From assembly GCA_964035575.1 (NCBI GenBank), contig OZ037846.1, positions 1,550,001-1,614,000 of the forward strand: DNA of 64,000 bases, in the 5' to 3' direction. Source of the DNA: Rhynchopus sp. YZ270_cl-10 (lineage: Eukaryota). Position numbers and translations under genes: made by a program. Each line of letters starts with the position of its first letter. The first letter of the stretch is position 1. Shown here piece after piece: positions 1 to 64,000 of the stretch. The notes under the pieces were generated by a model, which had not been told where the DNA came from, made no database searches, and saw only the letters and a list, made by a program, of their open reading frames with translations.

Positions 1-780
1 ATTTGTGCATCAGGGCCTGGACGCACCGAGACTGTGCGCTATCTTGTGGGCTTGCCACAGGTGGATCTGGGTCACAAGGATAATGACGGCTGCACTGCGT
101 TGCACTGCGCAGCTGATCAAAAGCATGCAGATGTGGTGGAGGTGCTCATTGATGCAGGGGCTGATATCGACATGCAGGATAACATGGGACGTTCGCCTCT
201 GCACTGGACTTGCCGTTTAGGAGCACTCGACGTTATGAAGTTGTTAGTGAAAGCAGGTGCGGGGGTGGGTGTAACGGACAACGACGGAAACACATGTCTT
301 CTGCGTGCTACATGTCAGGGGCGCACCGAGACTGTGCGCTATCTTCTCTGCCTGCCAGAGGTGGACGTGAATGACTCAAATAACAGGGGCTCCACTTCAC
401 TGCACCGCGCAATGTTACGGAAGCGCTCAGTTGTGGTGAAGGTACTCATTGACGCTGGGGCAGACGTCGAAGCAAAGGACAGCAAGGGACGTACGCCTCT
501 GCACTGTGCTTGTATGGTGGGAAATCTTAAAAATGTGCAGATGTTGGTTGTAGCAGGTGCGGATGTGTGTGAGGTGGATGACAAGAGTGACAGATGCCTC
601 AGCGTTGCGGCTCGTTATGGACACACCGAGACTGTGCGCTATCTTGTGGGCTTGCCAGAGGTGGATGTGAGTCACAGAAATTTGTTGGGCCACACTGCAT
701 TGGATCGTGCCGGGCAGAAACAACATGCAGATGTGGTGCAGGTTCTCCTCGAGCATCGTGGGGAAGTCTTTGCGCAATAA
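1..780 (+). CDS. Ankyrin-repeat protein, 5'-truncated by the window edge
   Basis: Frame open from base 1 to TAA at 778-780; about 7 ankyrin repeats (GCTALHCAA, GRSPLHWTC, GSTSLHRAM, GRTPLHCAC, GHTALDRAG; LIDAGADxD). Confidence 0.9.
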   Translation: MCASGPGRTETVRYLVGLPQVDLGHKDNDGCTALHCAADQKHADVVEVLIDAGADIDMQDNMGRSPLHWTCRLGALDVMKLLVKAGAGVGVTDNDGNTCLLRATCQGRTETVRYLLCLPEVDVNDSNNRGSTSLHRAMLRKRSVVVKVLIDAGADVEAKDSKGRTPLHCACMVGNLKNVQMLVVAGADVCEVDDKSDRCLSVAARYGHTETVRYLVGLPEVDVSHRNLLGHTALDRAGQKQHADVVQVLLEHRGEVFAQ

Positions 781-1201
781 GGTATTGTCTGTTTTCAACT
801 GACGGGGCAAGAACCTTCAGAAGCAGTTCAACGAAAAGTATACAGTACTCCAAATATGTTTGTTTCGAGTGCGAAACGTTTCTCCATGTATTGCACGGGA
901 AACAATATGACAAACAGGTGCAGGGTGGTTCCGGTTTCCTTTCCACCTCCTCCTCTCTCCTCCCCCCCTCCACACAGCCGCACACCATTTGTAGCGCCAA
1001 AGGCTAGTGCACTGCTGTCGAACACATCACCAGCACAGCGCACAGCCCAGCATTAAAACCTTTTCTGTCTTCAGCTTCACCACGACGAAACCCCCTCTCT
1101 GTCAGCTAGCTCTCAGCAGCTTTCCTACCTACTTATAACCCACACCTTCTCACCCACCCCCATACAACACCCTACAGGATCCTCACAACACCACTCTAAC
1201 T

Positions 1202-2688
1202 ATGGCCATCTCTGCTGCACGCGCCGCTATCGGCGACACTCTCAAGCGCGCCCCGAACCTGGCGAACCGCAAGGCCGGTATGTTCAAGAAGAGCTCCGCA
1301 GAGCTGATGACGATGGAGGGCAACTACGCAGCGAAGAACTACTCCCCGATGCCCGTCGTCTTCTCGCGCGCGGAGGGCGTGAAGGTGTGGGACCCCGAAG
1401 GCAAGGAGTACTACGACTTCCTGAGCGCCTACTCCGCGACCAACCAGGGGCACAACAACCCACGCATCTGCGCGGCCATGAAGGACCAGATCGACTCCCT
1501 CGCGCTCTCCTCCCGCGCCTTCTACAACGATATGTTCCCGAAGTTCGCAGAGTTCCTGACCGAAGTGACCGGCTACGAGAAGTTCCTCCCCGCCAACTCT
1601 GGTGCCGAAGCTGTCGAGGCTGCCATCAAGGCTGCCCGCAAATGGGGCTACCGCGTCAAAGGCATCCCCAAGGATGAGGCCATCATCGTGGTGTGCAAGG
1701 AGAACTTCCACGGACGTACCACTGCTATTATTGGGTTCTCGACCGACCCTGATGCCTACCTGGACTACGGACCCTTCGCGCCTGGCTTCGAGGTGATCGA
1801 CTTCAACGCGCCCGAACAGCTGGAGGCTCTGCTCGCAGCAAAGGGAGACAAGGTCGCAGGGTTTCTCGTGGAGCCCATCCAGGGGGAGGCCGGAGTGTTT
1901 GTGCCTGATGAGGGCTACCTCGCGAAGTGTCATGCGCTGTGCAAGAAGCACAACGTGCTGCTGATGGCGGACGAGGTGCAGACCGGGTTCGGACGTACCG
2001 GAAAGCTCTTTGCGTCGGACTACGATGAGATCAAGCCGGAGATTATTGTGGTCGGCAAGGCGCTGTCGGGTGGGCTGTACCCTGTCTCGGGTGTGCTGGC
2101 GGATGCGGAGGTGATGGACGTCTTCACCCCCGGCACCCACGGGTCCACCTTCGGAGGATCGCCCATCGCCGCCGCGGTCGGTATCGAGGCAGTGTCGACC
2201 CTTCTCGACGGTGGCATGGTCCAGGCCTCCTACACCCTCGGACAGCTCTTCCGTGATGAGCTCTCGGCATTCGCCGAGACACAGACCGCACACAAGATCG
2301 TCGTCCGTGGTCGTGGGCTTCTGAACGCTATGGAGGTTGACCCCGTGCTCGACGGAGGCAACTTCGCGAAGAACTGGTGCGTCAAGATGGCAAACCAGGG
2401 TGTCCTCGCCAAGCCTACCCACGGCAACATTGTCAGGTATGTGCGTTTTTTTCTCTCTCGAAATATTTGATTTCGTTTTGTGGATAATGTTACGTCCACT
2501 AAAGTAAACGAACGGGGAGACAAATCATGTACGCGAAGTACCGTATTCTTTTTTTTCAAAGTTAACGCCCTCCCTCAAAACCCAACAGATTCTCCCCCCC
2601 TCTTGTGATCACGGAGGCTGAGGTTCGTCACTGCACCAAGGTGATCATCCAGGCGTACACTGAGGCCTACGCCGAGGCACAGAAGTGA
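1202..2688 (+). CDS. OAT: Ornithine aminotransferase (class III PLP aminotransferase); exons 1202-2436 and 2589-2688, 444 aa
   Basis: Motifs YYDFLSAYSATNQGH, NSGAEAVEAAIK, NFHGRT, EPIQGEAGV, DEVQTGFGRTG, GKALSGG (PLP lysine), HGSTFGGSP. Splicing intron 2437-2588 (AG|GTATGT...CAG) gives HGNIVRFSPPLVIT, the conserved OAT C-terminal motif; TGA at 2686-2688. Confidence 0.95.
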
Positions 2689-2756
2689 ATTTGTCCAACG
2701 AGATAAACAAACAAAACAAAAAAAAGTAAATCAAAAAAAAAGAAAGAAGCAAAACT

Positions 2757-2791
<35 letters not shown>

Positions 2792-3089
2792 AACAACTAA
2801 AACTGAAACTGAAAGAGGAAGGGAGGGTTCATTTGTGGGTTGTTTTTTTTATACCTACAAGCTTAAAAGGAGAAAATAGTTACCTCAGATACGGTCGCCA
2901 ATCACCCCCCCTCCAACAAGGGGGTAATTGAGCAATCAACGAAAAAACCTTTTTTTTTTTCTCCCTTTTTTCTTACCTATCAGAGTTACTATTTTTTTAT
3001 ATCAAATTAACGATCCCCCCAACTTTCCGGAGGGCTAACAAACGGGGGCAGGAGGTTTTAGTTTTCCCCACCCCCACCCCACCCCCTTA

Positions 3090-3259
3090 CACGACGTTGA
3101 AGTAACTGACTTTACTTGTGGTTTTACATGTAATTTTACTTGTGAAAATAGTTTACTTGTTTTTTGTAGCACACGTAAAAACATAAGCGTACAGCTTAAA
3201 CACAAGTAAAAAAAATGACATGTAAAACCACAAGTAAAGTAATTTACTTCAACGTCGTG
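3090..3259. mobile_element. 170-bp MITE, TIR CACGACGTTGAAGTAA, TA on both flanks
   Basis: 16-bp perfect inverted termini; TA at 3088-3089 and 3260-3261. Confidence 0.75.
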
Positions 3260-4343
3260 TACCCCCATACCCCCCCTTTTTTTCGTGATAAGGTCGTCTA
3301 TAGCGCTGTTGTTGTTGTTGTTGTTTTTACAAAATAACTTGCCCAGAAAAGGGTTTTGCTATTTACGACGTTCTCCTTTGAAAGCTGTAACCAAGTACTC
3401 TTGGGCTGACTTTTCACCTATAAACTTTTTCTCCCTTGTTTTATTTTGTGATTGTGTGTACCCTCTATCCCTAGCCCTTATGGTGGGGAAGGGGGGCTAT
3501 TTTTGGTGTTTTTTTTTTTTTTTTTTTGCTAATCCGCCTTTTTAAAAAAAAAAACAAAAAGAAAAGAAAAGAAAACCGCGAGAATTTCAAATAAAACAGC
3601 AACAACAACAAAATTAGTACTTTTTTGAGTACCTTTTTTTCATGATGATTTGCCCCCTTTTTTGATACTTTTTCAAGAAGAAATAAGGAAAATAATTATG
3701 CCAACGTTGTTGGATTACATTGAAAGGAGTCCGTGGGTAATTTATCCAAAGGAACTGATCCGTTATCAGAAAGCATCTTTACGACAATAAAACAAGGGGG
3801 TGCTCTCAACTGATACTATAACCACACAATACAAGAATTCTCGTCCCCTCTTTTTTTACTTTTATTATTTTTTCAAAAAAAGCAAAAAAAGAATACAACT
3901 GTTTTTTGTTTGTAATGTGCGAAATTGACGCCACTTCCTCTAAAACTAGAGCACTACAGCGCACTGATCACTCCTTCTTAACTTTGTCTGGGTGGAACAA
4001 ATGTACTAGGTAAACACGAATCGGGCACTACTTCATGAACTTCAGTGAGTTGAGTTGAGTTTAGAACACTGGACTGGCCTTCGATGGTCATATGACGACG
4101 CATACTGGGAATGATCCTCACCGGGGGGGGATTGCGTCGAGAACCACGTCAAACCGAAAATTTCAAAAACAAAAGTTTTTAATTATTTTCTAGCGACAAC
4201 TTCCATGCAGCACCAACTATTTTCCCCTCTTATCTTGAAGTCAGATTTCTATTTCCCTCCACTTCCACCCCAACTTCCAAAAACGCACATCCCCCACAAG
4301 ACTCCAGAGGCTCTTCCCCCTCTCTCTTACCCTTCTCTTCACA

Positions 4344-5273
4344 ATGCTTCGTACCGCCACTTCTGTTCTTAAGGTGTTTGGTCTTGAGGAAATGCTGACT
4401 GGCGTGCCTACAGGCACACCGATGGAGGATCTTGTCGCGCTTGGAGCGTCTCGGCAGGTTGTTGGGGGGCTTAACTTTCATCAGACGAGTTTGCAGGAGG
4501 CGCTTACTGCGGCGAGGGCGGACTGCAAATTTGTTTGTGTACTGCTTTTGAGCCCGCAGCACGAAGAAATGCGTGCCTACATCACAAACCTTTTCAGCGA
4601 CGAGGTCTGTGACATCCTGCGCCGAGAGTACATTCTCTGGGTCGGCAACGTGCACACCCCTGAGGGCTGCGACCTCTCCCGCCGTCTGCGTGCCGCCACC
4701 TTCCCTTATCTTGCTGTGCTCTACAGCCATACCTCCACCAAGATGATTTGCCTCAAATCTTTGGAAGGCTCTCACCGTCCTCAGGTCATTGACGCTACGT
4801 TGAGGCATTGTCAAGACACTGCGGGGAACCTTTTGGTGACGCAGCGCGCTGATAGGATGGAGGCGACTTCGAGGAGACGTTTGCAGGAAGAGCAGGACGC
4901 GGCGCTGCAGGCTGCAGAGGAGGAGGACAGACGGAGGGCGGAGGAGGAGAGAGTGGTGCGGGAGAGGGTGCAGGCGGAGGCTAGCAGGTTGGAGAGGGAG
5001 CGGGTTGAGGCAGAGCGGGCCTTGAAGCTGAAGGAGGAGGAATTGGCAGCGATCAGGGTGCGCGAGGCGGAACGTCTCGGGGAAGAGCCGTCGGAAGGCA
5101 GTGACGGTGGTGTAGGCCTCGCAAAGCTCCGTGTGACCATGCTGGATGGGTCGTGTGTGGAACGGCGCTTCCTCAGAAGCGATAAAATAGCGAAGGTAGC
5201 GGCGCTAGTCTACACACACCCGTCGTTTACGAATGACAAAGGGTTTGCGATTTGCACGACGTTCCCGGCCAAG
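4344..5273 (+). CDS. UAS + coiled-coil + UBX domain protein (FAF2/UBXD8-like p97 adaptor), exon 1; last exon uncertain (candidate 5536-5613)
   Basis: UAS-like region (SLQEALTAARADCKFVCVLL...FPYLAVL), E/R-rich coiled coil, UBX (LRVTMLDGSCVERRF...TTFP). Donor AAG|GTATGC at 5274; pyrimidine tract + TAG acceptor ending 5535. Confidence 0.85.
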
Positions 5274-5314
5274 GTATGCGTGTTGTGTGTTTGAGAACTA
5301 ATAGGGGGGGTCAT

Positions 5315-5381
5315 CAGTGTTCCTAATTTTGCGTTTAAAACGTTTAAAACGTTTAGTTTAAAACTCGGGTTAGGAACACTG
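5315..5381. mobile_element. 67-bp hAT-type MITE inside the UBX intron
   Basis: TIR CAGTGTTCCTAA; 8-bp TSD GGGGTCAT (5307-5314, 5382-5389). Confidence 0.85.
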
Positions 5382-5649
5382 GGGGTCATTCTTGCGCAGA
5401 ATATGGCTCCGATAGGTGTGTGTGTCTGAAAAAAAGTGGTGAGTCAGACCAAGAAGCATTTTAATAAAGTGGAAGATCTTATTGGGGAACACACACAAAA
5501 AGTGTCACTTGTCGTTCCCTCCCCCCTTCTTGTAGTTGTTTGATGCGTTGACGCTTCCACACACACTAAAAATTACCTGTTGGTTGGTGGTGTTGCGGAG
5601 CACGGTTGGGTGAGTGAACGACGTGACACTTTCCGCTCACAAAGTAGTG

Positions 5650-6490
5650 TGCGTAAAAAAAAAAAAAAAACAAGTAATTGCTATCGGAAAAAAACCCGGG
5701 TGTGCTGTGGAACTCCACTCTGAAAAAAATATAATCTACAACACGCCAGCATTCTGCTCTTCTGCAGGTATGCTAAAACGCTCTTCGTACGCTGGACCCA
5801 CTGGGATGGCTGTATCTGAAACTTTTAAACAGTGGGGCTGTCCTCTTCGTCCAGCACCATCTGCTCGATCGCGTTATTGGACGTAGTCTCGGCAGGCTCG
5901 ATAACCATTCGCTCGGGCGGCCTCGGCATGTTCCAGCTCGTAGTCGTCCACAGGCTCCCACGCATCGTCGTCGTCATCAGAGCAGTGCGGAAGGAACACA
6001 TAATGCACAGACGACAACGCGTCGTCGATCGCACCAGGCATCGTCAGCACCTCCAGAAAATCGCCAGGATGCTATGGTGGTTTCGAAAATCGCGCGGAGT
6101 TATCCACAGCACACCCCATTTTTTTTCTTAGCAATTAGTTGTTCTTGTTATTATTGTTTTCCACACACCTTCCTTCAACCCTTGTAGGATCAGTTCGTAT
6201 TTTTTTCGCGAAAACATGAAATTACACATTTCAAGAGAACAAAAAATTAAAAAGGGTCCCGTCAATGGGACGCCGTAAACCATAAGTCCTCAGTGTCAGC
6301 CGCATCATTTCAATGAAACCAAAAAGTGGCTTATTTGCATTTTTGGGCTCCGCCCGTGCAGCGGTGGGGTCATTTCGGAAAATTGGACAATTTTTTGACC
6401 ACTTAAATTTTGAGAAATATGAGCCCGGTTCCTTATACGTGGGGCCCATTTTTGGCCAAAATTTTTCTCAAAATCGACGAAATTAAAATT
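5650..6490. repeat. Dispersed repeat; further copies at ~13610-14330 (same strand) and ~22030-22740 (inverted)
   Basis: Near-identical blocks such as caagtaattgctatcggaaaaaa and cagcattctgctcttctgcaggtatgc in all three places; no intact shared ORF. Confidence 0.8.
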
Positions 6491-6592
6491 AGACCCCTTA
6501 CCCAGAATCATTTCAATACACTACCTGTATTGGTTGCTGACGCGTGTATACAGGAAGGTTGGGAAAAAAATACTCCAGGAATTGATTGGCAG

Positions 6593-7298
6593 CAGGGCCT
6601 TCAACCATCGACAAAGTCTGTCCACAGTTTTGTCGAAGTAAAAAAAAAAAAAAAAAACTGACCTCCCCGAGCCCGCGCGCGCTTCGCGCGCGCGGGTGTA
6701 GCAAATCACAGGGAGAAGCTCTCAGGGGTTTATACAGGTTTTGGTCATTTTTGAAAACTCTGTCAGCCAAAAAACTCCGCCTGTCCCACACACGTGTATT
6801 TCAACACAAGCAGCATTGGTAGCTTTGTAGCCACTGGTGATCCACAAGCCGTAGTGGGTATCACACCTGTCGTATCAGTAAGCTCAGTACATTTATAACA
6901 ACAAAGGTCCCTGGCGAAGCCACGGTACGCAACATTTCAAATATTGCGCATACCATGGCGCTTTATTTACAGCCAAACTATGTCATGGGAAGGGTGGAAT
7001 GCCTGCTTGCGCCGCAGGCGCACGGTACGCTACTTTTGTCTGGCTCACTCCTCGTTGGGTTCTACGAGCGGTTCTACGAGCTCTGTCCAAATGGTCACAG
7101 TGGATCACAGGAGAATGTTAAAGTTAAAACCCTGAACCGAGTTTCTCCCGTGGACTACCCTGCAACTCGGTCAGAAACAAAAGGATTTTGCCAAAATCCC
7201 ATATTTTTTTTAGATTTGTCGAACTTCGACAAAAAAAAAAACCAAAAAAAAAAAAGTTGTCGAAGTTAAGGCTTAACTTCGACACGTTGAAGGCCCTG
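6593..7298. mobile_element. hAT-type non-autonomous element
   Basis: TIR CAGGGCCTTCAAC; 8-bp TSD ATTGGCAG (6585-6592, 7299-7306). Confidence 0.85.
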
Positions 7299-8109
7299 AT
7301 TGGCAGCAATTAGGTGCAAAAAAAAACACAACGACACAACACAGGTGCTTGATTCCGACACAACAATTGAGGAGGAGAAGCTGTACCCACGAGCCGTCGT
7401 GGTGGCGAAGGCGCTCTGATTGTTGTGTGTTTTTTTCCCCCCCAGAGATGTGCGGGGAGGGGGGGGGCTTTCTTGGTGGTGCTGCTGACAAATGACTGCA
7501 GTGTTTTACTACGATAGTATGGTTCCACCAGTATCACTACTAGTTTAGCACGAGTCGTTCTACTCGACGAGTCGTTCCACTAATAGTAGTCCGCCTGGCA
7601 AGTCCGCCGTGATGGCAGGTAGCTGCATCCACTACATATTTCAAAACCATTTCTTTATTCATGGGGGGAGATGGAAGGAGTTCTGTCGGTGAGGGGGGGT
7701 TTGGGAGTTTGGGAATTTGGGGGTTAAAACAGATTTTTTTCCCCCCCTTAGTTTCGAGTGCGAAACGCGTTGTGTGTGAAGTTTTGAAGGAAGGAAAAGT
7801 ATGATGAAAAACTTCCCCCCCCTTTTTTTTTGGCTTTTTGTTTTTGGGTACAACACCCATGAAAAGGAAGCCATTTTTCTCCCTTTTTTTTCTTTTTGAA
7901 AACTAAATTGTCTTAGTGCAGGCACCCAGGGGACGTGCTCCGCTGCACATGCGCTTCCTTCTTCCCTCTCGCTGGCGTTTCAAGAACAATATATCTCATC
8001 ATGTTGCCAGTAAACGAGAAACGTTAACATTCCTTGTGTTGAGCGTTTCTTAAGAGTTTCCTTAATATATCGTTGGGACGTAATAGTGCTTTAGCTTTCT
8101 TCGGTTATG

Positions 8110-8437
8110 CATGGATTACAAAAGATCTTAATTAAGATATGACCGATCTTAGTGTTTTTTTTTAATTAAGTAAGATCTTAGTGTTTTTTGTTAAGATCTT
8201 AGTTTTTTTCTTAAGATCTTAGATTTTTTTTTTAAAAGATCTTAGTTTTTTTTATTAAGATCTTAGTTTTCACAAAAAAAACTAAGATCTTAATAAAAAA
8301 AACTAAGATCTTAACAAAAAAAACTAAGATCTTAAAAAAAAAAAAACTAAGATCTTAGTGGAAAAAAAAAACTAAGAAGATATCAAAACCCCGCTCAAAA
8401 AAAAAATTCCCCTTACTAAGATCTTTTGTTTTCCATG
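8110..8437. mobile_element. MITE with CATGG termini, 6-bp TSD and many AAGATCTT subterminal repeats
   Basis: CATGGATTACAAAAGATCTTA ... TAAGATCTTTTGTTTTCCATG; TSD GTTATG (8104-8109, 8438-8443). Confidence 0.8.
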
Positions 8438-8980
8438 GTTATGGTAATACCCCAAAAATACCCAAAAAAAAAAATAACTTTTTCAAGAAAGGCCGCCTGC
8501 CACGTATGAGGATTAATGAAAAATACCCCACTAGCCACCGCTTTTTTTTTGTCGTTTTTTTGTCGCGACTGAATAAAAAATGAAAGATCTCCCCTTCCCC
8601 CTTACAAATGTTTATCCCCATGTGACCCAGCTCCCCCTTCCATGGAAGGCATACTAGTTATTACTTTCACGACACTAATGAATGTCATTACATTTGAAGA
8701 TTGCAGCCCCCCGACCAAGTCCTCAACAGGAGTACTGCACCGCCCGCCTGAAGTTGTCTCTCGAGCAGTCCAGATTCAGCTCGATAGGCTCGTTCTCCGT
8801 CCCCAGGTCCTTCGCAAAGTGTCGCAGAGGGTGTGTGGAGGTCCTATGCTAGCGACGGCTGCTCTGCTATGCCTAGGGGAAGGTGGTGTACGACAAGGTA
8901 GGTCCCGTACACGCAGGTTTTTGTAGCTCTGGAGCAGATCCGTCTGTGCGCAATGAATATCATGCCTCTTGTGTGGCATG

Positions 8981-9134
8981 TGTTCTGACACCTCCACCCA
9001 CCCCCATTTCCACAGGATCTTACAATGTACACAATGCGCTGTCTGGAGGGTGTGCTGTCGTTGGACGGGACACTGGACGCTCGAGCACGTCGGAAGCAGA
9101 CGTTGTTCTTCGTGATGTGCTTTGTGGCGCTGTT
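8981..9134 (+). pseudogene. 5' fragment (leader + ~36 codons) of the multi-TM adenylate cyclase, cut off by a transposon end at 9148
   Basis: Nearly identical to ~25583-25736 (ATG at 9025, MYTMRCLEGVLSLDGTLDARARRKQTLFFVMCFVAL). Confidence 0.85.
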
Positions 9135-9729
9135 TTGTACAATAGTGTAGGGGGTCTCCTGGTCAGTATATTAGCTGTCCGAAAAATTAGTAAATAAATA
9201 AAAAATGCTCTATGTGCTCAGAAACGGCACAGGGGTCCCCCAGAAAACATTTTCTGCACAATTCGTCACAACCCGCACTGGATTAGTGCCTTTTTTTGGG
9301 CCTAAAATTCAAAAATTCAAAAATGGCTTTGTACAAGGGCGTTTTTTGCGTGTTTTTTCATGATTTTTCAAAGTCGCCAAAAATCATGTAAAATACGGCT
9401 TCCCACCCAACATTCTCCCCACAGCGTCGTTCTGGCACCCATATGCCCCAAAAAAACAGGTTTTTTTATATTTTTTTCCACACCCAATGCATCATAAAAA
9501 ATACACATTTCCACCAAACTCTACTAACCCACCGCACCCACAAGAAAGTTTCTTAACTATGTGTACCTAAGTGTTCAGATCGACGCGTTTTTAAAAAAAA
9601 GTAAAACAAAATCATAAAAAATGGGGTAAAACGCCACCTGGGGTCACAAGGCCCAGGCTCCTACCTTTACAGGTAGGGGAGCTGTTGAGTGACCCATCGG
9701 AAAATGGGTCAATGTCTATTCAAGAAATC

Positions 9730-10716
9730 TTTTGAGCCGTACTGTATTGTGCCAATTGGTCGCCAGCTAAAATGTCACTAATTTTACATCTGTAACCTGT
9801 CTTATGGGTGCATGCTGCGTGCGCTGGCTGCAATTGTGATATTTTGAGTCGAATAAAATTGTACTAATTGGTCGCCAGCTAAAATGTCACTATTCGAACC
9901 AGTTCTGTCTTCTGTAACGTGTCTTATTGCGTGCGCTGGCTGCAATTGCGATATTTTGAGTCGAATTGTATTGTACTAATTGGTCGCCAGCTAAAATGTC
10001 ACTATTCGAACTAGTTCTCACATCTGTAAGCTGTCTTATGGATGCATGCTGCGTGCGCTGGCTCCAATTGAGATATTTTGAGAAGAATTGTATTGTACTA
10101 ATTGGTCGCCAGCTAAAATGTCACTAATCGAACTAGTTCTCACATCTGTAACCTGTCTTATGGGTGCATGCTGCGTGCGCTGGCTGCAATTGCGATATTT
10201 TGAGTCAGATTGTATTGTACTAATTGGTCGCCAGCTAAAATGTCACTATTCGAACTAGTTCTGTCTTCTGTTACCTGTCTTATGGGTGTATGCTGCGTGC
10301 GCTGGCTGCACTTGCGATATTTTGAGTCAGATTGTATTGTACTAATTGGTCGCCAGCTAAAATGTCACTATTTGAAGCAGTTCTGTCTTCTGTTACCTGT
10401 CTTATGGGTGTATGCTGCGTGCGCTGGCTGCAATTGAGATATTTTGAGTCGAATTGTATTGTACTAATTGGTCGCCAGCTAAAATGTCACTATTCGAACC
10501 AGTTCTGTCTTCTGTAACCTGTCTTATGGGTGCATGCTGCGTGCGCTGGCTACAATTGAGATATTTTGAGCCGAATTGTATGGTACTAATTGGTCGCCAG
10601 CTAAAATGTCACTATTCGAACCAGTTCTCACATCTGTAACCTGTCTTATGGGTGCATGCTGCGTGCGCTGGCTGCAATTGCGATATTTTGATCCGAATTG
10701 TATTGTGCTAATTGGT
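9730..10716. repeat. Tandem array A, 122-bp unit, ~8 units (first two 112 bp)
   Basis: AATTGGT at 9754, 9866, 9978, 10100, 10222, 10344, 10466, 10588, 10710. Confidence 0.95.
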
Positions 10717-10718
10717 TA

Positions 10719-11273
10719 TGAAGGGACGTGTCTTATTCTTGCGGTATATTTTGGATGATATCGGCTACGCTGCGGTGCTCGCAACAGCTGGGGGTGGTGG
10801 TGGAGATGTGATGCAGGTGCTGACATTGAGGTAAAGAACAAGGACGCTGAGTGTTGAGAAGGTGTCGGTCAGAGCAGGTGCGGAAGTGTGTGTCACAGAC
10901 AACAATCGAAACACATGTCTTATCCTTGCGGCACATCACACCGAGACTGTACGCACTCTTCTGTGCCTGCCTGAGGTGGATTGTGTGAATCAGTCAAATA
11001 CGAGCGGCTTCACTCCACTGCATGGCGCAGTGTCACAGAAACACCCAGATGTGTCGAAGTTGCTCATTGATGCAGGGGCAGACATCGAAGCCGTTAATTA
11101 CATAGGCAGGACACCTCTTCACTGTGCTTGTGAGGTTGGGGCACTCGAAATTGTGGAGATGTTGGTGAAAGCAGGTGCGGACGAGAGTGTGGTGGACAAC
11201 AAGAGTCACACATCTCTCAACATTGCGGCATATCGTGGGCATACCGAGACTGTGCGCTATCTTGTGGGCTTGC
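10719..11273 (+). pseudogene. Ankyrin-repeat gene fragment, paralogous to 1-780
   Basis: GFTPLHGAV, LIDAGADIEA, GRTPLHCAC, GHTETVRYLVGL; stops/deletions at the 5' side; 3' end truncated by the transposon end at 11274. Confidence 0.8.
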
Positions 11274-11360
11274 TAGGGGGTCTCCTGGTCAGTATATTAG
11301 CTGTCCGAAAAATTAGTAAATAAATATAAAATGCTCTATGTGCTCAGAAACGGCATAACT

Positions 11361-12210
11361 TGACATGTGTTTATGGAATTGGTCCCGTACCAAGGTGTCT
11401 TGTTCGGTGTGATTTGTGCTGAAATGGATAGATGCTGAGGGTAAATGCTGCAAGCGCTAGGTATTCCGTGGCACATAATAATTTGATATGTGTTTGTGGA
11501 ATTGGTCCCGTACCAAAGTGTCTTGTTGGGTGTGATTTGTGCTGAAATGGATAGATTCTGAGGGTAAATGCTGCAAGCGCTAGGTATTCCGTGACGCAAA
11601 TAAATTGACATGTGTTTGTGGAATTGGTCCCGTACCAAAGTGTCTTGTTGGGTGTGATTTGTGCTGAAATGGATAGATTCTGAGGGTAAATGCACATGTG
11701 TTTGTGGAATTGGTCCCGTACCAAGGTGTCTTGTTGGGTGTGATTTGTGCTGAAATGGATAGATTCTGAGGGTAAATGCTGCAAGCGCTAGGTATTCCGT
11801 GACGCAAATACATTGACATGTGTTTGTGGAATTGGTCCCGTACCAAGGTGTCTTGTTGGGTGTGATTTGTGCTGAAATGGATAGATTCTGAGGGTAAATG
11901 CTGCAAGCGCTAGGTATTCCGTGACGCAAATACATTGACATGTGTTTGTGGAATTGGTCCCGTACCAAGGTGTCTTGTTGGGTGTGATTTGTGCTGAAAT
12001 GGATAGATTCTGAGGGTAAATGCTGCAAGCGCTAGGTATTCCGTGACGCAAATACATTGACATGTGTTTGTGGAATTGGTCCCGTACCAAGGTGTCTTGT
12101 TGGGTGTGATTTGTGCTGAAATGGATAGATTCTGAGGGTAAATGCTGCAAGCGCTAGGTATTCCGTGACGCAAATAAATTGACATGTGTTTGTGGAATTG
12201 GTCCCGTACC
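11361..12210. repeat. Tandem array B, 122-bp unit, ~7 units (one 86-bp deleted unit)
   Basis: AATTGGTC at 11377, 11500, 11622, 11708, 11830, 11952, 12074, 12196. Confidence 0.95.
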
Positions 12211-12231
12211 ACAACCGCAACCGCAATAATT

Positions 12232-13470
12232 AGGGAAGACGGCTGGCAAGCGGAAGAGAGATGAGAGTGATGCAGAGAGTGATGCAAAGAAGCAGAAGAA
12301 GTCCACTGCAAAGAATGCTGCTGCGAACAGCCAGGGGAAAGAGGAGTCTGCGAGTGGGGTGAAGCGCAGCAGTGATGACGGCGCCGATGCCGAGTGGCCC
12401 GGACTCGATATCGCTATGGCTGTGAGCAAGCAGGAGTCCGCAGGCCCGGCGGCAGGGACGACACGTGCCAGTGGGTTGCCACATGGAATACAGGATACGG
12501 GGTTTCTGCACCAGGAAGAACTTCTGGTGCACAACATGTAGAGGGTTCTCCCCATTGCGCTGGACGATGTGGAAGATTCGACCTATGGATTCTCCTCTTT
12601 GCACATGGTGGGATACGAAACCTCCTTAGCAGTGTCGCCGCCAGGATTCCAGGCCAATGATGTGACGTCGCTCACCTCGCGCCCTATCGCAACTCGGGGA
12701 GACGGAGCATGTGCGTTGCATGCGTTGCTGGGGAGGCATTTGTTGCATGGCGAGATTGTGTGCCGAGGTCTGCCAGATGTGACGGAGTCACAGCTCAGGG
12801 ACAGGCCTTGGCATCATGCCAGGGTATATGCGTTGAGAGAGCTCGTCAAGCATAGTGGCTTGTTCTTGAGGTGTGCCCGACAGTTTTGCGGCTTGACTCC
12901 AAGCTCGATAAGCACTGTGCGGACGCGAAGGCCGAGTTGACCAGACTCGAGTCGCTACGAGGTGCTCTCATTTTTGAGCACGTCAAGGCTAGGGATTTGT
13001 GTGCTGAAGATTCGCAGTTCTTACTGGAAATGAGGACGCTGCATGAACTTCATCGCGAGATGAGTCACGCGGACTTCATGCCACACGTGAATCCGGATTT
13101 GTGCAATGAGGGTTACAAGACGTGTGACCACATTCGTGAACGTGTGCGCGACGTTGCTGTTGCTGATCTCTTCCCGCAGGATGAGGCTGTTCAGCGTCAG
13201 ACAGATGTGATCACGCGCAAGCAGGAGGAGTTCTATTCCTCAAGAGGCGTACAGGAAGAAGTTCGTCAGTCGGGACTATTACCTGTCTGTGAAGAAATCG
13301 AGGCAGTGGCAGTGGCGTTCGGCAAAAGGGTGCTATTGGTCCACGAGGACACCAATACTTGTGTTGTGATGAATCCGGAAGCGACCCATGTTCGCGTCAT
13401 CCTGCAACAAGGGGATACAGCAGCACCTGAGAAGTGCCATTTCTCCCTGCTGAAACAAAACTCGCGCACG
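12232..13470 (+). pseudogene. Disrupted ORF with NLS-like N-terminus and OTU-like cysteine protease motifs
   Basis: KRKRDESDAESDAKKQKK; in-frame TAG at 12539-12541; TRGDGACALHALL (Cys box); frameshift near 12880; EEIEAVAVAFGKRVLLV...VILQQG...CHFSLL (His box). Confidence 0.6.
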
Positions 13471-15330
13471 CCACCAAATTTCCAGTGTCCGCAGTGTCGC
13501 ACCACTTATTTTTTTCGCATTTTGAGGGGGGGGAAATGCAAAATGAAAACAAAATTTTGGTAGATTCACAGAATTCAGATTTTTGCTAAGGTGCTGGCAG
13601 CTGGCCCCAAAAAAAAAAAACAAGTAATTGCTATCGGAAAAAAAACGGGGTGTGATGTGGAACTCCATCCTGTAGAAATAATCTACAACACGCCCAGCAT
13701 TCTGCTCTTCTGCAGGTATGCTAACGCTCTTCGTACGCTGACAGACCCACTGGGACGCCAGCATCTGAAACGTTCAAGAAGGGGGGCTGTCCTCTTCATC
13801 CAGCACCATCTGCTCGATAGCGTTGTTGGACGTCGGCTCGGCAGGCTCGGCGTGTTCCAGCTCGTAGTTGTCCACAGGCTCCCCACATTGTCGTCGTCGT
13901 TGGAGCAGTGCGGAAGGAACACAGAATGCACAGACTACAACACATCGATCACACCAGGCGCATCAGCACCTCCAGCAAATCGCCAGGATGCTACGGTGGC
14001 TTCGAAAATCGCGCGGAGTTTTCCACAGCACACCCCGCTTTTTTCTTAGCAATTAGTTGTTCTTGTTGTTACTGTTATTTTCAACCACCTTCCTTCAACC
14101 CTTGTAGGGATCAGTTGTTATTTTTTTCGCGAAAACATGAAATTATACATTTCAAGAGAACAAATTAAAAAGGGTCCTTATTTGCATTTTTGGGCTCCGC
14201 CCGTGCAGTGGTGGGGTCAATCTCGAAAATTGGACAATTTTTTGACCACTTAAATTTTGAGAAATATGAGCCCGGTTGCTTATACGTGGGGCCCATTTTC
14301 GGCTAAAATTTTCCTCAAAATCTGGTTTTGTAAAATTGACCCTTTACTCCCCCCCCACATCGATTTCAATACTATACCTTACTTCACCTACGGTTGCCCT
14401 TACAGGGGGGTGAAGGAAGGTAAGTTGAAAATATTTTCCCCCCACATTTTTTGGTCCAGGGTCACAAAAAAAAATCTCCGATTCCTGAAACCCCAAATCC
14501 TGGCGGAAACCCTGCCGGGGGGGGGAAAAACAAAAAAAAAAAATTTTGTTTTTTTTGACAAAAACGGCCAAAAACGACAAAATAGTTTTTACGACAAAAA
14601 TTCCTTCACAAATTGTACAGGATGAGACCCCCTAAGTGCCGAACTCCGCAGTTGGATAACCGAGGAATTCTCACTTTCCGCCGGAGGCCCCCAACTTGAG
14701 CTGGGTTGGGGACCCGGGCTCGACGAGTTTCAGCGAAAAACCCCAAAACCTATATAATTCCCTGTGGAGGGGGGAAAATTTTTTTTGGGCTGACCGAGTC
14801 AAACCGATTCTGACCGAGCCAGCCCCTCGTGGGCGGAATGCTGTATAGAACCCTGGTTAGTGTTGTTTTTTCTCTTACATAGTGCTCTTGTAGCCTTTAG
14901 TGGATTGAGTGCTGGATGCTTGCTAACATCTCTTGTGGCTTTCTTACGATTTTTTCTGCTACGCTCGTCGTAGCGCTTTCTTGTGACGCTTCTCGGTTCC
15001 CTCTCTGGAACATGTATACATGTTTCTGTTTGCTCTGTCAGTACACAGCCTAGCGGCGTGTCTGCTCTTACGTATCTCTTGTTTCTTTGTCATAAAGCAG
15101 AAAAATATGCAAAATGCAGCAAACTTTAAAAAACCCCTGCACCTGTGTTGTCATGGTTTCCCTTGTTTCGAGTGCGAAACGTTTCTCCATGTATTGCACG
15201 GGAAACAACATGACAAACAGGTGCAGGGTGGTTCCGTGCTTACCATAGAACCTGGCACCTTGTGTGTCTCCCAAAAACCAAAAAAGCGTTGTGTGTGAAG
15301 TTTTGAAGGAAGGAAAAATAAAATCTGCTG

Positions 15331-16454
15331 CAGGCTTTGCGCTAATTTTTGGCCCTTGGCCCGGGATTTTTGGATATTTTTGTGGTGCGTTTTTTTTTTT
15401 TTCAAACCGGGGTTTCCTTAAGAAAACCAGAGAATCTCATATTTCATAGTAAGGGTACTTTAGAGTGTTTTTGTACACACATGTGACCCCACCGTGGAGA
15501 GCAATCGGCTCGCGCAATCAAAAGAACGCAGAGAAAAGGGAAAATATAAAAAGAAAAAAGTTGGGTACCGTGCGCCTGCGGCGCCACCTGTTCCCTACCC
15601 TACTATATTTTTAAACATGATGTACTTATGTACAGTGTTCATTTCTTTTGAGTACGACAATGCGCTGCTGAACCGTCTCCACCCCCGCTGCGTGAGGGCG
15701 GCACCCCTCCGAGGCCATAACCGTCCTGGTTTTGGTTCTCACTCTTCTCTGTGGTCACAGAAACTCCATAGCTTCTTCAGTACATTGGTGTTTCCAGTCA
15801 AAACACCACAATTTCATGCCAAGTTGGGTTTTCAGACTGAAAATGACCCTTGTTTACGGTATGGGTTCATATTTTGTAAAAAATTATGTCACTGAAATTT
15901 TGTCCATTTTTTCGAATATCCCCCACCACAAGCAGGAATTGGCTCAGAAATGCAACAACACGACCTCTTGGGCAGAAAAAGGAAATTTACGCACTTTTTG
16001 AGACCGGGGTTTCTTTACTAACACCAGAGGAATCTCATAGTTCAGAGTACGGGTACCTTAGAGTGTTTTTGCACACACATGTGACCCCACCGTGGAGAGC
16101 AATCGGCTCGCGCAATCAAAGGAAAGCAGAGAAAAGGGAAAAGAAAAAGTTGGATACCGTGCGCCTGCGGCGCTACCTGTTCCCAGTCAAAAACACCACA
16201 ATTTCATCTGAAGTTGGGTTTTCAGACTGAAAATGCCCCTTGTTTTAGGGGTATGGGTTCATATTTTGTGAAAATTTAAGGCACTAAAATTTTGTCCATT
16301 TTTTCGAATATGCCCCACCACAGCGCGGGATTGGCTCGGAAATGCCACAGAACACTGTTTTTTCACCCCCTGATGCACAACTGTTTGAGGTGCGTTTTTT
16401 TGGGCCCGGAACACGATTTTTCAGATTTTTTTCCAAAAGTTAGCGCGAAGCCTG
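15331..16454. mobile_element. hAT-type element with CAGGCTTTGCGCTAA termini; related copy 19627-20151
   Basis: Imperfect 15-bp TIR; flanks ATCTGCTG / TTCTGCTG (7/8 match). Confidence 0.65.
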
Positions 16455-16676
16455 TTCTGCTGAGTGGTTCAGACCCGTTCTACCTGTCAAAAAAGCTCAG
16501 GAGAAGAAGATATGGAGAGGTGAGTGCTCAAACGTCCCAAAAAAGTCAAAACCGGGCGTTGAAAAAAAAAAAAGTTGCGTACCGTGCGCCTGCGGCGCAA
16601 GCATGTACCCCACCACGTGGACCATCAACAGAACATTTTCAAAATCGGAAATCCTAGCGGAGAGCCTGGACTATTC

Positions 16677-16974
16677 CAGGCACTCCGCTAGGTACTAAAG
16701 TTCTGTTGATTGTCAACAGAACTTTTTGAAAATGGGGAAAAAAAGAAAAAAAAAAAAAGTTCTGCTAAGTGGTTCAGACTCGTTCTACCTGTCAAAAAAG
16801 CTCAGGAGAAGAAGATATGGAGAGGTGAGTGCTCAAACGTCCCAAAAAAGTCAAAATCGGGCGTTGGTAAAAAAAAAAGTTGCGCACCGTGCGCCTGCGG
16901 CGCAAGCATGTACCCCACCAACGTGGACCATCAACAGAATATTTTCAAAATCGGAAATCCTAGCGGAGAGCCTG
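16677..16974 (+). mobile_element. ~298-bp hAT MITE; family copies at 54787-55084, 62229-62526, partial 16455-16668 and ~31350-31570
   Basis: TIR CAGGC(A/T)CTCCGCTAGG; 8-bp TSD GACTATTC. Confidence 0.9.
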
Positions 16975-17099
16975 GACTATTCCCCAAAAAAAAAAAATTT
17001 TTTTTTTATTGCCCTGGTGAAAATTTTTTGCACTCTATTATGTACCCTCCACCCCCACTTTATACAACTCTACTCACTTTATGGTCACTCCATAATAGC

Positions 17100-17330
17100 T
17101 ATTTATTGAGGTGAAAAAAAGTGGACTTTTTGTCACACGAGTGTGGTTCTCACAAATCAGTTGGTTCTTTTACGTCACGAGCGAAGCGAGTGACGTAATT
17201 TATGTTGTCTCACGAGCGAAGCGAGTGTGACATAGAATTTTGTATCACGAGCGAAGCGAGTGATACAAAAAACCAACTGATTTGTGAGAACCACACGAGT
17301 GTGACAAGTCCGCTTTTTACTCAATATATA
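17100..17330. mobile_element. Small inverted-repeat element with three CACGAGCGAAGCGAGTG motifs
   Basis: Arms tgtcacacgagtgtggttctcacaaatcagttgg / ccaactgatttgtgagaaccacacgagtgtgaca; no clear TSD. Confidence 0.6.
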
Positions 17331-18680
17331 ATTTTTTCTCTATATAAAAAAAAGTACTCTGAGAGATCGATAAGTGTTCGTAAGGCATAAATTATATTGA
17401 ATACACAAATCCCAACACAATGCCGAGAAATAAGTAGCAGGATATGACCTGGGCATGAAGACCACAACATTATGCCACACCAACCCAAAATCCCACCAAA
17501 AACAAAGGCAGATCAAGTGTGACAAAAAGTAAAAAAAAAAGTACTTTTTACATCTCCCCCACCCATTTTTAGGCTAAAAACACAATTTCACTTTTTGCCA
17601 CACCGCTGACAAAAAGTTAATATTATGTCATACGAATCCTTAACGAATCTCTCAGAGTACTTTTTTTCATATGAGAAAAAGTAAATTTTTACTCCATAAA
17701 GTGATTTTTTACTCCATAAAGTGATTTTTTCACTCCATAAAGTGACCCATTTCCAGCTATTGTGCCCCATAGAAAGGGACTCTGCAAATTTTTTTTTTCG
17801 CCTATATAGGGCTAATTTCGACGATTTGAGGCCATTAAAACCAGAATTTGACACTTTTGAGGCTCTGTGGGGGTCTAAAATGCGGTTTTGCGTTTCCAAA
17901 AAAATTTCCCCCATATACAATGCTGTGGTGCAAATAATTTCACTCTCGAATCGGTGAGTGCTCTTCGAGTGCCCGAAGGGCACGAGAGGGGGCACAACGG
18001 ATTATCGAGTGAAATTTTGGCCCAATTTGGGGTTACTATTGTGGTTTGTGGGGGTGTATTTTACTTGAGGCTTGATTTCCCCTATCTCGACCCAATAAAT
18101 AACGCCACCTATACCATTTCCCCAGAGAAAATGCGAAAAAATCACACACCACAACACAAAAAATGTTCCCGAAGAGGAAGAACGACCCGATGTGAGCATA
18201 ATTTTTCTGTTTGAGTTCGGGTTGTATCCCGTTCAGTACTCCCCCTGGGATGCTACTACTATGCTGCGGTAAACTGAGCATTGCTGGGTTGCTTTTGCAG
18301 TGACACCCCCGGAATTTCACTTTTTTTCTGATTTTTTTACACTTCGCCCCCGATGTTACACTCCCATCCCCTCCTGTCACCCTTTTTTTGCCTGTTTGTG
18401 GTGTTTTTCAGTCAGAAAAACACAAAAAACCCCTGTTTTTGGGCCACAAAGTGAAAATACACCCCATAAAGTGAAGATACACCCCATAAAGCCACTTTAT
18501 TTAACTCCAAAAATCAAGAGTGCTCAAAATTTTCACCACGGGCAATAAAACTACCTTATCAACTCCAAATTGGGCCATAATTTCACTCTCGAATCGGTTC
18601 GTGCCCCTCTCGTGCCCTTCGGGCACTCGAGGAGCACTCACCGATTCTCGAGTGAAATTATGACCCATTATTTGTTGTTA

Positions 18681-20362
18681 CTGGGGGGGGGCTAATACAA
18701 GTACCCCCGGGTAATACAAGTACCCCTGCAAATACAAGTACCCCCCGGGTTTTTCGATTTAAATTAATTTATATTTTTAATACAAGTACCCCCCACTTTT
18801 GTGTACGTTTTTCTTAGCAGGTGGTGCCAAAAAAATTTTCCCAGCAATTTTTACCCACAAAAAATCGAGAATTTTTTTTTTTTCTATTTCGGTCACCCAG
18901 GGCAGGAGCTTGGAATATGGGTTTGGGGCAAAATCGGGTCAAATTCTGTTAAATCGGGTCAGGTCCCGAGCTTTCCGCCTTCGGCGGAAAAGCTCTTGTG
19001 AAGACAAACACATGCAGAATGAGAAGGCGCGTTTCACAAAATGGTGCACGTTGATGATACACAAGTGTTGCACCATCCCCGCGGAATGCATGTTGCCCTT
19101 GACACTGGCGATGAGGTCATCAAGGTAGGGTTGCGCAATGGAGGTGTGGAATGTGTGTGTAGGCCCTCGCCAGTTCAGGTACTCTCTCTGGGCAGGTGTC
19201 CCCTTCGAGCAAACGTCGGAGGTCGTATCCCCGGCAAGACTTGTCACTGTCTGAGCCCCTCTTTGGTGTGTCACCCAGCGAGTTGATCCAATATCTGGAT
19301 CGTCAGCTCGCGCCAGAAACCAACGGCTAGGTCGAGTTGGGCATCCCTCTTGGGTTCGGGTTTGATCGGGGTGGAGCGCGCGTTTGAGGGCATTCTGGCT
19401 TCTTTGAGCTTCGTGCTCGTCGCGATGGGGTCACATAGCAGTTCCTCATCCTTCTCAGACCCCCTCATGCGACAAGTAGAGTACCCTACATTTTTTGATT
19501 TTTTCCCTCAAAAATCTATAGTTTTTTTTTTTTTTTTGCCCTGACCCGTTTTTTTCCATGGGGCCTAAGGAAATCGGGTCAATCTGACCCGATTTAACCC
19601 CCAAGCTCCTCCCCTGATTTCGGTGCCAGGCTTTGCGCTAATTGTTGGCCCTTGGCCCGGGATTTTTGGATATTTTTGTGGTGCGTTTTTTGCAAACCGG
19701 GGTTTCTTTACCAAAACCAGAGAATCTCATATTTCATAGTAAAGGTACTTTAGAGTGTTTTTGTACCCACATGTGACCCCACCGTGGAGAGCAATCAGCT
19801 CGCGCAATCAAAAGAAACCAGAGAAAAGAAAAAACGAAAAAAGTTGGGTACCGTGCACCTGCGGCGCTACCTGTTCCCAGTCAAAAACACCACAATTTCA
19901 TCTGAAATTGGGTTTTCAGACTGAAAATGCCCCTTGTTTAGGAGTCTGGGTTCATATTTTGTGAAAATTTAAGTCACTAAAATTTTGTCCATTTTCCCGA
20001 ATATGCCCCACCGCAAGCCGGGATTGTCTCAGAAATGCCACAAAACACTGTTTTTTCACCCCAGACGTTACCCGTCGCAACTATTTGAGGTGCGTTTTTG
20101 GGCCCGAAACATGATTTTTCAGATTTTTTCTAAAAGTTAGCGCGAAGCCTGCTTCACACCTTTTCTCGTTTCTCGTTTTTTCGGATTTTTGCTAAGGCGT
20201 TGTCCCATACAAAAAAAATTATTTTCCCCCCATACAAAATGTACAGGGAAAAAGTTTTTAATACAAGTACCCCCATCACCTTTTTTATTTTTGAAAAACC
20301 CGGATCTATTAGTTTTACCCGCTCAATACAAGTACCCGGTACTTGTATTAGCTCCCCCCCAG
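18681..20362. mobile_element. Tc1/mariner-type MITE (TA TSD) with nested insertions
   Basis: TA|CTGGGGGGGGGCTAATACAAGTACC ... GGTACTTGTATTAGCTCCCCCCCAG|TA; AATACAAGTACC subterminal repeats. Confidence 0.75.
18898..19616 (-). mobile_element. Internally deleted hAT-like element with decayed coding remnant (~18990-19468, minus strand)
   Basis: TIR CAGGG(C/G)AGGAGCTTGG; ATTTCGGT next to both ends (4-nt offset on the left); GC-rich coding-like interior. Transposase identity not proven. Confidence 0.45.
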
Positions 20363-21207
20363 TAATAAATAGCTATTTTTTCACAAGTGTTTTTGAGGCC
20401 TGCTCACTACACCCTAGGCACCCTTCTGAGACCAAAAAGTCAAAAAAAAGCAAGAATTAGGCGGTTTTGAGCATCTAGAGTTTATTCCCCGGCCATTTTC
20501 TGTACCACCAGTGCATTTTGTATGGGCCAGCGCCTTGTCAAAATCGAAAAATCGAAAAAAAAAAAATTTTTTTTTTCGGGAAAATTTCGACCCCTGAGTT
20601 GGGTTTTTGGGCACCAAAAAATGCAAAAAAAAAACGCAAAATTTTGGTGTTTTGACCCTCCAGAAGCACCCAAAGCAGCCAAACACGTACTTTTGTGTAC
20701 AAAAACACGTTATATTACACATTTCCTTAGCAATTCTTTTCACAAGTACTAGGCGATTTTTGACCTGACAAAATTTTGTTTTATCGCCCAAAATCGGGCG
20801 TGGTAGGTCATAAAATGGCCCAAATAATGTGGTGTCCCGCGACCAGCCCACAATCGCCCCCCTAGAGCCCACCTGGGCCCACCTGTGCCCACCTGAACCC
20901 AATTTCACCCGATTTCGCCCGGATTTCAAAAATTCCTTTTTTTGGGTTGGCGGTGGGGAGCTTGGGCGGGGTTTGACCAAAACCAAGAACTTGGCCATTT
21001 CGGCAAAGTGACCCCACCACAGCGCGGACGGATTCCGGAAACGCCAATCGCGGCATGTTTTGGAGCCCACTTTTTTTCAGGGAAAATATTTGCTTCCAGA
21101 TGTCGGAATTTTCCGGAAAATTTCCAGTATTAGGAAACAGCCTGGAGGAGCGGGTTGAACGTTATTGGCGCGTGTACCTACAATGGTTTGTGCCAATACC
21201 CACCCAA

Positions 21208-21885
21208 ACTGTGTACTGTGTACTGTGTACTGTGTACTGTGTACTGTGTACTGTGTACTGTGTACTGTGTACTGTGTACTGTGTACTGTGTACTGTGTAC
21301 TGTGTACTGTGTACTGTGTACTGTGTACTGTGTACTGTGTACTGTGTACTGTGTACTGTGTACTGTGTACTGTGTACTGTGTACTGTGTACTGTGTACTG
21401 TGTACTGTGTACTGTGTACTGTGTACTGTGTACTGTGTACTGTGTACTGTGTACTGTGTACTGTGTACTGTGTACTGTGTACTGTGTACTGTGTACTGTG
21501 TACTGTGTACTGTGTACTGTGTACTGTGTACTGTGTACTGTGTACTGTGTACTGTGTACTGTGTACTGTGTACTGTGTACTGTGTACTGTGTACTGTGTA
21601 CTGTGTACTGTGTACTGTGTACTGTGTACTGTGTACTGTGTACTGTGTACTGTGTACTGTGTACTGTGTACTGTGTACTGTGTACTGTGTACTGTGTACT
21701 GTGTACTGTGTACTGTGTACTGTGTACTGTGTACTGTGTACTGTGTACTGTGTACTGTGTACTGTGTACTGTGTACTGTGTACTGTGTACTGTGTACTGT
21801 GTACTGTGTACTGTGTACTGTGTACTGTGTACTGTGTACTGTGTACTGTGTACTGTGTACTGTGTACTGTGTACTGTGTACTGTG
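21208..21885. repeat. Perfect (ACTGTGT)n microsatellite, ~97 copies
   Basis: Direct reading. Confidence 0.98.
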
Positions 21886-23853
21886 AGTCACCTAAAGGGG
21901 TTCTGCTCAACGAAAGTGGCCGATTTTTCAACTTACCTTCCTTCACCCCCCTGTAAGGGTAACCGTAGGTGAAGTAAGGTATAGTATTGAAATCGATGTG
22001 GGGGGGGGAAAGGGTCAATTTTACAAAACCAGATTTTGAGGAAAATTTTAGCTGAAAATGGGCCCCACGTATAAGGAACCGGGCTCATATTTCTCAAAAT
22101 TTAAGTGGTCAAAAAATTGTCCAATTTTCGAGATTGACCCCACCACTGCACGGGCGGAGCCCAAAAATGCAAATAAGGACCCTTTTTAATTTGTTCTCTT
22201 GAAATGTATAATTTCATGTTTTCGCGAAAAAAATTACAACTGATCCCTACAAGGGTTGAAGGAAGGTGGTTGAAAACAACAGTAACAACAAGGACAAGTA
22301 ATTGCTAAGGAAAAACGGGTGTGCTGTGGAAAACTCCGCGCGATTTTCGAAACCACCGTAGCATCCTGGCGATTTGCTGGAGGTGCTGATGCGCCTGGTG
22401 TGATCGATGTGTTGTAGTCTGTGCATTCTGTGTTCCTTCCACACTGCTCCAACGACGACGACAATGTGGGGAGCCTGTGGACAAAAACGAGCTGGAACAC
22501 GCCGAGCCTGCCGAGCCGACGTCCAACAACGCTGTCGAGCAGATGGTGCTGGACGAAGAGGACAGCCCCCCCCCTTCTTGAACGTTTCAGATGCTGGCGT
22601 CAGTGGGTCTGGCAGCTTACGAAGAGCGTTAGCATACCTGCAGAAGAGCAGAATGCTGGGCGTGTTGTAGATTATTTCTACAGGATGGAGTTCCACATCA
22701 CACCCCGTTTTTTTTCCGATAGCAATTACTTGTTTTTTATTTCATCCAGACCCAGCCCGGAAATCTCGAAAAGCGCGGTTTCTGGGTGTTTTACTGGGCC
22801 AAACCCTCACAGAAGCCAAAAAACCCTGTTTTTGCCCGATTTCGCCCGGATTTCACCGGGGTTGGGGACACCCCAAATAATCCAAAGAAAACCTCAGAAA
22901 TAGATGTTCGCGAAATTTCGCAAGTCAAACTTCAGCCACAATACGCATTTTGTGCATACCCTGTGACTGTAGTGGCTAGAGAACACGCACATGCAGACTC
23001 GTTCCTTGCAATTTCCAGTGTTGTGTTTATCAATGCATGCATCCAGAGGACCTCTGGTTTACGAAATCGTGGGCACTCCTGTGCAAAAATGAAGTCGGGT
23101 TTTGACCCAAAATCGGGGTGGGTGGGCCATAATTTGCTCCAAATTTGGCCGAAAATTGGGATTTTTCTGAAAATTTCATTGTGCTCAACAAAAATCCTTG
23201 CTTTTTTGAAGAATTTTCCAAAAAATATGCTATACTCCCTATGACTGGACCCAACTCCCCTCACTATTTTTTCCCCGAAAGAAGCCCCCCAAATTTTTAC
23301 CTTTTTTTAGCGTTTTTATTTAAAATCACTATTTTAGGGTACCTCCAAAAAAGCAGGCCTTTTGCTAACTTTGGGATTTTCCCCAGGAATGGCATGATGG
23401 TCAAAAAAAAATAATTTCCTGGAAAAAAAGTACATTCCGAGCTTTCCCACCTGGTAAAAGCGGTCGTCGCGCGCTTCGCGCGCGCCTCCCTGACAGCCAC
23501 AGGATGGAGAGGCGAAGGGTCAGCTTTGCAAGATAACAAAAAAAAACGGAATCTAATCCTTTATTAACGGTGCTTGGTCTTGCGCCTTACGTACACTGAC
23601 CGTACAAAATCACTACGTCTTCCAGAAGCAGGGGCTGTTGCAACGGTTGGGTCACTTTGAAATAACAATGGTAAAATTTTTGCAGCTTGGGTCAAGTTTC
23701 ATTTCTGGCTGCAAAATGCAAGGGAATCCCCTTAGACATTGTAAAATGGCACCGTAGGCAGGAAGAAAATAGCGTACAGCGCGAGCGAAGCGAGCGGGAA
23801 TTTTTTTTTTTTAGGTATACCTCCGCGAGCGCAGCGAGCAGAAAAATTTTAAG

Positions 23854-23965
23854 ATGCCATCATGCCATCATGCCATCATGCCATCATGCCATCATGCCAT
23901 CATGCCATCATGCCATCATGCCATCATGCCATCATGCCATCATGCCATCATGCCATCATGCCATC
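23854..23965. repeat. (ATGCCATC)n microsatellite, ~14 copies
   Basis: Direct reading. Confidence 0.97.
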
Positions 23966-24804
23966 TGGGTGATGGAGAGCGAAAGCCCTGCCCCACCACC
24001 CCCCGTGGCATGATGGTGGCATGATGGAAAAAAAAATAAAAAACGCCCAAAAACGTGGCATGATGGCATGATGGTTAGCAAAAGGCCTGCCAAAAAAGCC
24101 TGAAAAAAAAAAAAAAAAGCCCCTGGAGGAAATATCCTCCCCTACGTGGAGGATCTTGAGAGCACTGGTATTCCTGCAGGGTTCTAGGTCCAAATAAAAA
24201 AAACGAAAACGGAAAAGGTGCTGCAAAAAAAAAATTTCCGCGCTGCGCGCGGAAAATTTACCACCCCACAACAGCCTCAAAAAATGATTACTCCAACGAC
24301 AATGATGCTACCCAAGAATGTGTGGCACGAAAGAATCGTGCGCTTATCGGTAACCTCAGTACATTTACAAAAAGAAACGACGCTCATGGCACCCAAAGGT
24401 TCCTGGCGAAGCCACGGTACGCAACATTTCAAAAAAATCACTCAAAATTGCACATTTTTACTGACAAACTATGTCATGAGAAAGGGTGAGTTGCAATCTT
24501 GCGCCGCAGGCGCACGGTACGCTACTTTTTTGCTTTCGCTTCGCTGCATGCTTCCTTTTCCTTCGGCGTTTGACCAATTGAGTCGAGTTCTCCCACGGTG
24601 TGCCCTTGAGCCCCCTCGGGTTTCGCGAGCGCTTTCCTTCTGAATGCGAGCATTTTTGTATGGGAAATTAATGTTTTGGGTAATGTAACCTTGTAAAGGG
24701 CCGAGGGCCAACACGCCAACACCAAGAGAAATGCCAGACACCCTTCCCACTCACCTTGTCCGTAGATTTTGTTTTTCTTCAAAAAATTAATTACGTCGCA
24801 CACT

Positions 24805-24870
24805 TATTACGTCGCGTACTAATTAAGTCGGCATTTGCCCTGACCGACTTAATTAGTACGCGACGTAATA
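24805..24870. repeat. Perfect 27-bp inverted repeat with 12-nt loop
   Basis: tattacgtcgcgtactaattaagtcgg / ccgacttaattagtacgcgacgtaata. Confidence 0.9.
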
Positions 24871-25626
24871 TGTACGCGACCGGTATACTATTACCTGGAT
24901 AACGTTCAGGGCCGATTGGCACACTGTTTGTAACCTGTATGATACAAGGCTACGCCTATTGTACCACTACTGGTAGCAGGCAGTTACAGTACACAGTCGC
25001 TGCAAAATGGTGCCTTGAGTGTGGCGGAACGCCCTCACTCTTTATTATTCGACTCAGCAGCCTTGATCGCGAGTTGTCACGAAACTGTGAGGGAAGCTAT
25101 CGGTTTGTCGAATTGAATTGGAGCAGGGGATGCGTCCAATGAAAATCACGTCGTCGGGTGAGGTGTGCTTGTTAATGACTTCTCGAGGCCACGTTAAAGA
25201 GGTTGCGTGGCTTGCCAAGCTCCGTTCTTTCACGGCACGCATCACTCATTTGTCCCAATCTGTGCCTGAGCTCTACCGAGCTGCGTTTAGCACATTGCAC
25301 TACTTTTTATGTAATGGAAGGAGCTTCGCAACCTGGCTCTCATGAGCAGCAAGGATTGTGCAGGTCTTTGCGGGGTTGGCTTTTACAAGCCTTCCCTCTC
25401 CATCAGGTTCTTAATCTTAATGTTGATGTGTAGTCATGAGTAGTCTTGATCTCTCACGCAAGGTGTTTATCTTTTTTATGCTTTTTCGTCACCCCTTTCT
25501 CTTCATGCTCTGTGTCACGTTGGCTGCACCCCATACAAGACGCGACGGTGCATGCGGTCCATCTTAATGCATACCAGACACGTGTTCTGACACCTCCACC
25601 CACCCCCATTTCCACAGGATCTTACA

Positions 25627-27762
25627 ATGTACACAATGCGCTGTCTGGAGGGTGTGCTGTCGTTGGACGGGACACTGGACGCTCGTGCACGTCGGAAGCA
25701 GACGTTGTTCTTCGTGATGTGCTTTGTGGCACTGTGTTCGGCATCGTTGGCGGGTTTCAGGACTGTGGTGAGTCCTCAGGGACGGTACGTTTACGTTGCA
25801 TCCTACGTTCTTGGTGTTGCTGTACTACTTGCCGGTGTCGTGCTGGTCCTGTGCAGAGTCAAGCTGAACACACGCATTATCGTCTCTTGTTGCTACCTGT
25901 TGGCTCTCGCAGTCGTCGGGATCGACATCGCCGTGCGTGCCACAGAGAGAGTTGCATGGCCACTGCTCGTGCTCATCGTTGACGTGCTCCTTGTGATGGA
26001 GGTGCCCGCACACTACAGCATGGGTGTCGTCTGCTTCACACTCGTGTACTTCTTTGTCATGTGTCTCGAAGAGGTGTTCAGGTTTGGCATCCTCGACCTG
26101 CCAGGTATCGCGCCGCAGGTGTTCAGACGTGAGTACATGGCCAACAGAATCAACTGCACTGACTATCCGTGCCCTAATATTGAAGCAGTTTCCAGCCAGA
26201 TGGTTGCCGGGATGGTGTTCGTGGTGGACTTCATCGCAACGCGAGGCTTTGCACGAGCTGTCCTGAAGGAGCAGGAGTCAATGGAGCGGACGATCAACGT
26301 TGTGCAAGAGATTGCGTCGTTGCTTGCTGGCTACGACGTGGAGCAGGTGGCGGAGCTGTTGAAGGTGCATGAGGGTGACCTGCCTGAGGGGATGACAGAG
26401 GCACTGCGTAACTTGGAGGAGAACCTGCGGAAGTACCGTCCCTACCTCCCTGCTGCGCTGTTTGAGGCTGAGGTGGATGAAGACGGTGTGCAGCAGCCGA
26501 CTGTGGCACCGCCTGGGCTTGACAGCGAGACAGCAACAATTGTGTTCACAGACATCCGTGCGTCGACGTCGATCTGGGAGAATGCACCTGAGGGGATGCG
26601 TGCTGGACTGCAGATCCACAACGCTGTGATGCGTGAGGTGATGCGGATGTGTGGTGGGTACGAGGTGAAGACCATTGGCGACGCATTCATGATTGCCTTT
26701 GCATCCACTTGCGACGGTGTGGCGTTTGGGTTGCGTGTGCAGGAGCGTCTGTTTGAAGCAGACTGGCCTGCGTCTCTGCTTGAGGATGCACCAATCTGCT
26801 GTCGGCAGGGGTCGCTGTGGGGTGGTCTGACTGTGCGCATTGGTGTGAACACTGGCCCTGTGACTGTGGAGCAGAACACACTGACGGGACGGACAGACTA
26901 TCTTGGACACACAGTGAACGTTGCATCACGCCTTGAGAGCACATGCACACCTGGTGCTGTGGCTTTGCCCTCTGACCTGTGGACATCTGTCTCTGGGTCG
27001 TGCAGTGCTGTTGCAGGTGTGCCAGAAGCAGTTCACTTGAAGGGTGTGTCTGGGAGCACGTTGGTGTGCTGTGTGTGGCCTGTCTCACTTGGGGGACGAA
27101 GGGAGACACCACTTTGCGAGTTTTCTCCGCCCCCTAAGCGAATGTCCAGTGCGAAGCTGGACAAGAGTCAAAATTTGTTTCAAACGTTGAGGAGCAGATG
27201 TCCATCGTTAGCTTCGGAGGGGTCTTCACACTCACGATTGGCGTACTCGACCCGCCAGGTCTCGGGCACTGTGGGAGTTGCACAGCTTGCAGTGGGCGAC
27301 GTGACGGACAGCACAGCATTCCCACACATGAGCTCCGGACTCACAACACTGACGATCACACTGGAGCAGAGTGGAGGGAGTCTGGTGACGCTGCTTGGGA
27401 ACTGTGTGTGTGTTGGGTGGAACGTGTCGCGTTCTGCACCTGCACACATGGAGAACGCGATACGGTTTGTGCAGCGCATGTCTGTGAAGTCTGCACTGAA
27501 CGGGGCTGGTCTTGCAAGCGGTCCTGTGCAGCACGGGGATGTTGGTGCACGGAGCCAGCGCTTTGTGACTGTGATGGGGGATGTTGTGCGTCGGAGTTGG
27601 GCGCTGTGCGAGGAGGCTGTGCGTGACGGGGTTGTGTGTCTGTACGAGCCTCCTGAAGGGACAACACTGCCGTCTGCACTTGAAGACGTTCTTGTCCAGC
27701 ACAAGGGGTCTGGCTACAGAGTCGTTGAGTCAGACAACAAAGAACGAGACAGAGTATTTTAG
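25627..27762 (+). CDS. Multi-TM class III adenylate cyclase (711 aa) with a degenerate second cyclase-like domain, copy 1
   Basis: About 6 hydrophobic N-terminal segments; IVFTDIRAST, GYEVKTIGDAFM, VRIGVNTG, DYLGHTVNVASRLES; C-terminal SGPVQHGDVG...VMGDVV lacking catalytic residues. Start may be Met at 25636. Confidence 0.92.
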   Translation: MYTMRCLEGVLSLDGTLDARARRKQTLFFVMCFVALCSASLAGFRTVVSPQGRYVYVASYVLGVAVLLAGVVLVLCRVKLNTRIIVSCCYLLALAVVGIDIAVRATERVAWPLLVLIVDVLLVMEVPAHYSMGVVCFTLVYFFVMCLEEVFRFGILDLPGIAPQVFRREYMANRINCTDYPCPNIEAVSSQMVAGMVFVVDFIATRGFARAVLKEQESMERTINVVQEIASLLAGYDVEQVAELLKVHEGDLPEGMTEALRNLEENLRKYRPYLPAALFEAEVDEDGVQQPTVAPPGLDSETATIVFTDIRASTSIWENAPEGMRAGLQIHNAVMREVMRMCGGYEVKTIGDAFMIAFASTCDGVAFGLRVQERLFEADWPASLLEDAPICCRQGSLWGGLTVRIGVNTGPVTVEQNTLTGRTDYLGHTVNVASRLESTCTPGAVALPSDLWTSVSGSCSAVAGVPEAVHLKGVSGSTLVCCVWPVSLGGRRETPLCEFSPPPKRMSSAKLDKSQNLFQTLRSRCPSLASEGSSHSRLAYSTRQVSGTVGVAQLAVGDVTDSTAFPHMSSGLTTLTITLEQSGGSLVTLLGNCVCVGWNVSRSAPAHMENAIRFVQRMSVKSALNGAGLASGPVQHGDVGARSQRFVTVMGDVVRRSWALCEEAVRDGVVCLYEPPEGTTLPSALEDVLVQHKGSGYRVVESDNKERDRVF

Positions 27763-29494
27763 CGGCTTTATTCACAAGGTGATTGGGGCACCCGACGTTA
27801 GCTTTACCCCTGTACTTATTAGTGTGACCAAGGACGAGAGTGTCAGGCACCTCTTACGAACCCTTCTTTATTTTTTGTATACAGTAAGACAACAAACATC
27901 GGTGGGGTAAAAACCCTCCTTAGAGTTTTGAAATCCCAAAATCCACCTTAGTTTTTACCCCTCCGGTGTTTTTACCCCACCTATGTTCCTACCCCACCGG
28001 TGTTTATACCAGTGGACATGATACTTTGGGGCAACATGGAAAATATGGGGAAATGAGGTGAGATATTGGGGAAAAGGGTGGGGCTTGCCATCAAAATTCT
28101 CATGTCCAGGGGTAAAAACACCGGTGGGGTAAAAACATCGGAGGGGTAAAAACCCTCCTTAGGGGGGTCCGCTAAATGTCGTAAAATTGGAAAAACCTGA
28201 AAAAACTGCAGGATTTTTGGGGCTTTTTTAGGCAAAAAATAGTGAGGGGAGTTGGGTCCAGTCATAGGGGGTATAGCATATTTTTTGGAAAATTCTTCAA
28301 AAAAAACACCGGAATTTGCTGGCACAAAGAAGTCAAAAATCTCACGCGGGCGGGACCTTTTCTTTAGGTGGGTGTTCACGGCGACCTGTGATAAGTGAGG
28401 ATGGTGAATTGATTCAATATATTTTATACACGTTACATTTATAATATTACTATCGATAAAGAAGTGCGGGACCAAGTGGACAAACGGAAGGTTTGAGGGG
28501 TGTGAACTCGATGGACAAACACCTTGACCTGATCCAAAGGTGGAAGTTTGCTGCTGGTTGACGCCTGGACCTGAAACCAGACCTCTAAAATGAATCACAA
28601 TGATTTACACCACCCCCTTTTTTTTTGTTTGTCTTTTACTCTCAATTTGGCGTTTCGCACCGCAGTGCCGGGGGGAGTCGAAAAAGGCAAGTAAATATGG
28701 CACACATATGGCACACTGACCAGTCGCAGAGCCTAGTAGGACTTCTGCTACTGTTTCATAGGTCTCAAGGGAGGTGTCGGAGGAGTCACCAGTCAGAAGA
28801 CCGCTGCCCTTTTAAAGGTGTAAAGCATTTATGCGGTGTAGGGGTGCGGAATTTTACGAGGGGGGAGGGGAGGGGGTTGAATTAGTAAATCCACAACGAC
28901 ACTGTCTTTCCACATTCCGGGGTTATTTTTACATAGCTAGAGAATGCGCATCATGCGCATCTATCTTTGCGTAATTTTATTGGGTGGGAGTGTTTTTCGC
29001 TAAAAGGTAGGAATAAAAGTAAAAGAAAATGATATAAAACGAAAAAGTGTTTCCGCGTTCTTCCGGGGCTTTCCAGGGGGGAGGATAAATTTTTTTCACC
29101 CCAAAATATTCTTTTTTTACTAGTGCTTAGTAGAGTGATTTGGGGTCCCGAGCTTTCCCCCCGTAAAAGCGGTCGCTGCGCTCGCTTCGCGAGCGCGACT
29201 CCCTGCCAGTGCAGGGAGGTGACGCGCTTTCCCCCGTGATGTACAAAATCGTGGACGGCTGGTGGGGAACCACAAGCCGGAGTGATGTCAGACTCCTTAT
29301 CAATAACTTCAGGACATTTATGTAAGAAATTGTGGTCATGATACCCAAAGGTTCCTGGCGAAGCCACGGTACGCAACATTTCAGATATCCTGGGCTTCCA
29401 ATCCTCATAATTGAATGCAATTGCCACGTCTTCCACTTCTTCTTGTGCACCACCTCAAATGTCTCCGATGCTGGACGTTTGACTGCAACATGGC

Positions 29495-30689
29495 GTCCGA
29501 CTCAGCCGTTTTTGGCTGGGACCCAACGTACAAAAAACTCATTTTTAAACTTCTGGCCATCTCCAAGGCAATTGCGGGTGAAAAACACCCTCAGAGTGGG
29601 TCACAGGGGGCCTGTGGGTCGAAAAACGACCCAGAAGCCACCCCAGAATACAAAAAAATGGAAAAAAATAGTGAAAAAACGGCTTTTTTCAGGTTTTGGC
29701 CATGTTGGGCAAAACAGCGATTTTTCAAGAAAAAAACCAAAAAACGGCATATTTTTTGACATCACAAAGCCTCCTTTGGCACAAATATACCCCAAAAGTG
29801 GCCTGTGAGTCCATTCCAACCTGTTTTGGACATATTTGACACTTTTGGAAGTGTTTTTTTGGTGTTTTCACGCTGAAAAACACCCCCAAAAAATCCTTGG
29901 ACGGTCCTTGGACAGCACTGCCACCATTGCTCCGACCACATTCTCGGCCATATTTTTGCTTAAAACCCCCGAAAAAGGGCCCCCGGAACCCCAATCTTTC
30001 CAAATTTCCACCTCATCCCCACCCAAACACCGCAAACACACGATAGAAAATCGTCTTAAAAAACACACTTTTTTCAAAAAGGGTATTATGGAACCCGCCT
30101 GATGACCTTTTTGAAAAAAGTGTGTTTTTTAAGACGATTTTCTATCGTGTGTTTGCGGTGTTTGGGTGGGGATGAGGTGGAAATTTGGAAAGATTGGGGT
30201 TCCGGGGGCCCTTTTTCGGGGGTTTTAAGCAAAAATATGGCCGAGAATGTGGTCGGAGCAATGGTGGCAGTGCTGTCCAAGGACCGTCCAAGGATTTTTT
30301 GGGGGTGTTTTTCAGCGTGAAAACACCAAAAAAACACTTCCAAAAGTGTCAAATATGTCCAAAACAGGTTGGAATGGACTCACAGGCCACTTTTGGGGTA
30401 TATTTGTGCCAAAGGAGGCTTTGTGATGTCAAAAAATATGCCGTTTTTTGGTTTTTTTCTTGAAAAATCGCTGTTTTGCCCAACATGGCCAAAACCTGAA
30501 AAAAGCCGTTTTTTCACTATTTTTTTCCATTTTTTTGTATTCTGGGGTGGCTTCTGGGTCGTTTTTCGGCCCACAGGCCCCCTGTGACCCACTCTGAGGG
30601 TGTTTTTCACCCGCAGTTGCCTTGGAGATGACCAGAAGTTTAATAATGAGTTTTTTGTACGGTCATTTACTAGGGAGTCGGACCCCCTA
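29495..30689. mobile_element. Palindromic foldback element 1 (arms ~29527-30082 and ~30106-30661; left terminus degraded)
   Basis: ~555-bp near-perfect inverted arms, ~20-nt spacer; right terminus AGTCGGACCCCCTA at 30676-30689. Confidence 0.85.
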
Positions 30690-31934
30690 CCCCCCCCCGG
30701 CCGGATAAATCTCATCCGGATGTCTTCCGCCCGTTTTTTTTTTCCCCGGCCGGATGAAATCCTTCCGTTTTTTGGGTCGCGGAAACACTGCATATATGAC
30801 CGGTTTTTTCCTTGGCGTCAGCACTGGTTTTAAAGAGAAAGTTTACTGTACAGTTTCATACATGACCGTCCGGTTACAGCGAGTAAATATTACCTTTTAA
30901 AAATATCATTACCCTGGTTCGAATTCTGGGCTGACAGCACAAAAAAGGACAAGGATACAGCCAGTACATTTTACCTATCCTAAATAAATGTAGCATGACC
31001 CGCGTAGAAACGGATTATGGGCTGACTCCTATCTTTCTGGTTTCGCCAGTTTCTCCTTTGTTTTACATTTTTTTTTTTTTTTTTGCATGTCACTTTTTCT
31101 AATGTTTATTGATATTATATAACGAGTAATTCTCGTAGACACAGGAAAAATAAAATAAAATAATTTAAAGCATACCATTGTCACAGCACAGAGCAAGATG
31201 CAACTACCATAACGCTTAGTCTCTACAATGCATTTCAGCCTCTGGGGACACAACCGTCTCCGCTCTGTCGCAGCATTCTCGGATCGAATCACGTGAGTTC
31301 CCAATAAAATCAACGACAATGATGAAGATATTAAACCAGGGGGGCCGCCACCTAGCAAAGTTCTGTTGATGGTCAACAGAACTTTTTGAAAATGAAAACA
31401 AAAAAAAAAAAAAAAAAAAAGTTCTGTTGAGTGGTTCAGACCCGTTCTACTTGTCAAAAAAGCTCAGGAGAAGAAGATATGGAGAGGCGAGTGCTCAAAC
31501 GTCCCAAAAAAGTCAAAATCGGGTGGTGAAGAAAAAAAAAAGTTGTGTACCGTGCGCCTACGGCGCAAGCAGCTCCCACTAACGCAGTTCCATTTTATGG
31601 GAACATTGTTTAAAAATGTTGCGTACCGTGGCTTCGCCAGGAACCTTTGGGTGCCATAACCGCTGCTTACTGATAAGAAGGCTGACACCCACTACGGCTT
31701 GTGGACGGCCGCCGAAGAGTACGATGTACAGCCTGGTGAGAGGAAAGAGCAAATGTCGCTGATTCGGAGGAACTCTGACCGGGCTTGGGGAACATGCGTC
31801 TCTCCGCCGGAGGCCACGAGAAGGAGCTTTGCAGGGGTTTTCGAGCGAAGCGCGAAATTTTTTTTTGGACCATCAACAGAACTTTTTCAAAACCCAAAAT
31901 CCTGGCGGCGGGGCTGTATTACTGGGGGGGGGGC

Positions 31935-33134
31935 TAGGGGGTCCGACTGTGAGTAAAATTACCGTACAAAAAACTCATTATTAAACTTCTGGTCATTTCC
32001 AAGGCAACTGCGGGTGAAAAACACCCTCAGAGTGGGTCACAGGGGGCCTGTGGGCCGAAAAACGACCCAGAAGTCACCCCAGAATACAAAAAAATGGAAA
32101 AAAATAGTGAAAAAACGGCTTTTTTCACGTTTTGGCCATATTGGGCAAAATAGCGATTTTTCAAGAAAAACCCAAAAAAGCGGTTATTTTTTGACATCAC
32201 AAAGCCTCCTTTGGCACAAATATACCCCAAAAGTGGCCCGTGAGTCCATTCCAACCTGTTTTGGACATATTTGACACTTTTGGAAGTGTTTTTTTGGTGT
32301 TTTTACGTCAAAAAAAATACCCTGGCAATACCCTGACCGCGCTCCGGCAGCATTCCAGCATGCTGTTTGACCCATATAGGGGTCAAGAAATGGCCAAAAA
32401 CCCCTGAAAAAGGACCCTGGGAGCCCAGATAGTTCCAAATTTCCACCACATCCCCACCCAAACACCGCAAAAACACGACAGAAAATCGTCTTAAAAAACA
32501 CACTTTTTTCAAAAAGGTCATTATGGAGCCTGTCTGACGACCTTTTTGAAAAAAGTGTGTTTTTTAAGACGATTTTCTGTCGTGTTTTTGCGGTGTTTGG
32601 GTGGGGATGTGGTGGAAATTTGGAACTATCTGGGCTCCCAGGGTCCTTTTTCAGGGGTTTTTGGCCATTTCTTGACCCCTATATGGGTCAAACAGCATGC
32701 TGGAATGCTGCCGGAGCGCGGTCAGGGTATTGCCAGGGTATTTTTTTTGACGTAAAAACACCAAAAAAACACTTCCAAAAGTGTCAAATATGTCCAAAAC
32801 AGGTTGGAATGGACTCACGGGCCACTTTTGGGGTATATTTGTGCCAAAGGAGGCTTTGTGATGTCAAAAAATAACCGTTTTTTTGGGTTTTTCTTGAAAA
32901 ATCGCTATTTTGCCCAATATGGCCAAAACCTGAAAAAAGCCGTTTTTTCACTATTTTTTTCCATTTTTTTGTATTCTGGGGTGACTTCTGGGTCGTTTTT
33001 CGGCCCACAGGCCCCCTGTGACCCACTCTGAGGGTGTTTTTCACCCGCAGTTGCCTTGGAAATGACCAGAAGTTTAATAATGAGTTTTTTGTACGAAATT
33101 TTATACACAAGTCTATTAGGAGTCGGACCCCCTA
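31935..33134. mobile_element. Palindromic foldback element 2, complete
   Basis: TAGGGGGTCCGACT ... AGTCGGACCCCCTA; arms 31963-32519 and 32539-33095; 19-nt spacer; flanks G10C and G11C. Confidence 0.9.
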
Positions 33135-33976
33135 GGGGGGGGGGGCGAATAAGAGATCAGGGGTGAATAAGAGATCAGGGCCGAATAAGAGATCAGGTTG
33201 AGATTTTGGGGGTATTTTTTTTTTTTTTTTTGCATCCAACAGGGTTTTATCTTGAAAAAACATTTTGAAATTTTACCCTGTCTACCCGGTCTGGCAAAAA
33301 AGTGGTCAAAAAAATATTTTTATGTATGGGTTCATATTTTGTGAAAATTTAAGTCACCAAAATTTTGTCCATTTTTCCGTATATCCCCCACCACAGCCCG
33401 GGATTTTCTCGGAAATGTAACATGGCCCTGATTTTTCTGCCCCCCTTCACATACTTCCTGTAGGTACATTTTTTTGGACCCGATATCCATTTTTTCGGGA
33501 AATTTCCGAAAAGTTAGCGCGCGCCCTGGCCCAGACCACCTGGCGGGGCCTGTGTTGAAGAAATGTTGAAAAAAAACCGAAAATTTGGGGTCAAATGGGC
33601 ATTTTCATGCCCCCTGTAGCAGTGCATATGGTTCACCCACAGATCGTCAAAACATCAAAATTTTGCCGTTTTTTGAATTTTTCGGTGCACAAGGTCCCAA
33701 GGTCAGGCCCAAAAAAAAATTTTTTTTCCAGGCTTGAAAAAGTAGTTGTCCAAAAAAAAATTTTTTTTTCTACGTAAAAATAGTCGGTATCTGAAGAGAG
33801 TCCGTCGTAGAGTAAAAGCCAATGTTGGTCAATGTCGGTCAATATCGGTTTCAGGCTTGGAAAAGTAGTTGTCGAAAAAAAAATTTTTCGCAAAAAAAAA
33901 AATTTTTTTTTTTGGACGCCCAGACCACCTGGCGGGGCCTGTGTTGAAGAAATGTTGAAAAAAAACCGAAAATTTG

Positions 33977-34572
33977 CCTCAACCTCCAACACGAGAGAGC
34001 AGCCCCACGCTGTTCCGCCAACCGCTTCATCGCAGGTGCAGCCCACTAGGACACATACGGGGAGTGGCTATTCAAACACCACCCCAGCCCCCCCCGTATT
34101 CACGTCCTCTGAGGCAGCTCACTCCCGCGCTGACACGAGTGAACAGCCACACGACGCCTCGCAAGGCAGTGCGTACTCCGCGGACCTCCTCGACAGGTCC
34201 CAACCCGCAGTTCCTTTGCCAGGCGCATCATCGGTCCCCAGCACAGACACAACATCGGAGAGTGGCTCCCAATCCGCACCACCAGCCCTCCCGAACTCTG
34301 TGCCGGTATGGAATGACATAGCGCCCTGCCCCGGGTTTGACTTGCCTACTCCAGAGACGGCCGAAGAGTGGGAGGGACTGTTCTATCCCAATACCACTCA
34401 TTTCAGCTCCCAAGGTGGGTACGGACTGACGGCAGCGGAGGCTTTCGAGTACTGTGGGCGGTGGAGGAATGCAGTGAAGCCGATGTTGAACCCGTGGGAG
34501 CTGAAGAAGTCGGCGGAGCTGTACAATCGCCTGCGGAGCCTTGTGCAGACGCGTCGTCGAAACGCCACATAG
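33977..34572 (+). other. Orphan coding-like segment (3' part of an unknown ORF) inside the composite element
   Basis: GC-rich open frame: S/P/T-rich linker then ETAEEWEGLFYP...WELKKSAELYNRLRSLV; 5' end fused to repeat DNA. Confidence 0.4.
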
Positions 34573-35303
34573 ACACTAGAGTCACCATTTTTCTACTTTT
34601 CCTTTTTCGTTTCCCCCCCCCTCCCCCTTTTATAGACTAGAGTGTACAGCCAGGCCTGGCTAGACGTCGTTAACAGCTTTGAGCCAAGGAGGTTCATCGT
34701 GTCGTCAGCCACGCCCCTAAACCAACAAAAGACTACAAACAAAAACAAACTTACAAGAGGCCGCCCCGTACCCCCTCCAGGCAAATAAAAAAGTAAAAGA
34801 ATGCCCTTCCTCAGTCCGGAAGTATCACCTCAACCGGTCACCTGCCGTAAAAGAGAGAGAGGTTACAGAAAAAGAAAAAAAAAAAAAAAAAAAAAAAAAA
34901 TCGAAAAATCTCAAAAAATTTGGGGTCAAATGGGCATTTTCATGCAGGACCTCTGAAATGTGAATGATTCATTTTTTGGGCAGAGAAGTGTGTTTTAGGT
35001 GGTCACAGAAGGCCAAAACATCAAAATTTTCGTGTTTTTTGCATGTTTGGACACCCAAGGACCCACTATTGGGGGTGGCTTTTTTTGGGCCTGAAATTTG
35101 CCTTTGCCAAAACGAAAAATGTGTTTTGTGAAGGAATTTGCTAAGGAAAAGGCCAAATATTAGGCCCCTGTAGCAGTGCATATGGTTCACCCACAGATCG
35201 TCAAAACATCAAATTTTTGGTTTTTTTTGAATTTTTCGGTGCACAAGGTCCCAAGGTCAGGCCCAAAAAAAAAAAAAATTTTCCCAGGCTTGAAAAAGTA
35301 GTT

Positions 35304-36695
35304 CATGGCTGTGTAACTTAAGTTAAATAAAAAACTTAAGTTTTCTCCGAAATCCTCCGGAAAATTTAGGCGACTTAAGCTACTAAAAAAAAAAACTTAA
35401 ATTAAAAAACTTAGGTTTTCGAAAAAAAAACTTAAGTTTTTTTAGAAAAAAAACGTAACTTAAGTTTTTATTTTTAAAAAACAGCTTAAGTTACCAACTT
35501 AAGTCACTTAAGTTAACTTAAGTTACCGTTTTTTTTTTTTTTTTTTGCTTGGGCGATGAACATCACTGAAGGGGGCGGATGCCTGGTGAAGCTTTTAAAC
35601 GCCGGCATTTGCATTTCCGGAATCCGTCCGGCCAGTGGTGGGGTCAATTTGCCGAAATGGACAAGTTCTTGTTTTTGGTAAATTTCCGCACAGTACACAG
35701 TACACAGTACACAGTACACAGTACACAGTACACAGTACACAGTACACAGTACACAGTACACAGTACACAGTACACAGTACACAGTACACAGTACACAGTA
35801 CACAGTACACAGTACACAGTACACAGTACACAGTACACAGTACACAGTATGTAATCTATGGTGGTCAAAGTGCAAAATTCCTTCGTCAATGCATTTTTTG
35901 AGTAACTGTTATACCTAGAGAATACGGTCACATCACTCTTCAGACCACCTGCAGCTTCACCACCAAGCATGTTCCCAGATCACGTGATTTTGACCAAAAT
36001 TTTGGGGTCCAGATCACGAAAAAAAAAAGGGGTATGGGGTGCGTTTTTGGGCGTTTTTGTCGATCGCATCGTCCGATTCGGTGCGATTGCAGAAAGTGAT
36101 GGGGTCATTTTGGAAAAATGGACAAAATTTTATTGACTTAAATTTTTGCAAAATATGAACCCATACTCGTAAACAAGGGTCATTTTCAGGTTTGAAAACC
36201 CAACTTCAGATGAAATTGTGGTGTTTTGAGTGGGAACACAGTAGCGCCGCAGGCGCACGGTACCCAACTTTTGTCTTTTTTCTTTTTCCCTTTTCTCTGC
36301 TTTCTTTTGATTGTGCGAGCCGATTGCTCTCCACGGTGGGGTCACATGTGTGTGCAAAAACACTCTGAAGTACCCTTACTATGAAATATGAGATTCTCTG
36401 GTTTTAGTAAGGAAAAACCCAAGCAAAATCGTCAAAAATCTACGGTAGTCGGTAGGCGCGTAGCGCGACCCCCGTGCGCACCCCACTTTTTTTTTTTTTG
36501 TTTTTCCCGGAAAAGTACCGCAATTGACGGATCGCGATCCGTGCGAACCGTGGTGGTGACTCATCTGAAAAAATATTGAGTAGAACAGCTGCAGATCGTG
36601 TGCGAGCACTTTTTTTTTTTTTTTTTTTTTTTTTTCCAAAATTCCTGAAAACCAGATCATGATCACGATCTGGGAAAAAGCTTGTTCACCACCCA

Positions 36696-36735
<40 letters not shown>

Positions 36736-36811
36736 GATGACCTAAGGTAACTTAGGTGACTTAAGTTTTTTTTTTTTAAAAAACTTAGGTCACCTAAGTT
36801 ACACAGCCATG
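35304..36811. mobile_element. Element with CATGG termini, 6-bp TSD, ACTTAAG subterminal repeats and nested inserts
   Basis: TIR CATGGCTGTGTAACTTA; TSD GTAGTT (35298-35303, 36812-36817); empty site ttgaaaaagtagttgtc at ~33734-33750. Confidence 0.85.
35689..35849. repeat. (CACAGTA)n microsatellite, ~23 copies (reverse complement of the 21208 unit)
   Basis: Direct reading. Confidence 0.97.
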
Positions 36812-37957
36812 GTAGTTGTCAAAAAAAAAAAAAAATTTTTTTTTTTTTTGAAAATTTTTTTTCGACAACTACTTTTCCAAGCCTGGAAAAAAAACCGATA
36901 TTGACCGGACTCGACCGGACTGGACCTATATTCGCCGGACCCCCCTTAGAATTTTGAAATTCCAAAATCCACCTTAGTTTTTACCCCTCCGGTGTTTGTT
37001 GTCTTACTGTAATATACGAAGAGATACGTGTGCGGTTGTATGGAAATAATACAAAGCGAAATAATTGGGCTCTTTCGGATTGAATGATTAGAAGAGTGTG
37101 AGTTCGGAAACAAATACTCACTCTCGCTATATTGTTCTCTTATTTATTGTTTCCCCCCCTGTTTGCGCATTGTTGCTGCTTTTTTGTTTACACAGTACAC
37201 ATATTTTTTATTGGTGTGCTATTACCTGGATAACGTTCAGGGCCGATTGGCGCACTGTTTGTAACCTGTATGATACAAGGCTACGCCTATTGTACCACTA
37301 CTGGTAGCAGGCAGTTACAGTACACAGTCGCTGCAAAATGGTGCCTTGAGTGTGGCGGAACGCCCTCACTCTTTGTTATTCGACTCAGCAGCCTTGATCG
37401 CGAGTTGTCACGAAACTGTGAGGGAAGCTATCGGTTTGTCGAATTGAATTGGAGCAGGGGATGCGTCCAATGAAAATCACGTCGTCGGGTGAGGTGTGCT
37501 TGTTAATGACTTCTCGAGGCCACGTTAAAGAGGTTGCGTGGCTTGCCAAGCTCCGTTCTTTCACGGCACGCATCACTCATTTGTCCCAATCTGTGCCTGA
37601 GCTCTACCGAGCTGCGTTTAGCACATTGCACTACTTTTTATGTAATGGAAGGAGCTTCGCAACCTGGCTCTCATGAGCAGCAAGGATTGTGCAGGTCTTT
37701 GCGGGGTTGGCTTTTACAAGCCTTCCCTCTCCATCAGGTTCTTAATCTTAATGTTGATGTGTAGTCATGAGTAGTCTTGATCTCTCACGCAAGGTGTTTA
37801 TCTTTTTTATGCTTTTTCGTCACCCCTTTCTCTTCATGCTCTGTGTCACGTTGGCTGCACCCCATACAAGACGCGACGGTGCATGCGGTCCATCTTAATG
37901 CATACCAGACACGTGTTCTGACACCTCCACCCACCCCCATTTCCACAGGATCTTACA

Positions 37958-40093
37958 ATGTACACAATGCGCTGTCTGGAGGGTGTGCTGTCGTTGGACG
38001 GGACACTGGACGCTCGTGCACGTCGGAAGCAGACGTTGTTCTTCGTGATGTGCTTTGTGGCACTGTGTTCGGCATCGTTGGCGGGTTTCAGGACTGTGGT
38101 GAGTCCTCAGGGACGGTACGTTTACGTTGCATCCTACGTTCTTGGTGTTGCTGTACTACTTGCCGGTGTCGTGCTGGTCCTGTGCAGAGTCAAGCTGAAC
38201 ACACGCATTATCGTCTCTTGTTGCTACCTGTTGGCTCTCGCAGTCGTCGGGATCGACATCGCCGTGCGTGCCACAGAGAGAGTTGCATGGCCACTGCTCG
38301 TGCTCATCGTTGACGTGCTCCTTGTGATGGAGGTGCCCGCACACTACAGCATGGGTGTCGTCTGCTTCACACTCGTGTACTTCTTTGTCATGTGTCTCGA
38401 AGAGGTGTTCAGGTTTGGCATCCTCGACCTGCCAGGTATCGCGCCGCAGGTGTTCAGACGTGAGTACATGGCCAACAGAATCAACTGCACTGACTATCCG
38501 TGCCCTAATATTGAAGCAGTTTCCAGCCAGATGGTTGCCGGGATGGTGTTCGTGGTGGACTTCATCGCAACGCGAGGCTTTGCACGAGCTGTCCTGAAGG
38601 AGCAGGAGTCAATGGAGCGGACGATCAACGTTGTGCAAGAGATTGCGTCGTTGCTTGCTGGCTACGACGTGGAGCAGGTGGCGGAGCTGTTGAAGGTGCA
38701 TGAGGGTGACCTGCCTGAGGGGATGACAGAGGCACTGCGTAACTTGGAGGAGAACCTGCGGAAGTACCGTCCCTACCTCCCTGCTGCGCTGTTTGAGGCT
38801 GAGGTGGATGAAGACGGTGTGCAGCAGCCGACTGTGGCACCGCCTGGGCTTGACAGCGAGACAGCAACAATTGTGTTCACAGACATCCGTGCGTCGACGT
38901 CGATCTGGGAGAATGCACCTGAGGGGATGCGTGCTGGACTGCAGATCCACAACGCTGTGATGCGTGAGGTGATGCGGATGTGTGGTGGGTACGAGGTGAA
39001 GACCATTGGCGACGCATTCATGATTGCCTTTGCATCCACTTGCGACGGTGTGGCGTTTGGGTTGCGTGTGCAGGAGCGTCTGTTTGAAGCAGACTGGCCT
39101 GCGTCTCTGCTTGAGGATGCACCAATCTGCTGTCGGCAGGGGTCGCTGTGGGGTGGTCTGACTGTGCGCATTGGTGTGAACACTGGCCCTGTGACTGTGG
39201 AGCAGAACACACTGACGGGACGGACAGACTATCTTGGACACACAGTGAACGTTGCATCACGCCTTGAGAGCACATGCACACCTGGTGCTGTGGCTTTGCC
39301 CTCTGACCTGTGGACATCTGTCTCTGGGTCGTGCAGTGCTGTTGCAGGTGTGCCAGAAGCAGTTCACTTGAAGGGTGTGTCTGGGAGCACGTTGGTGTGC
39401 TGTGTGTGGCCTGTCTCACTTGGGGGACGAAGGGAGACACCACTTTGCGAGTTTTCTCCGCCCCCTAAGCGAATGTCCAGTGCGAAGCTGGACAAGAGTC
39501 AAAATTTGTTTCAAACGTTGAGGAGCAGATGTCCATCGTTAGCTTCGGAGGGGTCTTCACACTCACGATTGGCGTACTCGACCCGCCAGGTCTCGGGCAC
39601 TGTGGGAGTTGCACAGCTTGCAGTGGGCGACGTGACGGACAGCACAGCATTCCCACACATGAGCTCCGGACTCACAACACTGACGATCACACTGGAGCAG
39701 AGTGGAGGGAGTCTGGTGACGCTGCTTGGGAACTGTGTGTGTGTTGGGTGGAACGTGTCGCGTTCTGCACCTGCACACATGGAGAACGCGATACGGTTTG
39801 TGCAGCGCATGTCTGTGAAGTCTGCACTGAACGGGGCTGGTCTTGCAAGCGGTCCTGTGCAGCACGGGGATGTTGGTGCACGGAGCCAGCGCTTTGTGAC
39901 TGTGATGGGGGATGTTGTGCGTCGGAGTTGGGCGCTGTGCGAGGAGGCTGTGCGTGACGGGGTTGTGTGTCTGTACGAGCCTCCTGAAGGGACAACACTG
40001 CCGTCTGCACTTGAAGACGTTCTTGTCCGGCACAAGGGGTCTGGCTACAGAGTCGTTGAGTCAGACAACAAAGAACGGGACAACGTGTTTTAG
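37958..40093 (+). CDS. Multi-TM adenylate cyclase, copy 2 (near-identical to 25627-27762)
   Basis: Part of duplicated block 24888-~27772 = 37219-~40103 (offset 12,331); visible protein differences only near the C-terminus (VQH/VRH, DRVF/DNVF). Confidence 0.92.
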   Translation: MYTMRCLEGVLSLDGTLDARARRKQTLFFVMCFVALCSASLAGFRTVVSPQGRYVYVASYVLGVAVLLAGVVLVLCRVKLNTRIIVSCCYLLALAVVGIDIAVRATERVAWPLLVLIVDVLLVMEVPAHYSMGVVCFTLVYFFVMCLEEVFRFGILDLPGIAPQVFRREYMANRINCTDYPCPNIEAVSSQMVAGMVFVVDFIATRGFARAVLKEQESMERTINVVQEIASLLAGYDVEQVAELLKVHEGDLPEGMTEALRNLEENLRKYRPYLPAALFEAEVDEDGVQQPTVAPPGLDSETATIVFTDIRASTSIWENAPEGMRAGLQIHNAVMREVMRMCGGYEVKTIGDAFMIAFASTCDGVAFGLRVQERLFEADWPASLLEDAPICCRQGSLWGGLTVRIGVNTGPVTVEQNTLTGRTDYLGHTVNVASRLESTCTPGAVALPSDLWTSVSGSCSAVAGVPEAVHLKGVSGSTLVCCVWPVSLGGRRETPLCEFSPPPKRMSSAKLDKSQNLFQTLRSRCPSLASEGSSHSRLAYSTRQVSGTVGVAQLAVGDVTDSTAFPHMSSGLTTLTITLEQSGGSLVTLLGNCVCVGWNVSRSAPAHMENAIRFVQRMSVKSALNGAGLASGPVQHGDVGARSQRFVTVMGDVVRRSWALCEEAVRDGVVCLYEPPEGTTLPSALEDVLVRHKGSGYRVVESDNKERDNVF

Positions 40094-40109
40094 CGGTTTT
40101 ATTTGCATG

Positions 40110-40443
40110 GGCTCTACCGAGCTGCGTTTTTAGCACGTTGCACTACTTTTTATGTGATGGAAGGACCTTCGCAACCTGGCTCTCATGAGCAGCAAGGATT
40201 GTGCAGGTCTTTGCGGGGTTGGCTTTTACAAGCCTTACCTCTCCATGGGCTCATGTACTTTTTTGTCATGTGTCTCGAACAGGTCTTCAGGTTTGGCATC
40301 CTCGTGTCACATTCAGACGTGAGTACATGGCCAACAGAATCAACTGCGCTGTTCACAGACATCCGTGCGTCGACGCCGATCTGGGAGAACGTACCTGAGG
40401 GGATGCGTGCTGGACTGCAGATCCACAACGCTGTGATGCGTGA
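40110..40443 (+). pseudogene. Serially deleted remnant of another cyclase-locus copy
   Basis: Four colinear pieces matching ~37601-37735, ~38372-38426, ~38453-38488 and ~38873-38967. Confidence 0.8.
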
Positions 40444-41123
40444 TAGTTTTGAAAAACAGGATCGTGGCACCCTTTTGAGCACAACACAGGAACATGGGAG
40501 ACAAGAAGCGATAGGTTGTTAGTTAACAACTTGTACCTTAAACTTATATGTTTACAGAAAATATCCTAATAGAAAAAGTAGTTTCGAATACAATACATTC
40601 AAAGGAACAGAAAGTAAGAGTCCTGAAATCAACGCAAGTAGGACCTCTTCAAGAGAAAGCACGAAGATCTCAGGATGAGAACATTCTGTTCTCATTCATC
40701 ATTGGTGTGTTCTACAACCATGTGAGCATACCACACTCTCCCCAGTATCACCCAAAACACATTTTGCCCCTTTCCTGGAAGAGGGGATTTTATGTAGCTC
40801 ATTCTTGGTGTCTACACTCATGCAACCAAAGAGAAGCAAAATTTTCAATAACAAAAGCATAGCACGAAACCCCACACCTTTGTTTCACCTCTGTACCTTC
40901 GCGCTCTCCTCTTTTGCAAGAAACTAATGACCGCGATCTTCTTTGCTCGACAACAGCTCTCTGCGTCCGACACTCTATGTCGTTCTTGGAGACTCGCTTT
41001 GCATGTGTCCTGTCGCGATCTTATTCACATTCACATCGCACTGATGTCTCTTATTCTCCGTAGTGCATGCATCGCAAACCACAACACAAAACACAGTTAC
41101 CAACAAAACACAACACAACAACC

Positions 41124-42694
41124 ATGGACGTGACCATTCAAAGCTTCGATAAGAAGGACCACGTCATCGAGGTGGGTGTGGACGATACTGTGATGGACGT
41201 GCGTCGCAACGCGGCGTCTGCAGTGGGGTTGCACGAAGACAGCTTCAGCATGAGGTTCGGAGGAGAGGTTATGTACGGAGCTGACGTGAGGAAGCTGAGT
41301 GCTGGGGACACTATTGTGCTGACTAGTAAGAAGGACGAGGCCATTGCAGCACTTCGTGCATTGGGTGAGAAGGACCTGACGGAGGAGAGGTTGGCAAATC
41401 CCGACGGCGGACCGCCCCCCATAGCACATTTTTGCGGTGCACGGGCGTACGGGATTAGTATCTTTTTTTCGAGAGAACCCAAGAGCGGCCAGGTCCTGGA
41501 CAAGTACGTTGTGCTTTTAGACCAACAAACTGTCTGGGGTGGTGGGACCTCGGGGCGAAGGGTGCTTCCCGGGACCCCAATATCCTACCACAAGGAGCTC
41601 GAGTCGTGCATGGAATGCAGGGTACTCTGAGCCGATTACTTCCACAAAACTCCCAGATCCCAAGACCTCCACGGGGGGCAGGCCTCCACGGCAACCCGCG
41701 ACCGCCGACACCTTAGCTCCGTACTGCCTCTGTCTGTAACCTGCCGGTCCCCCACCTACCTACGCTTTTTGTGGTGTCTTTTTACGACGGTGGACCAAGG
41801 GGCTTTGCAGTGCAGTCAACGCCGACGGAGCGAGACTCGATTGTGACCGGGTGAAAAGGGAACCTTAGCCAGCGCTAACCAGCGGCAGTTTTGACTCAGG
41901 GAAGGAGTTTCTCACCGCAGACTGGCGACACCCCCACTTTTTCGGGGTGGCTGCATTCCTCTTCGGAACGGGGTGTTCCATCCTATTTTTAAAAACGTTT
42001 ATCGGAGGAGAGGTTGGCAAATGTGGGGGATCCTCAAGTGGCGTGTTTGTTTCTGCAGGCGGAGGTTGCGATTGTGACCCCGAACAAGTTCATGTCAGGA
42101 AAGCGGTTCGAGAGCCTTGGTATTACAAACGTATCTGTTGTGAGTCGCAGTTTGGACAGCCCTTACAGTGGTGACAGGGACGTCACCGACAGCAATGAAA
42201 CACTTGACTTCTCTGGGTTGGGCTTTGTGCAGGGGATTGGGGAAAACTTTTTTTTTAACTGCGAAGCGTTGACAGCAATGGACCTGTCTGGGATGACAAA
42301 TGTCACCACAATACACGATGGCTTTCTTCTAGGTTGCACTGAGTTAACGACACTCGATCTCTCTGGGTTGACAAATGTCACCACCATTGGCTCGCACTTC
42401 CTGTACCAGTGCATGGGGTTAACAAGACTCGACCTCTCTGGGTTGAGCCGTGTCACTCGGATCGGTAAATGTTTTCTTCAAAACTGCCAAGCAGTCATCA
42501 CACATCGTAGAGCTGGCCGCTGCAGCAGCCTCGCTGTGCTGGAGTATTCCCCGTACCGTTGTACCCCTCCACCCTCTTGGACAGAGCCCTCCAACAAAAA
42601 GTTATATTCCGTGGAGTTCATACGAAAAAAAAGCGAGGTGCCTACACGTCGTAAATTTATCAAATTTTTCCAAGGGAAGCACAATTTTTTTTAA
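41124..42694 (+). CDS. Ubiquitin-like N-terminal domain + BspA/TpLRR-type leucine-rich repeats; interrupted by a SINE (possibly pseudogenised)
   Basis: MDVTIQSFDKKDHVIEVGVDDTVMDVR (Ubl-like); repeats LDLSGLTNVTTIGSHFLYQC; removing 623 nt joins LTEERLAN to VGDPQ in frame. Confidence 0.7.
41400..41490 (+). ncRNA. Candidate HDV-like ribozyme / internal promoter signature
   Basis: 5' CCCG-ACG can pair with CGTACGGG (41446-41453), followed by ATTAGTA-hairpin-GAGAGAACCCAAG and GCGG able to pair with CCGC (41412-41415); layout resembles the trypanosomatid 77-nt hallmark as I recall it. Confidence 0.45.
41400..42002 (+). mobile_element. 603-bp non-autonomous retroposon (SINE-like) with Ingi/L1Tc-like 5' signature
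   Basis: 20-bp TSD CGGAGGAGAGGTTGGCAAAT (41380-41399, 42003-42022); no TIR; truncated relative at ~45452-45753. Confidence 0.8.
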
Positions 42695-43621
42695 CAAAAA
42701 GAAAACCGACGCAGGAGCTTTTCTTGGAACTGTTTTCATTCTCCTCACCCCAACAACAACATCACATTCAGAAAAACATTGTTTTTTCGTTTTTATTCGC
42801 TTTCTTTTCTTCTTCCTCACACTTTGTTACTGTGAGGAAAATTTTTTTTGTTTGACTGGTCGCGTACTGCGAGTTTTCCTGGATGCGCAGGAAAAATGAC
42901 TGGGGAGTGTTGGTGGCTCCGTGACGCCACAGAGCCGGCACACTCGTTGAGTGCCTCACAAAACCTAAAATTACTTCTTATTTGCATTTATTTATTGTCT
43001 TCACGCTTTATCGTTGTTGTTGGGTTGGGAAATAAAATTGTTCCGCATTTTTACTTTTCTTTACTACGTTTTGCAAAACACACACCATACAAGAAAGATG
43101 GGAACATTTTTGTTGATCCCTCACCATATACTATCAATTTATTGATTGCATATGATCCCTATCCCTGTCGCTTTCCTCTCCCCTTTTTTTTTCTCTCACT
43201 CACCCCACATGAATTTGTTCTCTCACATACTCTGTGCTTGCGAAACCCTCTTGAGGGCGATGCAACCAACCGTGATTTGGTTTTCCTTGGCATGAGCACA
43301 GAGTGTGGTACGCTTGCGGATCTCTAGAGAGCGAGGCACCACCCTTGGATCTATATCTTTGTTATGAGTACTCCCTGGATCTGTTATCCCTGGCATGAGT
43401 ACACCTTTTGTTTGATAAAACAACTTGTTGTCAATTCTAAAAGGATTGGAGGCAGCGCTGCAGGGCAAACAAAACGGATTGAAAAGGACAGAAGCTCGCT
43501 TGTTTCTTTTTTAGTACTCAATTAACCACAACAACCGTACTTCAGTTTAACACAATTTTTTCACCTTTTCATATACTTTCAAATTTTATTTGAAAGTATA
43601 TGAATTTACCTTTTTGTTTTC

Positions 43622-44862
43622 CATAGATGGTAGTCGGCCCGAGTCGGGCCGAGTTTTTGGAAAATCTGGGAGTCGGGCCGACTCGGGCCGACTTTTTTTA
43701 ATTTTTTTTTTTTTTTCAAAAGTCGGGCCGACTCGGGCCGAGTCGAAAAAAATTTTTAAAAAAAAAAAAAAGTCGGCCCGAGTCGAAAAAAAAACTCGGC
43801 CCGAGTCAGCCCGAGTCGGGCCGAGTCGGCCCGACTCGGGTCCCGTCGGCCCCCCCACAGTAAAATCTTTTCCAAAAAAAAAAAAAACCAAAAAAAAACA
43901 AAACAAAAAAAAAAAACCCCAGTGTTTCCCACGGTGAGATTTTGGGGTGAGAAATCTCACAAAAAAAAAAAAAAAAAAAAAGTGAGGTGAGAAATCTCAC
44001 CTGCAGGAAAAAAAAAAAAAAAAAATCATGGTTGAACCACGGGAGTACCATGGGAACTGGGTTGCTGACCGCACCATCCAGGCTGTACCTCAATTTTTTT
44101 TTGCCTGCGGCGCCATTTTCCCTTTTTTGCTCCGCAAAAAAGGGTTAGGTGTGTGACTATGTGCTGTAAAAAAGATAGATTTTTACACTGTACCCTAATT
44201 TTTTTTCGCCTGCGGCGCCATTTGTTTGATTTTTTTTTGCTCCGCAAAAATCCCTATGTTCCCAATGTCCCTGGTCAGCAGTGCTGAGAAATTTTGGGCA
44301 CAAAAACAAGCTGACCCCCCAATCTTCCAACGACAGTGACATTTATGTCAACAATTTTTAGAAATGTTGCGTACCGTGGCTTCGCTTGGGTGCCATGCCT
44401 GCCATGACTGCCATGACTGCCGTTTATTTTGTAAATGTACTGAGGTTACTGATAATTCGTGTACCACGTGTGCCTGGTGCAAATATCAATGAAGTGCCGA
44501 ACTCCGAGAAATTCTCGCATTCCGCCGGAGGCCCCCAACTTGAGCTAAGGTGGGGACCCGGGCGCGCGAAGCGCGCCCGGGCTCGCCACACCTATACAAA
44601 AACCCGCAAAACCGCAAAATCTCACCTATTTTCAGAGTTAGGTGAGATGCTGGGAAACACTGAAAAACCCAAAAAAAAAAAACCAAAAAAAATTCGACTC
44701 GGCCCGACTCGGGCCGACTTTTTTTTGAGTCGGGCCGAGTTTTTTCGACTCGGCCCGACTCGGGCCGACCCTGAAAAAAAAATTTTTGAAAAAAAAAATA
44801 ACGAAAAGTGGTCGGCCCGAGTCGGCCCGACTCGGCCCGACTCGGCCCGACTACCATCTATG
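43622..44862. mobile_element. Element with CATAG termini, 6-bp TSD and GAGTCGGGCC subterminal repeats
   Basis: TIR CATAGATGGTAGTCGG; TSD GTTTTC (43616-43621, 44863-44868). Confidence 0.85.
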
Positions 44863-45451
44863 GTTTTCCCGGCTTTGAGCGCACAAACAAAAGACCCGAT
44901 CTTTTTTTCTCTCTCCCCTCACTTTACTCTCACCGCATACTCTGCGCTTGCGGAACCCTCTTGAGGGCGATGCAACCAACGTGGTTTGGTTTTCCTTGGC
45001 ATGATTGTACACCTGTTTATCTTTTTCCCCTCTTCTTTCTTTGTTCTCCCGTTAAAAAGATCAAAATCCTGTGTGTCTCCCCGGTATCACTTGTGATACA
45101 GTTTCCATGAATAGACATGAAAAGGGGCAGCACACAGGTGGTTCCGCGCCATGTTTTTTTCCACAGAACCGACACGTGTGGCGTGTCTCCCAAACAACAA
45201 AAAGCAAATGAATAAAAAATGTTGAAAGGAAAAAAGGAAGAACAAAACAGTGTGGTTTACAACAGGGACTATAAAATTAATGATTGCACGGCATTAGTCT
45301 TAGTTTCCACCCCCACCCCTAGTTCATACGCAAGGGCATCCCCCTTTCCGTCACCGCTTAGCATGTCCTCACGTTTTGACCCTACTTTTCATTTTCGCCC
45401 AAATTAGCGACTCGGGGCTTATGCTCTTCTCCGAAGTGCATGTATCTAGAC

Positions 45452-45753
45452 AGCACATTTTTACGGTGCACGGGCGTAGGGGATTGGTATCTTTTTTTTC
45501 GAGAGGACCTAAGAGCGGCCAGGTCCTGGACAAGTACGTTGGGCTTTTAGACCTATAAACTGTCTGGGGTGGTGGGACCTCGGTGCGAAGGGTGCTTCCC
45601 GGGACTCCAATATCGTACCACAAATAAGGGGGAGTACACCACGTAGTAGGGTACTCCCACAAACAAAACTCCCCAGTCAACGCCGACGGAGCGAGACTCG
45701 ATTGTGACCGGGTGAAAAGGGAACCTTAAGCCAGAGCTATCCAGCGGCAGTTT
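45452..45753 (+). mobile_element. Truncated, internally deleted copy of the 41400 SINE just upstream of cyclase copy 3
   Basis: Matches ~41423-41650 and ~41814-41893 with substitutions. Confidence 0.8.
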
Positions 45754-45907
45754 TGTCCCTTCCTCTGACTCTCTATTGCTTAGTTTGTGTACAATTCTTT
45801 TTGGAAGAGGGTTTTTGTGGTTAAACATCGAACAAGCCAGGCGTGCAGTTTTTCAACACAAAACACCCCAAACCTCCCACACACAGGCGTCACCTGTATA
45901 CTGTGCA

Positions 45908-48040
45908 ATGCGCTGTCTCGACAGTGCGCTGTCTCTTGACGGAACGCTAGACGCGCCAAGCATCCGCATCCGGAATCTCTTTCTAAGTCTTAATGTAGCT
46001 GCCTTCGTGGGGGTGCTGCTGGTGGCATCAGTGCAGCTAGCGAGCTTGCGCATGAAGTACCTATACTGGGTGGCTGCGTTCGTGCTTGTGTCGTCCACGC
46101 TGTCTGCAGTGCTCATGATTCTGTGCAAGTGCAAGCTGACCACGAACCGCATTCTGGTACTCTGCTCCGTGTACGGCGTGACGCTGTTGTCCGTCGATTT
46201 GAGTGCGCGCAGTGAGTACACTCTCCGCTGGCCGATGATGGTGCTGATGGTGGACTTTCTCCTCGTCATGCAGGTACCCACACGGTACAGCACAGCTGTC
46301 GTGGTGTGCACGCTGGTGTATCTTGCCGTCACCGCTGCTGAAGAAGTCTTCAGGTTTGGTCTGCTGGACATGCCAGGGCTTGTCTCCCAGGCGGACCGTC
46401 GTGAGTACGTAGACAGCTTGGGTGACTGCGCTGCCCTGCCTTGCAAGCAGAAGAAAGCGTTGTCCACCTTTGCGCTTGCGGCGTCTGTGTTTGTTGTCGA
46501 CTTCATCGCAACGCAAAGCTTTGCACGTGGTCTCCTCAAGGAGCAGGCACAAATGCAACGCACAGTCGCGACCGTGCAAATCATCGCGTCGCTCCTAGCT
46601 GGCTACGACGTGGAGCAGGTGGCGGAGCTGTTGAAGGTGCATGGGGGTGACCTGCCTGAGGGGATGACAGAGGCACTGCGTAACTTGGAGGAGAACCTGC
46701 GGAAGTACCGTCCCTACCTCCCTGCTGCGCTGTTTGAGGCTGAGGTGGATGAAGACGGTGTGCAGCAGCCGACTGTGGCACCGCCTGGGCTTGACAGCGA
46801 GACAGCAACAATTGTGTTCACAGACATCCGTGCGTCGACGTCGATCTGGGAGAACGCACCTGAGGGGATGCGTGCTGGACTGCAGATCCACAACGCTGTG
46901 ATGCGTGAGGTGATGCGGATGTGTGGTGGGTACGAGGTGAAGACCATTGGCGACGCATTCATGATTGCCTTTGCATCCACTTGCGACGGTGTGGCGTTTG
47001 GGTTGCGTGTGCAGGAACGTCTGTTTGAAGCAGACTGGCCTGCGTCTCTGCTTGAGGATGCACCAATCTGCTGTCGGCAGGGGTCGCTGTGGGGTGGTCT
47101 GACTGTGCGCATTGGTGTGAACACTGGCCCTGTGACTGTGGAGCAGAACACATTGACGGGACGGACAGACTACTTCGGACACACAGTGAACATTGCGTCA
47201 CGCCTTGAGAGCACATGCACACCTGGTGCTGTGGCTTTGCCCTCTGACTTGTGGACGTCTGTCTCTGGGTCGTGCAGTGCTGTTGCTGGTGTGCCAGAAG
47301 CAGTTCACTTGAAGGGTGTGTCTGGGAGCACGTTGGTGTGCTGTGTGTGGCCTGTCTCGCTTGGGGGACGAAGGGAGACACCACTTTGCGAGTTTTCTCC
47401 GCCCCCTAGGCGAGTCTCCAGTGCGAAGCTGGACAAGAGTCAGAATTTGCTTCAAACGATGAGGAGCAGATGTTCGTCGTTAGCTTCGGAGGGGTCTTCA
47501 CACTCACGATTGGAATACTCGACCCGCCAGGTCTCCGGCACTGTGGGAGTTGCACAGCTTGCAGTGGGCGACGTGACACACAACACAGCTTTCCCACACA
47601 TGAGCTCCGGACTCACAACACTGACGATCGCACTGGAGCAGAGTGGAGGGAGTCTGGTGACGCTGCTTGGGAACTGTGTGTGTGTTGGGTGGAACGTGTC
47701 GCGTTCTGCACCTGCACACATGGAGAACGCGATACGGTTTGTGCAGCGCATGTCTGTGAAGTCTGCACTGAACGGGGCTGGTCTTGCAAGCGGCCCTGTG
47801 CAGCACGGGGATGTTGGTGCACGGAGCCAGCGCTTTGTGACTGTGATGGGGGATGTTGTGCGTCGGAGTTGGGCGCTGTGCGAGGAGGCTGTGCGTTACG
47901 GGGTTGTGTGTCTGTACGAGCCTCCTGAAGGGACAACACTGCCGTCTGCACTTGAAGACGTTCTTGTCCAGCACAAGGGTTGTTACCGTGTCCTTGAGGC
48001 ACAAAGCAGCAAAGCTAGGGAATGCGACAACGTGTTTTAG
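45908..48040 (+). CDS. Multi-TM adenylate cyclase, copy 3 (divergent membrane region, near-identical cyclase region)
   Basis: ATG at 45908 (MRCLDSALSLDGTLD) aligns to MRCLEGVLSLDGTLD of copies 1/2; same catalytic motifs; TAG at 48038-48040. Confidence 0.92.
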   Translation: MRCLDSALSLDGTLDAPSIRIRNLFLSLNVAAFVGVLLVASVQLASLRMKYLYWVAAFVLVSSTLSAVLMILCKCKLTTNRILVLCSVYGVTLLSVDLSARSEYTLRWPMMVLMVDFLLVMQVPTRYSTAVVVCTLVYLAVTAAEEVFRFGLLDMPGLVSQADRREYVDSLGDCAALPCKQKKALSTFALAASVFVVDFIATQSFARGLLKEQAQMQRTVATVQIIASLLAGYDVEQVAELLKVHGGDLPEGMTEALRNLEENLRKYRPYLPAALFEAEVDEDGVQQPTVAPPGLDSETATIVFTDIRASTSIWENAPEGMRAGLQIHNAVMREVMRMCGGYEVKTIGDAFMIAFASTCDGVAFGLRVQERLFEADWPASLLEDAPICCRQGSLWGGLTVRIGVNTGPVTVEQNTLTGRTDYFGHTVNIASRLESTCTPGAVALPSDLWTSVSGSCSAVAGVPEAVHLKGVSGSTLVCCVWPVSLGGRRETPLCEFSPPPRRVSSAKLDKSQNLLQTMRSRCSSLASEGSSHSRLEYSTRQVSGTVGVAQLAVGDVTHNTAFPHMSSGLTTLTIALEQSGGSLVTLLGNCVCVGWNVSRSAPAHMENAIRFVQRMSVKSALNGAGLASGPVQHGDVGARSQRFVTVMGDVVRRSWALCEEAVRYGVVCLYEPPEGTTLPSALEDVLVQHKGCYRVLEAQSSKARECDNVF

Positions 48041-48872
48041 TCGTGCTTGCGACTACGGTATGTGCTAGGGTATATATGCTGGGCAGTGGCTTCCCCATGC
48101 TATGAAAGGTGTTTGCACTCAGAGCATGGAACAGCGACCAACAGTCAGGCCAGGGCTTGCTCTGCCACACCTTGTGGTTGCGGTGTGCCCTGTGAGGACG
48201 TGCCATGTAAATCACTACGACAGAGGCCCCACTGTTGCCACAGTATGGGACGCCACGAGAAAGATGTTGTGATTCTCCCCTCTGTTTTCTTTTCTCGACA
48301 ATCGTGCGCTAATCACGGAGTCACAGCTCAGCATCAGAAGGTGGGCCGGCTGACGAGCGGTACGTTGTAAGCAATTAGTTTTCCTTTTACACCTTCTGTT
48401 GCTGGCTGCAGGGTACTTTGTGCTTTTTCTCCAGATGGCTGGCATCGTACGTGGGTCAGTCTGAGGCACCCGCATCAACATGAACAAGATAAAACAAAAA
48501 AGCTTGCGTTTCTTTTATCGAACAGATTTTATTCACCGCCCCGTAATTGGAAACGTAATTGGAGAATTGGAAGCAAAATCCGTATTTCCCCTCTCTTCAC
48601 CCCAATCACACTCAAAAAAGGTTTTTTGTTATTCAATGGTGTTCCGGAGAGGGCCCATATTGACATGTCCTTGACATGTCCCCGACAGTGGGGGGTGTCA
48701 TTTTGTAATTTGCTTAAGAGTGGGTTTTGTTTTTGCCCGGGAAAATCACCCACTAAGGAAGGGGTAGTGCTCAAAACCGCCCGAAGTCTGGAAGTGGCCG
48801 TCTTCTGGGCTATGTAGGCATCATAGGTGGTGCCTACTAGTGGTCTGAGCACACGGAGTTGCGACAACTCGG

Positions 48873-49045
48873 CCATAGTACCATAGTACCATAGTACCAT
48901 AGTACCATAGTACCATAGTACCATAGTACCATAGTACCATAGTACCATAGTACCATAGTACCATAGTACCATAGTACCATAGTACCATAGTACCATAGTA
49001 CCATAGTACCATAGTACCATAGTACCATAGTACCATAGTACCATA
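48873..49045. repeat. (CCATAGTA)n microsatellite, ~21 copies
   Basis: Direct reading. Confidence 0.97.
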
Positions 49046-50829
49046 AGGTCGCCCAGAGCCCACCACGCGCACATTCTTGAGAAGCCGTTTATAGCTCTGT
49101 GCACTGAGCATTTTCCGTACTGCCAACACTGCCCCCAAACCTTTTTTTTTTGCCCCCACACTGGTACACCAGCTGCACAAACCCGGCCACAAACCCAGAT
49201 GTACTTTTTGTGTATTTTTTGTACTTTTTACGTACTTTTTGTACTATTGTACTATTGTACTTTTTACGTACTTTTTGAAATTGGACACGTACTCTGCCAA
49301 CACTGGGGTCCAGGGTTGAAAATCCCGGGCTTCCCCAGCTAGCAAAATTAATTCGAAGCCCGGGTTTGTACCCGGGCTTGGTTTTTTTGTGAAAATAATT
49401 ACACCGATTTTAGAAATTTTGTGTTTTTTGGCAGTAAATCAACTTCCGCTCCACTAATCTAATCGAGTAAAAATATGGTGGACTCAGCGGAGGTCAGTCC
49501 CGGCGGGGAAAATGCAGAAATCAGCACAATAGTGCCTTTGTGAGATGCTTAAATGCAAAAATGGACCCCATTTTTGGGTGTATTTTTTAGGGGTCCCACG
49601 GAGCACGTGATTTTGATGTGAAAATTTTTGTCAAAAAAAATGTGAAAAATTACTATGTCGAGCTTTTGTGTGAAATAAAGCCAATGCAGAAATTAAATAA
49701 AATTAAATAAAATTAAAATTAAATAAAATACTGGTGTAAGAAATTTTTCTGCAAACCCAGGGTTCAAAAGAGAATTCCGCCCACGAGGGGCTGGCTCGGT
49801 CAGCCCAAAAAAATAATTTCCCCCTCCGCAGGGGATATTATAGGTTTTGGGGGTTTTCGCTGAAACTCGGTCGAGCCGGGTCCCCAACCCAGCTCAAGTT
49901 GCCTCCGGCGGAATATGAAAATTCCTCGGTTATCTAATTCAGCACTTCATTGATAGCAATTCGTGCACCAGGCGCGAATTGTCAGTAGCCACAGTACATT
50001 TATAACAAAGAAAGGGCGGTCATGGCACCCAAAGAGAAGCCACGGTACGCACCATTTCAAAAAATTGAGCTTAAAATTGCACATTTTTACAGCCAAATTA
50101 TGTGATGGGAAGGGTGGGTTGCAATCTTGCGCCGCAGGCGCACGGTACGCTACTTTTATTATTTCGCCATGATGCATGCTTCCTTTTCCTTCGGCGTTTG
50201 ACCAATTCAGTCGCGCTCTGGGTGTGGGTAACCCTTGAGTATAGACGTGTGTGTTTTCTTTACTGACTTTGTTGTTTTCTGTCAACAGAGCTTCGTTTCG
50301 GCGACTGACTACCCCGGGCTGCACCCTGAGGCTACACCCCCCGGAGTGGGGTGGGGCAGCCCACCCCAGAAAAGTTAAAACCCGGGGAAAACCCAGGCTT
50401 AAGCCCGGGTAAACCCGGCCTTCAAACCCGGGCTTGCTCTGCGCAAAATTAATTAAGCCCGGGTTTTCCCGGGCTTACTGCCCAAGATTTTCACCGCTGC
50501 ACACACGCACACAATGTCCCCGGGGGTCTGAAATTCCAGAAAACGCGGACATTTTGGGGGTTTTTTTTCCTCGAAAATTTTCTTCACTGGGGTTGTACAC
50601 GATTTTGACCAAAATTTATAAAAACTCGTCCATTTGGAGGTACCCTAACTGTTCGGTCCAATTCGGTGTAATTCGGTCCATTTCGTTTTTTTTTTTTTTT
50701 CGCAAAGGGAAATTTCCCCTTGTCCACCTGATTTTTACCCCGCGTATAGGCTCGTATAGGCGCGTATAGGCGCGTAAAGGCGCGTATAGGTCCGTAAAGG
50801 CACATCCCCACCCATTTTCCCTCTATACG

Positions 50830-52460
50830 TGTACATATCCCCCACAACCCGCCAAAGCCACTCTTTTCCCTCTCCCTGGGACACCTTCGGCACCGCTTTG
50901 TTCGGGCATCACCACTGCGCCAAGCGGAGGATGAGGAGGTCGCTTTCTGGGACGACGAGATCGTAGGAGACGACGACTGGGCATGGGGGCTGTGTGACGA
51001 CTGGGATTTCTTTGAGGAATACTTCCCTCACAACCAGTTGTGGTGGATGCGTTGATGCCACTTCGTCCGCAGAGTACGGGGATCAGGCACATGAGGTCGA
51101 CAAAGTTCTGGCGGAAGTCCGAGCCCACCGTGGCACACCCTCACACATGACTGCAGCCTAGCGGCCATCCACCCCTCGGGGTGAAGGACCGTTTGGCTGC
51201 AGTCATGTGCTAGGCGCTCCTCTCCACCGTCCTACCCACCGACTGGACGATGACGAAGAGACGTAATGCAAGGTGGTCTTACTTTGCAGTGCCTTTGATG
51301 CCAATCAATCCACCGAGAGAGCGCATCGCCAGGCTGGCCCTCATGACACCTTCATGAGGGCTACCTTGGCACAGCGAAGAAAGTTGCGATCGATCGATGA
51401 GCCTCGCCTTTTGCCAGTGATGACAGCACCTTCGCCAGGGCAGCAAGCGTGCCAGGGGTGTGCTTTTGGTTGCACAACACACAAGGTGCGGAGGAGTGAA
51501 TCTGTCAGGTTTGACGGGCCACCAGTAGTGGCTCGCGGCATGCTGGTGATTGCTGCCATGACCTCTTTGGTGGTGAAGTCGGCGGGGCCAGAGGGGTTCT
51601 TCATGTCCCCATGCACAGAAGGTAGGGGCGCCGTAGGGTGCTTGCCCTTAAGCTTGGCAAACGTTGCAGGTCTATACGGGGCGAGACCATCGCTGGTGAG
51701 GGAAGTCAAGGCCTGGCGTGGGAGTCCCGCTGCCACCTTCACTCGAGAGCGCTTCTGGCGCGCATCCAAAGTATCCCCGGTGTCCACTTCGGCTGGTCCT
51801 GTATCCCATCCAGAGCGTTGGATTCTTAAATCCGAAGGAGAAGATGTGGTCCAGGACATACTCATTTTCCGCGCGTGGATCCTCAGGTGGCCAAGGAGGC
51901 CCCGGGTTCAGCGTCGCTTTATCAAGTCCGACGACACATCATTTGTTCCTCTGGTAAGTCCACCTTCCCCACCGGCCGAATCGCCTCGTAGTGGTGGCCG
52001 CATAACGCCATTGCCACCGTCGTACGACGAAGCAGCTCTTTCGCCCGAAGATCAGCGTTGCTGATGTTCGCACCTGGCAATCAGGATGACCGACGACATG
52101 ACGTGCGCCGATTGCAGTAGAGGACGCGACACGCCGTCTGATTGGCAATATCTTGGCGAACAAGTTATGGAAGCGAGCTGCCGAAATTTTCCGCAAAGGG
52201 AACCACGTTGGGGTGTCGATGACAAGGGTCTCTGAGGCGGCCACTGCACCCGGCCCAGTGTTTAGCAGTCCATTCAATGATTTTGTTAAATCGTTGAATG
52301 GTAGTGTTGTACTCCTTCCTTCGCGAAGCGTCGGACTTATCCACGCACTTCGTTGGTGAAGGAGTACTTGCAGCAGAATCCCCATACGTGCTACTCTGAC
52401 TTGTATAAGAAGCAACCAAACGGGTACCTTCCTCTATGCAACGGTTGCAACAACCCCGGT
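50830..52460 (-). mobile_element. Decayed non-LTR retrotransposon remnant, CRE/SLACS-like pre-RT region
   Basis: Minus-strand RQALTSLTSDGLAP...TFAKLKGKHP...FTTKEVMAAITSMPRATTGGPSNL resembles the L..KHP / SAPGPSG region preceding CRE-clade RT; RT core not visible; frameshifts. Confidence 0.55.
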
Positions 52461-52633
52461 GTGAGAAAGAGGGATATCCATTTTGTCGATTTTAGGGGTG
52501 TTGCGAGCGTGTGACATTCTGTCCCTCCGGAAGGGGATTCTGAAGATGTGCGTGAAGTTTCAGGGTTTGGGCACCCACTCCCAACATTTTTACGTTACCC
52601 CAACCCTCACCCACAAAATTTCCCCCACTAGAA

Positions 52634-53385
52634 CAGGGCGCGCGCTAACTTTTCGGAAATTTCCCGAAAAAATGGATATCGGGTCCAAAAAAATGTACCT
52701 ACAGGAAGTATGTGAAGGGGGGCAGAAAAATCAGGGTCATGTTACATTTCCGAGAAAATCCCGGGCTGTGGTGGGGGATATACGGAAAAATGGACAAAAT
52801 TTTGGTGACTTAAATTTTCACAAAATATGAACCCATACTCGTAAACAAGGGTCATTTTCAGGTCTTTCGGACAGCCAGTACACAGTACACAGTACACAGT
52901 ACACAGTACACAGTACACAGTACACAGTACACAGTACACAGTACACAGTACACAGTACACAGTACACAGTACACAGTACACAGTACACAGTACACAGTAC
53001 ACAGTACACAGTACACAGTACCGTGACTTCACCGGCCAACATCGGAAAACACCGGCAAACCCGCAAACCCGAAACATGGTCAAAATCAGGTGGAATATAC
53101 ATAAGTACATCATGGGGGGGTAGGGAACAGGTAGCGCCGCAGGCGCACGGTACCCAACTTTTTTCTTTTTTCTTTCCCCTTTTCTCTGCTTTCTTTTGAT
53201 TGCGCGAGCCGATTGCTCTCCACGGTGGGGTCACATGTGTGTCCAAAAACTATCTGAAGTGCCCTTACTGTACAATATGGGATTCTCTGATTTTCTAAAG
53301 GAAATCGTGTAATCAAAAAATTTTTGTACCGCGAAAAAACCTCGAAAAAACCGGGTGTGAGGGTGTGGATTTAGCGCGCGCCCTG
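52634..53385. mobile_element. hAT-type element containing a (CAGTACA)n tract at 52876-53021
   Basis: TIR CAGGGCGCGCGCTAA; 8-bp TSD CACTAGAA (52626-52633, 53386-53393). Confidence 0.85.
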
Positions 53386-54786
53386 CACTAGAACCCACCC
53401 AAAAAAAATTTTTTTTCTGGATTTTCGGCCCCGCGTATAGGCGCGTATAGGCGCGTAAAGGCGCGTAAAGGGCCGTATAGGCCCGTACAGGCTGCGTAGA
53501 GGCCGTATAGGCCCGAATCCCGTTTTTTTTTTTGGGGCAAAATCAGGTGGCTTGTACCAGAAAAACCGAAAAAAACGAAATGAAAACCGAAAAAAACCGA
53601 AATGTTAGGGTACCTTTTTTGGTCGATTTCGTTTTTTTTCCAAAGGGGGGAATTTTTTTTTTTTTTTTCACAAGTGTTTTTGAGGCCTGCTCAATACACC
53701 CTAGGCACCCTTCTGAGACCAAAAAGTCAAAAAAAGCATGAATTGGGCTGTTTTGAGCATCTAGAGTTTATTCCCCAGCCATTTTCTGTACCACCAGTGC
53801 ACTTTGTATGGGCCAGCGCCTTGTCGAAAAATCGAAAAATCTCAAAAAAAAAAATTTTTTTTTTCGGGAAAATTTCGACCACTGAGGTGGGTCTTTGGGC
53901 ACCAAAAAATGCAAAAAAATGCAAGAATCGGGTGTTTTGACCATCTGTGGTTACACAAAACACACTTCTGTGTACAAGCCTACACCAATACAGTGGTAAT
54001 ACAAGGCGATTTTTGACCAAAAAAAAATTTTTTTTTTCGCCCAAAATCGGGCGTGGTACGTCATAAAATGGCCCAAAAAATCCAAGGAAAACCTTCGATT
54101 GGGCAAATTATGAAAAAAATTTTCAAGTCAAATTTTCAACCAAAATACGGTCATTTTGTTCACACAGTGATTCTACGTCATGCTAGCTTCCTGTGCAGAA
54201 CTCCAGCAATTCACCAATGCCGGCATCTATCTTTCCATTATCGCCATTGCACTTCGGTCATTTTGTGCATACCCTGTGACTGTGGTGGCTAGAGAACACG
54301 CACATACAGACCCGTTCCTTGCAATTTCCAGTGTTGTGTTTATCAATGCATGCATCCAGAGGACCTCTGGTTTACGAAATCGTAGGCACTCCTGTGCAAA
54401 AATGAAGTCGGTTTTTGACCCAAAATCGGGGTGGGTGGGCCATAATTTGCTCCAAATTTGGCCGAAAATTGGGATTTTTCTGAAAATTTTCATTGTGCCC
54501 AGCAAAAATCCTTGATTTTTTGAAGAATTTTCCAAAAAATATGCTATACCCCCTATGACTGGACCCAACTCCCCTCACCCTTTTTTTCCCCTAAAAAAGC
54601 CCCCAAAATTCCTACCATTTTTACCATTTTTACCATTTTTGACCAATTTAGGGTACCTCCATAAAAATTCGAATAGGTGATTTTAATTTGCGTGTTACAT
54701 AAAGTTCTAGTGGGGGCTCTGTTGGAAAAGGGTAACTTATTTGTTGTGCAATCCATTAATGCTGTTTTTCCTGTACAAAAATACAG

Positions 54787-55084
54787 CAGGCACTCCGCTA
54801 GGTACTAAAGTTCTGTTGATTGTCAACAGAACTTTTTGAAAATGGGGGAAAAAAAAAAAAAAAAAAAAGTTCTGCTGAGTGGTTCAGACCCGTTCTACCT
54901 GTCAAAAAAGCTCAGGAGAAGAAGATATGGAGAGGTGAGTGCTCAAACGTCCCAAAAAAGTCAAAATCGGGCGTTGGTAAAAAAAAAAGTTGCGTACCGT
55001 GCGCCTGCGGCGCAAGCATGTACCCCACCAACGTGGACCATCAACAGAATATTTTCAAAATCGGGAATCCTAGCGGAGAGCCTG
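54787..55084 (+). mobile_element. hAT MITE, 16677 family
   Basis: TSD AAATACAG (54779-54786, 55085-55092). Confidence 0.9.
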
Positions 55085-55128
55085 AAATACAGTGAAAAAA
55101 AAAAAAAAAAAAAAAATCACGCCACTGG

Positions 55129-55828
55129 CAGGGTCCTCAAGGGGGTGCAAAAAAAAATTTTTGCACCCAAAAAAAAAAAAAAGAAAAATCGGGGGGGTGC
55201 AAAAAATATTTTTGCACCCCCCAAAAAAAAAAAAAAGTTTTTTTGGGACGAAAAAAAATTTTTGAGGGGGGATTTCAGGCTTCAGCAGGGATTCTCTGGC
55301 TTTTCGTCAGTACCACAACGGACATAGCCAAGCACCACTCGGTGGCTGTCACACTCACAATGTGTGAAAGTGGTGCCAGGGATGCTCCCTGCGATTGTCG
55401 CCACCTATAGCAGTTCCAGGAAAGCAAGCGAAGTGATTACGTGGAAGTGTATTTCGTTTTATGCATGGGTACTGAGTGTAATTTTCCGCTCGCTGCGCTC
55501 GCGGAGGTACACCTTAAAATTTTTTTCCGCTCGCTTCGCTCGCGGAAAGACACCCCAATGTGAAATAAAAAAACGGGCGCGGGAAAATTTTTTTGAGCCA
55601 ACCACGATTTCACAAAAACCCAAAAAATAGCGTCAGGCCCTGGTTTCCCCATTTTCCCGTGAATTTTCACGCCTCTCCCAACTTTGTCAGGGAGGAGCGC
55701 GCGCGAAGCGCGCGCGACGACCGCTTGTGTGGGGAGAAAGCTCGGAATGGACTTTTCTGAAGGGTTTTGTACAGAAAAATTTTTGCACCCCTAAAATTCC
55801 CACAGGGGGGTGCAGGCTGAGGACCCTG
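55129..55828. mobile_element. hAT-type non-autonomous element
   Basis: TIR CAGGGTCCTCA; TSD GCCACTGG (55121-55128, 55829-55836). Confidence 0.85.
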
Positions 55829-58646
55829 GCCACTGGCGTGAAAAAAAAAAAAAAAAAAAAATCACGCTCCTACGTATTTTCCCACAGAAAATAAAAACAC
55901 AAGTGAAAAAAAGTGAAAATACAGTAGTTTTATTTCCGCAGAGACAAATTATCGACAATTAAAATTACCCTTTTCCAACGGAGCCCCACTAGAACTTTAT
56001 TTAACAAGTGAATTAAAAGCATGAATTGGGCTGTTTTGAGCCTCTAGAGTTAATTCCCCAGCCATTTTCTGTACCACCAGTGCACTTTGTATGGGCCAGC
56101 GCCTTGTCGAAAAATCAAAAAATCTCAAAAAAAAAAAAATTTTTTTTTTTTCACAAGTGTTTTTGAGGCCTGCTCACTACACCCTAGGCACCCTTCTGGG
56201 ACCAAAAAAGCAAAAAAAGCAAGAATTGGGCTGTTTTGAGCATCTAGAGTTTATTCCCCAGCCATTTTCTGTACCACCAGTGCACTTTGTATGGGCCAGC
56301 GCCTTGTCGAAAAATCAAAAAATCTCAAAAAAAAAAAAAAAATTTTTTTTTCGGGAAAATTTCGACCACTGAGGTGGGTCTTTGGGCACCAAAAAATGCA
56401 AAAAAATGCAAAAATCGGGTGTTTTGACCATCTGTGGTTACACAAAACACACTTCTGTGTACAAGCCTACACCAATACAGTGGTAATACAAAGCAATTTT
56501 TGACCAAAAAAAAATTTTTTTTTTCGCCCAAAATCGGGCGTGGTACGTCATAAAATGGCCCAAAAAATCCAAGGAAAACCTTCGATTGGGCAAATTATGA
56601 AAAAAATTTTCAAGTCAAATTTTCAACCAAAATACGGTCATTTTGTTCACACAGTGATTCTACGTCATGCTAGCTTCCTGTGCAGAACTCCAGCAATTCA
56701 CCAATGCCGGCATCTATCTTTCCATTATCGCCATTGCACTTCGTGTGTTACCAACGTGCTCAAGAAATGACGTGCTGTCACACTCCAACCAGAGTATCGA
56801 ACCCGTACGCACATAACGAAGATACACGAGCTCACCCAAAGGCGGAGGGTCTAGCCGAAGGCGGACGAGTTAGCCCAATCCGGACGAGCGAGCCTCAATC
56901 TAGACGAGCGAGCCTCATAAAGCACACCAGCTCCAATCTGACGGGGAACTTCGAGCCTCTAAGCCCAGAGAAAGAACCTGGCCACCGGAGGGCCCTAACG
57001 GCCCGACGAGGAGGCGCCCCATAGGGCGCTGGGGCCAAGGGACTTAAGTCGCCCTAACGCTTCGCTAAGTACCTGGAAAAATCCCTAAGGAAAAAAGTGG
57101 AAAAAAAGTGTCTCAAAATTGACATCTATTTTTTGACCTTTTTGCTGGGTAGGTTTGGGTCGGTCCAACCTGACCCTACTGAGTCGGTTTAAGTCGGATT
57201 GGTAGCCTTGTCCCCTATCATCTCCCCTCTTCCCCCTTTTAATACAAGGGCAGTCTCGTGACTATGTAACCTACAAAACCACCATTTAAGCACCTCAGTA
57301 TCATACCCCATCTAAGCACCCTCAACCCTCATCCACACAGATTCGCCTCCTTAAACCTGCAAACCTGCAAACTTGCAAACCTGCAAACCTTCTAACACCT
57401 CAGAGGGCAAGGCCCGCAAACCCTTATTCCAATGGAAGAATTTTTCAAAAATTCTCTATACTTCCTATGACTGGACCCAACTCCCCTCACTATTTTTCCC
57501 TAAAAAACGCCAAAAAACGCCCAAAAAATTCTGCCAAAAATATCAAAAATATCAAAAATGCGCATTTTTGCCGTGCCTCCGCAGGCAAATTTTTTTTAAG
57601 GTGCAGCCCTGGACGGTGCATACAGGCTCGGGAAAATATTGGCTCCCTCGGGGGAGACAAAGTGACCCCCCACTATAAAACCCCTAGGAGGATAATCCTC
57701 CACCCGAGCCCGCCAAAAAAAAAAAAAAAAATGGAGGAAATCCTCCACCAAAAAAGCCTAAAAAAAAAAAAAAAAGCCCCTGGAGGAAATATCCTCCCCT
57801 ACGTGGAGGATCTTGAGAGCACTGCCCAAAATCCTGCACCGTCCAGGGCTGTACCCCCAACTTTTTTTGCTTGCGGCGCCATTATTCCTTCTTTGCTCTG
57901 CAAAAGGGTTCGTTGGAAGCTACATTTTTACACTGTACCCTAAATTTTTTGCCTGCGGCGCCATTTATATTATTTTTGCTCCGCAAAAAGAGAAGTGCAA
58001 ACGCCTCGCACTTCATTGGCATGCACACGGTTACCACGGAGGGTGAATGCAGGTACAAAATCACTGCCCCATCCAAATAATATTCCCAACGTATTTGGGG
58101 ATCCCCTTGCATTTTGCAGCCAAAAATGCAACTAGACCAAACCTGCAAAAAGTTCCGCGCGCGTGTAGCGCGCCTGGGTTTGAGACCCCTTTTTGAATTT
58201 CGAGGGGCGGTTAAAGTGGGCCCAGAATCACAGTTCTGACACTCATTTAGCATTGTGAGCAACTCACTAGTGGTAGTGGTAAATACCAAAACCGAGAACA
58301 AGGAACAACCCTGCCCAGAGGGCAAAACGACATTTTTTTTTTTTTTTTTTTTTGAAAACTTGGAAAAATCACGTGTCGCAACAGAATATATCCACGCCAC
58401 GCCCACCCTCCGCCCAGCTTACTTCCATTTCGCGGTCTACGTTGAGATGAGATGTCCTACTCCCGCTACCGCTCGTCAGTCAACGAAACGGGTATAATTA
58501 GAACACAAGGGAGCAAATCCTTGTGCGAAGTAAGTGACTCGGGGGGGTTTTTTTTTGTGTATTTCTTTTTCTTCTGCCTATCACTAGGTTGTACACCCCA
58601 ACACCGCAGGCTAGTCTACACTACACTACACTCGAACCTTGCAGAG

Positions 58647-61600
58647 ATGTCCTATTTCTTGCTCTTGCTCATGGCAGGATCGGTCAGTGCACTTCCGAAC
58701 TACTCTGGGCAGAAGATGACGGTCCTCGCCAAGGATAATAATGTGGGTGCAGGTGTTCGCAACCGTGCCAACGTGTTCAACGCGCTGACAGGAGCGCAGG
58801 TGGAGGTGGTGCTGGTAGCCAACCAAGTGGAGGAGCAGGCCACCGAGCTGAGCACCGGCACGGCGCTGTACGATGCGTACATCAGCACCGCGTCCGACAT
58901 GATTGCCTATCAAGTCCAGAACCTGCTCCCGCTCAACGAATTTATCGAGGAGGATGAGGAAATCCGCTGGAGTGACATTGGGTCCTGGTTCCGCACCCTC
59001 GGGGTATACAACAACGAAATCCTCGCACTCCCGCTCGACGGCGACTTCCATCTTATGTACTACAGACAAGACGTCCTGGCCAAGGCCGGGCTGGCCCCTC
59101 CCAAAACACTTGAGGAAATGCTTTCAGTTGCGAAGGCCATCAACGGGACCGACATGGATGGGGACGGCCACGGGGATGTTGGCTTCTGCTTTGGGCTTGG
59201 CGCGCCATCGCAGGGCTTCATGTTGGTCTCACTGCTGCTGCCCCTCATCCAAAGCAAGGGCACGTCGCAGGGGTACCTGTACGACCCTAGCACCATGGAG
59301 GCGCTTCAGGACAACCCAGCAATGGCAGATGGGCTCAGGATGCTTGCAGAAATGATCACGCTTGGGTCTAACAAAAATTTTCTGCAAACTTTGGGCTGGG
59401 ATGTGAGAGGCTTGTTCACATCGGGGAAGTGTGGGATGATCATTGACTGGGGCGACATCGCTGGGCTCAGCATCGGCTCCTACGTGAACGGCCTCACGGG
59501 GATGTCTCGTCTGCCAGGTTCGCGCAAGGTGTGGGACCGCGATCAGAAGGCATACCGTGCCTGCGACACGACGCTGTGCCCGTTCGGTGGGGATGAGGGC
59601 ATCAACTCAGCGATCTACGCATCTGGCGGGTGGTCGTACCAGATCAACAGAAAGATCAAGGAGGAGCGGCACCAGTTTGTGTACGACTTTGGTTCCTATA
59701 TGTGCAGCCCGAAGATCTCTGCTGAAGATGCCGTTGACGGGACCACCGGGCTCGAGCCGTACAGATACAGCCACATGCTTGCAGGTATTACTATTGTTTT
59801 AATTGCTACATTAACAGCCCCCTTTCTTCTCGACCTTTTTTTGTCCTTGTCGCAATGTACGCGAACTTTCCTGCAGTCAACGCAGGGAAAGAAGAATCAA
59901 CGACGTGATGTAGATATGGGTGCCTTCGGTAATAATTAAAAAAAGTGAGTGTTTTTGAGGTAAGGAACAAACCCCTGAGGTTTTTAGATGTGTGCACAAG
60001 AGACACATTCATCTTACAAAGTTTTCTATTGCACAATACCCCAATCCTCTTCACTCTTCTATCTCTCACGCAGGCCTTTGGGTAGCAGCAGGGATGGCGC
60101 CTGCAAGCGCAGATAACTACGTGCATGCACTGGCCGATTCTCTGGACTCAAAGAACATTGACGTGGCACGTGCCGTTGGGTACAGTGTGATACGCGACAA
60201 CTTCCACCACGCGGTGCTGGCTGTGACGGAGGGGACGTCCCCCGCAGAGGCAGCAACGCAGCTCAGCGCAGCGAACAACCTTGTGGTGCAGCAGAACGGT
60301 GGTGCCGAGGTGCTGCTCCCTGCGTACAGGAAGGCCCTGGGCCTCACGACGTCCTCTCTGATTATCAGCTCCTCGTCAGACATGCCCACTTGGATGATCC
60401 CCACCTTCTCTGCTCTTGGTGGCGTTGCTGTTCTGGTCATGATCGGATTGGTCTACAGGTTCCAAATGGTGAGCAAGCAGGCAGACAAGATCTACTCCGA
60501 CCAAGCCATTGCAGAGCAGATTGCAGAAAGTGTGCAAGAAATGCGTCTCGAAGAGCTGGACTACCTACACGACCTCACCAACCCGAACAAAATGCAGCGC
60601 ATCTTCATCAACATCACAGAGACGCTCAAGGAGTACCGCAGCTACATCCCGAAGTCCGTTCTGAACACACTCGACCAGAACCATCAGATGAAAGGGAAGG
60701 AAGACTGTGTCATGATCGCGTTGGTGAACCCACCTGCATCCGGCCACGTTGCCATTGTGTTCACCGACATCCAAAGCAGCACCATGACATGGGAGGGTGC
60801 CCCCTTCGAGATGAAGACTGCACTGGAGCTGCACAACGATGTGATCCGCAAGGCTGCAGGAGAGTACGACGGTTACGAAGTGAAGACGATTGGCGACGCT
60901 TTCATGCTTGCGTTTGCAGACTTGGACGACGCAGCGAAGTTCTGCCTTGCAGTTCAGGTCGATCTGACTGAGGTGGACTGGCCCGAAGGCCTGCTTGATC
61001 TGCCTCAGTGTGCTAAGGTACCACATGCCTTTTCCGGTCTCCGTTTGCGCATGGGTCTCCACTACGGTGAGGTGGAGAAGCAGGACAATGCGATGACAGG
61101 CAGGGCAGACTATTTCGGGACAGTTGTGAACATCGCGGCACGTCTTGAGGCTGCAGGCAGAGGCGGTGGTATCACTGTTGAGAAGGCCGTTCTTGACAAG
61201 CTGCAGCCTACCTCACTTAACGCGTCTGTGCTTGAACTTGGCGAAGTCGAGCTGAAGGGAATCAAGAACAAGCAGACCCTCAGTCTGCTCATCCCCCAAG
61301 CACTGCGGGAGAGGAAGATGTGCCTGGAAAAAATTTTGTCCGGTTATAAGGAAAACCACTCAGACAATGCAAGCTCCAGATCAAGCGCCAGCGCCGCCAG
61401 CAGTCTTCGCAACACCGCCGCGAAGCCCCGCCTGGCACTTAGGACAGCTCTTGAAGTTGTGAACGCGACTACCGTGCACATGCGGCTCTCCTTCAGCCAA
61501 ACCTTGAAGAAGAAAAGCACGAGCGAGTCTTTGCACATCGTCAACGACATCGTCGCGCCCATAATCCTCGCATGCGAGCAGACCAATGGTGTCATTGCAG

Positions 61601-62166
61601 CGCTCTCCACAACAGGCATCGACCTTACATGGCTTGGCCTGCGCAATGCGAGCCACGTGCAGAACGCTATCAAGTTCATCGGCATGCTGCACAAGCCGTT
61701 GTTCATCTCGACGTCTCACATCGGCGCCTGCTCGGGCAGTGTCTTAGCTGGGAACGTTGGTACGTCGCAGAAGTTCAACATGCAGATCGGCGAGTGTGCG
61801 TCCATTGCAGAGCGCCTGTCGAAGACCGCACAGGAGTTCAGAGTGTTTGCCGTCATCAGCGCAGAGCCCAATACTCCGTGTGCCTGTTCCGATCCTGGTA
61901 TGCTTCACAAGGTCCGGCCCCTCGTGCGTGTGGACACCGACGACGACAGCGTCATTGCGTACCAGCTCAAGGGCGAAAGTCTTCTTGAGAGCTGGTTCGA
62001 CGAGGATGAAGAGGAGTGGTCATGGTCCCCTGCATACACCGAAATGTTTATGCTGAAAGACGTGGCAGCGATCAGGCAGAATGCAGAGATGTCGCCAGTG
62101 ATGCAGCAGGTGGTGGAGCGGCTGGACACGCCCATTGTGCCCATCAAAGAAAGCATTGCAGAGTGA
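58647..62166 (+). CDS. Receptor adenylate cyclase: signal peptide, extracellular solute-binding (SBP family 1-like) domain, one TM, class III cyclase and degenerate cyclase-like domain; exons 58647-59784 and 60074-62166, 1076 aa
   Basis: MSYFLLLLMAGSVSA; LLPLNEFI...ALPLDGDFHLMYYRQDVLAKAGLAPPKTLEE; phase-1 GT-AG intron 59785-60073 joins the two ORFs in frame; TM WMIPTFSALGGVAVLVMIGLVY; IVFTDIQSST, YEVKTIGDAFM, DYFGTVVNIAARLE. Confidence 0.9.
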
Positions 62167-62228
62167 TCTTCTGAATTCAACGTGTGGTTTAGTAATATGA
62201 CATTTTTTTTTTTTCTTTTCATATTGTC

Positions 62229-62526
62229 CAGGCTCTCCGCTAGGATTTCCGATTTTGAAAATATTCTGTTGATGGTCCACGTTGGTGGGGTACATGCTTG
62301 CGCCGCAGGCGCACGGTACGCAACTTTTTTTTTTACCAACGCCCGATTTTGACTTTTTTGGGACGTTTGAGCACTCACCTCTCCATATCTTCTTCTCCTG
62401 AGCTTTTTTGACAGGTAGAACGGGTCTGAACCACTCAGCAGAACTTTTTTTTTCTTCTCTTTTTTTCCCCATTTTCAAAAAGTTCTGTTGACAATCAACA
62501 GAACTTTAGACCTAGCGGAGTGCCTG
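62229..62526 (-). mobile_element. hAT MITE, 16677 family, 63 bp after the cyclase stop
   Basis: TSD ATATTGTC (62221-62228, 62527-62534). Confidence 0.9.
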
Positions 62527-64000
62527 ATATTGTCAGGGATTTTTCTAATTCTGGATTGGGATTGGGATTTCGGAAAAATAAAAAAATTCCCTGAAAAAAA
62601 TTCCCTGTTTTTCCCTACAGCAATTTCAGGTACATTCTACTCCACCCCACCCCCAGAGAGTTTCGCCTGTGGGATGCGATCGATCAACGCGATCAAATAA
62701 AGCGAAAAAAGGGGAAAAGGAAAAAAAAAAGTCCCGGATTTTTGAGGAAAAAATTGTCTCTGCAGGCGGTTGCTGTAGTTGTGGGTGCGGATGTTCACGT
62801 CAGTTGCAGGCAAACGTCCAGCATCAGAGACATTTGAGGTTGTGCACAAGAAGAAGGAGAAGACGTGTCAATCGCATTCAATTATGAGGGTTGGAAGACG
62901 GAGGAGATCTCAAATGTTGCGTACCGTGGCTTCGCCAGGAACCTTTGGGTGCCAGGATTGCCGTTTCTTTCATAAATGTACTGAGGTTACTGATAAGGCT
63001 GACACACTACGGATTGTGGTTCACCCCTCCCCACCTGCCTTTTGTGCATCAGAGGGGAGAAAGCGCCACGCCTCCCTGCACTGGCAGGGAGTCGCGCGCG
63101 CGAAGCGCGCGCAGCGACCGCTTTTACGGGGGGAAAGCTCGGGACCCCAAATGACCCCCGGCGAGAGCCCTGACGACATATCGGGAAATTTTTTTTTCCC
63201 CCACAAAAAAGTCAAAAAACAGCTCAAAAACTATACCAAAAAAACAGGGAATTTTTTGGATTGGGATTTCGGAATTTGGCCAAAAAGGGACGGATTTAGA
63301 GATATCCTTGCATATTGTTGTTATGACCGCGAGACTAGCTGTCCTTCACAGAGCTTCAGGAGGAGCGCAACCCTGGATGCAATTTAACGTCCAGCCAGGA
63401 CGTTTTCCGTGGTTTTTTGCAGCAAAGATCGGGTCTTTTGTTTGTGCGCTCAAAGCCGATTGAAAGATGAACTGCTGTTTAGTTCAAGAGCTGAAAAGTT
63501 GACAAATCATACAATAGACTTATTATAGTTGTGATTGAAAAATAGGACTAAAAGTTTTGGAAAAGCAGTGGGGCGAGTTGCAAAAACGCCCTTGCTTAGC
63601 GGTATTTGAGTCCATAAGCCCTCCTAAAAGGTAATATTTTGTACTTATGTGTAGGTGAAATAATTTGAACTCGAACTTTTTGCTCGATTTTTGCTCCTTT
63701 GAACTCGGAAACGTCATTCTGAGTTCAAAAGGATGCAAAATCGAGCAAACAGTCTGAGTTGAAGTTATTTCATTTACACATAAGTACATAAGGTTACCTT
63801 TTAGGAGGGCTTATGGACTCACCCAGATGTGCACATGATAATTTTACACAAAATAAAAAAGCAAGAGCTACGCATTGTTGGTTTTTGAAATCCCAAAATC
63901 CTCAAACACCTCTGTCCTTTTACAAGGATTGCAGTGCGCAAAAAATTGGGTCACGAAATACTGGTTTCCTGTACATTATTGTTTTGTTTTTTTGAAAATG

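Follow-up and report, generated by a model that had tools for sequence, protein, structure and literature searches.

Two 122-bp tandem arrays with shared short boxes in a probable diplonemid transposon

Two short tandem arrays, A and B, found in a 64 000-nt stretch of contig OZ037846.1 from Rhynchopus sp. YZ270_cl-10 (the window) are, from comparison of their sequences, probably diverged versions of a single 122-bp internal repeat of a non-autonomous diplonemid transposon, in which two short boxes have probably been kept as protein-binding sites. The alignment of the two arrays supports the conclusion that they are related and that conservation along the unit is uneven. Both were found inside one 5.5-kb composite element (bases 9148–14634) that is likely to be one broken DNA transposon, and this transposon context is firmer than the protein-binding step. 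The window is diplonemid nuclear DNA; it includes an ornithine aminotransferase that matches the one from Rhynchopus euleeides at 81% and those of four other named diplonemids at 72–77%.

Units, boxes and register of the two arrays

The arrays were delimited using Tandem Repeats Finder and by splitting at anchors (Table 1), and from the unit lengths of A and B together 11 of the 15 units are 122 bp. Identity between the units of one array is 88–95% in A and 98–100% in B. Both arrays begin shortly before box 1 and stop within or shortly after it. Indels were found in four of the 15 units. Of three large deletions, two (in A2 and B3) take away part of box 2. Units 1 and 2 of A (9743–9966) are both short by exactly 10 bp, roughly a helical turn, with the gap at a different place in each.

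Table 1. Positions in the window of the two arrays, of the boxes in one unit of each, and of the other parts of the composite element
Feature	Position	Strand	Description
Candidate target-site duplication, left copy	9144–9147		AGTG, 4 bp
Outer left end	9148–9729	+	~580 bp; 11-bp terminal inverted repeat at 9148–9158
Array A	9730–10716	+	8 anchor-to-anchor units (112, 112, 122 × 6) and partial ends
Array A, one unit	10455–10576		box 1 core 10466–10473 and 10485–10488; box 2 10528–10547
Ankyrin-repeat gene fragment	10717–11273	+	~75% identical to the ankyrin gene at 34–780
Inner left end	11274–11355	+	82-bp copy of the start of the left end; directly abuts the ankyrin homology
Array B	11356–12211	+	7 anchor-to-anchor units (123, 122, 86, 122 × 4) and partial ends
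Array B, one unit	11697–11818		box 1 core 11708–11715 and 11727–11730; box 2 11770–11789
Broken OTU-like gene	12212–13480	+	5′-truncated; one in-frame stop, one frameshift
Nested unrelated repeat	13611–14431		96.6% identical to 21925–22742
Right end	14432–14634	+	~200 bp; terminal inverted repeat at 14624–14634
Candidate target-site duplication, right copy	14635–14638		AGTG; opens another dispersed repeat, also found near 44490 and 49940

When the consensus units of A and B were aligned without gaps, 53 of the 122 positions were identical, which was the highest score among all 244 registers (runner-up 44); the gapless register applies to the consensus only. A preliminary description had proposed the common 122-bp period and the gapless alignment, and both were confirmed for the consensus, with indels in single units. 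Its hand counts were also correct, both the 53/122 overall and the 10/39 and 6/29 in the two segments between the boxes, which together give 16/68 identities, the level expected by chance (26%). It had named a comparison with shuffled sequences as the check on the alignment, and in this control, using dinucleotide shuffles each scored at the best of 244 registers, the mean was 45.5 (sd 2.1) and 14 of 3000 reached 53. A gapped local alignment of A and B scored 80, compared with 50.6 ± 7.2 for shuffles, only one in 1000 of which reached 80. The matches were found to be clustered when runs of at least four were counted (p=0.002), and p values for the two best windows were 0.08 at 15 nt, 0.006 at 20 nt and 0.0004 at 23 nt, all of these tests and windows having been picked post hoc with the alignment already seen.

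As there are only two families, the boxes are defined from a single pairwise comparison. They had been described as lying about half a period apart, which agrees with a measured distance of 62 nt from AATTGGTC to GGGT, and the half-units themselves are not similar to each other, the best self-match being 44/122 at offsets of 51 and 71. Box 1 of array B includes a perfect 5-bp inverted repeat with a 5-nt gap, which is imperfect in A and would suit a dimeric protein. Resemblances to spliced-leader and Pol III box sequences, seen by eye, were dropped because B lacks them.

A profile search of the window detected no arrays beyond A and B, and the boxes are absent from the ends of the element. No third array family was found in the window or in the viral, metagenome and prokaryote collections scanned. 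The two-box pattern was found at no loci in viral contigs, and 11 single matches were recovered from metagenome contigs, 10 of which belong to one GC-rich gene family and none of which had a 122-bp period or a profile match. The left-end pattern was likewise not found in viral contigs. A three-copy periodic pattern had no match in viral contigs and found one tandem array in prokaryote genomes, which was taken as chance. The prokaryote match (bases 970–1293 of L012, a Marinimicrobium genome) is a tandem run of three tRNA-like genes, identical to one another and repeating every 122 bp, read by eye as what are presumably tRNA-Lys genes.

The composite element and its surroundings

The 11-mer that opens the outer left end at 9148 is found again at 11274, and an exact inverted copy closes the right end, for which about 0.0014 occurrences are expected by chance within 6 kb. 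This exact 11-bp pair provides the terminal inverted repeat expected of a non-autonomous TIR DNA transposon, and no transposase open reading frame was recognized in the element. The arrays had been described as each following the same left end, at 9148 and 11274. The end is indeed the same, but the two copies have only 82 bp in common (98.8% identical), and array A starts about 580 bp downstream of its copy while array B follows directly. The two left ends have differing flanks within the window. Two of the three termini are flush with unrelated flanking homology, that of the ankyrin gene at 11273 and that of another repeat at 14635, and the 11 bases to the left of 9148 match neither the adjoining cyclase gene nor anything certain. 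The AGTG flanks are a single instance that may be due to chance, with no duplication around the inner left end, and a TA reading is possible. Candidate superfamilies are an Academ-like type (Academ termini are TAG), a TA-targeting type or, less likely, the HLE2 type.

A second family was found at 31935–33134, with TAGGGGGT ends and 564-nt arms but no clean 3–4-bp duplication. This and a related foldback at 29527–30689, with arms of 556–564 nt and TAGGGGGTCCGAC ends, lie within G/C runs, and their first eight terminal bases are common with those of the element at 9148–14634. The repeat nested in the element belongs to a dispersed 820-bp repeat with internal inverted arms (13611–14431, 21925–22742 and 5659–6475).

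The broken gene carried by the element is homologous to P0122, P0129 and P0130. Homologues are few, with two besides itself among 1.84 billion representatives, together with one cluster of six members. GDGxC and HxSL motifs are common to the broken gene and its homologues, and we take these Cys and His motifs to be OTU-like. The Pfam OTU model matches a second domain of the homologues only, with E values of 0.05–0.15 that are below the cut-off. The longest homologue, P0130, has QGKT and YVALSR upstream of the OTU-like part, which we take to resemble Pif1 helicase motifs. The helicase assignment was not confirmed by Pfam or PDB, and longer forms of P0130 with a helicase were sought but not found, a result of little weight. 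The predicted structures of two homologues were of low confidence (mean pLDDT 35 and 39), and fold searches with the second returned nothing informative. In ENA contigs, P0129–P0134 represent a multi-copy protein with two OTU-like motif sets, helicase-like motifs upstream and no Pfam match above the cut-off, and judging from these motifs they are possibly the product of a divergent Helitron-like gene.

The locus is surrounded by ankyrin, receptor-type cyclase and LRR genes. Several intron-poor adenylate/guanylate cyclase genes were found (25627–27762, 37958–40093, 45776–48040, 58452–62166 and 8977–9136), one of which adjoins a solute-binding-protein domain, and the last of these, a 160-bp 5′ cyclase fragment, abuts the left end of the element. 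Perfect 7- or 8-bp microsatellites of up to 97 copies are also present (21208–21885, 35689–35849, 52876–53021, 48873–49045 and 23854–23965). Ankyrin-repeat sequence (10717–11273 and 34–780) is very abundant in public sequencing runs, with a summed depth far above that of element-specific contigs. Such depth points to a large expansion of ankyrin sequence, to whose spread transposons may contribute.

Ten such runs were listed, from three studies and none recorded as RNA; seven contain part of the stretch and five (X1–X5) were compared. Contigs of X1 and X2, from two studies, span the junction of array A with the ankyrin fragment without differences, as one X2 contig does for that of the left end with array B, and one of the bridging runs may be the source of the window itself. 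Bridging contigs were seen for these two junctions and not for those of the ankyrin fragment with the inner left end or of array B with the OTU-like gene. One X4 contig, with 30 letters on its short side, joins position 10845 to array B, and its sequence suggests a variant that would not include the inner left end. In X1 and X4, another copy was found in which an A unit is preceded by the same left-end sequence (30 nt upstream of A) with one change. Contigs identical to the interior of the element had depths of 456–499 (X1 and X3) versus 77–239 in the divergent ankyrin contigs listed, a weak hint that there are several copies of the element, as contig depth is not copy number. When contigs were aligned to one A unit, 537 of 554 were at least 90% alike, in a comparison with an 80% identity floor at which families as distant as B is from A could not appear. 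All four of the variant sites listed on the A unit across four runs were found outside the boxes.

Constraint on the boxes and competing explanations

Forty-one distinct substitutions were found within the arrays. The 33 box positions hold five of them, compared with an expectation of about 11, and three of these five are adjacent in one degenerate unit. In array A, the depletion of box substitutions had a Fisher p value of 0.048. The arrays have four indels per 41 substitutions, and in a simulation that allowed indels freely at this rate both inter-box segments kept their length in 0.3–0.7% of cases. Across all settings length was kept in 0.2–8%, the 8% arising at the lowest rate tried, under a simple model of one pair that assumes saturation of the inter-box DNA (at least 1.5 substitutions per site). 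Under this model, the result favours past selection on the spacing of the boxes. The constraint on spacing that had been claimed is therefore likely, insofar as length retention is improbable under free indels, but two deletions cut box 2.

In the explanation we prefer, an ancestral element would have carried a 122-bp internal repeat, and in each subfamily slippage or unequal exchange may have brought one unit to fixation. Separate fixation of units would leave the inter-box DNA at chance identity between families and uniform within each. An A-type left part and a B-type element would then have come to lie about 550 bp apart around the ankyrin fragment, and the composite could have moved as one by means of its outer left end and its only right end. 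Selection on the mobile ancestors would have preserved the boxes and their spacing because a protein binds them, and the transposase of the element is the most likely candidate. Against this explanation are the presence of only two families, the dependence of the box clustering on window size (p=0.08 at 15 nt) and the deletions in box 2.

A more specific possibility, which we regard as doubtful, is a phased two-box docking array, in which a sequence-specific protein would occupy boxes about 60 bp apart in each 122-bp unit, the spacing being fixed to the base while the intervening DNA turns over. If so, the arrays would be needed in cis for transposition or within a host chromatin structure, and would possibly be the seed of centromeric repeats in diplonemids; we know of no description of diplonemid centromere DNA. 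At the other extreme, the arrays may be homologous passengers without function, whose boxes are the residue of uneven mutation. The loss of parts of box 2 in A2 and B3, the non-significant clustering in 15-nt windows, the definition of the boxes by two sequences only and their failure to recur in the ends of the element would fit such a neutral relic. It is nevertheless unlikely, as inter-box DNA that is at chance identity (16/68) has kept its exact lengths, an outcome seen in 0.2–8% of cases under free indels, and the substitutions within the arrays are depleted in the boxes. Still harder to credit is an error of assembly that fused repeats with no relation to each other. In its favour are the patchwork nature of the region, with breakpoints where the arrays end, and the possibility that the window's own source is among the best-matching runs, but contigs from two studies bridge the A/ankyrin junction and one bridges the left end/B junction, all without differences, and the similarity of A to B does not depend on the assembly, so that the chance of an artefact is negligible.

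The preliminary description had suggested a processed small-RNA cassette combining a constant scaffold with exchangeable segments, and CRISPR- or TIGR-like guide arrays would be of this kind. The fixed period and the two boxes half a period apart speak for such a cassette, as does the position of the array ends, which lie at or close to box 1. It is very improbable, however, as the segments do not vary from unit to unit, either within A and B or in the 537 of 554 contigs that were at least 90% alike, and near-identity of the units within a family is not what spacer cassettes would show. In addition, folding z-scores were between −1.1 and +1.3, rotated controls averaged the same value as a joint fold of the two sequences (−4.3), the three Rfam matches lay outside the arrays and did not reach their gathering scores, and ARAGORN found no tRNA genes. 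The inter-box segments had no match above chance elsewhere in the window. A further explanation classes the complete element with the rolling-circle elements of Helentron/HLE2 type, in which case the arrays would correspond to the central tandem repeats of HINE and DINE-1; on balance it is improbable. The QGKT and YVALSR motifs of P0130, presumably akin to those of Pif1 helicases, would suit it, as would the T|T read on the minus strand at one terminus, the right end. Short inverted repeats of 11–16 bp at both ends, as expected of HLE2, are present at 11 bp, and these, like the array placed immediately after the left flank, fit the HINE anatomy as described in the available parts of two papers (PMC7492417, PMC4067079). 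Helitron-like elements can also have OTU domains, according to a further source seen in extract (PMC11417382). However, the 3′ stem-loop and the T|T insertion of HLE2 were both missing. The left termini are preceded by G and C, not T, and no stem-loop of the element's own follows the right repeat, because the sequence after 14634 belongs to another dispersed repeat. Moreover, the repeats are terminal, rather than subterminal, at two flush boundaries, and the helicase call has no support from Pfam or PDB.

Relation to known systems and significance

The preliminary description had stated that no described system has this signature, but it can be recognized in the accessible text on the oyster Cg_HINE elements (PMC7492417) and on satellites of Meloidogyne (PMC3694981). 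In Crassostrea gigas, the CL4 monomers of Cg_HINE (170 bp) share only two conserved segments with CL1 and CL2 (167 and 166 bp), related flanks are found with unrelated repeats, and there are double arrays, a minority of which are separated by up to ~1.2 kb (PMC7492417). As in Cg_HINE, where the end repeats are given as 11–12 bp, the arrays described here are short, satellite-like and located within a non-autonomous element behind a common flank. The subterminal repeats, 3′ palindrome, microsatellite, oligo-T targets and duplication-free insertion reported for Cg_HINE in the same text are not seen here, and the 122-bp unit, the diplonemid host and the second left end between the arrays also set this element apart.

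The satellites of Meloidogyne chitwoodi and Meloidogyne fallax have 32–64% identity, with two short boxes kept and monomer junctions at the boxes (PMC3694981), and related repeats with a 19-bp box are bound by CenH3 (PMC8097292), as far as the portions available of these papers describe. Here, similarly, the array ends lie in or near box 1. In contrast, the Meloidogyne arrays are long or centromeric and have a CENP-B-like box, whereas those found here are shorter than 1 kb, inside a transposon and in gapless register. The divergent monomers of similar length, shared short boxes and homogeneity within each family correspond to a satellite library, though one with two families only.

Among cut-and-paste transposons, Merlin elements include internal tandem repeats (PMC8101967), and in Merlin and Tetris (PMC4079207) the tandem repeats lie near one end and differ between copies or families, as they do here. 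The GG termini and 8–9-bp duplications of Merlin (PMC8101967) were not seen in this element, and the sections available of the Merlin and Tetris sources make no mention of shared boxes at fixed spacing. AcademX transposons generate 3–4-bp duplications, according to the part of the source available (PMC10045372). The TAG...CTA ends with, in one case, a candidate 4-bp flanking duplication are like those of AcademX, but the ends can also be read as TA followed by GGGGG, and the related foldback at 31935–33134 has no clean 3–4-bp duplication. A literature search that included the D. papillatum genome paper (PMC10161547) and keywords in its supplement found no description of this element, though the repeats section of Additional file 1 of that paper may hold more. 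As stated in the part of the paper available, a rigorous transposon survey is still wanting (PMC10161547).

The arrays described here are a diplonemid example of a known pattern, in which satellite-like arrays are carried by a transposon with short boxes kept and the remainder diverged, and the exact retention of spacing is their cleanest feature. There is no sign of a new guide-RNA system. The element points to a transposon family that was probably recently mobile and carries gene fragments, in a group for which, to judge from the same genome paper (PMC10161547), there is no rigorous transposon catalogue. Whether boxes of this kind have a function, a long-standing question, becomes testable on a small element with defined ends.

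Follow-up and report, generated by a model that had tools for sequence, protein, structure and literature searches.

The stretch analysed here (the window) comprises 64,000 nucleotides of contig OZ037846.1 from Rhynchopus sp. YZ270_cl-10, in which a gene remnant stands behind the second of two arrays of 122-bp tandem units, within an arrangement that carries two left ends and a possible right end (Table 1). Both left ends begin with TAG after G or C, and they cut the start of an adenylate-cyclase-like gene and an ankyrin-repeat gene, respectively. The ankyrin fragment is 75% identical to positions 237-661 of the window and is cut at 11273, where the paralog continues. The terminal 11-mer occurs three times (at 9148, at 11274 and, inverted, at 14624), against 0.48 occurrences expected with one mismatch allowed. 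A contig filed under another organism label aligns from 9147 and has a different flank, and contigs of other copies contain the joint 9705->12057, in which left end 1 runs directly onto an array-B unit. Arrays A and B have the same period of 122 and both contain the octamer AATTGGTC, all 16 plus-strand occurrences of which in the window fall inside the two arrays; the alignment of an array A unit with an array B unit was not significant (29.5 versus 25.1 +/- 4.9).

Table 1. Features of the array-bearing element and of the gene remnant, as positions in the window
Feature	Positions	Strand	Remarks
Left end 1, starts TAGGGGGTCTC	9148..9705	+	First 82 bp common to left end 2; interrupts the start of an adenylate-cyclase-like gene
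Array A, 122-bp tandem units	9724..10716	+	
Ankyrin-repeat gene fragment, lying between left ends 1 and 2	10835..11273	+	Pfam Ank E 6e-25
Left end 2, 82 bp	11274..11355	+	98.8% identical to 9148-9229; array B directly after
Array B, 122-bp tandem units	11355..12211	+	One unit frame reads RVNAASAR
N-terminal part of the remnant, 5'-truncated	12230..12538	+	Basic clusters 12248-12301; UIM-like helix 12404-12436
Premature stop in a formerly continuous ORF	12539..12541	+	Homology on both sides
Predicted OTU-fold domain with extended helical lobe	12590..13476	+	Cys box 12698-12727 (Cys codon 12710-12712), His box 13438-13452
Downstream segment common to further copies with other upstream sequence	13489..13608	+	Loose ends 13489 and 13547, depth rising
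Very high-copy repeat, unrelated, between remnant and inverted end	13609..14431	.	Copies at 21925-22742 and 5659-6475; many flanks at 13609
Inverted 11-mer, possible right end	14624..14634	-	Sequence from 14635 is another repeat

The ends do not have the HLE1 form (TC ... hairpin-CTRR, A|T site), since a perfect GC-rich hairpin precedes none of the 21 CTRR sites in 13456-15300. HLE2 elements have inverted repeats of 12-16 nt, a stem-loop and a T|T site; the inverted repeat here is 11 nt long, its flanks are not T|T, the local ends lack a T|T site combined with a stem-loop beyond the inverted repeat, and the true right end may lie elsewhere. AGTG flanks both 9148 and 14634, but it was rejected as a proven target-site duplication because from 14635 on the sequence is that of another repeat, so that the two flanks come from different loci. 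A transposase linked to the element had been among the things to look for, and none tied to the TAGGGGGTCTC ends was found; by eye, no DDE transposase was recognised among the ORFs of the window.

The remnant had been described in the initial annotation as an OTU-like protease with a bipartite nuclear localization signal (NLS), and the motifs on which that description relied are all in place: KRKR (12248-12259), KKQKK (12287-12301) and GDGACALHAL (12698-12727) in one frame, and EIEAVAVAFGKRVLLV (13294-13341) and HFSLL (13438-13452) in a second. Of the one stop and one frameshift reported to split it, the stop stands, but comparison with its intact relative P0001 gives three frameshifts, near 12889, 13242 and 13292. 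The frame thus holds one stop and three frameshifts, with no start upstream: a stop at 12227-12229 precedes the basic cluster and the first in-frame ATG comes only at 12416, from which it follows that the remnant is 5'-truncated. The proposed nuclear location relied on a bipartite-NLS pattern that has 83 matches in the six frames of the window, which is the level expected by chance. The Cys-box pattern, on the other hand, has a single occurrence in the same six frames. UIM helices follow the consensus hydrophobic-x-x-A-hydrophobic-x-x-S-x-x-E, and the only match to it in the six frames of the window is the UIM-like helix of the remnant, which the initial annotation had missed; the pattern recurs at the aligned place in the paralog P0003, is absent from P0014 and has no Pfam UIM match. 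No OTU match for the window pieces or for P0001 was obtained with the Pfam OTU profile (PF02338) or in Pfam, PHROGs and PDB sequence searches.

Intact copies, which had been suggested as a check on the reading, do exist as the open frames P0001, P0003 and P0014. A protein search over 1.84 billion sequences returned nine matches, one of them spurious (P0006, with RTX repeats), which was dropped. P0001, found with the 3' piece, is an open frame of 474 aa that matches the two halves of the remnant from 12590 on at 94% and 84% identity; its N-terminus differs from that of the remnant and lacks the NLS/UIM part. Residues 2-9 of P0001 read RVNAASAR, the same as one frame of the array-B unit, and, judged by this identity, the predicted start of the open-frame variant derives from the array unit. 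P0003 is intact (45%) and carries both KRKR and the UIM-like helix. The N-terminal part of the remnant aligns to P0003 from 12386 and to P0014 and P0015 from 12284, and the P0003 alignment crosses the stop of the window (E 1e-20), which makes that stop a nonsense change within an ORF that was formerly continuous and that included the N-terminal part. P0014 (46%, a cluster of 6) is an intact ORF with basic clusters and a second, canonical-looking OTU at its end, which reached Pfam OTU E values of 0.05-0.15 in three of the six cluster members, below the cut-off. In the diverged paralogs, then, the OTU domain is preceded by basic and UIM-like motifs.

P0001 was modelled with AF2 from a 44-row alignment and reached a pLDDT >90, so the model describes this relative and not the broken copy of the window. 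Residues 201-470 were predicted with block pLDDT values of 84-98, whereas the single-sequence prediction reached a pLDDT of only 37 and was unusable. When the model was compared by VIA-align with 48,161 PDB representative chains, all 19 chains with Z>=8 were OTU deubiquitinases, the best being 6dx2_B (Z 11.4, rmsd 3.1, 139 aligned, model range 185-470), and the first non-OTU row (Z 7.2) covers the helical insert only. Foldseek matches to the PDB were individually weak (best E 0.026), and all 37 rows listed among ranks 1-50 were OTU or OTU-like proteases, where we take 3von to be OTUB1, 7bu0 to be LotC and TYMV PRO to be OTU-like. Against viral models Foldseek gave mostly long helical matches, with two OTU-labelled rows (E 0.005 and 0.01). 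Among the rows of the 44-row alignment that cover each column, the Cys is conserved in 43/43, the His in 41/41, a Glu in 41/41 and an Asp in 37/43. The D-G-x-C of the OTU Cys loop corresponds to GDGAC at 12698-12712 and leads a modelled helix (215-221), and the His-aromatic motif of the last beta strand falls on a modelled strand (462-468). The Pfam OTU profile is matched by 8 of 27 family members (best E 1.2e-4) and is the sole family matched by more than one of them. On the strength of this model, the intact relatives of the remnant are predicted to fold as OTU deubiquitinases, in line with the OTU identity first proposed. The long insert noted earlier between the Cys and His boxes corresponds in the model to an all-helical lobe of about 190 aa that follows the Cys loop and precedes the variable loop (C215 to about 405). 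This insertion measures 50-60 aa in usual OTUs and 178-210 in the Legionella LOT enzymes, according to the available part of PMC7690952.

The linkage of the OTU part to array B is seen in further copies. In each of the runs X1 and X2, a single contig extends from the last part of array B through the basic cluster and the stop into the beginning of the OTU domain (12182-12626; depth 497.5 in X1 and 550.1 in X2), and the array junction is common to copies in the contig data. Broken-type contigs have depths of about 500-630 versus 304-332 for the other type, the X1 values alone being about 500-580 and 306-332, and two other contigs in X1 have depths of 78.6 and 92.8, contig depth not being a true copy number. 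At the stop (12539-12541), a sense variant accounts for a depth of 110.7 of 450.2 in X4. Four cluster members (P0002 and P0011-13) have the same frameshifted reading, and one or two of them may be the window itself; matches in the paralog search are mostly fragments and frameshifted copies. Of the 17 changed codons among the listed differences between the broken and the other variant, 14 are non-synonymous. The window copy is a dead passenger, and its broken form is clearly repeated: being both multicopy and fixed behind array B, the broken version has spread as a passenger. An in-frame skip of 159 nt in the linker (12297-12457) was also observed in contigs of X3 and X4. A contig of at most 3405 nt and low depth (92.8 in X1; seen in X1, X2 and X3) matches the basic-cluster region alone (12251-12407), with 13 differences and 15 gap letters and with kilobases of other sequence alongside, and it is a candidate for a longer parent locus.

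The longest member of the P0014 cluster, P0015 (1171 aa), has extra sequence in front and points to the parent of the remnant. Its order is a helicase-like half, a shared domain, a basic linker, UIM-like helices, the OTU and a second OTU-like domain, and the segment behind the helicase is common to P0003 (E 5e-14). P0015 begins mid-helicase, and its front part contains Pif1-type motifs in order, corresponding to the C-terminal half of the helicase. An ordered five-block Pif1 profile scored P0015 at 83.3, compared with at most 47.4 for 400 shuffles and at most 45.7 for 81 natural decoys; the profile was built from ten helicases (one of eleven was dropped for lacking a motif), its blocks were picked after the motifs had been seen, and one block is off its expected place. 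Gapped alignments of P0015 to two Pfam-confirmed Pif1 proteins each beat 2000/2000 shuffles as well as the 81 natural decoys. Pfam, PHROGs and PDB sequence searches gave no match for the helicase half; a two-sequence HMM was not significant, and a ten-sequence HMM reached E 0.034 among 82 targets. In the accessible text of PMC8788227, a Pif1 helicase is given as a part of Helitron transposases, and Pif1-like ORFs present in many copies in eukaryotes are said often to be pieces of Helitrons; OTU and VTD domains are described in Helitrons in the available parts of PMC9741609 and PMC11417382. Helitron-, MULE- and TATE-like ORFs are mentioned for a genome of the diplonemids, which the host presumably resembles in gene content, in the accessible portion of PMC10161547, the supplement text of which gave 0 matches for Helitron, its long repeat section possibly not being covered. 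The helicase half followed by an OTU and a second OTU-like domain points to a Helitron-like polyprotein, an assignment that we infer, as no Rep (HUH) domain is seen in P0015, which starts mid-helicase. The mobile-element origin proposed in the initial annotation thus agrees with both the multicopy state and the helicase fusion, and the remnant likely derives from the tail of a helicase-encoding transposon instead of serving the neighbouring arrays.

Outside the host-type copies, the closest relatives of the OTU domain belong to a family in Chlamydiota with the invariant signature GDGxCxxHA...H[YF][SE]R. Relatives in Protochlamydia, Simkaniaceae and Chlamydiae MAGs (4/169 candidate stretches) and five loci in metagenomes (5/500) came from pattern scans based on a four-row alignment, and profile searches of Chlamydiota genomes found the family in 20/400 and then in 38/401. 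No relative was found in IMG/VR (0/160 candidate stretches), in PLSDB plasmids or, by single-protein patterns, in GTDB. A profile of three host paralogs, run on 40 targets, scored P0010, L001, L005, L018, L040 and L034 highest (41-59 bits) and gave -1 for the second OTU of P0014. With 8 long rows removed, the tree of the other 34 places the host copies together with eight chlamydial or metagenomic rows (99/97), and in a quick search with all 42 rows they again fall with the chlamydial/metagenomic group (SH-aLRT 95). Neither tree is rooted, and with a host branch as long as 1.7-3.0 they do not fix which way the transfer went; the greater chlamydial diversity makes it likely, as far as sequence comparison goes, that the OTU domain has a bacterial (chlamydial) source. 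Contamination by chlamydial DNA was rejected, as contigs bridge array B into the ORF and the relatives are only about 20-26% identical.

Chlamydial and metagenomic members are often C-terminal domains of proteins of 1000-1300 aa (L001, L005, P0010) or occur as tandem paralogs (L006, L007). Their front regions include a DUF6119-like part in P0010 and a non-specific endonuclease in L002. The OTU family was also found in two eukaryote-looking contigs (L008:1629-2726 and L009:1236-4022), with a longer lobe (Cys-His spacing 324); these two fall apart from the host copies in the tree, in an unsupported position, and possibly represent a second transfer.

Considering all of these data, the stretch is probably a dead, 5'-truncated gene-tail copy of a predicted OTU deubiquitinase of the chlamydia-type long-helical-lobe family, likely from the end of the Pif1-helicase polyprotein of a Helitron-like element, and it now travels behind array B as the passenger of a small non-autonomous family. 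The tail of the intact parent would work as a deubiquitinase built into the protein: entry into the nucleus would be aided by the basic linker, ubiquitin would be bound by the UIM-like helices together with the helical lobe, and Cys215 and His462 (P0001 numbering) would strip the transposase or its partners of ubiquitin and so keep them from proteasomal degradation. Protection of the transposase has been suggested for Helitron VTDs in the accessible part of PMC9741609. As to its history, the domain would have been acquired from an intracellular chlamydia, an internal deletion would have joined the tail to array B, and the frame would have decayed while copying of the element continued. We also entertain, tentatively and at somewhat less than even confidence, a fuller scenario in which a protist's rolling-circle transposon acquired a deubiquitinase of the chlamydial effector type from a symbiont living inside the cell and attached it to the end of its helicase, along with ubiquitin-binding helices and a second OTU; the donor would be a long-lobe OTU family, not described so far, that about a tenth of Chlamydiota species possess.

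The parent may have been of another kind, though we regard this as unlikely: a mobile element that encodes a helicase but is no Helitron (either cut-and-paste with TAG...CTA ends or integrated and virus-like), or else a separate TAG-ended carrier of the Pack type, which would have picked up the OTU tail just as it did the ankyrin piece. The flush 11-bp inverted-repeat ends without a Helitron hairpin would suit such a parent, as would an OTU lying downstream of the helicase, since in the available text on HELIANO (PMC11417382) Helitron OTUs sit upstream of RepHel. The ankyrin fragment between two left ends is what a Pack-type carrier might leave, and large DNA viruses likewise have Pif1-like helicases (PMC8788227, available part), one match here being to Mollyvirus. 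Against such a parent stand flanks from three loci (cyclase, ankyrin and another repeat) that contain no true target duplication, the failure to find a transposase, intact paralogs that match the window only at 12284-13491, and the empty IMG/VR scan.

That the deubiquitinase was the functional partner of the 122-bp arrays and a nuclear anti-silencing factor, as the initial annotation had supposed, now appears very improbable. Both variants are tied to array-B sequence, the basic clusters recur in P0003 and P0014, and deubiquitinases of transposons have been proposed to aid transposition (accessible part of PMC9741609). Copying of the element went on, however, past the loss of the enzyme, and this speaks against a function with the arrays: in the contig data the broken variant has the greater depth, the open-frame variant lacks the NLS/UIM part and takes its predicted start from an array unit, and codon changes between the two are mostly non-synonymous. 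No DNA-binding domain was seen in the remnant or among the structural matches, the fold being that of a protease with a helical lobe, and the NLS pattern occurs at chance-level frequency. Equally little credence goes to an ordinary host multigene family, whether received from chlamydiae or inherited, that was spread by segmental duplication and that the arrays merely adjoin. Recent segmental duplication is indeed seen in the window, many host families are expanded, and P0003 and P0014 are intact ORFs; set against this are the array junction common to copies, the prevalence of fragments and frameshifted copies among the matches and the fusion of the domain to a divergent helicase half.

The derivation from the helicase-borne tail of a Helitron-like element has close parallels, as transposon-borne deubiquitinases and long-lobe OTUs are each already known. 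The OTU and VTD domains of Helitrons and Helentrons are likewise deubiquitinase accessories in the ORF of a helicase-bearing transposon, with two such domains per ORF, and the VTD family likewise occurs in both Helitrons and Chlamydiales (PMC9741609 and PMC11417382, as far as their available text goes). Compared with the Helitron OTUs described there, the OTU studied here lies downstream of the helicase, has the lobe of about 190 aa, escapes the Pfam OTU profile, is closest to chlamydial sequences and is assigned without a Rep domain or Helitron ends. Satellite-bearing non-autonomous Helitrons of Paramecium (accessible part of PMC13085455) similarly have a left end, satellites of variable content and then an ORF or its remains; their right ends have a stem-loop and CCAA, and the elements lie in telomeric repeats, none of which is seen here, and the accessible text has 0 occurrences of OTU.

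Among bacterial enzymes, the Legionella LOT proteins (LotA/B/C; available parts of PMC7690952 and PMC7396840) likewise have a long helical lobe between Cys and His, a design that the accessible text describes as unique to the Legionella enzymes. There is no sequence-level match, structural comparison with LotB and LotC gives only Z 7.1-7.6 with rmsd 5.4-5.8, and the core of the P0001 model is nearer to nairovirus and OTUD-type OTUs than to the LOT enzymes. Judged from the model, the LOT enzymes and the present family would share a design, which does not imply kinship of the lobe. ChlaOTU and SnOTU are also OTU-fold proteins of chlamydiae (PMC7396840, PMC10643670 and PMC13720258, in the parts available); ChlaOTU has no recognisable His motif in these sources, unlike the family described here with its invariant signature, and SnOTU is otubain-like (Z 8.4, 128 aligned against the P0001 model). 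We found no paper naming the long-lobe chlamydial family or its presence in a eukaryotic helicase element, subscription papers and Repbase being outside the scope of the search, and neither is named in the accessible text of PMC7396840, PMC10643670, PMC13720258 and PMC13085455.

The dead copy of the window matters solely as a pointer to this family. The OTU of the element is tied to a bacterial family which, if the connection is true, would mean transfer of a ubiquitin-countering enzyme from a symbiont to a transposon; the analysis also uncovered a Pfam-invisible long-lobe OTU family in 38/401 chlamydial genomes. Transposon OTUs had not been assayed for activity according to the available part of PMC9741609, and since intact natural copies exist, activity is directly testable.

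The rest of the window holds several further genes and repeats. Four ORFs (25591-27762, 37922-40093, 45716-48040 and 59959-62166) presumably encode membrane adenylate-cyclase-like proteins, a name given from motifs, and the first two lie in a near-identical duplication with a spacing of 12,331 bp. We take the ORF at 1139-2470 to resemble ornithine aminotransferase and that at 4239-5294 to resemble a UBX/FAF-type protein. A ubiquitin-like gene piece (Pfam E 0.005) was found at 41064-41630 and a BspA-type LRR piece (E 4e-10) at 41993-42694. The very high-copy dispersed repeats at 13609-14431 and 14635-14856 each have several copies in the window. Perfect microsatellites of 7 and 8 bp, with up to 97 copies, occur at 21208-21885, 23854-23965, 35689-35849, 48873-49045 and 52876-53021. 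Two related long palindromes (29527-30661 and 31956-33102) have arms of 556 and 564 nt that are 99% complementary, with loops of 23 and 19 nt.

Follow-up and report, generated by a model that had tools for sequence, protein, structure and literature searches.

The nearest described counterparts of the element reported here are the trypanosomatid retroposons that begin with Pr77, a head that serves as an HDV-like ribozyme and also as a promoter starting at +1. In L1Tc, cleavage takes place at C1 and P1.1 consists of a single pair, and the heads of TvSIDER1 and L1/NARTco are highly active in vitro (PMC4035085, PMC3185411). In Trypanosoma, the RHS genes form a multigene family with a hot spot at one 5' coding position that is used by more than one element family, and RHS pseudogenes are found in which an element lies between two halves of the gene (PMC7563717). 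R2 and the R2 SIDEs insert site-specifically into a multicopy transcribed gene and are freed from the co-transcript by an HDV-like ribozyme; the non-autonomous SIDEs are reduced to the ribozyme and the 3' end, and among R2 ribozymes P4 is the most variable part and P2 is often mismatched (PMC3774820). A 2A motif before the APE domain is known from the LINEs L1Tc and ingi, and also from CR1 (PMC13708176, PMC3708506). These and the later statements on published systems draw on the accessible portions of the cited papers. In literature of that scope, with most subscription papers and Repbase lying outside it, we found no diplonemid retroposon ribozyme or site-specific retroposon, and no report that joins an HDV-like ribozyme, an L3 insertion and a retrotransposon.

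Here we describe an element in a 64,000-nt stretch of DNA from Rhynchopus sp. YZ270_cl-10 (the window). Flanked by a target site duplication (TSD), the insert splits a protein-coding gene of which intact paralogs exist; the junction codon is shared in 24 contexts, and a second element family that carries the same 3' tail is found at the same site. This codon-precise targeting is the main feature of the locus and lies beyond the original prediction, which concerned the head of the element; it is the best-supported new feature, and the ribozyme with a long L3 is the most surprising one. On balance, we favour the reading that this is a young site-specific retroposon which an HDV-like head likely cuts free and which the proteins of a LINE likely recopy.

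A retroposon between two halves of a gene

Just as had been read from the letters at the outset, the insert begins with CCC exactly at the TSD, at 41400; the repeat that flanks it is exact over 20 nt (Table 1). It is non-coding, with no long ORF between 41400 and 42002, and the two halves of the host gene on either side are in one frame of 315 codons; the left half matches Pfam ubiquitin at an E-value of 9e-4, which is under the curated cut-off, and the right half matches Pfam LRR_5 at 4e-10. In run X1, one contig passes straight from 41379 to 42003 and so omits 623 nt; since it also departs from the window at 10 other letters and in a 6-nt gap, it probably represents a close paralog rather than the allele. 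The intact paralog P0050 is 97% identical to the host 5' half over 92 aa. ARAGORN found no tRNA in 41000-46000, and the element does not look like a tRNA-derived SINE, as neither this search nor Rfam gives it a tRNA-like head. A regular-expression search of the window's six frames returned no RT motif.

Table 1. Positions of the features in the window, with the basis of each assignment
Feature	Positions	Strand	Basis
Host gene 5' half, ubiquitin-like domain, ending in the LG-x7-RL-x2 target motif	41124..41399	+	
Left TSD copy, 20 nt	41380..41399	+	exact repeat
Non-autonomous retroposon, 603 nt, same sense as host gene	41400..42002	+	bounded by TSD
Predicted HDV-like ribozyme, 91 nt; predicted cleavage 41399/41400	41400..41490	+	descriptor fit; motif comparison with L1Tco and TvSIDER1
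P1 5' strand, would pair with 41446-41453, A41449 bulged	41400..41406	+	descriptor
P2 5' strand, would pair with 41485-41488	41412..41415	+	descriptor
P2 extension, one extra pair beyond a mismatch	41410:41490		read from sequence
P3 5' strand CCC, would pair with GGG 41443-41445	41416..41418	+	descriptor
L3, 24 nt	41419..41442	+	descriptor, sequence comparison
Predicted 4-bp hairpin in L3	41424-41427/41437-41440	+	
J1/4, 7 nt, ATTAGTA	41454..41460	+	sequence
Predicted P4 hairpin, 6 bp (three U-A, two U-G, one C-G)	41461..41476	+	
J4/2 C-N-R-A; C41479 candidate catalytic cytosine	41479..41482	+	descriptor
3' tail, 59 nt, stem-loop, no poly(A)	41944..42002	+	loose ends in X5 and X9; fold
Right TSD copy, 20 nt	42003..42022	+	exact repeat
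Host gene 3' half, BspA-type LRR	42023..42694	+	
Copy 2, 5'-truncated relative outside the target family	45452..45755	+	blastn

The original prediction saw in the insert a family analogous to RIME and SIDER. As far as the accessible descriptions of RIME, NARTc and SIDER go, the likeness holds for the non-autonomous build, the length of 603 nt and the Pr77-type motifs of the head, but those elements end in a poly(A) tail and have TSDs of 7-11 nt, compared with no poly(A) and 20 nt here. The first 110 nt contain no CGTG promoter core. Of the 8 fixed letters in GAxxAxGaxxxxxtxTATG, the pattern conserved upstream of the first nick in those elements, only 1-2 are matched at the TSD edge, and of 28 registers the best reaches 6 of 8 at a distance of 6 nt from that edge. 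Because of these four differences, membership of RIME/SIDER is not assigned.

The predicted ribozyme head

The head was searched with a descriptor that asks for a P1 of 7 bp with at most one bulge, a P2 of at least 4 bp, a 3-bp P3 directly before the 3' strand of P1 (P1'), an L3 starting with YC, a G in J1/4, a P4 and a C-N-R-A; once the sequence was known, it was loosened to an L3 of up to 30 nt and one P1 bulge. At 41400 it accepts a single register, which in element numbering reads P1 1-7/47-54 (A50 bulged), P2 13-16/86-89, P3 17-19/44-46 and L3 20-43, with C80 (41479) as the candidate catalytic cytosine. In this register P1 has 7 bp from the cleavage site (6-7 bp in HDV-like ribozymes) with one bulged A, P2 crosses P1 with four contiguous pairs and one past a mismatch (about 5 bp), P3 has its 3 bp and a C stands in C-N-R-A, where the catalytic C is looked for. 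L3, with 24 nt in place of 7-8 nt, does not conform. The descriptor check that had been proposed for this head thus succeeds at base 1 with the relaxed L3 and gives no fit there when L3 is fixed at 7-8 nt; because of this failure in L3 length, the head is a predicted rather than a proven HDV-like ribozyme, and its cleavage belongs to the model. Among 20,000 dinucleotide shuffles made from the first 110 nt, one fits at position 1, and the descriptor also fits 11 other starts among ~128,000 (the window, both strands), rates that flatter the fit because the descriptor was relaxed after the sequence had been seen.

Much of what had been noticed in the letters recurs in this fold. The order of AGTA, hairpin, GAGAG (41471-41475), AAC (41476-41478) and CCAAG (41479-41483) is found as described within 41454-41483, and the P1-like pairing that closes on GGG is present (41400-41406 with 41446-41453), with the amendment that A41449 is bulged. 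The long, hairpin-bearing L3 also stands, although it spans 41419-41442 (24 nt) and not 41421-41442. G41458 is the candidate P1.1 partner of C41420, which would allow one C-G pair. The 3' strand of P2 (P2') follows C-N-R-A only after two extra bases. Rfam gave no match to the whole element at E-values up to 10. Alternative registers examined by hand (P3 shifted by one, P3 as GCC/GGC, or the L3 hairpin taken as P3) fail the descriptor, and an R2-like P1 drawing on host sequence was discarded on inspection, as no complement of P1' occurs in the 20-nt flank and the adjoining codons vary.

Comparison by eye with the supplement of PMC4035085 reveals in the Pr77 heads of L1Tco and TvSIDER1 the same order of P1' with GGG, a 7-nt J1/4 ending in AGTA, P4, C-Y-A-A-G and P2'. 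The L3 of TvSIDER1, UCAUCGU in our own parse, matches the element's CCAUAGC at 4 of 7 positions, after which the element has 17 extra nt; setting the element's register one base over would keep the P2 pair-bulge pattern seen in L1Tco and lose the L3 match. Pr77 elements resemble this one in being non-coding and about 0.6 kb long, in starting with C1, in a P1 closed by C-G, a 3-bp P3 and possibly a one-pair P1.1, and in having a TSD (PMC4035085, PMC3185411). They differ in L3, which has 7 nt in Pr77 and 24 nt with a hairpin here, and in the bulged P1 of the element (PMC4035085). In contrast to R2, in which J1/4 has 0-2 nt, J1/4 here has 7 nt, and P1 is wholly encoded by the element (PMC3774820). 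Taking the modelled fold and its weak points together, we lean towards a head that self-cleaves.

Folding energetics and limits on activity

In reading the core we used the roles of HDV positions U20, G25 and C75. G41424, which by its position we take to be the equivalent of G25, is paired in the predicted L3 hairpin, whose computed stability exceeds that of an open L3 by 5.1 kcal/mol. Nested folding, which contains no pseudoknots, gives P3 a probability of at most 0.05, and the head folds no better than its shuffles (z 0.79).

The most serious competitor, which we consider possible but distinctly less probable than a working ribozyme, is a site-specific retroposon with a decayed hallmark: the insertion in L3 would have killed catalysis, and the RNA would stem from a +1 promoter or from host processing. 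Four departures from the canonical core and the sequestered G41424 fit this explanation, as does the double role of Pr77, since an internal promoter starting at +1 would give the same 5' end as cleavage. Inactive yet foldable SIDER heads also are known, those of SIDER1-beta being inactive in vitro according to the accessible text (PMC4035085, PMC3185411). Against decay speaks the missing CGTG core, which leaves the first 110 nt without the promoter core of Pr77, as does the retention of P1, P2, P3, P4 and C-N-R-A, all of them, in a family that has been copying recently; a variant with an altered P4 retains the catalytic strand, and R2 ribozymes tolerate deviant P1, P3 and L3 spacing (PMC3774820).

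Less probable by far, and in our opinion improbable, is a real ribozyme held off by a switch, made of the L3 hairpin and a pairing between the target and the U-tract of P4, whose cutting would be protein-dependent or restricted to transcription. Once at least 20 nt of native flank are included, P1 reaches into J1/4 in the nested fold and P4 is displaced, and the purine-rich host flank is alike at every on-target site; flank-dependent inhibition has been reported for L1Tc and NARTco (PMC4035085, PMC3185411). However, this fold is that of a single flank, its 121 nt do no better than shuffles (z -0.89), and pseudoknots lie outside the model. A self-cleaving head hence remains the reading under which the family is discussed below.

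One codon of one gene family

A search with the translated head among the longer predicted proteins returned 14 matches, every one of them fused to a ubiquitin-like paralog, and six multi-member clusters of these matches added 25 sequences to make 39 ORFs. The head stands at the same host codon in 37 of the 39, the other two being host-only, and in all 37 gene-fused ORFs the element starts with its first codon, always after LG-x7-R[LF]-x2 in the host protein. Between them they show 24 different junctions of 14 aa, and their contigs have 16 different lengths, numbers to be read with the sample in mind: the proteins are ENA gene calls, possibly all from a single assembly, copies that share a junction may have arisen by local duplication, and protein searches detect only in-frame, same-sense insertions behind an ORF. 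Over their last 60 residues the hosts share 40-97% identity (median 58%, 171 pairs), compared with ~99% for the element, and the two host codons that touch the junction vary between carriers. At the DNA level, loose ends of contigs in X5 and X11 (5' side) and in X9 (3' side) give paralogous flanks in the same register, and TSDs of 18-20 nt can be inferred at two other sites.

Many members of the family do without the element. Among 36 further family proteins, 22 continue past the site with the usual host residues, as judged by pattern match, 8 read on with short variants, 5 are off-pattern and 1 is a fusion to a LINE. Copies outside the target also exist, namely copy 2 of the window, the 5'-truncated P0047 and two X5 contigs. 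From these comparisons, it appears almost certain that one codon has been targeted repeatedly.

Could the shared junction instead be one old insertion that was spread by gene duplication or gene conversion? Six ORFs do share one 14-aa junction, four of these on one contig, and a clustered family could recombine; but across their final 60 residues the hosts differ by a median of 42%, and their junction codons vary, against ~99% identity of the element; a second element family occupies the same site, and the 97% identical paralog is empty. We regard such a spread as very improbable, and repeated targeting as the better account.

This site resembles the RHS hot spot in its position and in the split genes that result (PMC7563717), yet the present host combines a ubiquitin-like domain with a BspA-type LRR, Pfam finds no RHS in it, and it belongs to an intron-bearing genome; because the host gene family is unrelated, the likeness to RHS would be convergent. 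R2 likewise goes to one site, but its target is 28S rDNA, whereas the element enters a divergent protein-coding family, with a 20-nt TSD and a candidate APE driver (PMC3774820).

Variation among copies and public contigs

The stretch is represented, in whole or in part, in 16 runs from 12 studies, none of them recorded as RNA (an RNA origin of X9 and X12 is a guess), and contigs from 7 of the 24 listed runs were compared with the element. Contig pieces start at 41399/41400 in X5, X9 and X11, and these starts mark a shared boundary rather than an RNA end. No substitutions at 1% are listed in 41385-41535 for X5, X10 or X11, and X12 has no contigs on the head. Helix covariation cannot be seen because the family is too young and nearly invariant. 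In one X5 contig P4 is rewritten, with J4/2 and P2' unchanged. C41479 is kept in copy 2, in this X5 variant and in 33 of 33 ORFs that read through, in what is a young family; the N of C-N-R-A is C in the 603-nt element, and T in copy 2 and the X5 variant. A codon change in P0041 would break P1.

Copy 2 is made of two blastn segments, 45452-45623 and 45674-45755, which match element positions 24-194 at 93% and 414-494 at 96%; the middle differs, the 3' tail is missing and no TSD was found around it. The letters first read in it, TTGGTA at 45484-45489 and GAGAGGACCTAAG at 45501-45513, are confirmed. Since it starts at element position 24, so that no 5' strand of P1, P2 or P3 is left, copy 2 cannot form the ribozyme. 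It differs from element positions 24-91 at six places, five of which are compatible with the fold: they concern the hairpin loop, J1/4 (where a second P1.1 pair becomes possible), the P4 loop, a U-A to U-G change and the N of C-N-R-A. The change at position 51 breaks P1, unless the lost 5' strand of copy 2 differed as well. The variants lie mostly at places where HDV-like ribozymes tolerate change, and their positions are consistent with constraint but no proof of it.

A family-specific pattern had no matches in viral contigs. Looser J1/4-J4/2 patterns gave 11 viral and 8 metagenome matches, all of which were judged by eye to be chance because none has the family's upstream sequence, and P0049 was likewise set aside as a chance match. 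That the HDV-like fit is itself a matter of chance in a GC-rich element end is hardly credible: the loosened descriptor, its 11 further matches in the window and the silence of Rfam would allow it, but the fit starts exactly at the element end and recurs in only 1 of 20,000 shuffles, in its single-stranded motifs it agrees with the L1Tc-clade ribozymes that have been tested, as far as these are given in the accessible text, and 0 of the 19 chance matches share the family's upstream sequence.

The 3' tail and a candidate driver

The longest run of A at the element end is five, followed by seven other bases. Loose ends of X5 and X9 before 41944 show that the 59-nt tail is common to at least one other element family, and P0006 and P0007 carry a sister element with the same tail, which in P0007 runs directly into a paralog at the same target site. 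The idea that the tail codes for the C-terminus of a LINE was dropped, as the search gave only two short chimeric ORFs and hence weak evidence.

In the host-gene search, P0082 turned out to be a paralog to which a 5'-truncated RT is joined, with the junction some 23 codons upstream of the retroposon site. Its cluster contains two near-identical ORFs of 1666 aa that combine APE and RT with a 2A-like motif, GDVEENPGP, and the ORF of this 2A-APE-RT LINE lies on contigs that have the same length as those of several carriers. P0090, which represents this young LINE, is our candidate for the driver of the retroposon. Pfam detects no RNase H in it at E-values up to 1, PDB and Atlas searches identify a non-LTR RT without a clade, and viral and prokaryotic contigs contain no DNA locus for the LINE. 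A five-residue likeness between the LINE N-terminus and the head was discarded, being not above shuffles (1146 of 2000).

Among described LINEs, Vingi is like P0090 in having one ORF that encodes APE and RT, with RNase H missing (in P0090, as judged by Pfam) (PMC13708176, PMC3708506). According to the accessible accounts, however, no 2A was found in Vingi and its integration sites are dispersed, whereas P0090 has a 2A-like motif directly before APE, as in L1Tc and ingi; ingi in turn has the RNase H that Pfam does not detect in P0090.

A proposed mechanism and its significance

The cycle that we infer for the favoured reading would begin with a host-gene transcript that runs into the element, where the head would fold as an HDV-like ribozyme and cut the RNA before C1, at 41399/41400. 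A LINE protein, possibly that of P0090, would then bind the shared 3' stem-loop, and its endonuclease would nick the target some 20 nt upstream of the point where the 5' junction later forms. Target-primed reverse transcription would copy the freed RNA into the same site of further paralogs, and a second-strand nick would leave the 18-20 nt that are duplicated. In its head such a system would act as NARTc/RIME do, and in its release from the co-transcript of a multicopy target as the R2 SIDEs do, a protein-coding family taking the place of 28S rDNA.

A bolder version goes further, and we put it forward tentatively, as rather unlikely in its entirety. Here, an active ribozyme with a long L3, the active-site-building loop, enlarged by the 17-nt hairpin insertion, would head a codon-specific system in which a non-Ingi APE LINE is the driver and the ubiquitin-like/LRR family provides both a safe harbour and a source of promoters; a hot spot like that of RHS would have been invented independently, and the APE endonuclease of the LINE would be a natural example of one with sequence specificity for a site in a protein-coding gene.

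If the head cleaves, the HDV-like fold is widened at L3, which structure-based searches hold at 7-8 nt, and current descriptors would consequently miss a class. A true Pr77-type ribozyme here would mean that this type reaches beyond the trypanosomatids to their likely sister group. The second, unrelated hot-spot family suggests that the parking of retroposons in expendable multigene families recurs in euglenozoans, and a target that tolerates divergence at the codon level raises the question of what the endonuclease reads. Sequence-specific APE LINEs are of interest for RNA-based gene insertion (PMC13708176).

The content of the window makes a diplonemid the probable host. It holds eukaryotic genes and repeated adenylate cyclases, and the accessible literature describes adenylate cyclases as expanded in diplonemids. 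A G/GTATG site lies near 2436, where an aminotransferase frame breaks off. According to the same literature, G/GTATG is the 5' splice motif of three diplonemids, and the annotation of D. papillatum includes an entry named 'L1Tc protein, partial'.

Conserved internal block of the retroposon

The two copies of the non-coding retroposon share an 82-nt internal block (41813-41893 versus 45674-45755) that is conserved at 96%, and the sequence lying between this block and the head of the element, a predicted HDV-like ribozyme, has been replaced in one copy relative to the other. Modelling predicts that the block folds into a branched stem; it is possibly a protein-binding or promoter module.

Candidate driver LINE and host genes

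The predicted proteins P0090, the candidate driver of the element, and P0091 represent a single-ORF LINE with a 2A-like motif, an APE and an RT. They also contain a CCHC-type knuckle, a linker that is acidic and rich in Gly, and, at the C-terminus, a Cys/His-rich repeat; Pfam detected no RNase H in either. This LINE is young.

In five predicted proteins of the host family (P0017, P0018, P0043, P0044 and P0085), the ubiquitin-like module is joined to other domains, the partners being either a Cys/His-rich region that is zinc-finger-like and coiled, or a beta-rich repeat. Fusion to such varied domains suggests that domain shuffling has taken place within this family.

The element is present in public sequencing runs under several different organism labels, and its host flanks likewise occur in three of these runs (X1, X5 and X8). 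This distribution suggests that the protist lives in association with other organisms and was sequenced along with them.

Other features of the window

Other repeats and genes in the window
Feature	Position	Description
Foldback 1, near-perfect	29527-30661	arms 556 nt, 99% complementary; spacer 23 nt
Foldback 2, near-perfect	31956-33102	arms 564 nt, 99% complementary; spacer 19 nt
MITE-like element	43621-44863	1.24 kb; 34-nt terminal inverted repeats, 97%
Receptor-type adenylate cyclase genes, several	25591-27762, 37922-40093, 45716-48040, 58446-62166	

The MITE-like element contains numerous GC-rich subterminal repeats, the bases at its very ends are compatible with a TA duplication, and inverted-repeat elements resembling it abound throughout the window. 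The two foldbacks are related to each other. Two of the adenylate cyclase genes lie within a near-identical duplication of 12,331 nt, and one carries a bacterial-type solute-binding domain.
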